This document shows positions 1-64,000 of a DNA stretch of 64,000 bases, piece by piece. Location: contig CAWIIP010000002.1 in the NCBI GenBank assembly GCA_963836235.1, forward strand, positions 192,001-256,000. Direction: 5' to 3'. A program made the position numbers and the translations under genes. This stretch comes from an uncultured Pseudomonadota bacterium. Its GTDB lineage: Bacteria; Oederibacteriota; Muellerivitia; Muellerivitales; Muellerivitaceae. The first letter of the stretch is position 1, and every line of letters begins with the position of its first letter. The notes under the pieces are model-generated. The model did no database searches. It saw nothing but the letters and a program-made list of their open reading frames with translations, and was not told the origin of the DNA.

Positions 1-160
1 CCGGCGATTTGTTTTGCGTCCACGTTGTCTTTCGCTTCCGGGGGTTCCGGGGGTCACTTCCCGCCGGGCTAGGGATGGGAATAGGGAAGGGGCTGTTCCC
101 TTCCCTTGGGGGGGTCCGGGGGAAACGCCGCCCGGACTACAGGTTTGGGAAACGGTTGAA

Positions 161-580
161 AAGGTTGGGGGATAAATCGGCGGGAACAAAACCTTTAAAA
201 AAAAGCCGAAAGGCTTTTCACCTTATGGGCCAAAAAAGCGACCGGCCTTGGGTCTCACGCCCCTTCCCTCGTCCCCAAATACCGTGGACGGTGAACCAGG
301 CCTCGAACGCTGCCGTTGCACTCTCGCGATTCGTCGCTTAAAGGATTGCCTGACCAGAGCTCCAGGTCATCCGCTCCGCTACTTCCCTTCCGCCAAAAGC
401 ACGCGGAAGTCCCTTAATCATCGTTGCCGGAAAAACCGGCAACCTCGACTTCCGCACCAGGCAGGCCTGCTTGAGGGCAGGCCGCCAAGAATCCTTTTTA
501 CCCGCGCCCCCCTACTCGTTCGTAGAGGGGGGCGCAGTAAAAAGGCGCGAAACCCTCAAATAAAAATGAGGAGGATTCGC
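161..580 (+). repeat. Structured leader element A, copy 1 (upstream of spoVG-like gene 1)
   Basis: Blocks shared with 2902-3316: aaggtt..aaatcRgcgg..aacctt; ggcctcgaacgctg; tcgcgattcgtcgcttaaag; caggtcatccgctccgctRcttcccttccgc; hairpin ctttttac-gcgcccccctac/gtagaggggggcgc-gtaaaaag (493-545); aaataaaaatgaggaggattcg RBS. Confidence 0.85.
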
Positions 581-1000
581 ATGAATCCAAAGATTGAAGT
601 AGAGAAGTTGAATATCGCCAAGAAAGGACAGCAGGTCGGGACGTTCTCCGCTCGGGTGGGCTTCGATGGCGGGTGTGAGGTTACTCTACCCGGTATGAGG
701 ATCGTCGAGGGGGCCAAAGGGACTTTCGTGGATGTTCCGTCAAGGCAGTTCAAGGACGTGGGCTTTGTTCCCTTTTACTACTTGAACAAGGCCTTAAGGG
801 ATTTAATCACGCATGAGGCGCTGGATGCCTACCGCAAAGCGGTGGCGGAAAAGGCGGGTGAGAAACCGACGAGTCCGGCGGTGCCGGCGGCCCCTGCAGG
901 GCCCGCAGTTGCGGCGGTAAAGCCGGAAAGTCCAGTGGTTCCCTCTCAAGCGAAAACGTGGCCACGGAAGGAATGGAAGCCAAACCCGGCAAGGAAATAG
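581..1000 (+). CDS. SpoVG-family nucleic-acid-binding protein with Ala/Pro-rich tail
   Basis: GAGGAG RBS before ATG 581. VTLPGMRIVEGAKGTFVDVPSR...FYYLNKALRDLITHEALDAY matches the SpoVG pattern (IRVIEGxxGLFVAMPS...L.AY). Confidence 0.75.
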   Translation: MNPKIEVEKLNIAKKGQQVGTFSARVGFDGGCEVTLPGMRIVEGAKGTFVDVPSRQFKDVGFVPFYYLNKALRDLITHEALDAYRKAVAEKAGEKPTSPAVPAAPAGPAVAAVKPESPVVPSQAKTWPRKEWKPNPARK

Positions 1001-1005
1001 AAGAT

Positions 1006-1090
1006 AAAAGAAGGGCCCGGGGCCGAGAGGCTCCGGGCTCTTTTTGTTGAAGGGGGAAGGTTTGGAGGGGCGTACTACCCCCTCCAACTT
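1006..1090. terminator. Intrinsic (likely bidirectional) terminator plus a second conserved hairpin
   Basis: A-tract, gggcccggggcc/ggctccgggctc stem, T-tract, then ttggagggg/cccctccaa; the same pair of hairpins recurs at 3742-3825. Confidence 0.75.
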
Positions 1091-1098
1091 TGTCAGTT

Positions 1099-1494
1099 CT
1101 AGGGTTTAGGCTGTTTAGCGAAGGTCTTGTCGAACGACCCTTTCCAGCGAATCCCCTTTACCCGACCTTCCATGATTGCGTCCGCCTTCTCGTCAATTTC
1201 TTTGGCGAGTTTGGGACCGGGTTTATAAAATTTCGTTCCATTGTATTCAAAAAGGAATTTGTTAGATTTACTTCTCAGGCGGGTCTTTTTCGGCAGGTTT
1301 GCCTTATTCGGTTTCTTAGGTTTTGATTTCACGATTTTCCCCCCAACCAAGGCATCCGCCACGTTTTTGAGGGAAGAAAGAATATGTTTCTTATCCCGCC
1401 TGTCGAGGGCGGCGTTTAGATAACCCTTCCTGATTTCAGGGTCTTTTAGTTCCTTCAAAAGAAATTCATGATGATCGACTGTTCGGCCTTTCAT
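1099..1494 (-). CDS. Antitoxin-like protein: HI1420-type antidote N-terminus fused to a short addiction-module-component-like C-terminus
   Basis: GGAGG RBS. DHHEFLLKELKDPEIRKGYLNAAL...LKNVADA resembles the addiction-module antidote N-terminus; C-terminus EIDEKADAIMEGRVKGIRW. Confidence 0.5.
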   Translation of the reverse strand: MKGRTVDHHEFLLKELKDPEIRKGYLNAALDRRDKKHILSSLKNVADALVGGKIVKSKPKKPNKANLPKKTRLRSKSNKFLFEYNGTKFYKPGPKLAKEIDEKADAIMEGRVKGIRWKGSFDKTFAKQPKP

Positions 1495-1533
1495 ATTATC
1501 CTCCGTTGGAAAGCTCCTAAGGCGCAAACACCT

Positions 1534-1872
1534 TTAAAAGTTTACGGTTAAGTCAACGTTCTTAACCAGATCGGAAGCCGTCACCCCCAAGGCCTTGGCA
1601 ATAAGGTCAATTATTCCTAAGGTCGGGCTATAGGTGCTGTTCTCGTTTTCAATATTCAAAACCGTCCGGCTGGAAACACCCGCCTTCTCGGCCAATTCAA
1701 CTTGGGTCAATTTCTTCTTGTTCCGCAACTTAATGAGGTTCCAACCAAGGGAAACCCTTGGGCTCGGATTCTTCAAAGAGGCGTAAAGGTCGGGCCGTCT
1801 TTTCTTAAGGTGTTTAATGTCTTCTTCAATGGAAACTCCCGGCAAAACAATTTTTTTAAAATGTGTTTTCAT
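1534..1872 (-). CDS. XRE/HTH_3 transcriptional regulator (HigA-like antitoxin)
   Basis: LIKLRNKKKLTQVELAEKAGVSSRTVLNIENE...PTLGIIDLIAKALGV is a canonical XRE HTH; lies downstream of a RelE-like gene. Confidence 0.85.
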   Translation of the reverse strand: MKTHFKKIVLPGVSIEEDIKHLKKRRPDLYASLKNPSPRVSLGWNLIKLRNKKKLTQVELAEKAGVSSRTVLNIENENSTYSPTLGIIDLIAKALGVTASDLVKNVDLTVNF

Positions 1873-2160
1873 TTATTCCCCCTCCAATGCTTTTATTTCA
1901 GCTAAGTATTTTTGAATCGCCTCTTTTTCTTTTTCGCGCGGCTCCCCCGCCCTGGTGATATGGGCGGTCAAAATGAAAAGGGCGTGCAACTTAAAAGACA
2001 AATAATAATTCACCACCAAAACCCTTTTTTCTCCCTTTAAAATTTTATCAAAAAAACCAGAACGGTCTTTAGCATAAGCAAGCCCCAAAACCTGGAACCT
2101 TAAAAGGTCAAGCTCTTCCCGGTCCATAATGTTGTCCCGGAAGTTCCGAAAATACGGCAT
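1873..2160 (-). CDS. Degenerate RelE/HigB-like toxin
   Basis: Size, position upstream of an XRE gene, and RVLVVNYYL...LFILTAH...EKEKEAIQK pattern; lacks the GTGGxRK motif. Confidence 0.4.
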   Translation of the reverse strand: MPYFRNFRDNIMDREELDLLRFQVLGLAYAKDRSGFFDKILKGEKRVLVVNYYLSFKLHALFILTAHITRAGEPREKEKEAIQKYLAEIKALEGE

Positions 2161-2184
2161 AAATCCATAAAAACCTCACTTCTT

Positions 2185-2213
2185 ATTATGTGTAGTATCC
2201 TTCATATAGTCAA
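2185..2213 (-). promoter_or_regulatory. sigma70-like promoter of TA cassette 1
   Basis: Minus strand TTGACT-17 bp-CATAAT upstream of a GAGG RBS. Confidence 0.55.
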
Positions 2214-2444
2214 GTACGACAAACTGCGCTCGATAAAATCCTCATAATCCGAATCAAAAACATCCTGGCACTTGAGGCAGTTTCCGGTTTCTTCGTCTAA
2301 CGGGAGGGCGTTGCTTCCGCACGAAAAACAAAACCCCTTGCAAGCGGGGCAGGGTGTCCCCTCTTTTTCGTCGTCCCATCCGTGGCCACATTTCCAAGCG
2401 GAAAAAGGAAAATGGAGTCCTGTTTTAGAAATTTCGTTTATCAA
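2202..2444 (-). CDS. Small acidic Cys-rich (putative Zn-binding) protein
   Basis: AAGGAG RBS before TTG; CGH, CPAC, CFSC, CLKC motifs; acidic tail. Confidence 0.6.
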   Translation of the reverse strand: MINEISKTGLHFPFSAWKCGHGWDDEKEGTPCPACKGFCFSCGSNALPLDEETGNCLKCQDVFDSDYEDFIERSLSYLTI

Positions 2445-2455
2445 ATTTTTTCTCC

Positions 2456-2551
2456 TTAAATCCTTTCTTCTTTGATTAGTTCCAAAAACCTATCGATTTC
2501 CTGGTCGGGAACCCTGAAAAGTTCCTCTATGTTTTTGATCTCTTCGTTCAT
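2456..2551 (-). CDS. 31-aa acidic peptide (absent from the ORF track)
   Basis: AAGGAG RBS, ATG at 2551, MNEEIKNIEELFRVPDQEIDRFLELIKEERI*; its stop overlaps the RBS of the next gene; same position relative to element B as spoVG-like gene 3. Confidence 0.55.
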   Translation of the reverse strand: MNEEIKNIEELFRVPDQEIDRFLELIKEERI

Positions 2552-2557
2552 TTCCCC

Positions 2558-2775
2558 TGCTCCTTCGCTTTTTTTTCGGGGCTTTTAAGTTCCTGCCCCC
2601 ACCGGCACAAGCCGGCGGTGGGGGCAGGAACTTGAAGGGGATTCCGCAGGAAAAATTTGGTTTCAATGCGACAGCAGCGCCGACCTTGCCGACCATGACA
2701 ATTGCGATCTTCAATTGGCGTGGGCGGTGCTTTGCAGTCGGCGCATTTGAAAGGAATTAAATTTTCTTAGGAATA
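2558..2775 (-). repeat. Structured leader element B, copy 1
   Basis: Hairpin aagttcctgcccccacc/ggtgggggcaggaactt; long-range pairs attcc/ggaat, gaaaaattt/aaattttct, gcgccgac/gtcggcgc; homologous to 6961-7245. Confidence 0.85.
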
Positions 2776-2901
2776 GACCATTGGCAAAGCGGGGGCACCT
2801 CGCCCTTTGCCCACAAGGCAAAGGGCGGCGTCTTGGTTGTGCAAACAGCAATAAGCTGTTTGCACATAGGGGCGGGTTGGCCCCGGATGGTTAAATGGAT
2901 G

Positions 2902-3316
2902 AAGGTTACACGCCCGCGAAATCAGCGGTCGGCGAACCTTCTTAGGTATTTTTCGAAGGGACTTAGGCTTTCAACAAGGCCTTAAAACCAAAACCGCGAA
3001 CGGCGATCCGAAACCTCAAGTCAAAGATAAAGAATGCCAACACAGATTCATAAGGAATCAGCAACCGGCCTGGCCCTCCGGGACCCCGGGCAAAATCAGC
3101 CCGGCGGCCTCGAACGCTGTCGGCCTCCTCCTCCGTCGTCGCCTTTCGCGATTCGTCGCTTAAAGCAATTTTCTAACAGGGCTACAGGTCATCCGCTCCG
3201 CTGCTTCCCTTCCGCAAAGGAACATACAAACTTTTTACCGCGCCCCCCTACTCGTTCGTAGAGGGGGGCGCAGTAAAAAGGCGCGAAACCCCAAAATAAA
3301 AATGAGGAGGATTCGA
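2902..3316 (+). repeat. Structured leader element A, copy 2
   Basis: Same blocks as 161-580; hairpin at 3231-3280 nearly identical to 493-545. Confidence 0.85.
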
Positions 3317-3733
3317 ATGAATCCAAAGATTGAAGTTGTGAAGTTGAATATCGCCAGGAAGGGACACCAGGTCGGGACGTTCTCCGTCAAGGTTGGGTTC
3401 GATGGCGGGTGTGAAGTGACGCTACCGGGGATGAGGATCGTCGAGGGTTCCAAAGGAACCTTCGTGGATCTGCCGGCGAGAAAGTTCAAGGAAGGGGGCT
3501 TTGTTCCCTTCTACTACTTGAACAAGTCTTTGAAGGATTTGATCACCAAGGAAGGGCTGGAGAATTACCGAAAGGCCGGGACGGGGAAGCAACCGGAGAA
3601 GGCGGCATTCGCGGTCCCTGCGGCCGCAAGGCCAGCGGCGGCCAGCGCGACCATGGTTTCAAAACCAACGGTTCCTGCTCCGGCGAAAACGTGGCCACGG
3701 AAGGAGTGGAAACCGAATTCATTTAAAAAATAA
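3317..3733 (+). CDS. SpoVG-family protein, close paralogue of 581-1000
   Basis: Near-identical N-terminal ~85 aa and the same AKTWPRKEWKPN tip; GAGGAG RBS. Confidence 0.75.
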   Translation: MNPKIEVVKLNIARKGHQVGTFSVKVGFDGGCEVTLPGMRIVEGSKGTFVDLPARKFKEGGFVPFYYLNKSLKDLITKEGLENYRKAGTGKQPEKAAFAVPAAARPAAASATMVSKPTVPAPAKTWPRKEWKPNSFKK

Positions 3734-3741
3734 AAGAAGGA

Positions 3742-3825
3742 AAATGGCCCGGCTCCTAGAGGAGTCGGGCTTTTTTTGTTTCGCGGGGGGAGGTTTGGAG
3801 GGGCGTCCTACCCTCTTCTAGCCTT
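3742..3825. terminator. Intrinsic terminator plus a second conserved hairpin
   Basis: gcccggctcct/aggagtcgggc followed by T7, then ggtttggaggggcgt, as at 1006-1090. Confidence 0.75.
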
Positions 3826-3833
3826 TTTGGGAT

Positions 3834-4034
3834 TTATTCGGGGTGAACTTCAATTCCCTTCACGGCCCCGCTTTTCATTTCCTTATAACGAACTATGATT
3901 TCTTTATGCTCTTTGGCGGTTGGTTTCCTGAACTTTAAAGGGGCGTTTTTGTAAACAGCCTCAACCAATTCAGCCACCAGCCTCCCAACCTTGGGGACTC
4001 TTGGCCCGTGGGCCGTCTTTTTCATCAGATTCAA
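3834..4034 (-). CDS. Small antitoxin-like (addiction-module-component-like) protein
   Basis: LKFRKPTAKEHKEIIVRYKEMKSGAVKGI, homologous to the 5178 and 1099 C-termini; overlaps the upstream stop. Confidence 0.5.
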   Translation of the reverse strand: MNLMKKTAHGPRVPKVGRLVAELVEAVYKNAPLKFRKPTAKEHKEIIVRYKEMKSGAVKGIEVHPE

Positions 4035-4225
4035 ACTTTAGACAATCGGCGTTCAACTGAGCGCGAGGGCGGCATAAGTTCCTTTTTGCAAACACTTTTT
4101 ATGAACTCATCCGTCTCTTTTCGATGCTTTTGATTAAACTTTACAATTCCCAGACGGTTCATCTCGTTGGAAACTCTCTGTTTCCATTTTCTGACTTCCG
4201 TCAAACTCTTAGGTTCCTTCATCAC
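4031..4225 (-). CDS. Small basic hypothetical protein, possibly an orphan antitoxin
   Basis: GGAGG RBS; MKEPKSLTEVRKWK resembles small partners encoded after PIN toxins. Confidence 0.45.
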   Translation of the reverse strand: MMKEPKSLTEVRKWKQRVSNEMNRLGIVKFNQKHRKETDEFIKSVCKKELMPPSRSVERRLSKV

Positions 4226-4255
4226 CTAACACCTCCAAAGGGGATGGCAATTTAA

Positions 4256-4609
4256 TTAATGTCCTGCCGCTGGAACCAATCCCGTCAATTTACCCGCCAT
4301 TTCGAAAAGAAGCTTTTTTGTTTGGGAGGGGTGAGTTTTTATGCCTTCTGCCCAATAGCCAACCGCCGCCGGAATCGGGTTCTTACCTTGCTCCCATTTC
4401 TTTACCGTTTCCGAACTAACAGCCATGATTCGGGCGAATTGGGGTTGGGAAACCTTCAGAATATTTCTCGCGTCCTTTATATCCTGGCCTGTAGTGCGGA
4501 TGAAAAGGTTTTCGACCTTAACTTTGGCGGGTTTCCCTTGGGCAAATTTGAGACCTTCCCTAAGGCTTTCCCTGAACAATTTCTTTTCTTCCTTTGTTTT
4601 TTTCATCAT
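4256..4609 (-). CDS. higA: HigA2/YiaG-like HTH antitoxin
   Basis: LFRESLREGLKFAQGK...IKDARNILKVSQPQFARIMAVSSETVKKWEQG; 4-bp overlap with the upstream toxin. Confidence 0.8.
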   Translation of the reverse strand: MMKKTKEEKKLFRESLREGLKFAQGKPAKVKVENLFIRTTGQDIKDARNILKVSQPQFARIMAVSSETVKKWEQGKNPIPAAVGYWAEGIKTHPSQTKKLLFEMAGKLTGLVPAAGH

Positions 4610-4998
4610 CGATCCCCTCCCTCTTTCTGGTAGGCTTTTTTTATGCCTTCCGCGGTTTTTTTTAGTTCCTTTAAATCATTGGCGTCTAAATTTAATTTAT
4701 TCCTGTGGTCGTAAATTGAGAACAGGTAAATATCATGTTGAACACGAAAAAGAAGGTAAGTGAATCTAAAGCCTCCGCTTTTCCCGATGTTCCGGCTGGG
4801 TGATTTTGCCCGGCCTTTTATCCATCCTCCCGTACCTTTGATTTCGTCAAGCTTTCCGGATTCAACTTCCAACCTGATACTGTCACGTATTTCCTCGTGT
4901 AATTTGGGCTCCAACCTCACCAATTTTTTAAGGTCGCTCTCATATTGAAGGAGCTTAATGAGGCGGTATTTGATTTTCGAAACGTCAATTTCTTCCAC
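4606..4998 (-). CDS. higB: HigB2/RelE-family toxin
   Basis: IKGTGGWIKGR...GKSGGFRFTY...IYLFSIY motif; GTG start at 4998 inferred from promoter position. Confidence 0.85.
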   Translation of the reverse strand: MEEIDVSKIKYRLIKLLQYESDLKKLVRLEPKLHEEIRDSIRLEVESGKLDEIKGTGGWIKGRAKSPSRNIGKSGGFRFTYLLFRVQHDIYLFSIYDHRNKLNLDANDLKELKKTAEGIKKAYQKEGGDR

Positions 4999-5017
4999 GA
5001 GTACCCTAATCTTTATG

Positions 5018-5055
5018 ATATGGTATCTTATACCATATGTCATATAACAGGTCAA
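5018..5055 (-). promoter_or_regulatory. higBA promoter with overlapping palindromic operator
   Basis: Minus strand TTGACC-17 bp-TATAAG; palindrome atatggtat-ctt-ataccatat at 5018-5038. Confidence 0.7.
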
Positions 5056-5073
5056 CCAATATATTATGAAAAC

Positions 5074-5141
5074 CCGGATACAAAGCCTCCGGCGGGGCCA
5101 TTCCTTTACTTGCCCTTTTCATCGGGAGAGCCTTGTAGACC
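5074..5141 (-). repeat. ~70-bp direct repeat of the 3' end and downstream flank of spoVG-like gene 3 (other copy 6615-6684)
   Basis: Manual alignment gives 5 substitutions and 2 single-base gaps over 70 positions. Confidence 0.9.
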
Positions 5142-5177
5142 CTAGGGCCGCTGTTCTCCTTCGAGGACCATTAGCTC

Positions 5178-5342
5178 TTAAAGTTTCTCCAAGTGTTTGA
5201 TGAGGTCTTGAGAAGAAATCGTCTTGACCTTGCCGCTTTTCATTTCGGCCACCCCACGGCGAATCTCTGCCGCTTCCTTGGGTGAAGGCTTGCTAAACTT
5301 CCAGCCCTTGTGTTCAACGATATCATTTGATTTGTTACCCAC
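5178..5342 (-). CDS. Small antitoxin-like (addiction-module-component-like) protein
   Basis: IVEHKGWKFSKPSPKEAAEIRRGVAEMKSGKVKTISSQDL; GTG start overlapping the upstream stop is inferred. Confidence 0.55.
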   Translation of the reverse strand: MGNKSNDIVEHKGWKFSKPSPKEAAEIRRGVAEMKSGKVKTISSQDLIKHLEKL

Positions 5343-5493
5343 GGCGGTATCTTTCAGGCCGGACTTTTTCATCGGGAATCCAAGTCCCTTCCCGGTCGGC
5401 TTTTGCGGCGGCTTTAACAATCTTCGCATGGGTTTTAGCGTCGGGCTTGGTGAGTTTAAGCCCCATGTGTTCCACCACTACCTTTTTAATCAA
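5335..5493 (-). CDS. 52-aa protein of the same micro-family (absent from the ORF track)
   Basis: GGAGG RBS, TTG start, MIKKVVVEHMGLKLTKPDAKTHAKIVKAAAKADREGTWIPDEKVRPERYRRG*. Confidence 0.55.
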   Translation of the reverse strand: MIKKVVVEHMGLKLTKPDAKTHAKIVKAAAKADREGTWIPDEKVRPERYRRG

Positions 5494-5510
5494 AATCCCC
5501 TCCAACATTT

Positions 5511-5828
5511 TTACTTCTTCTTTCCAAATAGGCGCCGGTACTCCTCGGCGGAAATTCCCTTGCGTTTCTTTCCGTAGCCTTCCGTAACCCTGGCCCCTCC
5601 GTGGAAGATTCCGTAACCAAGTTTCTTTTTCGCCATGGGTTGAATGGCCTCAAGGAAATCCTGCCACTTTGGATCGTGGGCCTTCTGGCCCATTTCGATG
5701 GCGGCCTGAACGGCCCCACGGGCGAAGGATGAGAAGTCCTTCACGCCCAAAGCCTTAAGGGACTCTTCCCAATACTTCGCCTGGGAAGATTTAGCTTTGA
5801 AACGGATCATCACGAATTTTCTTTTCAT
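5511..5828 (-). CDS. Hypothetical protein, possible RHH-type antitoxin
   Basis: N-terminal strand KFVMIRF followed by two helices (FSSFARGAV); C-terminal KGISAEEYRRLFG. Confidence 0.45.
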   Translation of the reverse strand: MKRKFVMIRFKAKSSQAKYWEESLKALGVKDFSSFARGAVQAAIEMGQKAHDPKWQDFLEAIQPMAKKKLGYGIFHGGARVTEGYGKKRKGISAEEYRRLFGKKK

Positions 5829-5894
5829 CCAAAGCCTTTCCTAATAAGAACCTGGCGAATAACTCCAGCCTACCCGCGACTAAAATATTTAAAC

Positions 5895-6296
5895 TTATCG
5901 AATCCACTTCACCTTAATGTCTTTTTCAACGGATTTGAATTCTTTGTCCCCGGTCACGAGGTGGGCGTTTCTCAATTTTGCCGTCGCGGCGGCGTATGCG
6001 TCGGCGTAAGACATCTTATGAGTCCCTTTGAATCGCGCCGCAACAAGGGTCAATTCCCTACCCACGTCCAAAACCTGGATATCCATTTCCGCAAGCGTTT
6101 TTTCATACAGCATCGCTCTTTCTTCCCCGCCCTCCCTAAAAGCCGTGTACCAAACCTCTCCCCAATTCACGATACAAAGGAAAGCCTCGGCGTGGCCGTC
6201 CGCGATTTCATTTAAAACGGAAACAACGACTTCCTTGCCCTCTTCCCCTTCCAAATAGGCCAAAAGGGCGTGGGCGTCCAAAACGTAATGTTTCAA
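5895..6296 (-). CDS. vapC: VapC PIN-domain toxin
   Basis: YVLDAHALLAYL..E, NWGEV, MSYADAYAAATA, LVTGDKEF. Confidence 0.92.
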   Translation of the reverse strand: MKHYVLDAHALLAYLEGEEGKEVVVSVLNEIADGHAEAFLCIVNWGEVWYTAFREGGEERAMLYEKTLAEMDIQVLDVGRELTLVAARFKGTHKMSYADAYAAATAKLRNAHLVTGDKEFKSVEKDIKVKWIR

Positions 6297-6523
6297 AGCT
6301 CGCGCTCAGCTTTCTTTTCTTCCGCCAAAAGCTTTAAAAGCTTGCCCTTGGTCCCGAGAATCCCGCAGTTCTTCCTTATCAAATCCTTGGTCATGGGAAC
6401 CATGCGGATCTCCCCGTCTTTCTCAAAAAATTTGACGGAAGTCCCCTTCTTGATTCCGAATTTTTCCCTGAATTCAGCCGGAATGACTACTTGGCCTTTT
6501 TCGGAAACGTGTGTAATCAGCAT
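6293..6523 (-). CDS. vapB: AbrB/MazE/SpoVT-family antitoxin
   Basis: VSEKGQVVIPAEFREKFGIKKG; GGAGG RBS; ATGA overlap with vapC. Confidence 0.9.
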   Translation of the reverse strand: MLITHVSEKGQVVIPAEFREKFGIKKGTSVKFFEKDGEIRMVPMTKDLIRKNCGILGTKGKLLKLLAEEKKAEREL

Positions 6524-6647
6524 AAAAACCTCCCAAAAGTAAAACATATTTACTATGTAAAACTTATTTATAAGGTACAACTTTATTGAACCGTAGTCAA
6601 ATAAAGACTAATTGCCGGGTACAAAGCCCCCGGCGGGGCCGTTCCTC

Positions 6648-6956
6648 TTACTTGCCCTTTTTCACCGGGAGGGCCTTGTAGACCTTCTCGGCTTCGGGCA
6701 GAACCTCGTCGTTGAGGTTGTTGAAGGGGTAGTAGCACTTGATGAATTCAGGCTTGCCACCTTGCTCCTTCGCTTGCTTGACCTCGTGGATTGCGGAGTC
6801 CACTTTCAACCCCTTATCCGTCTGGACTAGCCGGTAGTTCGGTAGGGTGATAAGCGGCTCACCGTCCACCGACACCGTGACCTTGAAAAATGCCAGGGTC
6901 TTGGTGTCCTCCTTCTTGGTTTTTTTCATGTCCTTCACTTCGATTTGCAGTCCCAT
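6648..6956 (-). CDS. Divergent SpoVG-like protein (third copy)
   Basis: AAGGAG RBS; KTLAFFKVTV...ITLPNYRLVQTDKGLKV...CYYP...EAEKVY fits the SpoVG layout. Confidence 0.6.
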   Translation of the reverse strand: MGLQIEVKDMKKTKKEDTKTLAFFKVTVSVDGEPLITLPNYRLVQTDKGLKVDSAIHEVKQAKEQGGKPEFIKCYYPFNNLNDEVLPEAEKVYKALPVKKGK

Positions 6957-6960
6957 GACT

Positions 6961-7245
6961 TGCTCCTTATTTTTATTATTGCCTGGGGCCTTCGGCCTCT
7001 TTTTTGCGGGACTTTTAAATTTCCGGCCCCGCCGGCACAAGGCCGGCGGCGGGGCTGGAAATTAAGAAGGGGATTCCATCTTGGGAATTTATTCACCAAG
7101 CGATAGCGGCGCCGACCCGATGTTTTTTATCGCCCTTGGCCGAAGGCCAACGGGTAGGCCTCACATGACAATCGCGGGTTTCGATTGGCGTGGGAGGTGC
7201 CTCGCAGTCGGCGCATCTTTAAAAAATAAATTTTCAAAGGAATCT
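6961..7245 (-). repeat. Structured leader element B, copy 2
   Basis: Hairpin aatttccggccccgcc/ggcggggctggaaatt with the same ggcacaag loop; gattcc/ggaatc, gcgccgac/gtcggcgc; catgacaat..attggcgtggg.ggtgc shared with copy 1. Confidence 0.85.
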
Positions 7246-7440
7246 TCACGTATTATTGCCCGACTGGACAATACCAGTGACCGAAGTGAAATAGTAATCA
7301 GTGAGAGGATTAGGTAAAGGGCAAAAGTTTTGGGCCTTAGCAACATTCACCAACATTAGACAGATAAAAAATATATTCAGTTTTTGAAAAATAATTTTCA
7401 ATTTCAACAACCTTAGATAGAACTTTTTCTTGAACCCGAT

Positions 7441-8178
7441 TTAATTAGAATGATATTTTCCAACCGGTTCTGCGTACTTGACCGATGGGTCAGTTTTCAT
7501 TTCTTCAATTGCGTCTTTCACGGACATTCCATTTGTAATTTGAATAAGGTAATATTCCATTTTAAGAGCTTGTAAAACTTCATGCTTTACGTCACCTATC
7601 GACCCCATTAGTTTGAGGACTCTTTCATTATCAGTTGCGGGAATATCTGATTTTAATCCGACCATAATTTGATTCGCATCGTAATCTTTACCTGGCACAA
7701 GCCGATCCCAATTGGGGGTCGGGTAAGGTTTGTGCGTTGGGGTTGGTGTTGGAGAAGCGAAAAAAGTTTCCAAGTTAGTAATGATAACGGGTTCAGCAAA
7801 TGAAACAGCTGGATCAGCTTTCAGCTTTTCGTAAGCGCCTTTCGACGACATACCATTTGTAACCTTGATATTCCAACCTTCCGCCCCATTGGTATTTTTT
7901 GTAACACCCATCGACATCATTATTCCAATAATTCTATTTTTTTCAGAAAGAGGGAGGTGTGGTTTTAACCCGACCAAAATCACCTTGTCTTTTTCAAGAA
8001 CCGGCCAATTAAAATGACGTGTCGGAACGGGAGAAGAAGAAGTAAGGTTTGCCCCATTGACACTTCCATTTGATTGAAGTGAAGTGGGACCTGCCGAGGC
8101 CGAAGAAAAAATAAAATATTGTATTATCAACAAAAATGATAAAAATAAATTTCTATGCTTGCGAAAGTCCATTGTCAA
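7441..8178 (-). CDS. Secreted protein with two subtilase (S8/fervidolysin-type) propeptide-like domains and no protease domain
   Basis: Signal peptide; two repeats of (I/M)xVGLK...(L/M)KxDPxVx(F/Y)AEP. Confidence 0.6.
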   Translation of the reverse strand: MTMDFRKHRNLFLSFLLIIQYFIFSSASAGPTSLQSNGSVNGANLTSSSPVPTRHFNWPVLEKDKVILVGLKPHLPLSEKNRIIGIMMSMGVTKNTNGAEGWNIKVTNGMSSKGAYEKLKADPAVSFAEPVIITNLETFFASPTPTPTHKPYPTPNWDRLVPGKDYDANQIMVGLKSDIPATDNERVLKLMGSIGDVKHEVLQALKMEYYLIQITNGMSVKDAIEEMKTDPSVKYAEPVGKYHSN

Positions 8179-8207
8179 TATTGCTTCCTTAGTTCAAGCA
8201 GAATTAA

Positions 8208-8369
8208 TTAATCCAGATTCACCCCGGTCAGGCGCACGGTGCAGCCGCCGCTGGCGGTGACGATTTCGTTTCCGGAAACCTTAAGCAGGGGAGGAGCGGC
8301 TTGCGCGGGAGTTGGACCGAAAAAAGTGGAACCCAAAAGCACAAAAAGCGAAAGAAAGAAAAAGTTCAT
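8208..8369 (-). pseudogene. Truncated 5' end of a secreted GH5-like glycoside hydrolase
   Basis: Signal peptide, then LKVSGNEIV...G.TVRLTGVN (typical GH5 start), then an abrupt stop. Confidence 0.65.
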
Positions 8370-8525
8370 TTCGCCCCGGGACGTTTTAAGCCGGGAACCA
8401 AAGAACGTTTTCGTTTTGAAAAATAAGTTTTGTGGAGACCTGTTCAAAGTGTCACCCGATACACTGGTTAAAGGTTGCGGAACAATTGGCAACAAAACTC
8501 GAAATGTTTCATCGCTTCTCATGAA

Positions 8526-10232
8526 CCGGAATTTCCCAGATGACCTTCTCTGAAAACATTGCCGGGTAATTTGTTTCTCATTATATCGCCCCCCCCCCCC
8601 CGCTTCTTCCATCCGAATCCGGAATTTTCCGTCCTGGGCCACTGAAATAAGCCCCAGGAAAAGGTTTCTGTGCCCAAAAAAGCTGAAATTGACCTTCTGG
8701 AAAGCCAATTCTCGTTGTGAGCGCACACCTATCCTGCGGTAGTCGCTCGGGTTGAAGCCTTGATGCCTTCCTGCGGTTATCGCAGTACTGGCGCTCGCGG
8801 CCTTACCATTGCCAGTAGCCGTATCCGATTGAGGATTTCAGCAAACAGGCGTCGGGAAACCATCACCTCCGCCATCTGGAAAATAACGTACCGCGAATGA
8901 CGGATGACATTAGCCCCGATCTTGATGAGTTTTTCCCTCAAGGTCGTTAGCGACCAATGTTTCACCAGTTCTGGCAGTGCCAGTCGGCGCAGGAAGTTGC
9001 CCAGATTGTAGGCCAGGGCGAATAGTTGTAAGCGCACTTGGTTGTCCGCGAAGTCGTGGCAGCTTAGTCTTGTCCACTTCATCGCATACTTTCCCTCTTT
9101 GATCCACTGCTCAGCCGTGCCTCTTCCGTTGTAGAATTTCACCACCTGGGGTGCCGGTCGTCGCATGTTCGTTACGATGAAACCCACCTTTGGGAACAAT
9201 TCCCCGTTGTGATGTTCGATCTTCGCCACCACGCGGCGGGGTTTGTCCCAGCTGACGGCTTGGTATTGGAAGCTGTGAAACCGGACAACCGGCTTGTGGG
9301 AGGGGCGGCCCACGGGACGGGTTAAAAATGGCTCGATTTCCCGTTGGAGTATGGCATTGGCAGGTTGGCGGATCGCGTAAAGATATCCTTCGTCTTCTAG
9401 GTATTCGTATAGTTCCTGACGGGCGAAAGCCGCGTCACCCCGGAAAAACCGGCTGATGGAAAGACCCCGGTAGCGGGCAACTACCGGTTCAAGAACCGAA
9501 CGCCATTCGTGGGCACTGGCCACATTGCCGTTGCGCAACATAGCCCGTTCCAAATCGCCGAACTGGTTGAAGCAAAACAGGGGATGGTAACAGGTACAGC
9601 CAAAGTAACCGTTGTACAAGGAACCTTCCTGATCCCCGTAGGTCTCGCTCACTGAGCTATCCATGTCGAGGATGATCTGTTGTATGGGCTTTTTCTCATG
9701 GACTCCATCGATCCATTGGCCCGATAAGTCAATTAAGCCGGTCAAATTCTTCGACTGGGTGAGGACCTCCGTCTCGAAACGACCCATCTGGCTGGTGGAG
9801 GCGGCCTGTTTTTCCCTGGCCCGTCCTCCGATCACATGCCGCATCGCAGGATCGACACTCAGGCGTTCTGCGTCGTTGGTATCCTCATAACCGGCCAAGC
9901 GGCTGAATACCGACTGGCGAAGAAGCGCCGTCATCGTGTGTTGCGTATTCTTACCGGTCCGCCGATCCCAAAGGATGTTTTCTGTTCTGTCAGTCAAACC
10001 AAAAGCTTCGTCGAGTTCGCGATAGGGAATCAACCCGCCATCGGAAGTGACCTTCGCACCATGGAACTCCAACTTGAGGCCAGGATCAAAAACCACCCGA
10101 AGAGCGTCTTTTCCGCCTTCACCCATTGCATTTCCCCCTCTCATGTTCCCCAACACGAAGAAAAACCTTTGTTTATATGGCCAAACGTTGTCTTATTATA
10201 CTCGAAAGGAAATTCCATCTGGGAAATCCGGG
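8526..10232 (-). mobile_element. IS1380-family insertion sequence
   Basis: 17-bp terminal IRs ccggaatttcccagatg (8526-8542) and catctgggaaatccggg (10216-10232), 15/17 match. Confidence 0.88.
8777..10156 (-). CDS. IS1380-family DDE transposase
   Basis: TSDGGL, GYEDTND, LDMDSS, YHPLF, RGDAAF, FYNGRGTAEQWIKEGK, LREKLIKIGA motifs. Confidence 0.95.
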   Translation of the reverse strand: MLGNMRGGNAMGEGGKDALRVVFDPGLKLEFHGAKVTSDGGLIPYRELDEAFGLTDRTENILWDRRTGKNTQHTMTALLRQSVFSRLAGYEDTNDAERLSVDPAMRHVIGGRAREKQAASTSQMGRFETEVLTQSKNLTGLIDLSGQWIDGVHEKKPIQQIILDMDSSVSETYGDQEGSLYNGYFGCTCYHPLFCFNQFGDLERAMLRNGNVASAHEWRSVLEPVVARYRGLSISRFFRGDAAFARQELYEYLEDEGYLYAIRQPANAILQREIEPFLTRPVGRPSHKPVVRFHSFQYQAVSWDKPRRVVAKIEHHNGELFPKVGFIVTNMRRPAPQVVKFYNGRGTAEQWIKEGKYAMKWTRLSCHDFADNQVRLQLFALAYNLGNFLRRLALPELVKHWSLTTLREKLIKIGANVIRHSRYVIFQMAEVMVSRRLFAEILNRIRLLAMVRPRAPVLR

Positions 10233-10244
10233 TTAAGGGTTACA

Positions 10245-10880
10245 TTGCCAAATCCCAATACATCCAAGATCATCCGCGAACTTCAACGCCTTTATCCCGA
10301 CACCCGATGCTTCCTGCACTATAAAACTCCCTTTCAACTACTTTGCGCCGTCATCCTTTCCGCCCAATGCACGGACGAAAGGGTGAACATCGTGGCCCCG
10401 GAATTATTCAAAGTTTTTCCAACCCCGGAAAAGCTGGCGAAAGCCAAAATGAAAGACGTGGAAAAGCTCATCAAATCCACCGGGTTTTACCATAACAAAG
10501 CCAAGAACTTGGTTGGAGCCGCCCAAGCCTTATTGGGTTTATATAAAGGAAAGATGCCCAAAACCATTGAAGAAATGGTGGAGATTCCCGGCGTGGGCCG
10601 AAAAACCGCAAACGTGGTTCTTGGGGAGGTTTACGGCATCTCAGAAGGCATTACAGTGGATACCCACGTCACTCGCCTCAGCAATCGCCTAGGTTGGACC
10701 AAACACCAGGATGCCGTAAAAATCGAACAGGATTTAATGAAGATTGTTCACAGGGAAGAGTGGCTTCACTTCTCTCATCGCCTGATCCAGCACGGCCGTA
10801 AAGTTTGCGACGCCCGTAAACCCCTTTGTAACATTTGTGCTCTGGCGAAGTGGTGTCCATCCGCTAAATCTTTAAAATGA
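10245..10880 (+). CDS. nth: Endonuclease III
   Basis: ILSAQCTD, HhH motif IPGVGRKTANVV, VDTHV, FeS motif CDARKPLCNIC..C; TTG start inferred because the upstream part of the ORF lies in the IS. Confidence 0.95.
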   Translation: MPNPNTSKIIRELQRLYPDTRCFLHYKTPFQLLCAVILSAQCTDERVNIVAPELFKVFPTPEKLAKAKMKDVEKLIKSTGFYHNKAKNLVGAAQALLGLYKGKMPKTIEEMVEIPGVGRKTANVVLGEVYGISEGITVDTHVTRLSNRLGWTKHQDAVKIEQDLMKIVHREEWLHFSHRLIQHGRKVCDARKPLCNICALAKWCPSAKSLK

Positions 10881-11017
10881 GACTTGAAAAGATATCGTCC
10901 AGAACAACCGGAAAGACAATTCATGATATTATTTAGGGAACCTGGGAGTTTCGTTATAAGCCGACAACCCCGTTTATTGATTGTATCGAACCAGTAATAT
11001 ACCGACAGGAAAACCCT

Positions 11018-12940
11018 ATGACGGAAAACCTTCCAATCTTTCATGTTTTAAAATCCATATCTAATAAGCCTTTCAATCAAAAAAGACTGCGCCAGATATT
11101 GTCTTCCTTTATTTATTTTCCAATCCTGATCGGTGGACTGGGTCTTATTCACCCGGATATAAGTTTCCCCTGCACTTTAAGCAGCGCTACCCTGAGTTGG
11201 GCATCGGATGACGGTGGGGAAATCTTCATCAACGGCAACCTGGCCAATCAATGTCCCGACGGTTGTTGGGTGGGTGTGAATAATATCAATATTCCCCTCG
11301 CTTGGTTAAATACCACCGGGGACAATGTTCTGGCGGCATACACCTATTCGTCGGACACGGTTTATAGCGGCACCACTTGGCTGCTCACCCTGGCTTATTC
11401 CGATTGTGGGAATACTTACATTCAATCGGGCGATCCCTGCGTTGTCGACCAGTATTTGAACGATCCGAGCGCGGCCACTTCGGGCCTTCCCACCTTTCCA
11501 ACAGGCTGGAACAATACGGGTTTTGTTGACTCAAGCTGGTCAGCCCCCGGCACAGTAGATTCCGTTCTCCCGGCGATTGCTTCCGCCGATGAATTGATCC
11601 CTAACCCATCCGGAGGGACGATAGCCTGGATTTGGGGAGCCCCGAATTGGCTGACGGTAACCGTCGGGGATGCTTATATGTACCGTGAAAACTTTCAGGT
11701 GGGGGTTACGGCCTGCTCAGCTTTGGCCCCGACGCCTACCCCCGTGTCTTCTTTCGGGTGTTTTGCACTGAGTGGAGACGGAGGAGATACCATCATTTCG
11801 GATGTCGGCGGCTATGTCGGCACCGCTCCAGCACCAGCGGTTGTCGTAACCGACGTCACTTTGGCCGCGCCCATGGTTTGGCCGAGCGCCTGCGGCGGCC
11901 AATGGATATCGGACAACGCCAATGCCTATGCCCTCCAATCCACTCCCGCGACCATGGTATTTCAACGAACCTTTTCCATCAGTTCCGCCATCATCAGTAG
12001 CGGTTCTTTCGGGATTTCCTTTGGCGCCGACGATTCGGCTTACTATGTCTTATCCAATAGTCTCTACCCCTCGGGAGTAACCATTGCGTCTACACTTTTT
12101 AAAAATTGCCAAGGGCAAGCTTTTAGCGGAAGTCTTTTGAGCAGCTCCGGTCCCAACACTTTGACGAGTTATTTGATCAATTCCACCAGCATTCCAACTG
12201 GTGTCGGTACTACTTACGGCTACACCGGTCTTTACTATGCGCTTTGCGTCACGGGAAATACCCCGACCCCCACTTCGACTCCGACGGTAACGGCCACCTT
12301 TTCCCCAACCCTCTCGCCCACCAATACCCTCACCGCGACTTCTACCTTTACGTCTACCAATAGTTCGACCAACACCACCACTTCAACCGCGTCTCTCACC
12401 CCCACGATCACGGCCACCTATACCCCCACCTACACCCAGACCAACAGCCCCACCCCATCTCCCACATTTACCGTCACCAACACCCCGACGATAACCCCTA
12501 CTTCAACCCCTTCCTTGACCCCAACGATAACCGATAGCTTTACCCCCAGTTCCACATCCACCAATAGCGCCACACCCACCGCCACCTTAACTCCCTGTGG
12601 CTATCCGGGAAATACCTGTACCGCTACAAACACGCCCACGGCAACGCCTCTACCGGAAGATACCTTTTACGTCTCGGAAAATATCTTTACGCCCGCCAAT
12701 CCGGTTTCCATTATGGTGGCCTACACCCAATATTCCGGGCCCTATGACCTTTGTATCTACAACACGGCGGGTGAACATATCCGCACCCTGGCTTCCCAAC
12801 AATTATCCGCCCCGATCAGCCAGTCCTATAGCTGGAACGGGACCAATAAGTATGGGGATAAATGCGCCAGCGGAGTTTACATTATTTATTTGACAGAACC
12901 CTTCAGTGTCAAAGTCAAAAGAATCATTCTCATCAAATAG
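11018..12940 (+). CDS. Secreted protein: jelly-roll/lectin-like domains, Thr-rich linker, FlgD-Ig/T9SS-CTD-like C-terminus
   Basis: SDDGGEIFING and GADDSAY motifs; TPT repeats; IYNTAGE...WNGTN..G...ASGVYI...KRIILIK. Confidence 0.7.
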   Translation: MTENLPIFHVLKSISNKPFNQKRLRQILSSFIYFPILIGGLGLIHPDISFPCTLSSATLSWASDDGGEIFINGNLANQCPDGCWVGVNNINIPLAWLNTTGDNVLAAYTYSSDTVYSGTTWLLTLAYSDCGNTYIQSGDPCVVDQYLNDPSAATSGLPTFPTGWNNTGFVDSSWSAPGTVDSVLPAIASADELIPNPSGGTIAWIWGAPNWLTVTVGDAYMYRENFQVGVTACSALAPTPTPVSSFGCFALSGDGGDTIISDVGGYVGTAPAPAVVVTDVTLAAPMVWPSACGGQWISDNANAYALQSTPATMVFQRTFSISSAIISSGSFGISFGADDSAYYVLSNSLYPSGVTIASTLFKNCQGQAFSGSLLSSSGPNTLTSYLINSTSIPTGVGTTYGYTGLYYALCVTGNTPTPTSTPTVTATFSPTLSPTNTLTATSTFTSTNSSTNTTTSTASLTPTITATYTPTYTQTNSPTPSPTFTVTNTPTITPTSTPSLTPTITDSFTPSSTSTNSATPTATLTPCGYPGNTCTATNTPTATPLPEDTFYVSENIFTPANPVSIMVAYTQYSGPYDLCIYNTAGEHIRTLASQQLSAPISQSYSWNGTNKYGDKCASGVYIIYLTEPFSVKVKRIILIK

Positions 12941-12983
12941 CCGGCCTCTCACAAAAACTGTTTTTTCCTAAAATTATCAAACT

Positions 12984-13724
12984 TTAATTACCATCCATTC
13001 CGGTTCCAATGCTCCCTGGTGTTCCACCGCCCAAGTGGTGTCCTCCATGATGGCCCCCTTGTTTCGCGCCCGGAGTAGTTGTCGCGCTAGGCTTGGCCAC
13101 CGGCGCAGTTTCCACTTCCTCGGTTCCGGCCCTCAAAAGATCATCTCCCAGTACTCCATTGGCGTCGCAAGCATGGTAGTGACCGTCGTCCAGGAATAAT
13201 TGAAACTGATTCGCGCCCTTTGGGTCCTGCCACCACCAGAATCCCTGGTCGAAATAAAGCCATCTCTGGGCGTAGCTATCGTGCCACCAAAAGCGTCCCG
13301 ACCACCAAAGGATCCAATGAAAGCTTCCGCCGGTATGCCAGCCATACCAATCCAGGTGACCGTCCCGGTAGTGGCAATAATTCCAACCCTTAAAAGGGTG
13401 CCAGTAATATCTTCCGGACCGCTTATCCATTTTGTTGACCGCCGGTATTTGCTGGAGCGTTTGATGATCGGTTAAGTCCCATAAGGCGGCGCCTTGGGGA
13501 GCCAAATCTTCGTCATTCGTGAGGTCCATGACTTTCCCTTCCACTTTGTGGGGAGGGCGTGGAAGTGGATAAAAGGTTGAATCCCGGATTTTTTCCTGGG
13601 CTGGCAAGGCGACGGGCTTGGCCATCGTCGGCGTGGAAGTCTCGGTGGGAACAAGGTCATAGGCAAAAACATTCCCAGCGCCCCACAGAAGCAAAATCAT
13701 CCCTACCCAAACCCGGCTTCCCAA
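12984..13724 (-). CDS. Secreted Trp/aromatic-rich hypothetical protein
   Basis: Signal peptide; W/Y/F/H-dense core; Gly/His tail. Confidence 0.65.
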   Translation of the reverse strand: MGSRVWVGMILLLWGAGNVFAYDLVPTETSTPTMAKPVALPAQEKIRDSTFYPLPRPPHKVEGKVMDLTNDEDLAPQGAALWDLTDHQTLQQIPAVNKMDKRSGRYYWHPFKGWNYCHYRDGHLDWYGWHTGGSFHWILWWSGRFWWHDSYAQRWLYFDQGFWWWQDPKGANQFQLFLDDGHYHACDANGVLGDDLLRAGTEEVETAPVAKPSATTTPGAKQGGHHGGHHLGGGTPGSIGTGMDGN

Positions 13725-13836
13725 GGGAATCTCCTAAAAGTAGAGTCGAGTTTTGGACGTTCGCCAACCGGTAAAAGAGTTAGCCTTTTACCCCAAAACC
13801 CGACACACAAAGTGAAAGTAATGCGTCTAGAGTCTC

Positions 13837-16074
13837 ATGGATTCCCCCATTTCTCCTAAACAAACCGCCGCTTTTCCCGAGGACAACCTTACCTCTTCTA
13901 CCCCTTGTCCTTGGGAATGGGCGGCCCTTGTTCTCATTCTCCTGGTGGGAGCCTTCCTTCGCTTATGGAAGATCGACCAAAACGGCACCGGTAATCCCTA
14001 TTACGCGGCAGCCGTGCGAAGCATGATGATGAACTGGCATAATTTCTTTTTTGTGTCTTTTGATCCTGTCGGCTTTGTGACCGTGGACAAGCCTCCGGTG
14101 TCCTTGTGGATCCAAACTGTCTTCACCAAGCTATTCGGTTACAAGGGCTTTACCCTCATCCTTCCCCAAATTTTGGAAGGACTTGGTGCCCTCGTCCTCG
14201 TTTATCATCTCGTTCGACGCCGCTTCGGTTCCGGCGCGGCCCTCTTCTCCGCTTTGGCCATCGCCCTCTCACCCGTCAGCGTCGCCGTGGACCGCTATAA
14301 CAACACCGACGCCTGCCTGGTTTTGGTCACGCTTCTTTCGGCCTGGGCTCTAAGCAAGGCCGCCGAAACCGGAAACCGCTTGCACCTGTACCTGGCCTTG
14401 ATCCTGGCCGGAATCGGATTCAATACCAAGATGATGGTGGCTTTCGTTGGTCTTCCGGCTTTTTACCTGGTTTACCTGCTGGGATCTCCCCGCCCCTGGC
14501 TCCGCCGCCTGGGGGACTTGACCATCGGCACCCTCATTCTGCTGTTGGTGGCCCTGTCCTGGCCCTTGTCTGTGGACCTGACGCCACCCGAACAACGCCC
14601 CTTTGTGGGAAGCACCCAGGATAATTCCATGGTCAGCCTCTCCTTGGGCTGGAACGGATTCCAAAGATTGCTGACCAGGGGCCGGCGGGGCTCTCCCCAA
14701 AATCCAAGGCTGGTAAATGCCCAGGCGGCCGTCACCGGAACAAACGCCCCACCGGGTACTATCGTTTCCGGACCCAATATCGCTACTCCATCTTCACCCG
14801 CCTCGATAGCGAATTCAGGAACACCCGGCGCCGGACCCGCTTCCCAAGGCATGGGCCGCCGCAGGGGCGGGGGAGGCGGCATGAATACGGGCACACCGGG
14901 CCCTCTCCGGCTGGCGGATAAAAACATGGCAGGGCAGATTGCTTGGTTTCTTCCCCTGGCCCTGCTTGGATTCTGGGCGGAAGCCCGACGAACCCGCTTC
15001 AGCCTTCCCCTGGCTCTATCGCACCAGGCGCTGACGCTTTGGCTAGGATGGTTTTTCATCTACGCGATGGTATTCAGTTTTATGCGGGGAGCCATGCATG
15101 CCTATTACCTTGTCATGCTGGTCCCACCTCTAGCCGCCCTCGCTGGCATTGGGATCAATGCGTTTTGGTTCCATTTTCAACAAGGCCGCCCTACCTTTCT
15201 GTTCCTGGGCCTAATCCTGACGGCGGCCTGGCAGGCCTTTATCTTGTTCCAATATCCCGACTGGAAATCCACGCTTTTGCCCATTCTGTTTTTGGGAATG
15301 GTTTTAGCCCTAGCCGGACTTATCTTTTTGCCGTCCCTGATACGTCTGAAACCCCATTTAAGTTCAGGCCTTCCGACGGCCTTGGGTCTGGGGCTTTGCG
15401 CCCTTTTCCTTTGCCCGGCCTTTTGGGCCCTGACTCCCGTTCTAGGTTCGGGGCAATCGGTTGAGGCCAGCCCCGACTTGCTCTCCGGCGGCCAAAGGGG
15501 TGGAATGTTCCAGGGGTTCGGCGCGCGTTTGAACACCACCAAACTACTGGACTATTTGAAGGCCCATCACCAGGGCGAGCAATATCTCGTGGTCTCGCAA
15601 AACAGCCAGGTCGTGGCGCCGATCATCATTGAAACAGGGGAACCGGTGGTGGCCATCGGCGGCTTCATGGGGGGTGATCCGATTCTTACCGTCAATGAAT
15701 TCGCCCAAAAGGTGAAGGACGGCCAATTCCGCTATATGCTTCTCCAAGATCCTCCGGCGAACCAAGGCCGGGGCGGAAACAACGGCCGGGACCTCGGCGG
15801 CAACGGTGGGGGTTTTGGCGGAGGTTTCGGTTTTGGGCGGGGTGGAGGCCAGCAGGCCGAAATCGCCAAATGGGTCCGGGAAAATGGAAAGCCGGTGGAC
15901 CCGGCCCTTTGGAAACCGGCCATTCCTCCTGCCCCAATCGCCAGCCAAGCCACAACCCAAGGACCGGGGGGTGCCCAAGGGTTCCAAGGCGGCTTTGGTG
16001 GCCGCCGGGGAGGTCTGGCCTATCTCCAGCTTTATGACCTGCGTCCCGACAAAGAGACAAAAACAGCCTCTTAA
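13837..16074 (+). CDS. ArnT/PMT-like GT-C glycosyltransferase (YkcB/YycA-like)
   Basis: YYAAAVRSM..NWHNFFF.SFDP.GFVTVDKPP, RYNNTD, GFNTKM, VVAIGGFMGGDP; multiple TM segments; Gly-rich loops. Confidence 0.9.
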   Translation: MDSPISPKQTAAFPEDNLTSSTPCPWEWAALVLILLVGAFLRLWKIDQNGTGNPYYAAAVRSMMMNWHNFFFVSFDPVGFVTVDKPPVSLWIQTVFTKLFGYKGFTLILPQILEGLGALVLVYHLVRRRFGSGAALFSALAIALSPVSVAVDRYNNTDACLVLVTLLSAWALSKAAETGNRLHLYLALILAGIGFNTKMMVAFVGLPAFYLVYLLGSPRPWLRRLGDLTIGTLILLLVALSWPLSVDLTPPEQRPFVGSTQDNSMVSLSLGWNGFQRLLTRGRRGSPQNPRLVNAQAAVTGTNAPPGTIVSGPNIATPSSPASIANSGTPGAGPASQGMGRRRGGGGGMNTGTPGPLRLADKNMAGQIAWFLPLALLGFWAEARRTRFSLPLALSHQALTLWLGWFFIYAMVFSFMRGAMHAYYLVMLVPPLAALAGIGINAFWFHFQQGRPTFLFLGLILTAAWQAFILFQYPDWKSTLLPILFLGMVLALAGLIFLPSLIRLKPHLSSGLPTALGLGLCALFLCPAFWALTPVLGSGQSVEASPDLLSGGQRGGMFQGFGARLNTTKLLDYLKAHHQGEQYLVVSQNSQVVAPIIIETGEPVVAIGGFMGGDPILTVNEFAQKVKDGQFRYMLLQDPPANQGRGGNNGRDLGGNGGGFGGGFGFGRGGGQQAEIAKWVRENGKPVDPALWKPAIPPAPIASQATTQGPGGAQGFQGGFGGRRGGLAYLQLYDLRPDKETKTAS

Positions 16075-16089
16075 GATTAAACTACTCCC

Positions 16090-17454
16090 ATGATGTTGAA
16101 CGATTCCTTAACCAAAACAACCCTTGTATTAGAAACCGGGGTAAACCCCGATTTCCTGGCTTCCAAACTGAGCCAAGTCTTCGCCAAAGACAATCCCCTG
16201 CCCACGAAAATCATTTTGGCTTCCCCGCCCGGTCAAAGGGAAAAAATTCTCCTCAGGCTCTCGCTTTTTTTAAAAAAATTCGAGTTGGTAGAAATCCAAT
16301 CCCTTCGTCACGATCTTCTTCCCCGTGTCACCACACCCTTGTGGGCCTACTTGCCCGCTAATGCCCCCTATTCGCCACCAACATTGGGGGGCTTGGAGAA
16401 ACGGGGACCCGATCATTTCTTTATCCGGCCCTGGATTCCACCCGTCACTTTGAAAGACACCGAATGGGCCCGCCTGGTTTATATGGCCTTTGGGTGGATT
16501 TCGACCCCAACTCTATTTCAACATCTAGGCATGGAAAGCACCCTGACCCTGCTTGACCTCGAAAGGATTTCCCGTAACTCGGGTGGTTCACTTCCCTATT
16601 TTTCGGCTCCAGCGAGCCCGTCTTCCCATGAACCGGCGCGGTCAAGTGAAGGTCCCGCGAAGTTGTCACCTCGATCCCGTGTATTGGCACTGGTACCCCA
16701 TTTCAATTGTGAACAGTGGTTGGGGCAAGCCCTGGATTCCCTCCTAGGCCAAACCCGTCCGCCCAACGCCATCGCGGTCTTGGACGACGCCTCCACGAAT
16801 TCTCCATTGGAAATTGTGCGCAAATACCCCACCGTAACCCTTTTGCGCTCCCCCGAAAACGTGGGGCCCTACCGCCTATTGCAGACGGTGATCGACCAGA
16901 CAGCCTTTGACGCTTACATGTTCCAGGACGCGGACGATTGGTCCAGCCTGGACCGGTTGGAGGAATTGCTGAATGAAGCGGAAAGGACGGGCGCCGAATG
17001 GATCAGCGCCCAGGAGCTCATGTATTTCGAGGATATCATCCACGCCTGCCGCTATCCCCTGGATCTGAACTCGACGCCCCAAGCCTCCATCCGCCACCCC
17101 TTCTGCTATCCCGGCAGTGTGATTTCGAGGGATTTTTTAACGCGGTTAGGAGGATTCGCTTCTGGTCTGCGTTTCAGCGGCGACTTCGAGCTTTTGACCC
17201 GGGCCGTCTGGGCCGGAAAGGTCCGCAACCTGGACCGCTACACCTATTTCCGCAGAATCAGGAAAAATTCGTTGATTACGTCGGAAGGTACAGGTCTGAA
17301 CAGCCCCGCCCGAAAGGAAGTAGATACTTTGATTGAAACGAGAAAAGCCGAAAACTTGGCCATGGTGATGAAGAGTGGAACACCCAATCTGGAACCTATA
17401 AAAACCGCCGGGCATGTTGCTTTCGAGCACTTGGCAGGACCGCCGTTGTTTTAA
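16090..17454 (+). CDS. Family 2 glycosyltransferase with N-terminal extension
   Basis: LVPHFN, VLDDAS, FQDADD, LGGF...GDFELL.R. Confidence 0.85.
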   Translation: MMLNDSLTKTTLVLETGVNPDFLASKLSQVFAKDNPLPTKIILASPPGQREKILLRLSLFLKKFELVEIQSLRHDLLPRVTTPLWAYLPANAPYSPPTLGGLEKRGPDHFFIRPWIPPVTLKDTEWARLVYMAFGWISTPTLFQHLGMESTLTLLDLERISRNSGGSLPYFSAPASPSSHEPARSSEGPAKLSPRSRVLALVPHFNCEQWLGQALDSLLGQTRPPNAIAVLDDASTNSPLEIVRKYPTVTLLRSPENVGPYRLLQTVIDQTAFDAYMFQDADDWSSLDRLEELLNEAERTGAEWISAQELMYFEDIIHACRYPLDLNSTPQASIRHPFCYPGSVISRDFLTRLGGFASGLRFSGDFELLTRAVWAGKVRNLDRYTYFRRIRKNSLITSEGTGLNSPARKEVDTLIETRKAENLAMVMKSGTPNLEPIKTAGHVAFEHLAGPPLF

Positions 17455-17784
17455 TTTAAGGCCCAATAGCCGATCAATCATCCATATCACCTGTCCCAAT
17501 GGGTTCCCGTTAGGGACAATCCACATGAGTCTTTAAAGTTTTTAAACAGATTCTAAGATATTACGTGACGTGATAAGAGTAATCACCGCCTGCCGCTTAT
17601 TCGCTTCCAGCAAAGGAATGGCGCACGGTTCACCTGGTTTCCACAAGGAATACTGTTGAGGAAAATTCAGGTCGGTCCCATTGGCGATTGTTAGACTTTT
17701 GAAGGGTGGTGGGCAACGCCCATTAAGTCTTGAACCTGTTTTTTTTGAAATCAGAATGAACCTGCTGCTCGCTTCTATTTCCGC

Positions 17785-18945
17785 TTAATACAATGGGGCC
17801 CAATCTCCCGTATAGTTCGAGCCGCCGGAAGTGAGGAGGGAGAAGGCGATCCCATCCGCCTTGGCCAGGATGATCGTCCAGGTACTGTCGTCAAAAATCA
17901 CAAATTGGCTGTCCGGGGACCAATGGACAGCCGTACCGTTCGCCGCGTTGGAAGATATGAGGGTGACATTTGATCCACTGTTACTCATAACGTAAACATT
18001 AAAGCCGCTTCCAGAGTCATAAACATAAGCGATTTTTGACCCATCGGGGGACCAAACCGGCGTATAAACTCCCCCGGTGCCGTAACTAGTCAGCGGAACC
18101 GGGTTGGAACCATCGGGGTTCATGGTCATGACATTCCCCGAGTAGATGTAAAGTATTTTGGTCCCATCCGGCGAATAGGAGGGATTGGTGCTGGCGGTCA
18201 AGCCACTGGTCAAGGTAGCGGGACTGCTCCCGTCCGGGTGAACCGTTCCAATTTGTGTCCCCGATGGACCGGTGCCGTCAAAAACAATCGTGGTGCCGCT
18301 GGGGGACCAGGATGGGTCCGTTCCGGGAACGACACTGACCGGGACCCCGCCCGCGGCCGGAATAAGGCAAATAGTGGTCGGGGTCGTGGGCGCGACGTAG
18401 CAGATGATGGTTCCGCCCGGCGACCAGCACAATGACCCGCCCTCCACGCCCAAATAGTTATTGCTGGTCCCATTGGCGTTGATCACGTAAATCTGGCTGC
18501 TGTCGCTGGCGCCGCACAGGAAATAAGCGATCTTGGACTTGTCCGGCGACCACCGAGGGACGCACTCCTTATGGGGAGTGCTCAAGCTGGTTAAATTCCG
18601 CTTGTTGGAACCGTCCGAGTTCATGACGTAAATATCCTCCAGGGCGAAGGGTTGGCCCGCATAGACGATGTCATTGGACGGCGTTGAGGTAGAACCGGGG
18701 GCCAAGGTTCCCGTAGGGGTAGTGGTGGGGGTAAAGGTGATTGTCGGGGTGTTGGTGTAGGACCCGGTTGGGGTAAAAGAAAAGGTAATGGAGGGTGTGT
18801 TGGTAATGGTAGGGGAATGGGTGGGGGTCGGCGGAACCGGTGTGGACGTGGGCGAGGGAGAAGCCGGAGTCGTGAGTTTACTGCTGCAAGCGAAAGACAA
18901 CGGGAATGCGCCAAGTAGAATTAGGAATGGAAATATTTTTTTCAC
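17785..18945 (-). CDS. Lipoprotein with Thr/Pro linker and TolB-like (PD40) beta-propeller
   Basis: Lipobox SFAC; repeated P.WSPDG.KI and IYVMN.DGS. Confidence 0.85.
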   Translation of the reverse strand: MKKIFPFLILLGAFPLSFACSSKLTTPASPSPTSTPVPPTPTHSPTITNTPSITFSFTPTGSYTNTPTITFTPTTTPTGTLAPGSTSTPSNDIVYAGQPFALEDIYVMNSDGSNKRNLTSLSTPHKECVPRWSPDKSKIAYFLCGASDSSQIYVINANGTSNNYLGVEGGSLCWSPGGTIICYVAPTTPTTICLIPAAGGVPVSVVPGTDPSWSPSGTTIVFDGTGPSGTQIGTVHPDGSSPATLTSGLTASTNPSYSPDGTKILYIYSGNVMTMNPDGSNPVPLTSYGTGGVYTPVWSPDGSKIAYVYDSGSGFNVYVMSNSGSNVTLISSNAANGTAVHWSPDSQFVIFDDSTWTIILAKADGIAFSLLTSGGSNYTGDWAPLY

Positions 18946-19351
18946 TTTATACTCACCCCCTAAAATAAGTCGGCAAAAATCTTCCCGGGCAATGAAAAGG
19001 TTTTAACCGGAATTTCCAACATGACCTTGCCCGTCTAAACCGCCAAGTATAATTTCTCAAGTATACCATGCCCAACTTTTTCAACCATTGCCAAGCTTTT
19101 CGGACCAATGGTGGGAAGAAGAACCCTTTAAATCGAGATTTCAGGAGCTTAAAAGTCCAATAGAATAACCGGAAAAAGTTTGTCCATTGATATGAATGGG
19201 CCTGTCATACGGGCAGTTTTCCATTCATGTTTTTTCTTCCCAGGTACCCGCGAAAAGCCTTTGCCCCGAAAGCTGAGCATATATCAACTTAATCGCACTA
19301 GTTCTTTGATTACTACATCTCCCCGTCATGGACCCTTCTTAATTCTAGCCA

Positions 19352-20455
19352 TCATTTTGAATATCGAACCCGAAATCCATCCATGAACTCCAAAAGCCGG
19401 TTCACATCCTCTTCCGTTACGGCGTTATAGAGGGAAGCCCTTAAGCCTCCGAGAGAGCGATGGCCTTCCAAGCCGTAAAAACCGGCGGTGGTGGCTTCGT
19501 CGAGAAAGGTCTTATCTAGTTCAAGGCTGGATAGGTGGAAAACAACGTTCATCTTCGACCGGTCTTTTTTAACTCCATGAACCCGGAAGAAGTCTGGATA
19601 ACGGTCCAGCAGGCCGTAGAGGGCCCGGGCTTTTTTTTCGTTCAGGGCGGCCATTTTCTCCAGGCCGCCGATAGTGTCCCTTAACCAACGTGCGACCAGC
19701 AAGGAGACATAAATGGAGTAAACGGGCGGGGTGTTGTAGATGGAGCCCATTTCCACGTGGTTGCGGTAATCGAGCATGCTGGGCAAATCGTTTGGGGCAT
19801 TCTTTAAAAGCTCATCCTTGAGAATGACCAGGGTCAATCCCGCGGGCCCCAGGTTCTTTTGGGCGTGGGCGTAAACGAGGCTGTAGTCCTTGATGTCAAA
19901 GGGATAGCTTAAAAAATCCGAGGACATGTCACAGACCCTCGTCACGCCCTTCAACCCTGGCAAATAGTGAAATTGCAAGCCCTCCACCGTTTCATTCGAG
20001 ACATAGTGGAAATAAGGCGCTTGAGGGTCATAGGTTAGCTCGCTCGCCTCCGGCAGGCGGGTGTAGCCGCCGGTTTCGCCGTCATAAAGCACCCGCACCG
20101 GCCCCTCCAGGTGCGCGTCCGGGATAGACTTGGCGCTCCAATAACCAGTTTTCAGGTATTCGGCGGTCTTTCCTTTCCCTCGCAAAAGCAGCATGGGAAC
20201 CATGGAAAATTGCAGGCTGCTGCCCCCTTGTAGTTGGAGAACATGGTAGTCAGAGGGGATATTCAAAAGTTGCCGAAAAATGCCTTCAGACTCCTGAAGA
20301 ATAGCCTTGAAATAGTCGGACCGGTGGCTGATCCCCAGGATGGATTGTTTGGTTCCGGGCGCCTGGAGAATAGCCTCGCTGGCCTCCACCAGCACTTGGT
20401 GGGGCAAGGCTCCGGGGCCGCCCGAAAAATTGAGACTCGAGTTACCGGCCATCAT
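19352..20455 (-). CDS. serC: Phosphoserine aminotransferase
   Basis: NFSGGPGALP, ISHRS, LQGG.SLQF, DMSSD, AQKNLGPAG, YNTPP, GHRSLGGLRASLYNA. Confidence 0.93.
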   Translation of the reverse strand: MMAGNSSLNFSGGPGALPHQVLVEASEAILQAPGTKQSILGISHRSDYFKAILQESEGIFRQLLNIPSDYHVLQLQGGSSLQFSMVPMLLLRGKGKTAEYLKTGYWSAKSIPDAHLEGPVRVLYDGETGGYTRLPEASELTYDPQAPYFHYVSNETVEGLQFHYLPGLKGVTRVCDMSSDFLSYPFDIKDYSLVYAHAQKNLGPAGLTLVILKDELLKNAPNDLPSMLDYRNHVEMGSIYNTPPVYSIYVSLLVARWLRDTIGGLEKMAALNEKKARALYGLLDRYPDFFRVHGVKKDRSKMNVVFHLSSLELDKTFLDEATTAGFYGLEGHRSLGGLRASLYNAVTEEDVNRLLEFMDGFRVRYSK

Positions 20456-20471
20456 TATTCCTTTTTCCCGA

Positions 20472-21404
20472 TCATTTCTTCGAAGCCTCCAAGACATCCT
20501 CCAATAGTTTGCGGCTGAATGCCTGGTCGCGGAAGGGAAAAAGCGTAGCGTTGGGGGTCAAAGTGAACTCGCTGAAATAGACCCCTTCCGGCAGGTCATA
20601 CAAATCCACCCGCACGAAATCAAAGGGTTGGGACAAGTCCGAGGCGGTTTGGACCAGCTTGGCCCAATGGGCCGGCTTTTCCGGCAAAAGTTCGGGTAAG
20701 GGAAAAATGTCCTTGATGAGGATATGCCGGTGCTCAGGCACGGTGAAAAGGGCCTGGCGGTGATCCGAAAACCGGCCCTCGTCGTACTGGCAGAAAAAGA
20801 CCTTGCCCCGGGAGGCATAAAAACGGAAATCCGGCGGGGGGTGATACTTCATTCCGCTTTTCCCAAAGGAAACGGAGGATGGCAGGCATTCCTCCACCAT
20901 TATTTTCGGCCTCAACCTCATGTATTGGACTTCGTATTCGTTCAAAAAATAATTCCGTCGGGCAAATTGGTACATTACGAAGGTCTGCTGGATGATGGCC
21001 GGCAGATCGCCGCTCCCTAAAAAAACAATCCCCCCGGAAGTATGGGTGGGTTTAGCCACCAGGTTTTTGCCGACATAGGGATACAAAAAAACCCCTACTT
21101 CTTCCAAAGTGGTTTCGGGGGTAAGGGGAAGGATCGCCAAGGGCAGAGGGGCCCTGATGTCCGGGGAAAGGGTCGCAGCGATAACTTTCGCTTCTTCCTT
21201 GTCGACACAGAGTTCCTCGTAAGGTGTAAAGGGGCCGGTCATCCGGTGGAAAATATAATCTTCGAATGTGGCCTGGGACGAGGCCAGGAACTGGGGCCAG
21301 CGGTGGTGTTTTTTGATAAATTTCGGAAGGGCCAGGAGCTTGATAGCCCAAAAGTGCCGCTTCAGCGCCAGCCCCTCTAAAACCTTTTGTAGCCACTTTT
21401 TCAA
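20472..21404 (-). CDS. TupA-like ATP-grasp amidoligase
   Basis: CVDK, VAKPTH.SG, KIMVEECL, PDFRFY, FDFVRVDLY, VYFSEFTLTP. Confidence 0.85.
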   Translation of the reverse strand: MKKWLQKVLEGLALKRHFWAIKLLALPKFIKKHHRWPQFLASSQATFEDYIFHRMTGPFTPYEELCVDKEEAKVIAATLSPDIRAPLPLAILPLTPETTLEEVGVFLYPYVGKNLVAKPTHTSGGIVFLGSGDLPAIIQQTFVMYQFARRNYFLNEYEVQYMRLRPKIMVEECLPSSVSFGKSGMKYHPPPDFRFYASRGKVFFCQYDEGRFSDHRQALFTVPEHRHILIKDIFPLPELLPEKPAHWAKLVQTASDLSQPFDFVRVDLYDLPEGVYFSEFTLTPNATLFPFRDQAFSRKLLEDVLEASKK

Positions 21405-21657
21405 GAGTGCGTCCGTGTGGATGAGATGTCGAGTCTAAAACCCATATTATTTCATTGAGACGTATGAAAAGAACCCACGAGCCGTCCGTTCAGAAGATAA
21501 ATCATTTGGTGAAGCGGCCGACCTTATTCCTTAATCTAACGGCAAAAACCTTATGTCCTGAACTTTACAAAGAGCTTACTTCTCTATTCTGGCTGTTGAT
21601 ATACTCCTACTAATTCATCTAAAGGAGAACCCCTCGCCCGAAACTCCTACCCATCTC

Positions 21658-22473
21658 ATGATCGCCACCCCCTGTTTTGACGGTCACATGACCGGTATCT
21701 ATTCCAATTCCATGTTGAGGCTCCAACAGACCCTTTTCCAGCGGCAAATCCCCATTTCCGTGAAGACCATCCTGGGGGACGCCCTCATCACCCGGGCCCG
21801 CCAAAACCTCCTAGCCACCTTCATGGATAGCAAGGACGCCACCCATCTTTTGTTCATCGACTCGGATATCGGTTTCGAGCCCATCCAAGTTCTTCGGCTC
21901 TTGGAATATGGCGCGGATATCACCGCCGCCGCTTACCCGGTGAAGAACATCAATTGGCATAAGCTGTCTGAATTGGCCAAGGCGGACAGGCCCAATCTTC
22001 ATTCCGCTTCGCTGGATTACGTGGTGGAATTTGAAAACCCCAAGGCCATCCAGATCGAAAGGGGCTTCGCCAAGGTACGGGCCGCCGGAACCGGCTTTCT
22101 GATGATCCGAAAACCCGCCCTCCAACGCATGATGGAACACTACTCCGGCCTACGTTATTCCAGGGACTTGGTACTTCACGACGAATGGAAGGATTCCAAG
22201 TGGCGCTATGCCCTCTTCAACTGCATGATCGACGAGAAAACGGGCATCTATTTAAGCGAGGATTACAGCTTTTGCCGCCGCTGGACGGACATGGGCGGCG
22301 AGATATGGCTGGACCTTCAAAGCAGTCTCGTCCACGCGGGCACCACTTATTTCAAGGGGGATATGGCTACCCAAGTCGAGAAGTCGAAGGAACAAAAACC
22401 TCCGGAAGAAAAACCAAAAAAAGGAAAAGCAAAAGGGTTGCGGATTGTCAAAAAGGACGAAAAGTTAAACTGA
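21658..22473 (+). CDS. GT-A fold glycosyltransferase-like protein
   Basis: IATPC, LITRARQ, HLLFIDSDIGF, GTGFLMIR, YLSEDYSFCRRW. Confidence 0.75.
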   Translation: MIATPCFDGHMTGIYSNSMLRLQQTLFQRQIPISVKTILGDALITRARQNLLATFMDSKDATHLLFIDSDIGFEPIQVLRLLEYGADITAAAYPVKNINWHKLSELAKADRPNLHSASLDYVVEFENPKAIQIERGFAKVRAAGTGFLMIRKPALQRMMEHYSGLRYSRDLVLHDEWKDSKWRYALFNCMIDEKTGIYLSEDYSFCRRWTDMGGEIWLDLQSSLVHAGTTYFKGDMATQVEKSKEQKPPEEKPKKGKAKGLRIVKKDEKLN

Positions 22474-22613
22474 TGCTGAAGAACCGCAAAATCAAATTTC
22501 GATAATTTATTTTGAAGGTTTACCAAACTAGGACACCCGGTGCGTCCCTTCCTTTTTGTGGGACGATCCCTAAGGACTTTGCCCTGGTTTTTCATGGAAA
22601 ATTCTTCAAAAAA

Positions 22614-25571
22614 TTAACGCAGAACTATAATTTCCCCCATTTTCTTATCCGAACCATCATCCAACAAATAAACATACAATCCGCTGGCCACTTCCTCGCC
22701 CACTTGGTTTTTCAAGGGCCAAACAACGGTGTTAGAACCGGCATTACCTTCCATGGAACTGAAATAAATCGATTCTCCCGCCAAACTACTAATGGAGAAA
22801 TTTACCTCTGTTCTTGTTCCCAGATTGAAAAGGAACTTGATGGGTTCTCCGTTCTTTGAAATATTCGGTGCCACTAGGACCGTGGGAAAGAACCCGCCTG
22901 CGAGGGTGGTTGGAATTAGGCTCGGCGTTATGGTCTGGGTTGGGGTCAATGTCTCGGAGTTCGTGGCGGTGGGCGTAAACGATGGGGATGCTGTCCATGA
23001 GGCCGTCGGAGTATCTGAAAACAAAGCGGTTTCGGTGGGGGAAAGCGTGTTCGTGGTGGTGGCCTGCGTTGTGTCTGTCGAAGTAGGCGGTACTGTCGGG
23101 GTGTCGGTGGGAGAAGGAGTTATCGAATCGGTTGGGCTTGGCGTGTCGGTCGGCGGCGGGTTATTCGTAGGTGAATTGGTTACGGTGAATGTCGCCGTGG
23201 CAATGGGAGGGTTGGTGGCGGTGGCGGTAATCGTCGATGAATCGGTCGGAGTAGAGGAGGCACTGGACGTTGAGGAAGGCGTGGCCGATGCCACAGGGGT
23301 AAAAGTCGGGCTAAAGGTGGGTGTCGGGGTGGATGAAGCAGTGGCCGTGAATGTCGATGTCAAAGAGGGGGTGGAGGTACTGGTTGGCGTCGCGGACAAG
23401 GTAGGCGTAAAGCTGGGGCTGGAGGTTGGGCTTGCCGTATTGGTCGGCGGCACAGGACTATTGGTGGGCGAGTTCGTGGCGGTGAAAATCATTGTGGCAA
23501 TGGGAGGGTTGGTGGCGGTCGCGGTGGCCGTGGATGAATTAGTAGGAGTAAAAGACGCGCTGGCCGTAGATGAAGAAGTAGCTGATACCGTAGGGGTAAA
23601 AGTGAGGCTAAAGGTTGGCGTCCCGGTGGATGAAAAAGTGGGCGTCAATGTAGATGTAAACGAGGGAGTAACGGTGGGCGACGGCGAAGCCGATGCCGTG
23701 GCGGTCGAGCTGGGACTTGATGTCGAACTTGCCGTAGTGGTAGCCGGTGGCGGGCTATTCGTGGGTGAGTTCGTCGCAGTGAAAGTCCAACTGGCAACGG
23801 GAGAAAGGGTAGATGTTGACGTTGAGCTCCGGGTGGGACTAGTCGTCGGTGTATTCGTAGCCGTGAAAGAGACCGTCACGGTCGCCGCCACTGTCGGAGT
23901 ACCTGTGCTGGTGGGAACCGGCGTCGGGAAAGGCGTGGCGGCGACAAGAAGGCCATACACTACCAGGTTGCTCAAGGTCGGCACATAGACCTTGCCATTA
24001 ATGATGGTGGGTGGGGTGAATTTGTTGTTATTGGCCCCGGTATTATCCCGGTTCCCCGCCGCCTGAGTGGAGTCATAAAGCTTGGTGGCGAGGTTGGTGG
24101 CGTCGTAGGCGAAAAGATCGGCCGGAGTGCCGGGTTGGATGGCCCAAAGGATCCCATTGGTGTTGCCGTTGGAGGAAATACTGGTCACGACACCCGGAAA
24201 GTCGAAAATATCGGCGGTTTCGGAGGAAGGGGTGGTGTTGTACTGGCCGTTCGAGAAGGAAAAGGCCCGGATGGGATCCCCCACGAAGCTCCAGTAAACA
24301 TTGCCGTTAAAATAACACGCGGTGGTGAAAGCCGCGAAAGTCGTCACCGAGGCGGCGTGGAACTCCTGCACGACGGCGTCCGTTTGTCCTGCTCCCCTTT
24401 GAAAGCCGCCCATGTTGTCGCGGTCCAAAAGGAAAATATCGCCCCTCTTATCCCCGCCGGTCAAAAGATGGGGATGGGCGGCGCTTCCGACGGAATCAGG
24501 CAAGAGCATGATGCCTACCGCGCCCATCTCGTCATCCGTAAGATTTATGGCAGCCTCGTTGGCGGGTGAAAAATAATCCGCGATGGCCGGGCTGGTGCCG
24601 GGAATCAGTTTGATGATGCTCTCGCCATAATCCACTCCCCCCAAATTCGCGTCAAAGGGGCCCGTGGCGCAGGACATGAAAAAGTTTCCGCTGGAATCCA
24701 CAGCCGGGGCCGCTCCGCTTTGCCAAACCGAGCCGCTTTGCGAAACCGGCGCAGTGTTGAAAACACTTTGAAGCGTCAAGTTCGAGGCGCCATAGCCCAG
24801 AATCCAGCCGTAATAAAGATTGTCGTCGCAATGGGAACCCCAGAAGGTGTAGACCAATCCACCGGATAGCACCAGTCCCGGCCGGTTAAATTGATGGAGG
24901 GCGGTGAAAGTGATGGGCCCGCCGATGCCGTTCCATACCGCCGCGATCGAGACGGGCCCGCCGAATTTCTCGGCGCCCGTCAACAAATCCAGTGCGTGAA
25001 GCCGGTGCACATAGTGGGTGACGGGCCCGGCCGAAACTTCCTTGGTCTCGGCCACCGCATAAAGGGTATTGGTGGAAAGATCGATCGCGGGCGTATCGGT
25101 TATCCCCAGTTCGGGGCTTACATCAGGACAAGAGGCTACCTCCTTGTAGGGGACGGTGGTCACCCCGGAACTCAAAAAGCTGACCTGCCAAAGGGGGTTG
25201 GCATTGGCACCCGTGTTGTTGTCCGCGTCGAAAGCGTAGATGCTGTCATGCTCGGTGCAGACGAAAACCACGTTGTGGGTCGCGCTATTGATGTTAAGGT
25301 TGGGAACGTAAAGCGGCTGACCAAAAAGATTTCCGTCCACCGTATGGGCGAAAATCTTGCCGAATGTGGTGCTGTTCACGTTGGAGGGCGCCAGCAGGGT
25401 TTCGTTGGGATTCAGCCCCGTGCGGGAAGTGTCGTTGTGCCAGAGAACCATGGAATTCTGGGCCTGGGCGGAAAAGGCCAGAAGGAAGAAAATGGCAAGA
25501 TAAGCCAATAATCGGAATATCTTTGGGGGATAATTCGGAAAAGCCGCTTCAGAAAAATGAGAAAGGTTCAT
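22614..25571 (-). CDS. Secreted PQQ-like beta-propeller protein with long Thr/Ser/Pro linker and CTD-like C-terminus
   Basis: HND..RTG.N..ET.L, GITDTPAID, LHALDL.TGAEKFGGP, KFTPPTI.NGKVYV; C-terminal APN...VASGLYVY...IIVLR. Confidence 0.85.
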   Translation of the reverse strand: MNLSHFSEAAFPNYPPKIFRLLAYLAIFFLLAFSAQAQNSMVLWHNDTSRTGLNPNETLLAPSNVNSTTFGKIFAHTVDGNLFGQPLYVPNLNINSATHNVVFVCTEHDSIYAFDADNNTGANANPLWQVSFLSSGVTTVPYKEVASCPDVSPELGITDTPAIDLSTNTLYAVAETKEVSAGPVTHYVHRLHALDLLTGAEKFGGPVSIAAVWNGIGGPITFTALHQFNRPGLVLSGGLVYTFWGSHCDDNLYYGWILGYGASNLTLQSVFNTAPVSQSGSVWQSGAAPAVDSSGNFFMSCATGPFDANLGGVDYGESIIKLIPGTSPAIADYFSPANEAAINLTDDEMGAVGIMLLPDSVGSAAHPHLLTGGDKRGDIFLLDRDNMGGFQRGAGQTDAVVQEFHAASVTTFAAFTTACYFNGNVYWSFVGDPIRAFSFSNGQYNTTPSSETADIFDFPGVVTSISSNGNTNGILWAIQPGTPADLFAYDATNLATKLYDSTQAAGNRDNTGANNNKFTPPTIINGKVYVPTLSNLVVYGLLVAATPFPTPVPTSTGTPTVAATVTVSFTATNTPTTSPTRSSTSTSTLSPVASWTFTATNSPTNSPPPATTTASSTSSPSSTATASASPSPTVTPSFTSTLTPTFSSTGTPTFSLTFTPTVSATSSSTASASFTPTNSSTATATATNPPIATMIFTATNSPTNSPVPPTNTASPTSSPSFTPTLSATPTSTSTPSLTSTFTATASSTPTPTFSPTFTPVASATPSSTSSASSTPTDSSTITATATNPPIATATFTVTNSPTNNPPPTDTPSPTDSITPSPTDTPTVPPTSTDTTQATTTNTLSPTETALFSDTPTASWTASPSFTPTATNSETLTPTQTITPSLIPTTLAGGFFPTVLVAPNISKNGEPIKFLFNLGTRTEVNFSISSLAGESIYFSSMEGNAGSNTVVWPLKNQVGEEVASGLYVYLLDDGSDKKMGEIIVLR
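23167..23790 (-). repeat. Degenerate 297-bp (99-aa) tandem repeat within the linker
   Basis: gtggcaatgggagggttggtggcggt at 23197 and 23494; FTxTNSPTN at 23167, 23464 and 23761. Confidence 0.75.
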
Positions 25572-25848
25572 ATTGCCGGGACCATAGACGTACCCTTTTC
25601 AAAAACGAAATAGGAGCCAATTGGTTCACAAACGCCCCAGAAATCTTTTGGAACATTACCATAGTTTCCGGGTTTGTGCTAACAATCGCACTATTTCAAG
25701 TTGCTCCCGCAACCGCTGTTACGATCTTGTTAAACTCTTCAAAAAAGATGTATCAAGTATATTCAAAGCCAAATCCCGAAGGCCTAAAGTTTCAATTCTC
25801 ATCAAGAAAACGACATTTCTTTATTTGAACAATTCAAAAATGCTCGGA

Positions 25849-26058
25849 TCACTTCTTCTTAAAATACTGAACCGGTCTCCCAGTGGTCGCAAAAAAGAAG
25901 AGGTCCCAAGCAACAAGAACTAAAATAATAATCAGGCCTATTTTCACAATCAGACCAGGAGCGACAAACCAACAAAATAAAGCCAGCAAAAGACAAGTGC
26001 TTCCCACTAAAAAGCTGAGCACTCTTAGAGTTTCTCTTTCTCTTCTTCTTTCCCCCAT
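25849..26058 (-). CDS. Small two-TM hypothetical protein
   Basis: Two hydrophobic segments flanked by basic residues. Confidence 0.45.
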   Translation of the reverse strand: MGERRRERETLRVLSFLVGSTCLLLALFCWFVAPGLIVKIGLIIILVLVAWDLFFFATTGRPVQYFKKK

Positions 26059-26114
26059 AAAGTTCCGCTTTCTTCAAGTACTAGAAATCTGATATGCCCT
26101 AATAGAGCCCGTTT

Positions 26115-26567
26115 CTATTCAGCTTGTTCGAAATGCAATTCAACGTCTGCGTCAAATCGCATTTCCACCTTCAAATAAGACCCACTGCTTTGTATGAATT
26201 CAGTAAAACCGGTTAGTTCTTGGATGTTATTACACCATTTGTTGCCATGGCCAAGCTCACGCAATTCTTTATCAGGAGCAAATTTAAAGGTAAATAAGAG
26301 TTGCCAGATATCATCATCCTCACTTTCGCCAGTGATAAATTGACGTGTTAAATTAAATTCAAAGTGCGCTCCCTTGCCCCAATTGTAAGTGCCCCATTGA
26401 AAAAGAAGCATGTCTTCGCCTTCATTAAAATCACAGCCGTCCGCACGAACATCTCGATAGAACGATAGCATGGCTTCCACACCCGTTACTGGAGTAAGTC
26501 GGTTTGAATTAAGTTCTCGAATTTTTAGATAACTCTCAAATTCTTCCTTTGCATTTTCCGGCTTCAT
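26115..26567 (-). CDS. Acidic hypothetical protein
   Basis: AGGTGG RBS; globular composition (DMLLFQWGTYNWG, FNLTRQF). Confidence 0.7.
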   Translation of the reverse strand: MKPENAKEEFESYLKIRELNSNRLTPVTGVEAMLSFYRDVRADGCDFNEGEDMLLFQWGTYNWGKGAHFEFNLTRQFITGESEDDDIWQLLFTFKFAPDKELRELGHGNKWCNNIQELTGFTEFIQSSGSYLKVEMRFDADVELHFEQAE

Positions 26568-26714
26568 TTTTCCACCTTTTATCGCTCCACGTGTTGGGTT
26601 CGAACCGGTCCACCATACCCTTAGAATTGCCGTATCTTAGCTCTTTTGGGAGGACGTTGCCGATCCCTCGGACACGCTATCGGACTCATAACAGCCATCG
26701 CCACCCTTATAACG

Positions 26715-26761
26715 GCCCTCCGACAAGCTCAGGGCAGGCCATTCGACTAGCTCATGGCAGG
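26715..26761. repeat. REP-like tandem pair (ccttcgacNNgctcaggg family)
   Basis: ccctccgacaagctcagggcagg followed by ccattcgactagctcatggcagg. Confidence 0.6.
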
Positions 26762-27013
26762 TTACCCGGTATGTGCCATTGTGCCAACGTGCCAGCCCCG
26801 TACCCCCCATTTGAAAACCCACTAAAAGGCCGACTTTTCAATGTGCCAATATGCCACCGGATATTGGCTATCGCCCACGGGAGGAGCATCCCATTTGAAC
26901 CCAAAGAATAACAACTAACCTCTTCCCCGGTCGCCTAGAGATACAGAATCAAAATCTCCCAAATAGAAGGCTAAATTAGTACCCCTGGCGATTCCGAGAT
27001 AAAATGAACGTAT

Positions 27014-30000
27014 ATGAAAACTAGGTCATGCCTGACCATCCTTTTTTTAACCCTCACACCCCTTCTTCGTGCCCAAACCTGGACCACGGTTGGCATGGGC
27101 GGGGGCGGGGCCCAATATGCCCCGGCTATTTCCCCTTTGAATTCCAACCTGCGCTTTGTCGGCTGCGATATGTCGGGCTGGTACCGCAGCGCCGACGGCG
27201 GCAATACCTGGAGCATGCTGGATTTCTACCAGATCAGCACTGCGGTGGATTACGGGTTCAACAACGGGGTCATGTGTCCCATGGCTTTCAGCCCTACCAA
27301 CGCCAACACCGTCTACGGCTTCGGGGCCCAGCAGGACACTCAACTGAACTCCCCCAACCTTTTGGTCAGCAACGACGGCGGCCAAACCTGGACGGTCGTG
27401 CCGGGCGCCAATCCCGGCCCATGGCCCGCCTGGGGCAACACGGGAGGACGGATTACCCAGATCTATATCGACCGGGGCGACGCCAATTTCATCCTGATCG
27501 GGACCGACAACGGAGTCTGGCGCAGCACGAACGGAGGTACCAACTTCTCGGCCACAACCGGCAGTTCGGGTTATGTGAACGGCTTTATGGTGGACCAATC
27601 CTCAACCCTCGGCAACCGAACCTGCTACGTGGGCACTTCGGCGGGGGTTTTTAAATCGACAAACGAAGGCGGCACCTGGTCCGCCGCCAACACGGGCCTT
27701 CCCACCGCCAACGTCCTGGGTTTCGCGGGCGCCAGCACTGGGACGACCGGGGCCACCAAGATTTTCGTGGTGGAGGCCAGCACCAACCAGGTCTATACCT
27801 CAACCAATGCTTCTTCCTGGACCCTCTCCCTGCCCAGTTCGACCAACAGCTCCACGATGGTGGCCTGCGCGGACAACGACATCACCACCGCCTATGTCAC
27901 CAACACCGGAAACCGAAATATCTATCAGACTGTCAACGGGGGAACTTCCTGGTCCCTGGTCTTCAACGACAGCTCCCCGGTCGCCAACCTCTTCGACGGC
28001 TGGATCGATTTCGACCTGAGCTTCTCGGGCTGGGGCTCACCAGTGGATGGGCTTGGGGTGAATAGTGCCAATTCCAGCCAGGTGATGTTTTCCGATCTGG
28101 GCGAGACCTTCAAGAGCGACACGGCCGGGGTGAGCTGGACGGAAGCCTATTCCAATTTCGCGGGGAGCCCGCCGCCTTCCCAGGGCCAATCCTGGTCCTC
28201 GCGGGGGTTGGAAGTCACCAGCGTCTTTCAATACGCCTTTGACCCCAACAACGCCAATTACAATTACATCTGCGCCTCGGACATCGGCTTTTGCTGGTCC
28301 GGCGACTCAGGCGCGACCTGGCACAACACTGCCCGCCGCAACGACGGGTCTTTTCCTTCAGGTTGGACGGAAACTTTCTATCACGTGGCCTTCAACTCGA
28401 CCGCGGGTACAGTCTTCGCCGCGGTTTCCAGCTTGCACGACCTGGACCATTCCAATCCCATTGGTAAGGCGGGCACAGGCGGGGTGATCAAGAGCACCAA
28501 CTATGGCGGCACCTGGACCACTTCCTCCAGCGGCCTGCCTTCCGCCCCCGATACTTCTGTCGTCTACGACCCGGTCAACCTGGTCTTTTACACGGCCCTC
28601 TGGGGGCAGGGAGTTTACAAATCCACCAACAACTGCGCCAGTTGGACAGCCTGTGCCACCCAGCCCGTTATCGGAACCAACAAGGACGTTTATTCTTTGA
28701 AGATGGTAGGCGGTAACCTTTATTGCCTTCTCTCGTCCCAAAAGGGTTATGCCAACCCAGGGGGCCTTTTTGTTTCCGCAAACGGTGGCGGCACCTGGAC
28801 CAATATCGCAACCAACGTGAACGGGAGCGCGCCCTACTACCCCACGGAATTCGACGTGAACCCTTCCAACCCCACCACGATCTTCCTGGCGGCCCAGGAT
28901 GCCAGTTCCTCCACCGGCGGCTGTTACCGCACCATCAATGGCGGCACCAGTTGGACGAAGATGGCCATTCCAGTGACCCTCTATGGGACCCCGGGCTATA
29001 CACCCTACGGCTGGGCCCCCTCCATCGACCCCAGCAATCCCACCACCGTCTATTACGGTACGGAGAACCAGGGCTTTTTCGAATCCACCGACGATGGCAA
29101 CACCTGGGCCCGGGTGACGACCCTTCCCTTCAGTTCGATCCAACACGTCGCTTTTGGGAACAATGCCACCTATGTGGGCACCTTCGGCGGGGGAGTTTGG
29201 AAACTGGCCAATAGTTCTTCCACCACCGCCACACCCTCATCCACCCCTTCGGCGACGCCCTCCGGGCCTACGCCCACTCCTACTTCGACCGCAACCCGAA
29301 CCACCACTTTCACCCCTACGACCACCGCCACCTCTAGCGCGACCGCCTCACCCACTTTGACGCCTACGGCCACCACCACCTTTACGCCCACCAGTACCTC
29401 TACATCCACTTCCTCTTCAACACCCTCCAATACCTCCTCCGGTCCAACGAACACCCCGACTTTAAGCCCAACCTGGACAGCTACCACTACCTCCACAGCT
29501 ACGGCCACCTCTTCTCCAACCGCGTCTCCTACTTTAACGGCCACAACCACCGCAACCCCAACTCTCACCGGCACCCCTACCTTCACGGCCTCAAAAACGT
29601 CAACTTTTACTCCAACCTCTACCGAAACCAACAGCGCCACCTCCACGCCAACCTTCACACCCACCGCAACTTTTTCACCGACCATTACACCGACAGGTAC
29701 CTTGCCTCCTACCAATACATCCACGTCCACCTTAACGAAAACTCCCACCTTCACCGCAACCCTCACCAACAGCCCCACCGGAACCTTGACCACCAACTCT
29801 ACCTCAACAACCTCCCCAACCCCTCGTCCAGCGGGAACAATCCTGCCCTATCCCAACCCCGTGATGGGCCCTGGTCCCGTTCAAATCCAACTCACACTGG
29901 ATCAGGCAGCAAAGGACATAACGGTATCGGTTTTCACCACGGCTTTCCGGAAGATCAACGAAGTGGATTATGGCGCCCAACTCGCCGGACCGGTAACCCT

Positions 30001-30112
30001 GCCCTTGGTCACCCAGGATAAAGGTGGCGTACCGCTGGCGAACGGCCTTTATTACCTGGTGGTTAAAGAACCCGAAGGTCACTCGGTTGGGAAATTGATG
30101 GTTTTAAGGTAG
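27014..30112 (+). CDS. Secreted BNR/Asp-box double beta-propeller (GH74/sortilin-like) with Thr-rich linker and CTD-like C-terminus
   Basis: GMGGGG, GCDMSGWYRSADGG.TW, many SxDGGxTW boxes; YPNP...LANGLYY...GKLMVLR. Confidence 0.88.
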   Translation: MKTRSCLTILFLTLTPLLRAQTWTTVGMGGGGAQYAPAISPLNSNLRFVGCDMSGWYRSADGGNTWSMLDFYQISTAVDYGFNNGVMCPMAFSPTNANTVYGFGAQQDTQLNSPNLLVSNDGGQTWTVVPGANPGPWPAWGNTGGRITQIYIDRGDANFILIGTDNGVWRSTNGGTNFSATTGSSGYVNGFMVDQSSTLGNRTCYVGTSAGVFKSTNEGGTWSAANTGLPTANVLGFAGASTGTTGATKIFVVEASTNQVYTSTNASSWTLSLPSSTNSSTMVACADNDITTAYVTNTGNRNIYQTVNGGTSWSLVFNDSSPVANLFDGWIDFDLSFSGWGSPVDGLGVNSANSSQVMFSDLGETFKSDTAGVSWTEAYSNFAGSPPPSQGQSWSSRGLEVTSVFQYAFDPNNANYNYICASDIGFCWSGDSGATWHNTARRNDGSFPSGWTETFYHVAFNSTAGTVFAAVSSLHDLDHSNPIGKAGTGGVIKSTNYGGTWTTSSSGLPSAPDTSVVYDPVNLVFYTALWGQGVYKSTNNCASWTACATQPVIGTNKDVYSLKMVGGNLYCLLSSQKGYANPGGLFVSANGGGTWTNIATNVNGSAPYYPTEFDVNPSNPTTIFLAAQDASSSTGGCYRTINGGTSWTKMAIPVTLYGTPGYTPYGWAPSIDPSNPTTVYYGTENQGFFESTDDGNTWARVTTLPFSSIQHVAFGNNATYVGTFGGGVWKLANSSSTTATPSSTPSATPSGPTPTPTSTATRTTTFTPTTTATSSATASPTLTPTATTTFTPTSTSTSTSSSTPSNTSSGPTNTPTLSPTWTATTTSTATATSSPTASPTLTATTTATPTLTGTPTFTASKTSTFTPTSTETNSATSTPTFTPTATFSPTITPTGTLPPTNTSTSTLTKTPTFTATLTNSPTGTLTTNSTSTTSPTPRPAGTILPYPNPVMGPGPVQIQLTLDQAAKDITVSVFTTAFRKINEVDYGAQLAGPVTLPLVTQDKGGVPLANGLYYLVVKEPEGHSVGKLMVLR

Positions 30113-30158
30113 ACCGGCTTGTTAGAAGGTTGCTGAAAAAATATTTTTCATATCCGAG

Positions 30159-30665
30159 TTAATGTTCGAGAGACCCTAACAACCCCGGAGTAACGACTTC
30201 CTGAACGATGGGTTGGGCCAGGAATTTTCCATCTCTGTATTTCAGTGTGATATGGTTGGTCTTGGCGTTCAGGTAATCCATGACGAAATCATTTTCCCCC
30301 AGGGTCACGCCGAAGTTTCTTTGGATTTTAGGGTTGAAACTCAAGACCAGCTTTCGGGTTAACTCCAACTTATCCTGGGCGATCTTGGGATCGGCTTGGA
30401 TGCCGACCACTGAAAGTTCGATCACTTTTTCTTGCGGGTCATAGGTGACCCCTACCCGGTAAACTTCGGGATTACCCATTATGTCCCCCGGTTTTTTGGA
30501 TTCTAGAACGGCGCTGACGGAAATCATCATGGATTGCAGGTAATTGGCCACCCGCTCACCGGCGGTAATGGTTTGAGGTTCGCCGAGGGCCTCATTCCCC
30601 GCGCAGACTCGCCCACTCAGGACTAGACCCAGAAACAACGTCCCTACCAGTTTTCGAGAGATCAT
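30159..30665 (-). CDS. Exported hypothetical protein
   Basis: Signal peptide; directly downstream of ychF. Confidence 0.65.
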   Translation of the reverse strand: MISRKLVGTLFLGLVLSGRVCAGNEALGEPQTITAGERVANYLQSMMISVSAVLESKKPGDIMGNPEVYRVGVTYDPQEKVIELSVVGIQADPKIAQDKLELTRKLVLSFNPKIQRNFGVTLGENDFVMDYLNAKTNHITLKYRDGKFLAQPIVQEVVTPGLLGSLEH

Positions 30666-30674
30666 AAATTCCCC

Positions 30675-31769
30675 TTACACATTAAATCGGAAATGCACTA
30701 CATCGCCGTCTTTCATGACATATTCTTTGCCTTCGGTGCGAAGTTTGCCTGCCTCCCTGGCCTTGGCGGTGGAACTAGCCGTCACCAAATCTTCGAAGGA
30801 ATAAACCTCCGCTTTGATGAACCCACGCTCAATATCGGAATGAATTTTTCCCGCCGCCTGGGGCGCTAAAGTTCCCTTGGTAATGGTCCAAGCCCGGGCT
30901 TCCATTGGCCCCGCCGTGAAATAGGAAATGAGCCCCAGTGTTTCATAGGACTTGCGGATGATGGCGTGAAGCCCCCGTTCCTTGATTCCCAGGTCCTCGA
31001 GGAACTGCTGGGCTTCTTCCTCGGGCAATTCAGCCACCTCAGACTCGATCTTGGCGGAGATGGGAAGACAGCCAGCCTGGTGCGATTCCGCGTGTTTTTT
31101 GAGAACCTGGTAATACTTGTTCTGGTTGGGATCGGCCAAGTCGTTCTCGGATACGTTGCCGATGAAAAGAAAGGGTTTGCGGGTAAGTAAGCTCAGTTCT
31201 TTCAGCTTCTTTTCCTGCTCCGGCGTGGCGGAAAGCGAAATGGCGGGTTTTCCTTCTTCTAGTACCTTCTTCACCGCCGAAAACAAATCCCATTCCAAGA
31301 GGGCTTCCTTGTCCCCCGCCCGTTTTCCCTTTTCGGTCCGCTGCAGGCGCTTATCCACCGTTTCCAGGTCGGCCAGACAAAGCTCGGTGAGGATGATTTC
31401 AATGTCGCGGACAGGATCGATGGACCCTTCCACATGGATGATATTGCCGTCCTCGAAGCAACGGACTACCATCGCGATGGCGTCCACCTCGCGAATGTGG
31501 GACAGGAACTTGTTGCCCAGTCCCTCCCCCTTGCTGGCGCCCTTTACCAACCCGGCGATATCCACGAATTCCACGATGGCCGGAACCTGTTTTTCACTCT
31601 TCTCAATGGCCGCCAACTTTCCAATGCGGTCATCAGGTACGGTTACGACTCCCACGTTGGGATCAATGGTACAAAAGGGATAGTTTTCCGCCGGAGCCTT
31701 GGATTTGGTAATGGCGTTAAATAGGGTGGACTTACCCACGTTGGGTAAACCGACGATTCCAATTTTCAT
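30675..31769 (-). CDS. ychF: Redox-regulated ATPase YchF
   Basis: GIVGLPNVGKSTLFNA, NYPFCTIDPN, DIAGLV, C-terminal TGS domain. Confidence 0.97.
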   Translation of the reverse strand: MKIGIVGLPNVGKSTLFNAITKSKAPAENYPFCTIDPNVGVVTVPDDRIGKLAAIEKSEKQVPAIVEFVDIAGLVKGASKGEGLGNKFLSHIREVDAIAMVVRCFEDGNIIHVEGSIDPVRDIEIILTELCLADLETVDKRLQRTEKGKRAGDKEALLEWDLFSAVKKVLEEGKPAISLSATPEQEKKLKELSLLTRKPFLFIGNVSENDLADPNQNKYYQVLKKHAESHQAGCLPISAKIESEVAELPEEEAQQFLEDLGIKERGLHAIIRKSYETLGLISYFTAGPMEARAWTITKGTLAPQAAGKIHSDIERGFIKAEVYSFEDLVTASSTAKAREAGKLRTEGKEYVMKDGDVVHFRFNV

Positions 31770-31787
31770 TCAGTACTCCAAAGGATA

Positions 31788-31874
31788 TTTCACTGCGGAG
31801 GACACAGAGTTTAAACCGAAAAAGATAATTTGTCTCAAAATCCTTGTGCTTTTCTCCGCGTCTTCGCGGTGAAA
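31788..31874. repeat. Imperfect intergenic inverted repeat (REP-like)
   Basis: tttcactgcggaggacacagag ... ctccgcgtcttcgcggtgaaa. Confidence 0.5.
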
Positions 31875-31877
31875 AAC

Positions 31878-32735
31878 TTATTGGATTTTCTGAATCAGCA
31901 CCGGTAATTGGGCGGGTTTGGGCACCATCTGTAGCACCCAGGAGCGGGCCGGGGGCGTATTCAATTGCTCCGCCGAGGGCAAGAGATCGTCATACCAAAG
32001 AATAGTCTTGTCGGCGTAATTTTCCATGCGCTTGAAGCGCACCGAGTATCCACCCGTGGGTTTCTGCCCCGTAAAGAAAACCACTAAATCGTTCTTGCTG
32101 AAATCAACGGCGGGCGGATCCAGCCCTGGCTCCAAAAGACGCCAATAGAGGTTGTAATGATCCTCGTCGGAAATGATTTCGTCATATGAAAATGCCACAG
32201 GGGCATTAGGCCCACCCCACTGCGGAAGCCCGGTTAAATCCAGCACCATATCGAGGGAAGGCGAAATGCCGAAAGCGTGAATTCCGTGCTGGGAAAGCCA
32301 CCTCTTGGTGCCCTTGACATAGGTGTTATCACCCGCGTTTTGAATAAAGTGGGTCAAAAAAGCCAAGGCCACAAATAGAAGGAGGATACCGAGAATAGGC
32401 TTAAAGGAAGAAGGTTTTCGGGATACATCAATTGGCGGCAAAGCCACCGTTTCTTTCGGGGGACGCTGCTTTTTCGGGACTATTTCCGTTTCTTTGGGAA
32501 GAGATGGCTTAGGTGGTTTAAATAACCACCGTAAAATCTTCAAATCCCAAGGTTCGGAAGGCGGATTAGCCGAGACCGCCGGGGCCTTGACCGCACCACC
32601 GCGTAAACGGTCCAACTCTTTACGGGCGGAAGCACAAAGATTTAAATGCCGGGCTACCATTCTGCGGTCCCGAGCGGAAAGGCTGTCGTTTAAATAGCCC
32701 CGCAACAAAGGATGTAATTGTTCGCACTCGTTCAT
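31878..32735 (-). CDS. zf-HC2 (anti-sigma-like) domain, TM segment and PrcB C-terminal-like domain
   Basis: MNCxxxxxLL.GYL...L......V..HL..C; P.VDFSK...V.FF.GQKPTGGYSV. Confidence 0.7.
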   Translation of the reverse strand: MNECEQLHPLLRGYLNDSLSARDRRMVARHLNLCASARKELDRLRGGAVKAPAVSANPPSEPWDLKILRWLFKPPKPSLPKETEIVPKKQRPPKETVALPPIDVSRKPSSFKPILGILLLFVALAFLTHFIQNAGDNTYVKGTKRWLSQHGIHAFGISPSLDMVLDLTGLPQWGGPNAPVAFSYDEIISDEDHYNLYWRLLEPGLDPPAVDFSKNDLVVFFTGQKPTGGYSVRFKRMENYADKTILWYDDLLPSAEQLNTPPARSWVLQMVPKPAQLPVLIQKIQ

Positions 32736-32946
32736 TTCCAGCCTTATTCCAGGTAAAACTCTTTTAATGGCTTTTTCAAAAACTATAGTATCAAAAACCA
32801 AGCATATCTTCACGGTTGATTCAATGGATTTCCAGTGAACCAAAGCTTCGTGCCCTCAGTCTGATCGGATAGGTCGTCTTGACTTTTCCTACCTCGGTGA
32901 ATAACGTAGGCCGGTCGATTTTTAAAACATGATACATGGAGGAAAT

Positions 32947-33549
32947 ATGGGTGACGCGACTTGGACAGAGATATTGAATATCTTTTTCCGCTGGTTCCAC
33001 GTGGTTTTCGGAATTTTGTGGATTGGCTTGTTGTATTTCTTTAATTTCGTGAACGGTCCTTTCAGTAAAACCCTGGATGCCGACTCCAAAAAGAAGGTAG
33101 TTCCGGAACTCATGCCTAGGGCCCTTTTCTTTTTTCGTTGGGGCGCCATGCTCACCTTTTTGATTGGCCTGGTCCTTCTTTATATCAATTACCTGATGCC
33201 CGGCCATGAAGCCGACTTCGACAGTGCTCGGGGGCATTGGATTATGTTGGGAGCAGGTTTCGGGCTTGTAATGTGGTTCAACGTCTGGTTCATTATTTGG
33301 CCGGCGCAAAAAAAAATCATCAATGGTATCAAGACAGGTAATCCCGCCCCGCCGGAATTGGCGCCTCGGGCAGCCCTAGCCTCCAAAGTGAACACTTACC
33401 TTTCCTTCCCCTTGGTTTTCGCCATGTTGGCCGCGGGAAAGCATTTCATCCACGACGAGTGGTACTGGTACGTGGGAGTCATCGCGATCGGTTTTTTCTC
33501 CGCTAATGGTCTCTATAGGCGGGCTTCCAAGGTTTCTACGGAAGTTTAA
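32947..33549 (+). CDS. Urate hydroxylase PuuD N-terminal-like membrane protein
   Basis: RWFHVVFGILWIGLLYFFNF, FFRWGA, MWFNVWFIIWPAQKK, NTYLSFP. Confidence 0.8.
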   Translation: MGDATWTEILNIFFRWFHVVFGILWIGLLYFFNFVNGPFSKTLDADSKKKVVPELMPRALFFFRWGAMLTFLIGLVLLYINYLMPGHEADFDSARGHWIMLGAGFGLVMWFNVWFIIWPAQKKIINGIKTGNPAPPELAPRAALASKVNTYLSFPLVFAMLAAGKHFIHDEWYWYVGVIAIGFFSANGLYRRASKVSTEV

Positions 33550-33572
33550 TCCTTAAAAGTCGGATTAAAAAC

Positions 33573-33604
33573 AAAAAGGCCCTGGCAGATCCAGGGCCTT
33601 TTTT
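33573..33604. terminator. Bidirectional intrinsic terminator
   Basis: aaaaaggccctgg-cagat-ccagggcctttttt between convergent genes. Confidence 0.85.
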
Positions 33605-33624
33605 ATTGTCCCGCTTTTGAAACT

Positions 33625-34176
33625 TTAGTTGGTAATAGGGTGTCCGGAGGTATTTCCCAGAATTTCGGGATTAAAATCCACCTTATGTTCGAGGAAGTTT
33701 TTGAGATAAGTTCGCCTGATTGTTTTGAAAAACTTCTCTAACTCCGGATCGGCGTGATTGGATTCCATGGCCAAAAGATTGAGCGCAATGGCAAAGGCGG
33801 TTTCCACGTGTTCATGGCGAAATTCCAAGCTCTTTGTTACAAAATCGTTATAGCGTTTAATGCCCTGCTTGTAAATGTCCATAGCCTTTTGATTATCCTG
33901 GCCTTGGTAAAACTTCCCCATTAGGTAAAAGATCTCAAGATCAAGAACATCCGAATGTACAATGTTCTCGAATTGGTTGACGGCTTCGACAACGTGGAAT
34001 TTAGAAGTGGAATCCTGAAAATAGCTATTGAGGCAGTATTTGGCGAAGCGGGCCCTAAGGTAATGGTCTTGGGGGTTCCGGCGGAGGGCATCCTTGTAGC
34101 GCTTAAACTCCACTAATTGAACAAGTTTTTTAAGAAGATTGAGGAATGGGGAAGCGATACTCGCTAGGAAACTCAT
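33625..34176 (-). CDS. Hypothetical helical (TPR-like) protein
   Basis: Long ORF with TPR-like segments (FYLMGKFY...AMDIYKQGI). Confidence 0.6.
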   Translation of the reverse strand: MSFLASIASPFLNLLKKLVQLVEFKRYKDALRRNPQDHYLRARFAKYCLNSYFQDSTSKFHVVEAVNQFENIVHSDVLDLEIFYLMGKFYQGQDNQKAMDIYKQGIKRYNDFVTKSLEFRHEHVETAFAIALNLLAMESNHADPELEKFFKTIRRTYLKNFLEHKVDFNPEILGNTSGHPITN

Positions 34177-34334
34177 AGTAATAAAAGTTTATCACCGGTC
34201 TTAAAAGCTTGTCAAAGTTAAAGGCGATAAATAGTGAAAATCGATCTTATATTGTTAGCAACATTTTCGACCGGTTTTGCCGATTTCATTATTTTTTATA
34301 AGCTTGTCAAAAGGATCAATGGAGAAAAATCGTC

Positions 34335-34802
34335 TTACAAATTTTCATCCGCGGCGGACCCTTCTTTTCCTTGAAGGGATTTCAGCATATCGACCTGTTG
34401 AGGCGTAAGGATTTTTTTCTCCAGCTCTAATTTGGCTTTTACCTGAACCCCCAACCTTTGGCCTTTTAATTCTCCAATATTCTGAACAATTAAATCCAGT
34501 TTCGCCTGATCCGGATCCGGTTTTTCAAGTTCATTTTCTAAATCCACTTCTTTGACTTTTAATTGACCATCCAAGACCGCTATGGACTTGCGGTAAGCGG
34601 CCCGGTGTTGCTGGAGTAATTTGTGCTGGTCATCCGTCAATTGGAGGCGCTTGATAATTTCACGGCGAGTCAGATGGGTGGATTGGATTTCCGTGGGCTT
34701 GGCTTTGGGCGAATTATCCACAACCGGCTGCGAATAAGAAAACCGACCGCACAGTATGACCAAAAAACTAACCATCACCGCTATGACGTATTTGCTTTTC
34801 AT
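34335..34802 (-). CDS. Spy/CpxP-family periplasmic protein
   Basis: Signal peptide; LQLTDDQ and ILTPQQ (LTxxQ) motifs. Confidence 0.85.
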   Translation of the reverse strand: MKSKYVIAVMVSFLVILCGRFSYSQPVVDNSPKAKPTEIQSTHLTRREIIKRLQLTDDQHKLLQQHRAAYRKSIAVLDGQLKVKEVDLENELEKPDPDQAKLDLIVQNIGELKGQRLGVQVKAKLELEKKILTPQQVDMLKSLQGKEGSAADENL

Positions 34803-34820
34803 GCTTCCCCCAAGCCTGGC

Positions 34821-35258
34821 TTAAAGGAGAATTTCATCCCCAGCCAGGACATCTGAATGATCGTCATCATTGGTTAAAAGATCGGCGGTTGAAGTCGATG
34901 GCTCGCTGAGAAGAACGGATACATTGACCAGCCCCGAATCACGAGTCACGTTAGCCCCAGCATTCGAAACCGACATCATGTAAGAAACCATGTCGTTCTT
35001 ATCGTTGGTATCGAGATGATAAAAGGTTCCAGTGAAGCCGATACATAAACAAGCCGCCATGGCGACCCACCGCACCGGATGGCTCCAGGGCCTCCAGATA
35101 ATATGGCTCCAAAAATGCTTTTTCGGAACCGCCAAGCGATCCTCTATCTTAAACCACACCCGGTCGAAAACGACTTCTTCCGGTGCGGCCTTGGCCATCT
35201 TTTTCAAGGTCTTTGTAATGTCTTCGTCTTTCCAAACGCTCTTCATGGTCCACCCCAT
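34821..35258 (-). CDS. Putative membrane-anchored anti-sigma factor
   Basis: Between ECF sigma and Spy genes; single TM; FDRVWFKI. Confidence 0.65.
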   Translation of the reverse strand: MGWTMKSVWKDEDITKTLKKMAKAAPEEVVFDRVWFKIEDRLAVPKKHFWSHIIWRPWSHPVRWVAMAACLCIGFTGTFYHLDTNDKNDMVSYMMSVSNAGANVTRDSGLVNVSVLLSEPSTSTADLLTNDDDHSDVLAGDEILL

Positions 35259-35264
35259 ATTTCT

Positions 35265-35813
35265 CTACACATCTTCGTGCGACAGCCCTTCTTTTTCCAG
35301 AGTTTCTTTTAAAAAAGCCTTGGCCCGATGGATATTTGATTTTACCGACCCCAGAGAAAGCTGAAGAGCCGACGCAATATCCTCATAACTCAACTCATCC
35401 ATTTCCCTCATCAAAAGGCAGGCCTTTTGTTTTTCAGGAAGCTTTTCCAGCGCCTTGGCAATCACCGGGCTCAACCCTAAGTTAACCGCTTTTTCGCTGT
35501 CCTTCTTATCCTGCGCTTCCGGGGCGTTCTCAAAACCCAGGAAAGTTAAAATTTTTCGCCGCCTTAAAAGATCGAGGCAGTGGTTTGTGGTCATCCGGTA
35601 AAGCCACGTGCTAAAAGCCGAATCACCCCGGTAATTTTTAATGCGGTCAAAAACCTTGAGGAATACTTCCTGTAAGGCGTCTTCCCCATCCTGCGGCGTG
35701 CCCAACATGCGCCAAGACAAGTTGTAAACTTTTTTCCGGTGCATTTCATACAAAACATGAAGACCGGCAATGTCCCCCGCTTGGCAACTTTGAATGGCTT
35801 CAAGTTCTGTCAT
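35265..35813 (-). CDS. ECF sigma-70 factor
   Basis: EDALQEVFLKV, FSTWLYR..TNHCLD, LSYEDIA..L..SLGSVKSNIHRA. Confidence 0.95.
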   Translation of the reverse strand: MTELEAIQSCQAGDIAGLHVLYEMHRKKVYNLSWRMLGTPQDGEDALQEVFLKVFDRIKNYRGDSAFSTWLYRMTTNHCLDLLRRRKILTFLGFENAPEAQDKKDSEKAVNLGLSPVIAKALEKLPEKQKACLLMREMDELSYEDIASALQLSLGSVKSNIHRAKAFLKETLEKEGLSHEDV

Positions 35814-35839
35814 TCGCCACCTGGCTTACCTAGTTTTAT

Positions 35840-35866
35840 GACGCTTCACCACTAGGAATAGTTGCA
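35840..35866 (-). promoter_or_regulatory. Probable autoregulatory ECF promoter
   Basis: Minus strand TGCAAC-17 bp-CGTC, about 27 bp upstream of the sigma start. Confidence 0.6.
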
Positions 35867-35981
35867 GGAATGCATGTCAAACAACAATTTTTGGGGGCCA
35901 TTGGTACCAAAGACAAATATTTCGGCAGGAATAGAGAAGGAGCCGCTTCCAACGTTTTCAGGGACTCTTTCCGACCAGATT

Positions 35982-37460
35982 TCACGAATTTTCAAGGAAA
36001 GTCAGCAGGCTTCTAACCATTAATCCTGTTCCACCATAGGTAAGATAAGGAACGGCTGGGTATTCCCTTTCAAGATAGGCTGGACCGGCAATATCCAGAT
36101 GAACCCAAGGCGTATCACCCACAAATTCCTGTAAAAATAACCCACCGATGATGCTGCCCGCCTCCCGGCCTCCGCCAATATTCTTAATATCAGCCACTTT
36201 GCTCTTAATGTCATCTCTGTATTCATTGACTAATGGCAGTTCCCAAATACGCTCTCCCTCGATTTCCGTAGCTTCCTTTACCTGTCCCATGAGCTTTTCA
36301 TCATTCCCCATGGCGCCTGAGACCAACGAGCCTAAAGCAACCACACAGGCCCCTGTAAGGGTAGCCATATCAATAATTTGGTCCACTTTTTGTTGAACGG
36401 CATATGAAAGGGCATCGGATAGGATAAGTCGACCCTCCGCATCAGTATTAAGAACTTCCATGGTTTTTCCGTTTATCGCCTTCAGAACATCGCCCGGCTT
36501 ATAGGCCCTTCCACCAGGCATATTTTCGGTGGTAGCGATAATACCGTGTACTTCGATCTTGGGCTTGGACTTCGCCAATTGGCTGAAGACACCCAAGACT
36601 GCCGCCGCCCCCGACATGTCCATTTTCATCGTTTCCATCGAGCCCGCGGGTTTTAAGGACAATCCGCCGGAATCAAAGGTAATTCCCTTTCCCACAATGG
36701 CTACGGATTTTTTTGGCTTTCCCGTAGGCTTGTAATGCAAATGAATCAGATATGGTTCTAGGGCGCTTCCAATATTGACACCCAAAATACCACCCGCACC
36801 CATACGTTTGAGGTCTTTCTTGGTATAGAGCTTCAACTTAACGGGACCCTTTGCTATTTTTTGGGCCGTATCCGCCAAAACTTTAGGGGTAACGTCACTG
36901 GGAGCCCCATTGATCAAATCCCGAGCCAAAATAACTCCCTCAGAATAACTCTCAGCAGTTTTAAGGGAGCTTTTAACCATGCCCAAAACATCGGAAGGCA
37001 CTTTAAAAATGAACTTTCCAATACCTTTCGGGGTATCTTTCAATTGGGTCTTATAGCGATTGAATTGGTAGGACCCCAATAGCAAACCTACGGCAAAAGC
37101 CTTAAGTAATTCGTCATTTAAAGACCGTGGCCATTCAATGGCGGCATCCTCGGCACGAATTTCTCGGGCTTTTCGGCCAAGCCTCCCCCCCGCCCTTCGC
37201 AATGTTTCCGCTGTCACGCCTTGTTTATTTCCCAAGCCTAATGCAATCACTTTTCCGGCCAAAAGCCCTTCAGATGGATGAGCAACGGCCGCTTGGCCTT
37301 CTTTTCCCGTGAAGCCTTCATCTGTCATTGTTTTTCGTATAGTCTCTCCCCACTTACCCGGTGCATTTATAAAACCATCTTCTTTTTCATAGGCCAAAAG
37401 CACCCAGACTTTAGGGAGTTGGCCTCGAACGGAATTGGAAACTGCGGAAAATTGGATCAC
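35982..37460 (-). CDS. pepA: Leucyl aminopeptidase (M17)
   Basis: VGKGITFDSGG, MKMDMSGAA, NTDAEGRL, ATLTGA, WVHLDIAG. Confidence 0.96.
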   Translation of the reverse strand: MIQFSAVSNSVRGQLPKVWVLLAYEKEDGFINAPGKWGETIRKTMTDEGFTGKEGQAAVAHPSEGLLAGKVIALGLGNKQGVTAETLRRAGGRLGRKAREIRAEDAAIEWPRSLNDELLKAFAVGLLLGSYQFNRYKTQLKDTPKGIGKFIFKVPSDVLGMVKSSLKTAESYSEGVILARDLINGAPSDVTPKVLADTAQKIAKGPVKLKLYTKKDLKRMGAGGILGVNIGSALEPYLIHLHYKPTGKPKKSVAIVGKGITFDSGGLSLKPAGSMETMKMDMSGAAAVLGVFSQLAKSKPKIEVHGIIATTENMPGGRAYKPGDVLKAINGKTMEVLNTDAEGRLILSDALSYAVQQKVDQIIDMATLTGACVVALGSLVSGAMGNDEKLMGQVKEATEIEGERIWELPLVNEYRDDIKSKVADIKNIGGGREAGSIIGGLFLQEFVGDTPWVHLDIAGPAYLEREYPAVPYLTYGGTGLMVRSLLTFLENS

Positions 37461-37552
37461 AAAAGCCTCCAGAACTTAATCAGAGATAGCAAATGAGAGT
37501 TTATTTTATCCAAGTAGAGGGAAAAGATACAGGGAAACGCCGTAACAAATGA

Positions 37553-38182
37553 CTATCCGGCCAGTTGATCATAAAGCTTTTGCTGTCGTAGCCTTTTCTT
37601 AATCAATCGAAGAGCCCTTTCCAACTTTTCCTTATTTCCGGGAAGGTAAGGCCAGGGACTTGCGCCGGAGGGATGCGGAATGGGGATAACCCATGCGGAA
37701 CCACCCGGAAGATCCTGTTTGAATTCTTTTCCAATAACCTCTGAAAATTTGTGGGGCCCCAATATACGTTCAATAGCCATCCCACCGATCAACACCACAA
37801 CTGAAGGGCTTAATAAACGCAGGGACTCATCAAGATAGGGCGAACAATTTGCGATTTCGTCGGGATTAGGCTTACGATCCCCCTTCCCGTGAGAAGCCTT
37901 GCCCGGATAGCAGCGCGTTACAGCGGTAATGTAAGCAAACTGCCGGATCTTTTCCTCGGGCATACCTAAGCTCAAGAACCACTGAAAAAGCCTTTTTCCA
38001 GCGGTCCAAGCGAAGTTCTTTTGGGCGGCAGGCTCCCGGACACCCGGTGCCTGACCGATCAAAAACAATCCACCTTTCTTGGCTCTTCCTGTTCCAGGAA
38101 CAGGGCAATTTCCGCCTTTTGAAAAACACTTAGAACAATGACGTATGGTTTGATGGAGTTGATTAAGGTTTTTCTCCAACAA
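37553..38182 (-). CDS. Uracil-DNA glycosylase superfamily protein
   Basis: CSKC, IGQAPG, RCYPG, PHPSG; start inferred. Confidence 0.85.
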   Translation of the reverse strand: MLEKNLNQLHQTIRHCSKCFSKGGNCPVPGTGRAKKGGLFLIGQAPGVREPAAQKNFAWTAGKRLFQWFLSLGMPEEKIRQFAYITAVTRCYPGKASHGKGDRKPNPDEIANCSPYLDESLRLLSPSVVVLIGGMAIERILGPHKFSEVIGKEFKQDLPGGSAWVIPIPHPSGASPWPYLPGNKEKLERALRLIKKRLRQQKLYDQLAG

Positions 38183-38225
38183 TGAATTGGAGTTACTTAG
38201 AATCCCCGTTGTCGCCACCATCGCC

Positions 38226-39287
38226 CTAATTTTTGTCGTCCTTGGCATCGCCAGCCTTATCACTATCCGAGGTGGAATCATCTTTCGACGAATCGTCCTT
38301 AACCGAATAAGCTTTCGCGGCATCAGGATCAACTTCCTTCAGCTCATCCAATGCCATTTCCATATTTTCATGATGGTAAGAAGCGTCAATGGAATTCATT
38401 TTATAAAACGCATCAACCGATTTTTTCAGCTCTTCTCCCTTTCCTTTACCCGAATCGTAGATGGACCAATAACTGAGACCGAGGCTGTTAAGGAAGACCT
38501 TCAATTCTTTATCACTCGGTTTATACCCCACAGCTTGCTCAAATTTGGCCGCAGCTTCGCCAGGATGGTGAAAATCCAAAAGCAATTTTCCTTGGCGGTT
38601 TGCCGCGGTGCCCTTTGCGTCAGCTGAAACAGCAACCGATTCCGCCTGTTTAAAAGCCTTCATCGCTTTGTCAAATTCGCCTTCAGATTGAAGCTTATCG
38701 CCATAAGAACAAAGTTCTTTAAATTTCATTTTCGAGATATCTTGCGGAGGTTCCGGTGTGATTTGGGCATATCCTTCTTCACGGCTTAAGTCACCCTTAG
38801 CTCTGTCTAATAATTCTTGATCGTCACCGCTAGCCTCAAGATTTTTTATTGAATCTTTCAGGGCCGACACATCCGATAGGCCATATTCATAACTACGGTA
38901 GGAAACAACCCCGAGATTCTTGAGCGCCACCTTATTGTCCCCATTTTCTTCCACGGCACGGCTAAAGGCCTTTGTGGCATCTTCCAACTTCTTAGCTTTC
39001 CAATAGGCCCATCCCTGGGCATTCGCGGCTTGACTCTTCCCTTTATCGCTTGAGGCCAAATTTTCTGCGGCGTCATAGTCGGCGGCGGACTCGTCAAGTT
39101 TACGGTCTTTTAAAGATTGGTTACCGGCCGCATAAGCTTCTTTAAATGTCTTGAACTCGGGAGAAGCGCTCGAGTTTGAAGCGGCAACAACAGTCGGATT
39201 TGATTCCGGAGCGGCCGCACCTTGAGCCGAAACAATCATTGGGAATCCAAAAACGATCAATAACCAAGCAAAACGATATTTACGCAT
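38226..39287 (-). CDS. Exported TPR-repeat protein
   Basis: Signal peptide; two internally similar TPR halves (AAN.QG motifs); acidic tail. Confidence 0.8.
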   Translation of the reverse strand: MRKYRFAWLLIVFGFPMIVSAQGAAAPESNPTVVAASNSSASPEFKTFKEAYAAGNQSLKDRKLDESAADYDAAENLASSDKGKSQAANAQGWAYWKAKKLEDATKAFSRAVEENGDNKVALKNLGVVSYRSYEYGLSDVSALKDSIKNLEASGDDQELLDRAKGDLSREEGYAQITPEPPQDISKMKFKELCSYGDKLQSEGEFDKAMKAFKQAESVAVSADAKGTAANRQGKLLLDFHHPGEAAAKFEQAVGYKPSDKELKVFLNSLGLSYWSIYDSGKGKGEELKKSVDAFYKMNSIDASYHHENMEMALDELKEVDPDAAKAYSVKDDSSKDDSTSDSDKAGDAKDDKN

Positions 39288-39472
39288 GCTTCCCTCCTGA
39301 ATAAGTTTCTGGGTTGCGACTATATTACTTCGCGCGGGAGACTCCACCAAACAATTCTAAAAAGAGAAATCTATTTGATATTGCCACACCGGAGATTTCC
39401 TTTGTTTTATACGATAAAATGTATTATTTTCAGTCTCGATTCCGAATTCTACCGCCAAAAAAAGGAAGGTAA

Positions 39473-40510
39473 ATGTTAAGCAAAAAAGTAATGTGGTTCG
39501 GATTCAGTGTCATGGCGGCGATGTTCTTTTTGCTCCTAAGAAATATTGATTGGAATGACCTTTGGTCGGCCTTCGCAAAATTTAAGGCTTTTTGGATTAT
39601 TCCTGCCCTTATTGTCTACATGTTGGGCTATGTCATCCGTGGATTCCGCTGGGAAATCCTGCTTTCGCCTATCAAAAAATGTCATTTTCAAAGCCTCTTT
39701 CCTACTTTAGTTATTGGATTCATGGCCAATAACCTTTTACCAGCCAGAGCCGGGGAATTTGTTAGGGCTTACTTAAACGGTACCAAAGAGAAAATTAGCC
39801 GAAGCGCTTCCCTCGCTACCATAGTTTTAGAACGTATCTTTGACGGCCTAACGATGATAATTATGCTTTGGGCCGCGCTAACTTTCGGTAATCTTCCGAT
39901 TCGCGAGGAAAACATGCCGACGGGAATCCAACATGCTATACAAGCCTGCCCCTATGTTTTTGGAGCCGCCTTTTTGTTCATTTTCCTTCTTCTTTTATTC
40001 AAGAATACCGCTGTTAGGATTATCAATTTTTTTACTGGTCACGCCCCTTCTCGATTAAGAAAACCTCTGAATAAAATCGCCCATACCTTTTTTGATGGAC
40101 TCAAAATCCTTCAAAACGCTAAGGAATCCTTCCTTGTGCTCGCCACCTCTATCGCTGCTTGGACTTGCGAGTTTTCGGGCTATTATCTTTTAGGTATCGG
40201 GATGGGTATTGCGCCGAGTCCCATTTCCTTCTGGTCGGCAGCTTTATTAATGGCGATCGTCAATTTGGCGATCCTTATTCCAAACGCTCCCGGCGGCTTT
40301 GGTTTGTTTGAATACGTCGGCGTGCTTCTCTTAATGCCATTCGGAATATCTAAAGAATTGGCTCTGGGTTATATGCTTGTTGTACACTTTGTGGTTTGGA
40401 TACCCATCAACTTGCTGGGGCTTTATTATATGGGCCGGGAACACCTGAGTTTGGAAAAGCTGGAAAAAAGCCGGGAATCGGGTTCATCAAACAAAAGGAA
40501 ACAATCATGA
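39473..40510 (+). CDS. Lysylphosphatidylglycerol-synthase TM domain / UPF0104 flippase-like protein
   Basis: RW..LL, IGFMANNLLPARAGE, ERIFD, IPNAPGGFG.FE. Confidence 0.88.
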   Translation: MLSKKVMWFGFSVMAAMFFLLLRNIDWNDLWSAFAKFKAFWIIPALIVYMLGYVIRGFRWEILLSPIKKCHFQSLFPTLVIGFMANNLLPARAGEFVRAYLNGTKEKISRSASLATIVLERIFDGLTMIIMLWAALTFGNLPIREENMPTGIQHAIQACPYVFGAAFLFIFLLLLFKNTAVRIINFFTGHAPSRLRKPLNKIAHTFFDGLKILQNAKESFLVLATSIAAWTCEFSGYYLLGIGMGIAPSPISFWSAALLMAIVNLAILIPNAPGGFGLFEYVGVLLLMPFGISKELALGYMLVVHFVVWIPINLLGLYYMGREHLSLEKLEKSRESGSSNKRKQS

Positions 40511-41826
40511 AAATCGGCATTGTCGGAGCCGGTGTAGCGGGTCTTACTGCCGCCTATCGATTGGCTAAGCAAGGCCACGAAATTGATATTTTTGAGGCTT
40601 CCGACCATGTGGGTGGCCTAGCGTCTGGATTTCCAGTAGCTGGCACTACTCTTGAAAAGTATTATCACCATCTTTTCACAAGTGATATCTGCATTCGTGG
40701 CCTAGTGGACGAACTGGGAATGCGGGATAAGCTCCATTGGTTCACGAGTTCTATGGGCGTTTACCACAAGGGCGCCATGTATTCCCTTGCGTCACCCAAA
40801 GACCTTCTTTATTTCAAGCCTCTTCCCTTTTGGGAAAGGATCTGGTTTGGGTTCCAATCGGTTTTTTATTTGGGAAAGGTAAAAAATTGGAAAAAGTTTG
40901 AAGCCATTACCGCGCATGATTGGATGAGAAAATATTCCGGACCGAATATCTGGAAAGTCATGTGGGAACCCCTTTTGAAAGGAAAATTCGGCCAGTATTA
41001 CGATAAAGTCGCTATGGCTTGGCTTTGGGCCCGTATCCATACCCGTGCGTCATCCCGTAAAGGCTCAAAAGAAACTCTCGGATATTTCCAAGGCGGTTTT
41101 GAGGCCTTCCACAAAAACCTGGCCGAAGCCGTTCAAAAGGCGGGTGTCAAAATACAGGTAAACACCCCGATCAACCGAATTTCAACCCGGGATGGGAAAC
41201 TGACGGGACTTGAAATTTCGGGCAAAGAAAAAACCTATGATCGTGTGATTTTTGCCGCAGCCACGCCTATTTTTCTTAAAACTTGCCTCGAACTACCCGA
41301 GGCCTATAAAAAACAAATGACCCAACTGGAGTTTATGGGAGCGCAATGCTTAGTCTTGGTGATGAAACAGAAATTCAGTGATATCTATTGGACGAACATT
41401 TGTGATTCGGAAATTCCTATCTTGGGGCTGTTTGAACATACTAATTTTGCTCCTTCCGATTGGTATCAAGGCAAACACATTTTATATGTCGGCAACTATC
41501 TCCCTCGGGATCATCGATATTTCAAAATGAAAAAAGAGGAAATTTTTGACGATTTATTGCCCCACTTAAAAAAGATCAATCCTCAATTCGACCCTTCCTG
41601 GCTGGAAGAGTTTTATTTATTTCAAGATCTTTACGCTCAACCTGTTATTCCCCTTCACTACAGTGAAGTGAAGCCAGGATATGAAACCCCCATTGAAAAT
41701 GTCTATTTGGCCAACATGGCTTTGGTTTACCCCGAGGACCGCGGCACCAATTTCGCGGTCGACGTGGGTAACAAGGTGGCCCTGCTGGTTGACCATACCG
41801 TTTCAATCCCGGCTTTTAAGGAATAA
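40507..41826 (+). CDS. FAD-dependent oxidoreductase (amine oxidase/protoporphyrinogen-oxidase-like)
   Basis: MKIGIVGAGVAGL, GGLA, YYHH, YPEDRG; ATGA overlap with the upstream gene. Confidence 0.85.
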   Translation: MKIGIVGAGVAGLTAAYRLAKQGHEIDIFEASDHVGGLASGFPVAGTTLEKYYHHLFTSDICIRGLVDELGMRDKLHWFTSSMGVYHKGAMYSLASPKDLLYFKPLPFWERIWFGFQSVFYLGKVKNWKKFEAITAHDWMRKYSGPNIWKVMWEPLLKGKFGQYYDKVAMAWLWARIHTRASSRKGSKETLGYFQGGFEAFHKNLAEAVQKAGVKIQVNTPINRISTRDGKLTGLEISGKEKTYDRVIFAAATPIFLKTCLELPEAYKKQMTQLEFMGAQCLVLVMKQKFSDIYWTNICDSEIPILGLFEHTNFAPSDWYQGKHILYVGNYLPRDHRYFKMKKEEIFDDLLPHLKKINPQFDPSWLEEFYLFQDLYAQPVIPLHYSEVKPGYETPIENVYLANMALVYPEDRGTNFAVDVGNKVALLVDHTVSIPAFKE

Positions 41827-42000
41827 TTTAGATCACGAAGAGGAAAACCAGAAACAACTGTCCAGCGTCCCCACCAACCTATCCAGAATTAACCTTTTGC
41901 CTAACACCCTTTGTGGTAATATTTTCCGACGTTGATCCTTACTTGAATGCAGCAACTTTCCCCGCGCCTCTGCGGCGAAAAGACTCTTAAAGGAGTTTCC

Positions 42001-42708
42001 ATGCCTAAAGTTTCATCTCTTTCCGTTTTTTTCCCCGAATATAACGAAGAAGCCAATGTCGAAAACATGATCCGCCAAGCCCAGCGGATACTCCCAGAAG
42101 TAGCTGAAAAGTGGGAAATTATCCCGGTTAACGATGGAAGCAGGGACAAAACTGGAGAAATCATTGACCGCTTGGCCAAGGAAGACTCCAATATCCACCC
42201 CGTCCACCACGAGAAGAACAAAGGATATGGTGGGGCAGTCATTTCGGGATATAACGCGGCGCAATACGATCTGGTTTTTTTCACCGATGGGGATTTACAG
42301 TTTGACTTAAGGGAAATCACGCTTCTTATTGAAAAACTGGACGAAGGTGATCTGATCTTAGGCTATCGGAAGAATCGTCGTGATCCTTGGAACCGTAAAC
42401 TGAACGCTTTTATGTGGGGCTCGCTCGTGAAATTGTTGTTTGGATTTCAAGTACGGGACGTGGATTGTGCCTTCAAGATGATCAAGCGCAAAGTAATTGA
42501 CAAGGTACAATTGTCGGCGGGTGGAGCCATGGTCTCCACTGAATTGCTAGCCCGATCGAGCAAATCTGGCTTTCGATTCGTGGAGGTAGGCGTTACCCAC
42601 TTACCACGGGTGGCGGGAACACAAACTGGGGCAAAATTGTCAGTCATCCTCAAGGCATTCGGAGAACTTTTCAAACTTTACGGAAAAATTAAAAATCAGC
42701 CAAAATAA
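42001..42708 (+). CDS. DPM1-like family 2 glycosyltransferase
   Basis: P.YNEE, VNDGSRD, N.GYGGA, FTDGDLQFD, DVDCAFK. Confidence 0.9.
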   Translation: MPKVSSLSVFFPEYNEEANVENMIRQAQRILPEVAEKWEIIPVNDGSRDKTGEIIDRLAKEDSNIHPVHHEKNKGYGGAVISGYNAAQYDLVFFTDGDLQFDLREITLLIEKLDEGDLILGYRKNRRDPWNRKLNAFMWGSLVKLLFGFQVRDVDCAFKMIKRKVIDKVQLSAGGAMVSTELLARSSKSGFRFVEVGVTHLPRVAGTQTGAKLSVILKAFGELFKLYGKIKNQPK

Positions 42709-42738
42709 AAAAATGCTTTCAACCAAAAGCAAGAAGCA

Positions 42739-43719
42739 TTAACTTTGAGCCTGAAGGAAGCCGATATGGGTTTTCGCGTTTTGAATTAAGTCGGAATCGT
42801 TGGAATACTGCATTACCTTTTGCCAAGTGTCCAAGGCCTCTTGCTTTTTTCCAAGCTTCTCATAAGAGACGGCCATATCATCATAAATCTCAGGATCACT
42901 TGGACGAATCTCGGCAGCTTTTTGAAAAGCCATCAAAGCGTCGTTCGGTTGGTTTTTATCTAGATAAACGCTTCCTAAGTCATATTGATAATCGGCATTT
43001 TGATTGTCCAAAGCCACAGCTTTTTGGAACAAATCTAAAGCGTCATCATAATTACCAGCGTGATAATACCTCATACCAAGGTTATTAATTACCTCGGCAT
43101 TCGTCGGATCAAAATGAAGAGACATTTCATACATTCTTACGGAAGCATCGTTCATATCAAAACGTCCATAGAGATACCCAAGAGCAAAATAGGCCTTGGC
43201 ATAGGTAGGATCAATTTCTAAAGCCTTTTTGAGATAAGCAAAGGATAGTTGATAATGCTGACTGTCATATAGCTGTTTACTTTTTTGATAAAAAGTGTCG
43301 GTAGAACCAAGTTCAACCTGTGGTTTTTCAGCAACGGGAGAAGCAAGCGTCTTAACTATTGGAACCGCATGGTGGCCAATATGTTTGGAATGAACCGGTT
43401 TTAAGGCCAACACAGGTTCTTGAACCATCTTGACTTCCTCGGTCTCGGTTAAATGCCCAGTCCAGTGCGTAAACTCCCCCCAAAAACCACCACAAACTAA
43501 CAAAATGATGAGAAAGAGCCAAAGAATTTCGAGTACATCTTTACCAAAGTCTTTAAATCCAGGTTTCTTATTGGTATCTTCCGCCAGCTCGGCTTTTGCC
43601 GCTCCAACGGCGGTTTTAGGAAGTTCGGTTCCGCATTTGACGCAGATCATTGTGCCGTCCGGATTCTCGGCGTGACAAGCTGGACAAACAATCATTGAAG
43701 ACCTCGATAAGAAAGTCAT
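42739..43719 (-). CDS. Zinc-ribbon, TM and TPR protein
   Basis: CPAC..EN......C.KCG; TM helix; multiple TPRs. Confidence 0.85.
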   Translation of the reverse strand: MTFLSRSSMIVCPACHAENPDGTMICVKCGTELPKTAVGAAKAELAEDTNKKPGFKDFGKDVLEILWLFLIILLVCGGFWGEFTHWTGHLTETEEVKMVQEPVLALKPVHSKHIGHHAVPIVKTLASPVAEKPQVELGSTDTFYQKSKQLYDSQHYQLSFAYLKKALEIDPTYAKAYFALGYLYGRFDMNDASVRMYEMSLHFDPTNAEVINNLGMRYYHAGNYDDALDLFQKAVALDNQNADYQYDLGSVYLDKNQPNDALMAFQKAAEIRPSDPEIYDDMAVSYEKLGKKQEALDTWQKVMQYSNDSDLIQNAKTHIGFLQAQS

Positions 43720-44012
43720 TAATCATCAGGCGTCGAAACCGCCTTTATGATTCAAACTCCGCTACTAAAACCGTTAACAGATCACTTTCAATTGCCAGAA
43801 AAACCATGATACTTTAACCCGTTGTAGTAAAATCTGTCAACTTTTAGGTAGAAGTCAACTTTTGTTGCTCAAACCGATTTTTTTGAAAAAAATGATCTAA
43901 TCGCGCAAGGTTTACCGATTATTCACATCAAAAACAAAGATGCTCATATTTTTGAAAAACGTAAATATTAGTCTCATATCCCTAAACCCAATTAAAAGCT
44001 TTAACTTTCGTA

Positions 44013-45221
44013 CTATTTTTTTGGAACGTCAGCATTTCTTGAATCTTCGACGATTATCTTTATGCGTTGGGATAACTTTTGAAGATGGCTTAAACTATCT
44101 TCTACTGATTCAAATTTTTCTTTCACCTGATCTCCTGCCAAATAAACTTTATTAATTAATTGAAGCAAGAGTTCATTGTCATTCCGTTGATCCTCCAAAG
44201 CTTGGGATATTTCACCCAGTAATCCTCCGGCCTTGCGAACAGACTTAACAATATTCATAAATACATCTCCAGCGCTATAAACCACGTTCACATTTTCTTC
44301 AATTTTACCGGTTGTACTTATAAGGGAAATGGCGCTTGCCGTTTTTGCTCGAATACCATCTACCAGATGCTTTACGTCTCCCGAGGCCTTGGCAGAAGCC
44401 TCAGCAAGTATTTTGATTTCACTCGCAACCACGGCAAAACCTTGACCGTGTTCCCCAGCCCGAGCAGCCTCGATACCCGCATTTAAGGCCAATAAATTTG
44501 TTTTGCGCGCGATCGTAGTAATCGTTGCCAAAAAATCGCCGATCTGATCTGAAGCCAAATTTAGTTGTTGAATAACTTCCGCCGATGAACCGATGGTTGC
44601 CTTAATTTCAGTCATAGCCTTGATTTCTTTACCTACCGATTTAATTCCATCAGTGGCTGACCTAGCGGCTTCATCCGTGTCCGCCGCCACTTTTTTGCTG
44701 TCATTAACAATGAGCTCATTCAGTTGGAGCAAGGATTTATTAATACGGCCAGCCTTTTCAATATTGGACGACCAGTCGCGAATAACATCACGAAACGCAT
44801 GAAAGACCTTGGCCATCTTTTCTTGTTCTTGTAGAAAATCTTCCAATTCGGTTGTAAATTCGGGCAGAGCAAAATCAATAGGCTTCGAATCAGAAACCGG
44901 TTGAAGTTCCTTAACTGGGATTTTCTCCAACGTATTCTTCAAAGCGGCTTCCAAAGGTTTATCCTCACGTTCACTGAGAATAAAAATTTCTTTAGCGAAA
45001 TCCGGAATTGAAGAATCTTGTGAAAGTTGCCGCAAGTGCTCGATTTGGCGGTTTCGGAATAAATTGAGAAGACCATATCCAAAAAAAAACGCCATCAAAC
45101 CATCCACCACAAATGCCAAAAGAGGGCTCAAAAAAGAAAAAGTTAATCCGATAAAGGCGCCAAATAGAAACACCGAAAACCAATAAAAGAAAAAAGAGCT
45201 ACTGATTTTGACGTTTATCAA
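44013..45221 (-). CDS. Methyl-accepting chemotaxis signalling-domain protein
   Basis: [36 protein letters not shown]; two N-terminal TM segments. Confidence 0.92.
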
Positions 45222-45225
45222 ATGG

Positions 45226-45603
45226 TCATTTACCGTCGGAATTCTTAATTAAATAATTTTTCAAGAACTCAACATCATCTTCTTTCATGGCTAAAAAGTG
45301 TAGCCCGCCACCCGTTTCATTAGCCCAAACAACTTCCGCAAAAGCCGATATAAGTGCGGATTTTTCGGGCAAAGAAATATCGAGTCGCAAAATACTTCCC
45401 ACATTCAAAATTTGATCCGCCACAATGTAAAGCCCGCCCAAACTCACATCCATGGTTCTTGTGGTTTGTTCTTTTTTCTTTCGCTCAAAAACGGTCTCTA
45501 ATTCTTTTTGGTCTTCTATAACACGATACTTCACTGGGATTTTGACTGAAACCCGGGGATGGATTCGCTTTTCCATGAACATATTGGCTTCTGGCATTGA
45601 CAA
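45226..45603 (-). CDS. PilZ-domain c-di-GMP receptor
   Basis: EKRIHPR (RxxxR) and DVSLGG (DxSxxG). Confidence 0.92.
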
Positions 45604-45618
45604 CTCCTTACGCTAAAA

Positions 45619-46650
45619 TCAAATTGGTCTAAATATTAACGAAAGCGAAAAAAGTAACCCAAAATCCGGACGCCCTTTACCGCTAATAATTGGTTCAAAA
45701 GGAAAAGTTGACACTTTTCCATCCACAGAGAACTCCGGGTCTACCTTTACGATAAGTCCCCCGGTGGAAAAAAAAAGCCGATCCGTCGTTTGAATGGTCT
45801 GCCCCGAAACATCGAGAATCTGTCCATATGTCAGGACCTGGTGGTTAAATTCCATCAATCCACTCGCCCTCATTGCAAAATCATAATACAAACTGACAAA
45901 ACGCTTGGCCTGATGAAAAGCAAGATACTCCACACGTCCTTCAACTTCCAGATTATCTGGCCACTGAAAGACGCCCGCACCTAATAATGCATTGGAAGAA
46001 TCCAGTGTAATAGGTTGAGTTTTTTCATAGTGTATACTTTGAAAAAAAGAAAATCCACCCAGTTCTTCAGCCATGACCAGCCCTAAAGCTTCTTCGGAAG
46101 CCCCTTTTCCTGTTGAAAGAAGTGGATAGGCAAGATCAAAAGGATTGGTTCCCGTAGCGAAGCGATAACGACCATCCACACCTATAAAGTTGCCCTTTTC
46201 TTTCTCGCCAGTTACTAAAAAAGTGGCTCCTATCTCGATATCCCCAAGTTTCGCAACATTGTGCGTATTGCCATTGGGATCGAGGAGAGCGTTCGCTTCA
46301 AAAGGAAAAATGGCTCGTAACTGCAATTGGTCTGAAACCCAGCCTTTTGTCTGGACCCCATATTCAACGCTTCGTATTGAATAAACGGTTGGATTAGGTT
46401 TGGAAGAGAGTTGTTGAACACCATTAAAAAATAAATCGGGGACACCTATATTTACCCAATAAAAACTGGGACGTTCTTCTCGAAAGGTCGTAATTGAAAA
46501 CGAATCTCGCGAAAGATCAAATACAGGATAAGGATCTAACTCCACCGCGCTTACTTCGAGAGGATGGAAAGATAAAAATAAAACAAAGATGACCAAAGAC
46601 CGCATGAATTTTCTTGGGACTAAAAAAAAAGGCCAACTGTCTTTCTTCAT
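45619..46650 (-). CDS. Probable outer-membrane beta-barrel protein
   Basis: Signal peptide; LGDIEIG, ATG.NPF, STG.G; alternating beta-strand pattern. Confidence 0.5.
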   Translation of the reverse strand: MKKDSWPFFLVPRKFMRSLVIFVLFLSFHPLEVSAVELDPYPVFDLSRDSFSITTFREERPSFYWVNIGVPDLFFNGVQQLSSKPNPTVYSIRSVEYGVQTKGWVSDQLQLRAIFPFEANALLDPNGNTHNVAKLGDIEIGATFLVTGEKEKGNFIGVDGRYRFATGTNPFDLAYPLLSTGKGASEEALGLVMAEELGGFSFFQSIHYEKTQPITLDSSNALLGAGVFQWPDNLEVEGRVEYLAFHQAKRFVSLYYDFAMRASGLMEFNHQVLTYGQILDVSGQTIQTTDRLFFSTGGLIVKVDPEFSVDGKVSTFPFEPIISGKGRPDFGLLFSLSLIFRPI

Positions 46651-46660
46651 TTTTTAATTG

Positions 46661-47227
46661 CTAGAACATATAAGCGAGATTTGCATTCGGTCGAGGAGTT
46701 ATCCCCAAATGCAAAGCTAAATAGTTCTTTTTATTATAGCTAGAAGCGGTATTGTAAGCGTCCTGTATTCCAAACCCGTAAACTGCCAGGGTCGCCAATC
46801 CAAACAAATTGCCGGCTGTCTCATTTTTAGCATCCCCCAAGCTATCAACTAATTGAAGATTATCTAAAGTTTGCCAAAGGCCGATTCCAAAAAGAGAAAG
46901 AAAAATAATTCCTTTAATCGGATCCCCGGCATAAATCTGACCGGAACCGGGGATAAAAACGGAAAAAAGAGCGGCTTGAGTAGGGCTCTTGGGTGAAAGT
47001 CCCGGAAGGGGTGTTTGAGTTGGTATAGCAATTTGAACCAAGGGAGCTACAACAGGAGTATCGGTCGGTTTTACAATATCCGTAGTGTTTCCCCACTCTT
47101 GGATCTCTGGAGGAGGCAATGGAGTAGGAGTAGCATTTTCAACATTCCAAAAACTGGGTGCAGCTTCCAGACTGGAACATAAACCAAATGCCATTAACAC
47201 CAAAAGAGCTTTAAATTTCATGGACAC
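46661..47227 (-). CDS. DUF5683-like membrane protein
   Basis: KSP..AALFS..IPG.GQIY.G...KG, DAY..A..YN. Confidence 0.6.
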   Translation of the reverse strand: MSMKFKALLVLMAFGLCSSLEAAPSFWNVENATPTPLPPPEIQEWGNTTDIVKPTDTPVVAPLVQIAIPTQTPLPGLSPKSPTQAALFSVFIPGSGQIYAGDPIKGIIFLSLFGIGLWQTLDNLQLVDSLGDAKNETAGNLFGLATLAVYGFGIQDAYNTASSYNKKNYLALHLGITPRPNANLAYMF

Positions 47228-47272
47228 TAAGGTATCGCTCCCTCAATAGGCTGTCAAGAAAACTGCTCAGTT

Positions 47273-48856
47273 TCAAAACTTCACAAACTTCAAATCCTGA
47301 ATATGGGGTATCTCCCGCAGTTCAGCCATTACTTTTTCCGAAACATCGTTATCTACGTTGACCATGGCAATGGCCTTCCCGCCCACTTCTTGGCGGCCCA
47401 CATAAAGTCCAGCAATATTCACTCCATTGCTACCGAGAGCAGTTCCTAGCTTTCCGACAATTCCGGGCCTATCCTCATGAGCCATCCAAATCATATTCCC
47501 AACGGGAGTGAAATCAGTGGTATTGCCGTCGAGATTCACAATACGAAATTCCTTCTTACCAAAAACTGTCCCCGAAATGGCATGAGTTCCTTTTTCATTT
47601 TTGACAGTCACGGTGATCAAAGAGGAATAATCCCCGACAGCGTTATTTACGGTTTCGGAAATTTCATATCCACGCTCTTTTGCGATGAAAAGGGCGTTAA
47701 CGTAATTGACGGACGCACTCATACCCTTTTGGAGTATTCCTTTTACCAAGCTTAAGGTCAGTGGTTTGGTGTCAAACTTGGTCACTTCCCCGTTATATTC
47801 AACATGGATACTCTTGATGAAGGATTCGGCCAATTGGGAATGGAAAGAGCCGATTTTTTCAATCAAAATCAAATAGGGCTTTAACTCCTCCATAATTTTA
47901 GGATCCAGGGAAGGCATATTGACCGCCGCTTTAACCCTTCCACCTTTCAAGGCTTCCACCATTTGCTCCGCCACGACAACCGCCACGTTGACTTGGGCCT
48001 CTTGGGTGGCCGCACCCAAATGAGGAACACAGACCACGTTTTCCAGGGTCAATAAGGGGCTGTCGAAGGGAGGCTCTTTTTCAAAAACATCCAAAGCCGC
48101 TCCGGCGATTTTTCCACTTTTCAAACCTTCACAAAGAGCCGTTTCATCAATGATCCCGCCACGAGCACAATTCACCAATCGGACTCCGTTTTTCATTGCT
48201 TCAATCTGTTTTGCGCCGATGAGTCCCTTGGTCTCTTTGGTCAGGGGGGTATGAACCGTAATGAAATCCGATTTTTTTATGATTTCCTCAAGGGTGACGA
48301 TCTCAAATTCGTGACCCTTATTTTTGGCCGGATCCACGTAAGGGTCATAGGCCAAGATTCTCATGCCAAGACCAATAGCTTTGCGAGCAACATTGGTTCC
48401 AATGCGTCCCAATCCCACCACTCCCAAAATTTTCTCATTCAACTCACATCCAATGAACTTGCTCCGTTCCCATTTTTTTTCCTTAAGGGACTGTTGAGCC
48501 TGTGGGATTTTGCGGGCCATCGCCATCAACATGGCAATCGTGTGCTCGGATGTGGAAATGGTGTTACCGTCGGGGGTATTCATGACGATAATTCCGCGCT
48601 TGGTGGCGGCTTCTAAATCGACATTATCCACTCCCACTCCGGCCCGGCCGATAATCTTCATTTTCGTGGCGGCTTGGATCAAATCGGCCGTGACAATCGT
48701 GCCGCTCCGGATAACCCAGGCGTCATATTCAGGAAGTATTTTTTTGAGATCATCAGGAGTTTTTCCAAAGTGTTCTTCGGTCTGAAAATCTTTTTCTTTT
48801 TTGAAAATTTCCATCCCCTGCTCGGAAAGTTTGTCGGTAATTAATACTTTAAACAT
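47273..48856 (-). CDS. serA: D-3-phosphoglycerate dehydrogenase (long form with ASB/ACT domains)
   Basis: GRAGVGVDNVD, GLGRIG, NCARGG, PHLGAAT.EAQ, DRPGIVG. Confidence 0.96.
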   Translation of the reverse strand: MFKVLITDKLSEQGMEIFKKEKDFQTEEHFGKTPDDLKKILPEYDAWVIRSGTIVTADLIQAATKMKIIGRAGVGVDNVDLEAATKRGIIVMNTPDGNTISTSEHTIAMLMAMARKIPQAQQSLKEKKWERSKFIGCELNEKILGVVGLGRIGTNVARKAIGLGMRILAYDPYVDPAKNKGHEFEIVTLEEIIKKSDFITVHTPLTKETKGLIGAKQIEAMKNGVRLVNCARGGIIDETALCEGLKSGKIAGAALDVFEKEPPFDSPLLTLENVVCVPHLGAATQEAQVNVAVVVAEQMVEALKGGRVKAAVNMPSLDPKIMEELKPYLILIEKIGSFHSQLAESFIKSIHVEYNGEVTKFDTKPLTLSLVKGILQKGMSASVNYVNALFIAKERGYEISETVNNAVGDYSSLITVTVKNEKGTHAISGTVFGKKEFRIVNLDGNTTDFTPVGNMIWMAHEDRPGIVGKLGTALGSNGVNIAGLYVGRQEVGGKAIAMVNVDNDVSEKVMAELREIPHIQDLKFVKF

Positions 48857-48870
48857 ATCCCATCCCGCGA

Positions 48871-50025
48871 TTAAAGATTTTCAGCCAAAAGGATTTCTTG
48901 GGCGGCTTTAACTCCAACACCCAAAGATACTTTCTTTCCCAATTTGTGCATGACCATTTCTAATATGGCAATTCCTAAAACCACATCCGAACCATCCACA
49001 TACCCCAAATGGCCGATGCGGAAAATTTTCCCTTTCACTTTGGCCTGACCGCCAGCGATGCTGATGCCATAAGTGTCCCGAAAAGTCTTGTTCACCAAGC
49101 CGCTATCGATTCCATCGGGTGAGATCACGGCGGTCAAAGCGTTTGATGGCGCCATAGGAGCAAATAATTTTAATCCAATGGCTTCAACCCCAGCTCGGGT
49201 GGCCTTGGCAAGTCCCGCATGCCTTTTCCAGACATTTTCCATGCCCTCTTGCCCGATGATTTCCAGGGCCTTCCGAACTTGGATAACGAGGGAAATAGCG
49301 GGTGTAAAAGGAGTGTCCGGCATCTTTTCCTCTGTCAGCTTTTTCAATGCTTTGTCGTAACTGAAGTAATAGCGTGGATTCTTGGTGCTTTTTGTCTTTT
49401 CAACTGCTGCCGGCAAGGCACAAACAAAGGCTAATCCCGGCGGGATCATGAAACCTTTTTGCGATCCCGAAAGAACCAAATCTACCCCCCAGGCATCAGT
49501 CTCACATGGCATGGCCCCGAGGCCAGAAATGGCATCTACCACGATTAATGCTCCAGCATCGTGAACTACCCTTGTCAGCGTTTGAATATCGTTAACGACC
49601 CCAGTGGAAGTTTCATTCAATGTCGTGAATACCAGCTTGATATCCGAGGAAGCTTTTAGCCTTTTCTTGACCTCTTCCGGATCTACGGCTTGACCCCATT
49701 CGGCTTCGTAAAGGTCGGCTTGTACCCCAAAAACCTGGCAAATATCTTTCCAGCGGTTACCAAAATGCCCAGCAGATGCCACCAAAACCCTCTCCCCAGG
49801 GGAAGTGAGATTGGCTACCGCCGATTCCATTACCCCTGTCCCCACCGAGGCAAAGGTCATAACGGGCTGTTGGGTGCGAAAAAACATCTTCAAGCCCTCA
49901 TGCGCAGCTTTGAAAATAGCCTGAAATTGGGGGGTTCTATGGTGCATGATCGGCATACTGGCTTCGGCCAATACTTCGGCCGGAATGGGGGTGGGTCCTG
50001 GAGCCATAATGTACTTTTTACGCAT
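48871..50025 (-). CDS. Class V PLP aminotransferase (serine-pyruvate/alanine-glyoxylate type)
   Basis: PGPTP, HHR, NETSTGV, VDAISG, GSQKG..IPPGL, FRIGHLG. Confidence 0.92.
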   Translation of the reverse strand: MRKKYIMAPGPTPIPAEVLAEASMPIMHHRTPQFQAIFKAAHEGLKMFFRTQQPVMTFASVGTGVMESAVANLTSPGERVLVASAGHFGNRWKDICQVFGVQADLYEAEWGQAVDPEEVKKRLKASSDIKLVFTTLNETSTGVVNDIQTLTRVVHDAGALIVVDAISGLGAMPCETDAWGVDLVLSGSQKGFMIPPGLAFVCALPAAVEKTKSTKNPRYYFSYDKALKKLTEEKMPDTPFTPAISLVIQVRKALEIIGQEGMENVWKRHAGLAKATRAGVEAIGLKLFAPMAPSNALTAVISPDGIDSGLVNKTFRDTYGISIAGGQAKVKGKIFRIGHLGYVDGSDVVLGIAILEMVMHKLGKKVSLGVGVKAAQEILLAENL

Positions 50026-50247
50026 GGAAAACCTCGTAATTAAACCCAGGATTTGGGAGAGGGGACGTGGGTATTTTGCTTTGTTTTAGCTGTAAAACTC
50101 AGACATTGTGATTTTTTTCACAAAGTAGAGGGTAGTATAATGACCGAAGTAAGAGTGTCAAGAGCGTCTTTAAAATTGAGAAAAAATTTTAAAAGTTCCA
50201 ACCGGTCGAGGCCGTAGAATCTTTTCAGAAACAAGGATGGAAAACCC

Positions 50248-51084
50248 TCAAACTGAAATCGTGTCTTTCAGAAAACTACTGATTAACTTTTCCACCAGCA
50301 CCGGGCTTTCCTGCGGCACCAAATGTCCAGCGTTTTGCACCACGACAAATTTAGCTTTTGGATACATTTTCTGAAAACACTTCTCACTATTAACTGTAAA
50401 TGTGTTGGAGGTTTCACCCCGGATAACTAAAGTGGGTTGTTTTAGCAAAAAGGCATATTTCCAAACATCCATTGGGATCGTCCGATAGATTTTAGCTTCC
50501 CATTCGGGGGGATAAATAAGATAAACCCCTCCAGTAGCGGAGGGCGCCGTCATGCTATCCGCATAAGCCCGGACTATCTCATCCGACCATTTTTTAAAGA
50601 AAGCCCGGCCCCGGAAATATTGGTATGCCGCTTCCCCGCTTTCCCAGGTCCTCTTCCTTCGCAAGGCCCCTTTAATTAAGTAGGACCTAGCTTCAAGGCC
50701 AAAAAACTTCATGAGTTTGATTTGCCACAAAAGTCTGGGAGCAAGCATGGTGGGATCGATTAAGATGACATGGCTAAAGAGATCAGGCTGTTTAACCGCA
50801 GCGTATAAGGTGAGAACCCCTCCCAAACTGTGACCGATGCCGATAACCTTTTTAACCCCGATCCCTTTTAAGCCACACAGTAAATCACCAGCCATTTGTG
50901 ACCAAGATTTAAGCCATTCAGGGGAAGTGTCGCCCCATAATGGACGTGCCGGAAAAGAGATGATGTGGAAATGGGGCAAAAGCGGTTGAAGAACAGTTTG
51001 ATACGTCTGAGGCGGAAACCCATTGGCGTGGGCCAAATGAACGAGAGGCCCGCTAGAATCGGGATTAAAATCGTAAAACTTCAA
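50248..51084 (-). CDS. Alpha/beta hydrolase
   Basis: HANGF, GHSLGG, GHLVPQE. Confidence 0.9.
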
Positions 51085-52346
51085 GCCGTATTTTCGCCGC
51101 GGCCTTTTTGGTAAACCACGATTGGCTCTTCCCGTTTGAGGATGACCCCCTCGGTAATAACAACTTCTTTGATGTCTTTACGGGAAGGAATATCGTACAT
51201 TAATTCCATCATCACTTCTTCTAGGATTGACCTAAGCCCCCGGGCACCCGATTGCCGTTTAATAGCTTCTTTGGAAACCGCCTGTAAAGCTTCGGGCGTA
51301 AATTTAAGCTTCACATTCTCCATTTCAAAATAACGTTGGTATTGTTTGGTCAATGCGTTCTTGGGCTCCGTCAAGACCCGCACCAAAGCGACTTCATCCA
51401 ACTCATGCAATGCGGTAACAACCGGAAGACGCCCGATGAATTCAGGTATTAAACCAAATTTGATGAGGTCTTCGGGTTGAACTTGCTCGAACAATTCACC
51501 CAACTTCTTTTCTTGACGGCTCAGCGCCTCTCCTTTGAAACCGATACTACGACGGCCCAAGCGGCTTTCGACGATTTTCTCTAGTCCAACAAAAGCTCCT
51601 CCGCAAATAAACAGGATGTTACTCGAATTAACCTTGATGTATTCCTGATGAGGGTGTTTGCGCCCACCCTGGGGGGGCACGTTCACTTCGGTTCCCTCGA
51701 TAATCTTTAAAAGGGCCTGCTGTACACCTTCCCCCGACACATCGCGGGTAATGCTTGCGTTTTCCGATTTACGGCTGATCTTATCGATCTCGTCAATATA
51801 AATGATGCCCCGTTCTGCCCTTTGAACGTCAAATTCGGCGTTCTGAAGAAGCTTAAGAATGATGTTCTCGACGTCCTCTCCCACATACCCGGCTTCGGTC
51901 AGGGTGGTAGCGTCAGCGACGGCAAACGGCACATCCAAAATACGGGCAAGGGTTTGAGCCAAAAGAGTCTTTCCCACGCCCGTTGGCCCGATCAAAAGGA
52001 CATTGCTTTTTTGGAGTTCCACATCTTCCGGCCCTGTCTTAACCATCAAACGCTTATAGTGGTTATGAACTGCCACCGACAAGGTCTTTTTAGCTTTTTC
52101 CTGTCCAATCACGTACTCATCAAGGACCTCTTTGATATCAATCGGCTTCGGAACCGAAAGTTTCCCCTTTGGTTGTCCGGTCTTGGCTTCTCCCTTGTCC
52201 TCTTCCTTCAAAATGTCATTACAAAGAGCCACGCATTCGTTGCAGATGTAAACGGTCGGACCCGCGACGAGTTTTTTCACCTCGTCCTGGGTCTTGCCGC
52301 AGAAAGAGCATCTTAAAAATGAAATTTTATCTTTATCGCCAGACAT
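51081..52346 (-). CDS. clpX: ClpX ATPase
   Basis: CSFCGK zinc finger, [26 protein letters not shown] loop. Confidence 0.98.
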
Positions 52347-52360
52347 TGTGACTCCAGAGT

Positions 52361-52960
52361 TTACTTTTTCTTGGTTTCGGGCCGTTTGGCTAAAATATCA
52401 TCAATTAAGCCATATTCTTTAGCTTCCTGAGCCGTCAGAAAATGGTCTCGTTCTACGTCCAGCTCTATTTTTTCAAGAGGTTGCCCGCTATGGAATGCCA
52501 AAATCTTATTCAGCCGTTCTCTTGTTTTTAATATTTCTTTAGCTTGGATCGCAATGTCCGTCGCTTGGCCTTGAGCTCCTCCCGAGGGCTGGTGGATCAT
52601 GATTTGGGCGTTGGGAAGGGCGTACCTCTTCCCCTTCGCTCCAGCCGTCAAAAGCAAGGCACCCATACTGGCCGCCTGACCAACGCAAATAGTGGAAACA
52701 GGGGCTTTCAAGAATTGAATCGTATCATAAATCGCCATGCCCGAAGTAACCACTCCGCCGGGGCTATTGACATACAAATTAATATCCTTGTCAGGATCTT
52801 CCGATTCCAAGAATAAAAGCTGGGCAATAATAGTGTTAGCCACATCATCGTTAATCGGCGTACCAAGCATGATAATCCGGTCTTTCAACAACCGTGAATA
52901 AATGTCATAAGACCTTTCGCCCCTGTTGGTTTGTTCTACCACAATCGGAATAAGTGCCAT
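52361..52960 (-). CDS. clpP: ClpP protease
   Basis: [30 protein letters not shown]. Confidence 0.98.
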
Positions 52961-52979
52961 AAATTCCTCCGAAACTTAG

Positions 52980-54263
52980 TTATGCCGCTTCAATCTTCGC
53001 CTGTGCGATCAAATAATCCAAGGCTTTCTCATACTGAATCCACTCTTTAACCGATTCCGCATTTTCCTGCTGCTGCAAGTAACGCTTTACGACGTCTACT
53101 GGCTGGTTGACGTTCTTAGAAACCTTATCAAAATAAGCCTCCATATCCTTATCCTCACATAAGATATTTTCGGCAGTCGCTATTTTTTCAACAATCATGG
53201 CCATCTGGACATTCTTCTGGGCCACTGGCCTTAAACCATCGACAAACTCTTTTTTCTGATTATCTGAAAGCTTATTGGCGTCTATTCCTTGGTTTTTTAA
53301 CCTCTCAATTCCTTGTTTCACTAAGCGTTGTTGCTCAATATTAATCAGCGAAACAGGAAGATCAAAGGGATGATTTGCTATCAACGCCTCACCGATCTGC
53401 TCAACCATCTTAGCCCTTTGGTCATTTTCCTTAGCAGTCTTGATCTGGCTTTCCAATTTTTCACGCAGTTCTTTTACCGTTTCGCTCTTTCCCACGTCCT
53501 TGGCAAAGTCATCGTCCACCGCCGGGAGCTTCTTTTCTTTGATCTCGTGGACAACCACAGTGAATTCCGCCTCCTGACCAGCGACTTCTTTTTTTCCATA
53601 ATCTGAAGGAAAGATCATTTTGAATGTTTTGCCCTCACCCTTTTTGATACCAATAAGGTTCGACTCAAAATCTTTCAATAGGTTATTCGATCCGAGTAAC
53701 ACTGGATAGCGGTTCGCCTTGCCCCCCTCAAAAGACTTTCCACCGATTTTCCCCTCAAAATCAATAACGACCAGATCATCCGCCTGGGAAGACCGATCTT
53801 CTACCGGTATAAATTGGGCCATTTGATCCCGTAAATTTTCTACGGCTTTGTTGACTTCTTCTTCGCTTACCAATGTTTTCTCTTTTTTGATTTTAATGCC
53901 TTTGTAGTCCTTTAATTGAAACTCTGGCTTAATTTCTACGGTAGCAACAAACTTGAGGGGCGACCCCTCCTCGAATTGGAGGTGTGTGATTTGAGGCTGG
54001 GAAACGGGATCTATTTTTTGATTAATCAAAGCCGTGCGGAAAAACTCGGGCAACTCATGGTGAACAACCTCTTCTCGAACAGCAGATTTGTATTGTTTTT
54101 TAATGACATCCAGCGGGGCCTTGCCTTTGCGAAATCCGGGTACCTTCGCATCACGTAAAATGCGTCCGTAAATACCATCTACTTTGGTTTGGACGGTTTC
54201 TACCGAAACCTCCACATGAACTTCTTTAGTGCAACCAGAGACATCATTAACGCTAACTTTCAC
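52980..54263 (-). CDS. tig: Trigger factor
   Basis: PGFRKGKAP, FKBP domain, tig-clpP-clpX gene order. Confidence 0.96.
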   Translation of the reverse strand: MKVSVNDVSGCTKEVHVEVSVETVQTKVDGIYGRILRDAKVPGFRKGKAPLDVIKKQYKSAVREEVVHHELPEFFRTALINQKIDPVSQPQITHLQFEEGSPLKFVATVEIKPEFQLKDYKGIKIKKEKTLVSEEEVNKAVENLRDQMAQFIPVEDRSSQADDLVVIDFEGKIGGKSFEGGKANRYPVLLGSNNLLKDFESNLIGIKKGEGKTFKMIFPSDYGKKEVAGQEAEFTVVVHEIKEKKLPAVDDDFAKDVGKSETVKELREKLESQIKTAKENDQRAKMVEQIGEALIANHPFDLPVSLINIEQQRLVKQGIERLKNQGIDANKLSDNQKKEFVDGLRPVAQKNVQMAMIVEKIATAENILCEDKDMEAYFDKVSKNVNQPVDVVKRYLQQQENAESVKEWIQYEKALDYLIAQAKIEAA

Positions 54264-54293
54264 GATAGCTCCTTAAACTTTATAGTGGATAAA

Positions 54294-54378
54294 TGGTGCG
54301 AGGGGGGGGAGTTGAACCCCCACGGGTTACCCCGCCAGAACCTAAATCTGGTGCGTCTGCCAGTTTCGCCACCCTCGC
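54294..54378 (-). tRNA. tRNA-Leu(TAG)
   Basis: gcgagggtggcgaaactggcagacgca ccaga-tttaggt-tctgg, long variable arm, ggttcaactcc, CCA end. Confidence 0.95.
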
Positions 54379-54621
54379 AAAAAGGGCCCTGGCGTCAATA
54401 ATAACGCTGGAACAAGTCTATAAAAACCCTTAAAACGGGCACCATCTTACCGGTGGCTAGCGACTCACGTCAATTTAGGAACCTAACTTTTTACTGAAAG
54501 AAGATAAAAAGCCAAGGATAAATCAGGACAAATTAACCTTTGGACACTTGATAATAGGTACCATCACACTCTTTCTTCAATACCAATAGAATAAGATTTA
54601 AGTCAATATTAAGGACATTGG

Positions 54622-56202
54622 ATGAAACCTTCTGAAATATCCCATATCGACTTGGCCATTATCGGCGGTGGTATCAATGGAGCCGGCTTGGCGGCTCAAG
54701 CGGCCAACGCTGGTCTTTCGGTGGTTCTTTTTGAAAAAGGTGATTTTGCTTCCGGCACTTCCAGTAAATCCACCAAACTAGTTCACGGGGGCATCCGCTA
54801 CCTTGAGCAGGGTCGTTTTTCCTTGGTCTTCGAATCCCTTCACGAACGACAGCGATTGATCAAATCCGCTCCACATCTGGTTCATCCCATTTCATTCCTT
54901 CTTCCTTCATATAAATTCGATAGGGTCCCAGCCTGGAAACTTAAACTGGGCTTGTGGCTATACGATCTGTTGGCGGGAGCTCAAAACATTGCCAAACACC
55001 GCTGGTTTTCTCCTGCCGAAACCCTTGAAATGACGTCGGCGCTGAATCCCACGAATTTGACGGGATGCGGACTTTACCACGACGCACAGGTAAATGACGC
55101 TCGATTAGTCTTGGAAAACATCCTCGCCGCCGAAGGCGCGCAGGCCCACTGTTTTAATTATTGCCAAGTAACGCAAATTGACCGAACTGCCAATGAAATC
55201 AGAATTTTTTACCATGACGATCATTCAAATGAAGCTGGTGTTGTCACGACCGCTTGTCTCGTTAACGCTTCCGGGCCATGGGTCGGTCAAATCGCAAAAC
55301 TTGTTTCAGACGACGCCCTTCAATTGGTTCGCCCCACCCGTGGAACCCATATCGTCGTTCCGGAGATACTGCCCTCACAGGCCGTCCTTATCACGACTCA
55401 AAAGGACAACCGTATCATTTTCGTGATTCCATGGCGTGGTTATAGCTTAGTCGGCACCACGGATCTTGATGATTCCGAAAACCCGGATAACGTCCACCCA
55501 ACTGAAGAAGAAATCGATTATTTGCTTCGGGAAGCTTCTCGGGTTTTTCCTAAATGTTCATGGGACCGAAAGCTTGTGATCGCGGCTTTTGCGGGTCTCC
55601 GGCCTTTGGCTTGGTCCGATGGAGGCCATGCTTCCGACCTTTCCAGAGAAGATAAAATTTTATCCGATGGCAACATCCTAACTATTGTCGGGGGTAAATT
55701 AACGACTTATCACGCCATGGCTCAAAAAGCTCTGGTTCAGGTGAAAAATATCCTCAAAAAAACCGCCGAGAGCCAAATAGTACGCTTGCCCGGAACACCT
55801 GAAAAACCATGGAATTTATTTTTAAAAGATGAAACCCAAAAATGGGTTACAAAGTATGAACTAACGGAACCTCAAGCGGTTCATCTGGCCCAGCTTTACG
55901 GGCAAAGGGCCGAAGAAGTTCTGGCACTGTTGGAAGAAGACCCGCGCATGTGCGAGCATCTTCATCCCGCAAGGCCAGAAGTGTTGGCCCAGGTGGCTTA
56001 CGCGGTTCAAAAAGAAAAGGCCCTGCACTTGGAAGACGTGATGCTGCGCAGGTTGGAAATAGGATATAGCAAGGAACGTTGGGGGGAAGCGGCGGAAAAA
56101 GCCTCGCGGATAATGGCAGAACTTTTAAATTGGGACGAGAATATTCGGCAAAAAGAATTAGAGCGGTACCATCAAAAATTGTACCCGGCCCCAACAACCT
56201 GA
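54622..56202 (+). CDS. glpD: FAD-dependent glycerol-3-phosphate dehydrogenase
   Basis: IGGGING, GTSSKSTKLVHGGIRYL, NDARL, GTTD, GLRPL, GGKLTTY. Confidence 0.93.
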   Translation: MKPSEISHIDLAIIGGGINGAGLAAQAANAGLSVVLFEKGDFASGTSSKSTKLVHGGIRYLEQGRFSLVFESLHERQRLIKSAPHLVHPISFLLPSYKFDRVPAWKLKLGLWLYDLLAGAQNIAKHRWFSPAETLEMTSALNPTNLTGCGLYHDAQVNDARLVLENILAAEGAQAHCFNYCQVTQIDRTANEIRIFYHDDHSNEAGVVTTACLVNASGPWVGQIAKLVSDDALQLVRPTRGTHIVVPEILPSQAVLITTQKDNRIIFVIPWRGYSLVGTTDLDDSENPDNVHPTEEEIDYLLREASRVFPKCSWDRKLVIAAFAGLRPLAWSDGGHASDLSREDKILSDGNILTIVGGKLTTYHAMAQKALVQVKNILKKTAESQIVRLPGTPEKPWNLFLKDETQKWVTKYELTEPQAVHLAQLYGQRAEEVLALLEEDPRMCEHLHPARPEVLAQVAYAVQKEKALHLEDVMLRRLEIGYSKERWGEAAEKASRIMAELLNWDENIRQKELERYHQKLYPAPTT

Positions 56203-56288
56203 CCCAAGTCTTGACTTGTTTTGTATCAAAGCCGTAAGTTAGCATAATGTTTAGATTAAACCCAAAGACCTACTTCGGAGGATTTTCC

Positions 56289-57215
56289 ATGGAAAAAGTC
56301 ATTATCATCGGTTCCGGTCCGGCGGGTTACACAGCGGCTTTATACGCCTCTCGAGCCAATCTGAATCCTCTCTTGATCGATGGCCCTCAGCCGGGCGGGC
56401 AATTGACCACCACCACCGAGGTTGAGAATTTCCCCGGTTTTCCCGAGGGTATCCAAGGGCCCCAATTGATGGAAAACATGAAACAACAGGCGGCCCGTTT
56501 TGGTACCCGTTATAAAACTGGTTTTGTGACAAAAGTCGATTTTTCCAAGCGGCCCTTCAAGCTTTGGGTAGACGAAAAAGAACAACTAGAAGCCGAGGCC
56601 ATCATTATTTGCACGGGTGCTTCGGCTAAATACGGCGGGGTTCCACGAGAAATGGAGTTGGTGGGCCACGGTGTGTCCGCCTGCGCTACTTGTGATGGCT
56701 TTTTTTTTAAAAACCAGGAAATAGCCGTTGTCGGCGGGGGGGATTCAGCTATGGAAGAGGCCAATTTCCTGACCAAGTTCGGCAAAAGCGTGACGATCAT
56801 CCATCGCCGGGAAGAATTTCGGGCCTCAAAAATCATGCTGGAACGAGCCAAGGCAAATCCCAAGATTAAATGGATGATGAATTCAGCCATTACCGAATTG
56901 GTGGGGGAAAAAGTCCTTGAGGGAATCAAGGTCAAAAACTTAAAAACAAATGAAGAAAAGACCCATCCCTTCACGGGCCTCTTTTTCGCAATCGGCCATA
57001 CTCCCAACACCAACATATTTAAAGGCCAGTTGGAGATGGATGAGGTTGGCTACCTAAAACTACCCCATCCGCCTAAGACTATTACTCATATTCCTGGAGT
57101 TTTCGCGGCCGGGGACGTAGCGGACCATTATTATCGGCAAGCCATTTCAGCTGCGGGCATGGGCTGCATGGCGGCTATTGAAGCGGAAAGATGGCTATCC
57201 GAACAAGGTAAGTAA
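56289..57215 (+). CDS. trxB: Thioredoxin reductase
   Basis: GSGPAG, GGQLTTTT.VEN.PG, CATCDG, GGGDSAMEEA, RQAISAAG. Confidence 0.97.
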   Translation: MEKVIIIGSGPAGYTAALYASRANLNPLLIDGPQPGGQLTTTTEVENFPGFPEGIQGPQLMENMKQQAARFGTRYKTGFVTKVDFSKRPFKLWVDEKEQLEAEAIIICTGASAKYGGVPREMELVGHGVSACATCDGFFFKNQEIAVVGGGDSAMEEANFLTKFGKSVTIIHRREEFRASKIMLERAKANPKIKWMMNSAITELVGEKVLEGIKVKNLKTNEEKTHPFTGLFFAIGHTPNTNIFKGQLEMDEVGYLKLPHPPKTITHIPGVFAAGDVADHYYRQAISAAGMGCMAAIEAERWLSEQGK

Positions 57216-57286
57216 GAGCAGTCCAAGAACAACCTGCCCAGACCGGTCCAAACGAATCAAAAGGTTATAAAATTGCGAAAAGACGC

Positions 57287-58939
57287 TCAAATTTCCATGA
57301 TGACCGGCATAATCATGGGCCGCCGGTTGGATTTCTGGGAGAAAAATTTCTGAAGGGTCTTTCGCATCGTCTCTTTAACCGTTGACCAATCGGTGATCTT
57401 ATCGTGGATTTCTTCTTCCAAAGTTTTTCTTAGTAATTCCTTAGCGTCATTCATCAGCTCATCCGAAAGGCTTTCGGAAAAACCACGGGTGACCAGATCC
57501 GGCCCGCCGACGATTTTCCCCTTGGCCGTATCCACCGTAACGAGGCCTACGACCACACCATCCTGTGACAGGTGCAAGCGGTCCCGTAATACGACCTCTC
57601 CCACGTCGGAGATATGCTTTCCGTCCACCAAAATAGTACCTCCGGAAAGTTCCTTCTCGATTCGCGCCTCCTCACCCTCAATAATAAATTTTTCGCCATT
57701 TTCAAGGATGATGGTATTTTCCGGTGATATGCCCATTTGCTCCGCCAATCGGGCGTGCAAAACCAGATGGCGGTACTCCCCATGTACGGGTATAAAATAC
57801 TTCGGTTTCACCAAAGCGATCATGATTTTTTGCTCTTCCTGGCAGGCGTGACCTGAAACATGGATTTCGGAAACTGCCTCATACAACACCTCGGCCCCGC
57901 GGCGGTAAAGCAAGTTGATAATATTGGAAATAGCCCTTTCGTTTCCAGGAATAGTGCGGGCGGATAAAAGCACCATATCGTCCGGCTGAAGTGAAATTTG
58001 CTTGTGGTCCCCCATGGCCATGCGGGAAACACTGCTCATGGGCTCACCCTGGCTACCGGTTGTCACAATGACTATTTCCTTCGGATCCATGCCTTTCAGG
58101 TTATCCGGCTGGACTAGTAAATTGGCGGGGATATGCATAAAGCCCAAGTCCCGGGCTACCTGGGTGTTTCTCACCATGCTGCGGCCCATAATGCAAACCT
58201 TGCGTCCGACTTTTTTCGCAGCCTCGATGACCTGCTGGACGCGGTGGATATTGCTGGCAAAACAAGCCACGATGATCCGGCGCTTGGCTTTGGGGAATAT
58301 CCGCTCGAACTCCTCACCCACCACCTTTTCCGAGAGGGTGTAGCCTTCCCTTTCCACGTTGGTGGAATCGGACATGAGAATCAATACACCCTTGGAACCA
58401 TAATCGGCAAAACGGTTCAGGTCGGTAGGAATTCCATCCACGGGTGTGGGATCGATTTTGAAATCACCCGTATGAATTACGACCCCCGCGGGGGTCGTAA
58501 GGGCGATTCCGCACCCATCCACGATACTATGAGTGACGCGGATATATTCGATATGAAAAGGCCCAATATCAAAAGTGTTCTTAGGGTCAACTTCCACGAA
58601 AGTGGGCGGGGTCTCAAGTTTGAATTCCTCTAGCTTTGCTTTCACAAAACCCAGCGTCAGTTTCGTTCCATAAATCGGTACGTTGAGTTTTTGAAGGATG
58701 TAGGGAACGGCCCCAATATGGTCCTCGTGGCCATGGGTAAGAAGGATGGCCTTCAGCCGACCCGGTGTCTCGGCGAGAAAATTGAAGTCCGGAATGATGT
58801 AATCGACCCCAGGGTGCATCTCATCGGGGAACATCAGGCCCGCGTCGATCATGACGGCTTGTCCGTCATACTCCAACAGGGCCATGTTTTTACCGATTTC
58901 GCCTAAACCGCCTAATGGAATAAAAGAAAGTTGTCCCAA
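57287..58939 (-). CDS. rnj: Ribonuclease J
   Basis: PLGGLGEIGKN, THGHEDHIG, HTGDFK, GSQGEP, HVSGH, PVHGE. Confidence 0.97.
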   Translation of the reverse strand: MGQLSFIPLGGLGEIGKNMALLEYDGQAVMIDAGLMFPDEMHPGVDYIIPDFNFLAETPGRLKAILLTHGHEDHIGAVPYILQKLNVPIYGTKLTLGFVKAKLEEFKLETPPTFVEVDPKNTFDIGPFHIEYIRVTHSIVDGCGIALTTPAGVVIHTGDFKIDPTPVDGIPTDLNRFADYGSKGVLILMSDSTNVEREGYTLSEKVVGEEFERIFPKAKRRIIVACFASNIHRVQQVIEAAKKVGRKVCIMGRSMVRNTQVARDLGFMHIPANLLVQPDNLKGMDPKEIVIVTTGSQGEPMSSVSRMAMGDHKQISLQPDDMVLLSARTIPGNERAISNIINLLYRRGAEVLYEAVSEIHVSGHACQEEQKIMIALVKPKYFIPVHGEYRHLVLHARLAEQMGISPENTIILENGEKFIIEGEEARIEKELSGGTILVDGKHISDVGEVVLRDRLHLSQDGVVVGLVTVDTAKGKIVGGPDLVTRGFSESLSDELMNDAKELLRKTLEEEIHDKITDWSTVKETMRKTLQKFFSQKSNRRPMIMPVIMEI

Positions 58940-58964
58940 TTTTGTTCCTTGTAGTTGAAAGACT

Positions 58965-59004
58965 AAAAAAACAAAGCCTTCTTCTTGAAATGAAGAAGGC
59001 TTTG
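58965..59004 (-). terminator. Intrinsic terminator after the RRM gene
   Basis: 13-bp stem caaagccttcttc/gaagaaggctttg with a T-tract on the minus strand. Confidence 0.8.
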
Positions 59005-59024
59005 AATGATAAATTACAGTTTAT

Positions 59025-59525
59025 TTACCAACGGTTTCCAAAACTCTCCCCATCGGGACTCCGACGACCGCCACCATGGGAGCCATCCCCTCTATCTCTG
59101 CGGGGCCGATTCCCTGCGCCGAAATCATCCTTGCCGCCACCGAAGCCGCCTTCCCGGCGGCCTCCGCCACCGTTGCCGCCATAGCCGCCTTCGCGACGCC
59201 CCCCTCCACTACCGCCAAAACCGCCTCCGCCGCCCCGGTTACCCCGAAATCCTCCTCCACCGCCACCTTTGCGATCTTCCATGGGACGGGCTTCGTTGAC
59301 GACGATATTGCGGGAACCCACGCTGCTACCGTTGAATTTTTGAATCGCGGCCTGGGCTTCCGTGTCGGTGGCCATTTCCACAAAGCCAAAACCCTTGGAT
59401 CTTCCGGATATCTTATCCGAAATTACTTTCGCGCTTTCCACCCGCCCGCAGGCCGAGAAAAGCTCTTGTAATTGTGCGTCGGTCATCTCAAATGGAAGGC
59501 TTCCAACATATAATCGCTTGCCCAT
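59025..59525 (-). CDS. RRM RNA-binding protein with Gly/Arg-rich tail
   Basis: RNP2 LYVGSL, RNP1 KGFGFVEM, VNEARP. Confidence 0.95.
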   Translation of the reverse strand: MGKRLYVGSLPFEMTDAQLQELFSACGRVESAKVISDKISGRSKGFGFVEMATDTEAQAAIQKFNGSSVGSRNIVVNEARPMEDRKGGGGGGFRGNRGGGGGFGGSGGGRREGGYGGNGGGGRREGGFGGGKDDFGAGNRPRRDRGDGSHGGGRRSPDGESFGNRW

Positions 59526-59581
59526 CACGTCTCCTTATCATTTCAAGTTGCCGAAAATTAGTTTCAAAAGACGGGCGTCGG

Positions 59582-60418
59582 TCAAGCGGCCGTCTTTGGA
59601 TTTAAAAAACCTCTTGAAAAATCATCGTTCAAAAATTTCTGGGTAAACTCATCCATTTCAGCCATTTTTGCGTAGAACTTCTGGATAATATACTCTGTGT
59701 CCATTCCTACCTGATCTCCATAGGGTTTCAAACTTCGGATTTCCTTAACGGCTAAACGGGTGAAAAATCCCCACCACATTTTCAAGATCCATGTCTTGAA
59801 GGGGCCACAGTGGTCCATCAAGGTCTGAACTCCCAGCTTGGTTCCAGCGATATGGCGAGACTCATCCTTTAGCATCAAACGGATCATTTCCTTTCCCGTA
59901 GTGTCAACCGCTTCCAATTCGAGGGATTTTTGGAAAATGGCTCCGGCCATGGTCTCTGTAAAATAGGTCGCCAATATCCAGCGTTCCACCGGCATGGGCC
60001 CACTGGTGGACAAGAAGACAAGCCAATCAAAAGCTTTTTGCTTGGCCGGGGGCGAATTGAGTTTATAAAGATATTTTCGAAAAACAAACAAATGTTTGGC
60101 TTCATCGCAGCATTGTGTTGAGTAATAGGTAACCATTTCATTAATATTGAACATATGGGCGGCCTTATTCATCAGGCGCTGGATGATTTCGAGTCCTTGC
60201 CATTCTCCCTCATAAAAATAATGAAGGATATTAATCCACCCTTCTTTTATATTTCCCAACTCGATAGGTTGGTTCCAATTAATGGCGCCTTCCGGATCCC
60301 AATTGGCCGCGAAAGCCATGCGAGAAAGACCGTCCCAGGTTTTGGCATTAGCCTTTTCAAGAATTTCAGGTTTTGTTCCCTCGTTATTGATCACTGAAGC
60401 TTCCATAATTTGTGACAT
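59582..60418 (-). CDS. Ferritin-like diiron protein (AurF/desaturase-like)
   Basis: EGE...DEAKH and E...DESRH diiron motifs. Confidence 0.75.
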   Translation of the reverse strand: MSQIMEASVINNEGTKPEILEKANAKTWDGLSRMAFAANWDPEGAINWNQPIELGNIKEGWINILHYFYEGEWQGLEIIQRLMNKAAHMFNINEMVTYYSTQCCDEAKHLFVFRKYLYKLNSPPAKQKAFDWLVFLSTSGPMPVERWILATYFTETMAGAIFQKSLELEAVDTTGKEMIRLMLKDESRHIAGTKLGVQTLMDHCGPFKTWILKMWWGFFTRLAVKEIRSLKPYGDQVGMDTEYIIQKFYAKMAEMDEFTQKFLNDDFSRGFLNPKTAA

Positions 60419-60450
60419 AAAAACTTAACCTCTCTCTTAATTTTTTAACT

Positions 60451-61029
60451 TTACTTTGAACTTACTCGCTTCCAAACCATTTTCAGCTTCACTGGAACAG
60501 CGTCCTGAATCGGCATCGTCAAAAGGCTGGGTGGCGTTATATCGAAAGCTTTCAAGCTTATAATAATTTGGCCCGCAAGGCTGGCTTCGTCGGATTTCCA
60601 CTCCAAAACATCCATGGATATTTTGGGATATTTTACTTTTTTCCCCGCAAAACTGATTTCCAAATCCATTACTATAGTTTTAAGATTTTGGTTTGTATGG
60701 ATTTCTGCCGTTTTCGCGTTGACTTCAATCAATGGATAAAGGCCAGCTTTGGTAACCTCTAACATATGAAGATCCCGGTTGTTATCTCCAGAATCAAAGG
60801 ATTTCACGGGAACCGCCACCAAAAACTCACAATTTCGCTCATAGCATACACCTTTTCCCTTGGCGGATAAACTCTTTCCATGAACAACGTGCAAAGGGTG
60901 GGTAACCACATACGAAATCTCAGATTTTTCCAGTAACCATTGCTCTTTCGGACCTCCGGCAAAACCAAAAGCAGGAATCCACAAGGCAAAAAGATAAGCT
61001 AAGACTATTTTCATGGTTTTCCAGTTCAA
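60451..61029 (-). CDS. YceI-family lipid/polyisoprenoid-binding protein
   Basis: S.I.Y...HPLH.V.G, VPVKSFDSGDNNRDLHM, F.I.PP. Confidence 0.88.
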   Translation of the reverse strand: MNWKTMKIVLAYLFALWIPAFGFAGGPKEQWLLEKSEISYVVTHPLHVVHGKSLSAKGKGVCYERNCEFLVAVPVKSFDSGDNNRDLHMLEVTKAGLYPLIEVNAKTAEIHTNQNLKTIVMDLEISFAGKKVKYPKISMDVLEWKSDEASLAGQIIISLKAFDITPPSLLTMPIQDAVPVKLKMVWKRVSSK

Positions 61030-61634
61030 AAAGTCATAATGGTCAATGAAGCCAAATAGGAGGCCAAAAGAGTGGTGGCCATAGTCCCATGGACCACCCC
61101 AAGATTACCGATTGGTTGATGGTTAGCGATACGATCATTGACCATATCCCCCACCAACGGAACTAAAATCATCAATGGAAGATGTATCCAAGACAAGGCT
61201 TCATGGACCCCTGTGCTGCCGCTAGGCTTCAAACCCTTCGGTTTTGGAGCAAGAATTTCAAATAAAGCAGTCGTGCCATACAGAGCTACCGTCGTCAAGC
61301 CCAAGGTCGTATGCAACCTGGTATCCGTACTTCCATTCGAAACATTACCCGCCGTCGCAATCCCCAAAACGAATTCGGTAGCCATGGGTATCGCCGTAAT
61401 GAGACCCAAAGTTTGGTGGATTTTGAGCATATCAGTTCGGGTTTCCAGATCCTTTTGGAATTGAGGATCACTTTGAGTTTCTTCTTTCGAAAATCCCAAA
61501 TCCTCAATGGACATCGGTGTTTGAGAAGCAGAATCTGATATTTTTTGGGGGGAGATGATTTTTTCAGCCGCTAAAGAAGGAAGGTAACCAGTGATAAAAG
61601 CTGCGAAAAAGACTATCGAAAATTTAGGAACCAT
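61026..61634 (-). CDS. Membrane protein with four His-bearing helices (cytochrome b561-like?)
   Basis: IHQTLG, LHTTLG, VHEALSWIH, VHGTMA at the starts of hydrophobic helices. Confidence 0.55.
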   Translation of the reverse strand: MVPKFSIVFFAAFITGYLPSLAAEKIISPQKISDSASQTPMSIEDLGFSKEETQSDPQFQKDLETRTDMLKIHQTLGLITAIPMATEFVLGIATAGNVSNGSTDTRLHTTLGLTTVALYGTTALFEILAPKPKGLKPSGSTGVHEALSWIHLPLMILVPLVGDMVNDRIANHQPIGNLGVVHGTMATTLLASYLASLTIMTF

Positions 61635-61732
61635 TTTTTAAAAAAAATCCTTTGAGTAAATTCATTGAACAATATCGCCGATTTGTTTTTTAACTTCAAG
61701 ACCGAATACGGCTAAAAACCTCACTTTTAGCG

Positions 61733-62329
61733 TCAATTAACTTTTTTTCTTAAAGTTACATCATTAGTAGGAATGGAAGTATTGTCTGATTTGTCAAATT
61801 TCAATAACGATTTCTCATCCAGTGGCGCTTGAGGCAAAACTTGATATTCCCCACGCGCGAAGCGGTTGTACCTTTGAATAGCATTAAATTTCGCCGTCTG
61901 AGCTTCCGATTGAAAAAGCCCTCCAACATCAAAGGAAATCCCGCCCCCAATAGCCGTAATCCAAAAGGGTGCATATTGCTCAACAGGCGAAGTTAATAGC
62001 CCCGTAATCCCGGTCGCCACTCCCAGAAGACCAATAATCTTAAATATCTGTCCAGTCGACGCCGAACTCTCGGAACGTTTCAATAAGCGAATGGCTTCAT
62101 AATCGTTTACTGGAAAAATTATTTTTTCAAAGTCCTTATTGCCCGCTAAAAAGTTATCGTTTATGGAATAACACAATCCGCTTAAAGTCGTATAGTTTAC
62201 TTCGATAGGCTTTAACTTAACCGAACCCGATGTAGTGTTAATTGAATTTTCTTGGGCTCTTAATCCGCAAGGAATTCCCACCGCAAGAAATATCAAAAAA
62301 GTAATCGGTTTTCTTCGAACACTATTCAT
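61733..62329 (-). CDS. Exported/membrane hypothetical protein
   Basis: Signal peptide; Gly-rich hydrophobic hairpin; AIQRYN. Confidence 0.6.
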   Translation of the reverse strand: MNSVRRKPITFLIFLAVGIPCGLRAQENSINTTSGSVKLKPIEVNYTTLSGLCYSINDNFLAGNKDFEKIIFPVNDYEAIRLLKRSESSASTGQIFKIIGLLGVATGITGLLTSPVEQYAPFWITAIGGGISFDVGGLFQSEAQTAKFNAIQRYNRFARGEYQVLPQAPLDEKSLLKFDKSDNTSIPTNDVTLRKKVN

Positions 62330-62403
62330 GGTTTCTCCTAATGGTCACGACGCTAGGAGAATAACAAAGATTTAATAGGTCGTAAATATTTGTGAAAAGT
62401 CGA

Positions 62404-64000
62404 TTACCTTTGGATGAGGACTTTGGTGGTCTGTTTCTGCACGAAGGTGCCGTTGAGATCGTTCAAGTTCACCACCACGATGTAAAGGCCGCTGGATAAT
62501 CCCGACAGGTTCAGGTCCACTTCGTTCGTCCCTGGGGTTCCCGTGACCGGCTTCTTCACCAATTCTCCCGCCACGTCATACACACTCGCCGTCAACGTCA
62601 TGTCCGTCGTCGATTCCACCTTCACCTTCGTCGTGTCCGTCCCCTTCAGGATGTTCGGCGCCGCGTACACGTTCCCGTTCGTCACCGGGCTGTTCCCTCT
62701 CTGCACAATCACGCTCTTTGATACCACTTCCTCCCCACCGCTCCCATTCGTCCAGTTCACCGATATCTCATATACCCCGTTCGTCACGATCGACCCGTTA
62801 TCACTCGTTCCATCCCACACCACCGACGTCCCATTGAACGTAATCGTCACTGAATTGTCCCCGCCCGGCGTCGGCGTCCCAACCCTCGGCGCGATCATCC
62901 CCGTCGATAACGCCACCTCCCCCAAGGACACGTTCCCAGGGTCATCCGCGTAGCTATACAAATGCTTCACCACTTCTCCCGCCTCGTTGTACACATCCAC
63001 CACCACCTGCGCGATCGACCGGCTCACCGTCACCGTCTGCGATACGTTCGTCACCACTCCGCTCGGGTCCGTGCTCGTCACATTCACGTAATAAGTACCG
63101 TTACTCACCGGCGTCCCCGACTGGTTCGTCCCATCCCACGACGCGATCACCACCCCGCCCACCATCACATACGTCTTCCCTTCCAGGCTCGTGATCGTCG
63201 CTCCCGTCAGCGTGAAGCTCTTCACTTCCTGCGACAGCTCCTGCACCCAGATATCCTTCACCAGCTCTCCCGCCTCATTATACACCGCCACTTCCACCTT
63301 ATAAATCGCCGCCACCGTGATACTCACCGACGCCTTCTGCGGCACCGGGTTACCCGCGTAGGTCAATTGCGCGTTGTTCGTCAATACCGTGCCGCCCGGC
63401 AACAGATTACCCACTATTGCCTGGTACGTCAGCGTCACCGCTCCCACCGGCAAGCTCGGGAAAGTCCAGCTCAAGTTATTTCCCACCGCGCTCGTCACTC
63501 CACCCGGCGGGACCAACGCGAAGCTCGCGAAAGTCATATTCGCCGGCAGTTGGTCGCTCACCGTCACCGAACTGGCCGCCGCCTCCACCACGTTCAAGAT
63601 CAGGCTATAAGTCACCAAATCCCCCGATTGGGCCACCGTTTCCGAGGTTTTCTTCACGATGCTCACTCCTGGCGTTGGTGTGAAGGTAAAGGTCGGCGTC
63701 GGGGTGTAGCTATAGGTATAGGTAGACGTAAAGGTATAGGTCGACGTCGGGGTCGAGCTTGCCGTCGCCGTCGCTGTGTTCGTCGCCGTATTCGTCGGCG
63801 TCTTTGTGTTTGTTGGCGTTGCCGTATTCGTTACCGTCCACGATGGCGTGAAAGTATAGGTATTCGTGAATGTCGCGGTGTTCGTAGGCGTATTGGTCGC
63901 AGTGAAGGTATTCGTAGCGGTCGCTGTGGGCGTATTCGTCTTCGTGTTCGTGGCCGTATAGCTATTCGTCGGCGTATCCGTATTCGTGGGCGTATTCGTT
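62404..64000 (-). CDS. C-terminal part of a large secreted protein: Thr-rich linker, DUF11, two FlgD-Ig domains and CTD (5' end outside the window)
   Basis: Frame stays open as Thr-rich repeats to the edge; K..S...AQSGDLVTY.L...V.D.LP (DUF11); VYNEAGE.V and WDGT twice; LSSGLY...TTKVLIQR. Confidence 0.85.
   Translation of the reverse strand, partial: TNTPTNTDTPTNSYTATNTKTNTPTATATNTFTATNTPTNTATFTNTYTFTPSWTVTNTATPTNTKTPTNTATNTATATASSTPTSTYTFTSTYTYSYTPTPTFTFTPTPGVSIVKKTSETVAQSGDLVTYSLILNVVEAAASSVTVSDQLPANMTFASFALVPPGGVTSAVGNNLSWTFPSLPVGAVTLTYQAIVGNLLPGGTVLTNNAQLTYAGNPVPQKASVSITVAAIYKVEVAVYNEAGELVKDIWVQELSQEVKSFTLTGATITSLEGKTYVMVGGVVIASWDGTNQSGTPVSNGTYYVNVTSTDPSGVVTNVSQTVTVSRSIAQVVVDVYNEAGEVVKHLYSYADDPGNVSLGEVALSTGMIAPRVGTPTPGGDNSVTITFNGTSVVWDGTSDNGSIVTNGVYEISVNWTNGSGGEEVVSKSVIVQRGNSPVTNGNVYAAPNILKGTDTTKVKVESTTDMTLTASVYDVAGELVKKPVTGTPGTNEVDLNLSGLSSGLYIVVVNLNDLNGTFVQKQTTKVLIQR

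Follow-up and report, generated by a model that had tools for sequence, protein, structure and literature searches.

Positions 161–7245 of the 64,000-nt stretch of DNA analysed here (the window) consisted of two tandem units, each bounded by conserved leaders, A and B, that faced inward around cargo differing from one unit to the other. For the reading as a whole, we judged it about an even call that these leaders and a third class, C, are counterparts of EGeRS1-type leaders on the remnant of a conjugation-linked integrative element. In each unit, leader A directly preceded a plus-strand SpoVG-fold gene that was convergent with a minus-strand operon under leader B (Table 1), an arrangement that confirmed the tandem layout of the original prediction. 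Cargo across both units comprised VapBC, a RelE/HTH pair, an XRE pair and small ORFs and, as had also been anticipated, B preceded small genes, namely the 31-aa and Zn-ribbon ORFs in unit 1 and a third SpoVG-like gene in unit 2.

Table 1. Features of the two units and their left flank (window coordinates unless a contig is named; C2, contig of the source genome, G000).
Feature	Position	Strand	Remarks
Leader C (ardC operon), distal 5' end	1–140	-	Whole leader at G000 contig C2:191685–192140; ardC lies left of the window; ArdC by Pfam
Part of leader C matched by covariance model R1	contig C2:191710–191929		
Small A/T-flanked hairpin between divergent leaders C and A1	198–222	.	From sequence; in 4 of 7 aligned A copies; may act as a terminator in both directions
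Leader A1	237–580	+	Repeat alignment; 88-nt insertion at 402–489
SpoVG-fold gene 1a (predicted), 139 aa	581–1000	+	C-terminal low-complexity linker and conserved W-rich tail
Intrinsic terminator (1015–1048) and second conserved hairpin without T run (1062–1089)	1015–1089	+	Repeat comparison, sequence
Unit-1 cargo operon	1099–2551	-	
Unit-1 chimeric ORF, 142 aa	1099–1527	-	
Unit-1 XRE HTH gene	1534–1872	-	
Unit-1 ORF, 95 aa	1873–2160	-	No family matched
Unit-1 Zn-ribbon ORF	2202–2444	-	
Unit-1 ORF, 31 aa	2456–2551	-	Directly behind leader B1
Leader B1 (2562–2795) and distal block common to C-type leaders (2793–2872)	2562–2872	-	
Conserved spacer hairpin, B1/A2	2895–2973	.	85% identity to L011 7644–7722; between B and A in G067 too
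Leader A2	3061–3316	+	Repeat alignment
SpoVG-fold gene 1b (predicted), 138 aa	3317–3733	+	
Unit-2 terminator and second hairpin	3746–3818	+	
Unit-2 cargo, distal part	3834–5055	-	66-aa and 64-aa ORFs, HTH antitoxin, toxin
Unit-2 HTH antitoxin, MqsA/XRE-like	4256–4609	-	
Unit-2 toxin, RelE-family-like	4606–5055	-	
SpoVG3-type gene remnant, 3' end and terminator	5074–5145	-	90–91% identity to 6615–6684
Unit-2 cargo, proximal part	5178–6580	-	83-aa and 105-aa ORFs, VapC, VapB
VapC, PIN	5895–6296	-	
VapB	6293–6580	-	
SpoVG-fold paralogue 3 (predicted), 102 aa	6648–6956	-	First gene in the B2-led operon
Leader B2	7000–7248	-	38-nt palindromic insertion at 7118–7155

The leaders, each a non-coding element with several conserved helices, were 250–450 nt long and ended at a ribosome-binding site (RBS), which whole leaders always faced and abutted. 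The two A copies shared 83% identity over 321–396/3143–3218 and 88% over 496–795/3232–3531, and the two B copies shared two blocks of 77–79% identity; the insertion in A1, which has short direct repeats at its ends, was carried by no other A copy. Observed pairing and covariation were reached by none of 500 shuffles for A (cells paired 90.3% vs 83.4%; covariation 0.187 vs 0.073, slid controls ≤ 0.073), B (90.5% vs 80.7%; 0.305 vs 0.146, slid controls ≤ 0.114) or C (93.9% vs 80.3%; 0.369 vs 0.140, slid controls ≤ 0.185), tests that are inflated because the aligned leader sequences are related and in which the alignments had also served to derive the structures. Compensatory changes were observed in 16 of 37 pairs in C, 16 of 39 in B and 12 of 38 in A, more than in any of the 500 shuffles or any slid control, and 11 pairs of one 12-pair helix in C covaried. 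Conservation of A was similar to that of the adjacent coding sequence (57–78% vs 62–81% nucleotide identity), the leader equalling or exceeding it in four of seven comparisons. A C-run/G-run hairpin ~40 nt upstream of the RBS was common to all three leaders. The Shine-Dalgarno sequence was predicted to be paired in C (mean P(unpaired) 0.15, against 0.41 when the upstream sequence was shuffled, n = 10 copies) and in A (0.34 vs 0.65, n = 8 copies), with pairing missing in two of the C copies and three of the A copies, and the start-codon hairpin of A was maintained in L159 despite changes on both sides. A 72-nt double hairpin from within C also stood alone at no fewer than 15 places, and the 38-nt insert of B2 was scattered over many genomes.

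Although A and B occurred only at these places in their own genome, A, B and C reappeared beside different cargo in 10 of 31 genomes from a single family (32 strong copies of C by covariance model R1) and in none of 68 genomes from the phylum's other 22 families. The DNA left of base 1, which the original prediction had singled out for inspection, yielded in its nearest 20 kb C-led ardC, radC and DUF6876 genes (immediately beside the window), HigBA-type genes and a type III restriction-modification pair, but no relaxase or integrase. Genes standing first behind C included those for ArdC in G000, G051, G053 and G048, and for RadC in G000 (twice), G068, G047, G052 and G051. In G051, the leaders and their genes came after genes for M78/XRE, ParA, ParB and a TraG/VirD4-type coupling protein; leaders lay 3–10 kb downstream on the same contig for six of eight orthologues of this coupling protein (at least 44% identity), in six genomes other than G000, and in all six elements the B- and C-led operons were co-directional with the coupling-protein gene. 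A-led SpoVG genes pointed the other way. In G000 the cognate coupling protein was missing (the best match, which lay elsewhere, had 34% identity), and the module there may therefore be a decaying remnant. The island was bounded by duplicated cellulase-5'-end/IS copies (contig C2:175438–176361 vs 200210–201185, 94%). Window positions 490–6812 were 99.54% identical over 6,323 nt to DNA of G067, which belongs to a different genus and whose core DNA on the same contig was 67–81% identical; transfer was therefore recent. Together with the neighbouring ArdC, RadC and DUF6876 genes and the coupling-protein, ParA and ParB genes in relatives, this copy bore out the prediction of a mobile module.

On the reading that we favour, the two units would make up the right-hand portion of what is left, ~24 kb bounded by IS copies, of an integrative element linked to conjugation. 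The element family would be restricted to a single family of one candidate phylum, and in the archetype of the units a second SpoVG-fold paralogue would open the B-led operon and be followed by varying type II toxin-antitoxin (TA) pairs and small ORFs. All three leaders may be cis-acting, lineage-specific counterparts of EGeRS1 (establishment gene regulatory sequence type 1) that determine when each operon, whether for establishment or maintenance, comes to be expressed. Most probably they would act as mRNA leaders, shielding their operons against read-through and keeping the RBS in a hairpin until a trigger arrives, and their repetition could supply homology patches for the swapping of cargo.

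The main rival, unlikely though not far-fetched, is that the leaders are Frpo/ssi-type single-stranded DNA (ssDNA) promoters, whose hairpins on the incoming strand would mimic duplex promoters and permit expression of ardC, radC and the B-led operons with TA genes before the complementary strand is made. This would fit the anti-restriction and TA gene set and its uniform orientation, as reported for plasmid leading regions in PMC11541004, as well as the shared direction of B/C-led operons and coupling-protein genes and a leader length within the Frpo range. For B, the template strand also gave the better fold (z -5.1 vs -2.7) and carried two invariant G:U pairs, and this leans towards an ssDNA or antisense reading of B rather than an mRNA leader. 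However, wobble-pair tests favoured neither strand in A or C. Wobble cells in pairs common to sense and antisense predictions were 4 vs 6 for C and 7 vs 10 for B, and the counts by columns were 7 vs 9 for A and 9 vs 10 for C. A is of the same design yet heads oppositely directed genes. A sigma-70 scan, the consensus of which may not be that of the host phylum, detected no -35/-10 pair in A, B or C, and 12 sites in the region vs 7.5 expected. Moreover, the anti-Shine-Dalgarno/Shine-Dalgarno and start-codon hairpins suggest a role at the RNA level, no PLSDB plasmid was similar, and the ssDNA-promoter model was rejected for EGeRS1 by its own authors (section 4.1 of PMC8708921). With no strand preference in A and C, a lean in B and no -35/-10 pair in any leader, the original proposal of ssDNA-responsive leaders was left unsupported.

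The SpoVG-like genes scored below the Pfam cut-off (PF04026, 22.6 vs 29.6 bits) and had weak NCBIfam similarity, and the 10 best PDB matches to models of both paralogues were all SpoVG crystal structures (2ia9, 2i9x, 2i9z), consistent with a predicted SpoVG fold for genes 1a, 1b and paralogue 3; hhalign (97.6%, E 3.7e-12) identified the third gene as a genuine paralogue. Unlike SpoVG itself, these genes are borne on mobile elements in convergent paralogue pairs. SpoVG1 is further distinguished by an additional linker and by a conserved tail, rich in W, at its C terminus, and forms a tiny clade limited to these elements (18 proteins; nine clusters at E ≤ 1e-10). A and SpoVG1 occurred in the same five genomes, and B and SpoVG3 in the same three; in essence, A leads one paralogue, whereas B mostly leads the other. 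The double-hairpin terminator predicted to be shared behind the A-led genes was upheld in its order and its repetition (1032–1083 vs 3765–3816, 77% identity), but only the first hairpin was a canonical terminator (1015–1038 then a T run; 3746–3771), as the second had no T run on either strand.

These paralogues are the obvious candidates under a further, improbable explanation, namely that the leaders are RNA or DNA operators for an element-encoded protein; a repressor missing from a newly entered host, but building up there afterwards, would then permit a short-lived burst of the kind seen with EGeRS2/Reg of p576. SpoVG binds DNA and RNA, and the restricted SpoVG1 clade, the matching distributions of leaders and paralogues and the C-run/G-run hairpin of all three leaders are what such operators would lead one to expect. 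However, the co-occurrence of A and SpoVG1 is trivial because A is SpoVG1's own leader, and C was found in five genomes in which a SpoVG1- or SpoVG3-type gene was not detected (G047, G049 and G068) or was weak only (G048) or of type 3 only (G070).

Among the TA cassettes originally assigned to the interior, VapBC was firm (PIN 73.5 bits, MazE/AbrB 46 bits), whereas the 'HigBA' toxin of unit 2 matched RelE below the cut-off (22.9 vs 27) and the 'RelE-like' 95-aa ORF of unit 1 had no match among the families of Pfam, PHROGs and NCBIfam. Other TA genes were present in the units of G067 and G052, and mosaic junctions were frequent; for example, window positions 1085/1081 were joined directly to 5871 in contigs L155 and L158 (at least 97.6% identity). 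Recombination scars were evident as the SpoVG3-type remnant and in the chimeric ORF of unit 1. A scaffold with exchangeable TA cargo is consistent with homologous leaders with different cargo elsewhere, and what suggests that it collects such cargo is the mosaicism; A on the left and B on the right is not a fixed frame, since the partner of A-SpoVG in G051 and G052 was a C-type leader. Frequent mosaic junctions, the solitary double hairpins of C, the dispersed insert of B2 and the short terminal direct repeats of the A1 insertion could alternatively indicate selfish or neutral MITE/REP-like palindromes and homogenised promoter regions kept by recombination or gene conversion, with cargo shuffling as a by-product. 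We consider this quite improbable, as whole leaders always faced and abutted the RBS, were confined to coupling-protein-linked islands and kept their helices through compensatory changes across lineages with proteins at 31–51% identity. A one-off, recent duplication of a segment with an ordinary promoter/5'UTR region, the circumstance that the original prediction had named as fatal to itself, would suit the restriction of A and B to this site in G000 but is scarcely credible and was rejected, because homologues of A, B and C carried different cargo in G067, G051, G052, G053, G070 and metagenome contigs and the copies in the window had already diverged (77–88% identity).

Several known systems resemble these leaders. 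In IncN pKM101, the leading region carries CUP (conserved upstream) repeats in front of ard and further genes of that region, with promoter and repressor sites in duplex DNA. The leaders described here are likewise repeated conserved upstream sequences that may promote recombination but, unlike CUP, nothing resembling such promoter or repressor sites was identified in them. Frpo/ssi elements in IncF and IncI leading regions, as portrayed in PMC11541004, are repeated structured elements ahead of anti-defence and TA genes in one orientation; our leaders are similar in repetition, structure, gene content and length, and B in its better folding on the template strand, but they differ in sequence, in stems without -35/-10/UP elements (by a consensus that may not be the host phylum's), in the lack of strand preference of A and C and in the antiparallel A-led genes. 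The closest known analogue appears to be EGeRS1 of the Bacillus plasmid pLS20, and the original analogy to EGeRS remained the best found. For EGeRS1 in the pLS20 family, PMC8708921 reports a 420–750-bp conserved inverted-repeat-rich sequence that directly precedes the RBS in five operons, ardC among them, without a sigma-A promoter and with read-through blocked in one orientation. The leaders here had no PLSDB match, and kinship with EGeRS1 is therefore one of functional analogy only; furthermore, they are found in a chromosomal element of an uncultured Gram-negative-type candidate phylum, fall into three distinct classes, one of which (A) heads oppositely oriented genes, and have structures backed by covariation. 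Nevertheless, like EGeRS1, they are conserved, non-coding and inverted-repeat-rich, occur in several copies per element without a recognisable housekeeping promoter (here judged by a sigma-70 consensus that may not be the host phylum's), end directly upstream of the RBS of operons that include ardC, and are followed by gene content that varies between related elements.

The island at the left end of the window was organised as two tandem units, as the original prediction had proposed and as repeat finding and alignment bore out, and the arrangement reached past the coordinates first given. Its genes were headed by long folded non-coding leaders of two classes, A and B, whose copies are numbered by unit (see the table). 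The DNA left of window base 1 had been singled out as a place where a relaxase, an integrase or further units might lie. Neither gene was found in the 20 kb examined there (L009), and a further leader class, C, was found upstream of ardC, radC and DUF6876.

Features of the island and its left flank (window positions; L009 is the 20 kb left of window base 1)
Feature	Position	Strand	Remarks
Leader A1	about 237-580	+	two blocks in common with A2, 83% and 88% identity
Leader A2	3061-3316	+	two blocks in common with A1, 83% and 88% identity
SpoVG1 ORFs (1a, 1b)	581-1000 and 3317-3733	+	both start MNPK..., directly 3' of A
Terminators, canonical	1015-1048; 3746-3771		after each plus-strand SpoVG1 gene
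Leader B1	2562-2795	-	77-79% to B2 in two blocks; leads into 31-aa ORF and Zn-ribbon ORF (unit 1)
Leader B2	7000-7248	-	77-79% to B1 in two blocks; leads into ORF 6648-6956 (unit 2)
Unit 1 interior			XRE HTH gene, 95-aa ORF matching no family, chimeric 142-aa ORF
Unit 2 interior			two small ORFs, MqsA/XRE-like antitoxin and RelE-family-like toxin, two further small ORFs, clear VapBC pair
3' remnant with terminator of a 6648-6956-like gene	5074-5145		
Leader C, ~450 nt	ardC copy reaches window 1-140		upstream of ardC, radC, DUF6876
L009 genes		-	ArdC (ArdcN + zincin peptidase), Gp49/HI1420 TA pair, PEGA lipoprotein, RadC, DUF6876, DnaJ-type Zn-finger ORF, S1/P1 nuclease
L009 type III restriction-modification pair		-	N6_N4 methylase, ResIII

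The terminator of each plus-strand gene was followed by a second conserved hairpin without a T run. The VapBC pair of unit 2 comprised a PIN toxin ORF (5895-6296) and an AbrB/MazE-type antitoxin ORF (6293-6580) that overlapped by 4 nt, with the antitoxin upstream, while the putative toxin ORF at 4606-5055, next to the MqsA/XRE-like antitoxin, scored 22.9 bits against RelE (cut-off 27) and matched phrog_5869 at 8.4e-14. The 142-aa ORF (1099-1527, minus strand) looked chimeric: its N-terminal half resembled the HI1420-type antidote of the adjoining HigBA-like toxin-antitoxin (TA) pair, with the HTH absent, and its C-terminal half matched a 75-aa ORF in G067, a genome of the same family (L011 5041-5268, 84% nucleotide identity). 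An integron cassette array was rejected, as no integrase was present among the ORFs scanned in the window and left flank; the position of the repeats 5' of genes and their ribosome-binding sites (RBS) also contradicted it, attC motifs having been judged by eye only.

Both SpoVG1 genes matched the Pfam family SpoVG (PF04026) at 22.6 bits, under the gathering threshold of 29.6, and the third gene of this kind (SpoVG3, 6648-6956) had no Pfam match. In Foldseek comparisons, the ten best PDB matches of the SpoVG1 AlphaFold model (16 sequences, pLDDT 63.5) were all SpoVG crystal structures (best E 8.8e-3), and the top 10 for the SpoVG3 model (pLDDT 74.2) were all SpoVG chains (best E 1.6e-3). The SpoVG3 family profile also matched the SpoVG1 family (hhalign 97.6%, E 3.7e-12), so the island carries two SpoVG-fold paralogue types. 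The SpoVG1 clade numbered 18 proteins at E ≤ 1e-3 among 79 candidates from a collection of 5.8 billion proteins, and 9 representatives at E ≤ 1e-10 among 1.84 billion. A tblastn search of PLSDB with the SpoVG1 protein gave no match, and, going by the search results alone, no paper listed by a literature search on SpoVG with conjugation located SpoVG in a leading region. In SpoVG1 proteins, an Ala/Pro linker of low complexity led into a conserved tail that carried two invariant-like tryptophans and was modelled with low confidence.

Homologues of A and B, whose existence outside this genome was central to the original prediction, did recur in other genomes of the family; in the window's own genome (G000, of which the window is C2:192001-256000), both were present at this locus only. 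Among 31 family genomes, DNA searches returned whole A in G000, G067, G051, G052 and G053 (two more matches, at E ~0.004-0.005, were short) and whole B in G000, G067 and G070; the other 14 genomes matching the B query held only the 38-nt palindrome inserted in B2. The A copy of G053, which adjoins a SpoVG gene with an internal stop and a 130-nt gap, was retained in alignments. C was detected in 11 of the 31 genomes by DNA search, and a covariance model built on its proximal 224 positions gave 32 strong matches (E ≤ 3e-16) in 10 of the 31 family genomes, three further weak matches, and none in 68 genomes of the phylum's 22 other families. Copies of C were clustered, with up to 7 per genome. These element-specific searches superseded a phylum-wide search with the 7.3-kb DNA, in which three candidates per genome were scored and were mostly TA genes.

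SpoVG1-type genes were found in the five genomes that carry A, with a weak match in G048 besides, and SpoVG3-type genes in the three that carry B. Given these matching distributions, A is in essence the paralogue-1 leader and B is mainly the paralogue-3 leader, with B heading other genes at B1 in the window and at one copy in G070. The genes led by C included ardC (G000, G051, G053 and G048) and radC (twice in G000, and in G068, G047, G052 and G051); the remaining first genes were DUF6876 and small ORFs. The frame originally predicted, with A on the left and B on the right, was common. It was not obligatory, since the operon converging on A-SpoVG1 in G051 and G052 (PIN, XRE and VapBC genes) was headed by a C-type leader, not B.

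Comparison with G067, which belongs to another genus, indicated that the island had moved recently. Window positions 490-6812 were 99.54% identical to its contig C3 over 6,323 nt and the ardC/radC genes 97-98% identical, while core DNA on the same 420-kb contig was 67-81% identical to the window and a same-genus genome, G054, 80% identical. The low core identity beside a near-identical island on one contig argues, from sequence comparison, for recent transfer rather than a binning error, with the caution that G067 is rated 4% contaminated and shares an identical insertion sequence (IS) and a 99%-identical cellulase gene with G000. This cellulase match (L009 1-3700 with G067:C4:382268-385746; core DNA ~70% identical between the genera) may reflect a further segment shared recently or else contamination of the bin. 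Cargo differed between copies of the island. Two metagenome contigs (L155 and L158) joined window position 1085 or 1081 directly to 5871 at ≥97.6% identity, and thus did not contain the 4.8 kb made up of cargo 1, B1, A2, SpoVG1b and cargo 2, and G067 contigs C16 and C12 each held two tandem units with other cargo (an HI1420-type antidote, a 113-aa partner and ORFs of unknown type).

Several small insertions were observed in and around the leaders. An 88-nt nested-hairpin insertion in A1 (402-489), flanked by a short imperfect direct repeat, was unique in G000 (blastn-short, one match, itself) and absent from the 99.5%-identical G067 copy, from L155 and L158 and from all other A copies. The 38-nt palindrome in B2 (7118-7155) was also present in one G067 copy and absent from B1; near-identical copies were scattered over many family genomes, like a REP or miniature repeat, and within G000 the family-wide search gave one further weak match (C2:2046944-2046989, 80% identity) and blastn-short with a 7-nt word only the palindrome itself. 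A 72-nt double-hairpin module just left of the window (L015:1430-1500; G000:C2:191930-192000) was carried by only some C leaders, the ardC copies of G000 and G052; it stood alone at ≥15 other places in relatives, twice in tandem in G052:C3, and looks like a small mobile insertion. A 37-nt repeat had 10 copies in G000, including L009:17969-18005 (G000:C2:189969-190005), with further sites at L010 14231-14413 and 15299-15341 and at L011 2221-2257 and 10549-10585. It formed an inverted pair 110 nt apart (MITE-like), adjoined a cas1 gene (Pfam Cas1) and, in G067, abutted the truncated end of the island.

Two copies of one segment (C2:175438-176361 and 200210-201185, 94%) bracketed a stretch of ~24 kb; each contained a partial IS and the 5' end of a GH5 cellulase gene. 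In local coordinates the two copies lie at L009 3438-4361 and window 8210-9185 and also include upstream DNA of the cellulase gene; the IS is of the DDE_Tnp_1_4 type, with copies 99.6-99.8% identical on C1, C2 and C5 and 87.8% identical on C4. In G051, genes for M78/XRE, ParA, ParB and a TraG/VirD4-type coupling protein were followed by the leader cluster, and six of eight coupling-protein orthologues (≥44% identity) shared their contig with leaders that lay 3-10 kb further downstream, the contigs of the other two being short or not examined. In G000, only distant paralogues of the coupling protein were found, elsewhere in the genome (≤35% identity, best-scoring match 34%), so the island in the window appears to be a remnant without its transfer genes. 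Overall, its descent from a coupling-protein-linked mobile element is highly probable. In G051, the ORFs of 383 and 278 aa that flank the ParAB and coupling-protein genes had no Pfam or NCBIfam match, and neither a relaxase nor an oriT was identified. A C-led radC in G051 was interrupted by three adjacent tyrosine-recombinase genes (L075 13589-16715, G051:C14; Pfam), leaving a residual RadC ORF without its N-terminus. A further C-led radC in G000 lay ~9 kb from a distantly related coupling-protein gene (G000:C2:1173226-1183924, 31% identity); C-type leaders are thus not restricted to one element type.

Multi-helix structures were predicted for all three leader classes (RNAalifold) and compared with shuffled and slid control alignments. 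For C (19 rows), 93.9% of cells were paired vs 80.3% in shuffles, 16 of 37 pairs had changed on both sides, and covariation was 0.369 vs 0.140 (slid controls ≤0.185); one 12-pair helix had 11 covarying pairs. The corresponding values were 90.5% vs 80.7%, 16 of 39 covarying pairs and 0.305 vs 0.146 (slid controls ≤0.114) for B (10 rows), and 90.3% vs 83.4%, 12 of 38 and 0.187 vs 0.073 (slid controls ≤0.073) for A (10 rows). Neither the paired fraction nor the covariation score was reached by any of 500 shuffles in any class, while the count of further pair types for B was unexceptional (288 of 500 shuffles). Since each structure was derived from the alignment on which it was scored, and the aligned sequences are related, these figures are supportive and not a formal proof. 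In one A helix, both sides of four pairs had changed in a diverged metagenome copy (L159). A was conserved to the same degree as neighbouring coding DNA (57-78% and 62-81% nucleotide identity, respectively), even where the proteins were 31-51% identical. A, B and C shared a design in which a hairpin ~40 nt before the RBS, with a C run in its 5' arm and a G run in its 3' arm, was enclosed by an outer helix. No Rfam family covered A, B or C: cmscan at E up to 1 (window 1-12000; L009 10000-20000) gave only chance-level matches, none at gathering score, such as miRNA models on the B1 hairpin and sX6 at 29 bits (cut-off 40) inside coding DNA. We consider it likely that the leaders are real, selected, structured cis-elements.

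These elements might act as RNA or as single-stranded DNA (ssDNA). In folding predictions the Shine-Dalgarno sequence paired with pyrimidines of an upstream tract, its mean probability of being unpaired being 0.15 over 10 C copies, compared with 0.41 when the upstream sequence was shuffled (eight copies at ≤0.11, one at 0.31 and one at 0.98), and 0.34 compared with 0.65 over 8 A copies; a small hairpin over the start codon was also kept in A. These features favour an RNA role, and there is in our estimate about an even chance that the leaders are mRNA leaders of the type of EGeRS1, the establishment gene regulatory sequence of plasmid pLS20. A preference for G:U pairs on the sense strand (C, 16 GU vs 8 AC; B, 23 vs 12) was discarded as an artefact of predicting structures from that strand. 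Wobble cells on the pairs common to the sense and antisense predictions numbered 4 vs 6 for C and 7 vs 10 for B, and by columns 7 vs 9 for A and 9 vs 10 for C, with no preference in the shared pairs.

That the leaders are instead ssDNA promoters of the Frpo type seems rather unlikely. By raw minimum free energy, all 33 copies folded better as the antisense strand, an advantage that vanished for A and C upon z-scoring against dinucleotide shuffles (A, -3.9 vs -4.1; C, -4.3 on both strands; subsets of 8 of 9 A, 8 of 10 B and 7 of 14 C copies). B alone differed between strands, leaning to the template strand (-2.7 sense vs -5.1 template), on which two invariant G:U pairs lay within a covarying helix. 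The B- or C-led operons were co-directional with the coupling-protein gene in 6/6 elements, as would suit an ssDNA promoter, whereas the A-led genes ran opposite to it. All three leader classes were free of sites in a scan for the sigma-70 consensus, which may not be that of the host, and their hairpins contained no -35, -10 or UP elements, a weak point against such promoters. Operators bound by a protein are a still less probable reading, and selfish repeats slightly less probable again.

It is doubtful, though conceivable, that the leaders have the two SpoVG-fold paralogues as their trans-acting partners, the proteins binding the shared C-run/G-run hairpins in RNA or incoming ssDNA and so timing anti-restriction and TA expression after transfer. 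Were this true, the convergent frame of A-led SpoVG1 and B-led SpoVG3 would regulate itself, be prone to recombination and act as a scaffold for the capture of TA cassettes, and the whole would amount to an establishment regulon based on SpoVG, of a type not described for any mobile element.

How conjugative elements turn on protective genes when they enter a host has been worked out in only a few model plasmids. Frpo-type ssDNA promoters provide the main alternative comparison; PMC11541004 describes them, as well as leading regions that are enriched in TA and anti-defence genes sharing one orientation. The EGeRS1 type has been described once, in Bacillus plasmids and without a known mechanism; PMC8708921 was the sole relevant paper found by a literature search on EGeRS terms. 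On pLS20 it describes five conserved, inverted-repeat-rich copies of 420-750 bp, each placed directly before an operon's RBS, with ardC among the operons. According to the same paper, EGeRS1 has no sigma-A promoter, blocks read-through in one orientation and acts by an unknown mechanism, and its authors considered an ssDNA promoter unlikely because the transferred strand is the non-template strand.

The leaders described here represent an independent, sequence-unrelated counterpart in an uncultured phylum, tied to a small mobile-element-specific SpoVG-fold clade and exchangeable TA cargo in a module transferred very recently between genera. Their diverged copies (32 of C, about 10 of A and about 8 of B) suffice for covariation-supported structures, which offer a comparative handle on the mechanism and concrete helices for mutation. 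A blastn search ('distant') of PLSDB with C and A DNA gave no match (pLS20 was not confirmed among the records); being by this search unlike in sequence to EGeRS1 of pLS20 and pBS72, the leaders relate to EGeRS1 or Frpo by analogy, not homology. By that analogy, EGeRS1 is the closest match in kind for A, B and C. Like EGeRS1, they are conserved non-coding sequences of hundreds of nucleotides present in several copies per element (C in 32 strong copies, with A and B recurring), they end directly upstream of the RBS and operon, ardC among them, and they contain multiple inverted repeats with stable conserved structure (z -2.7 to -5.1, covariation above controls). So compared, the leaders belong to a known but barely understood kind, as another version of EGeRS1-type leaders.
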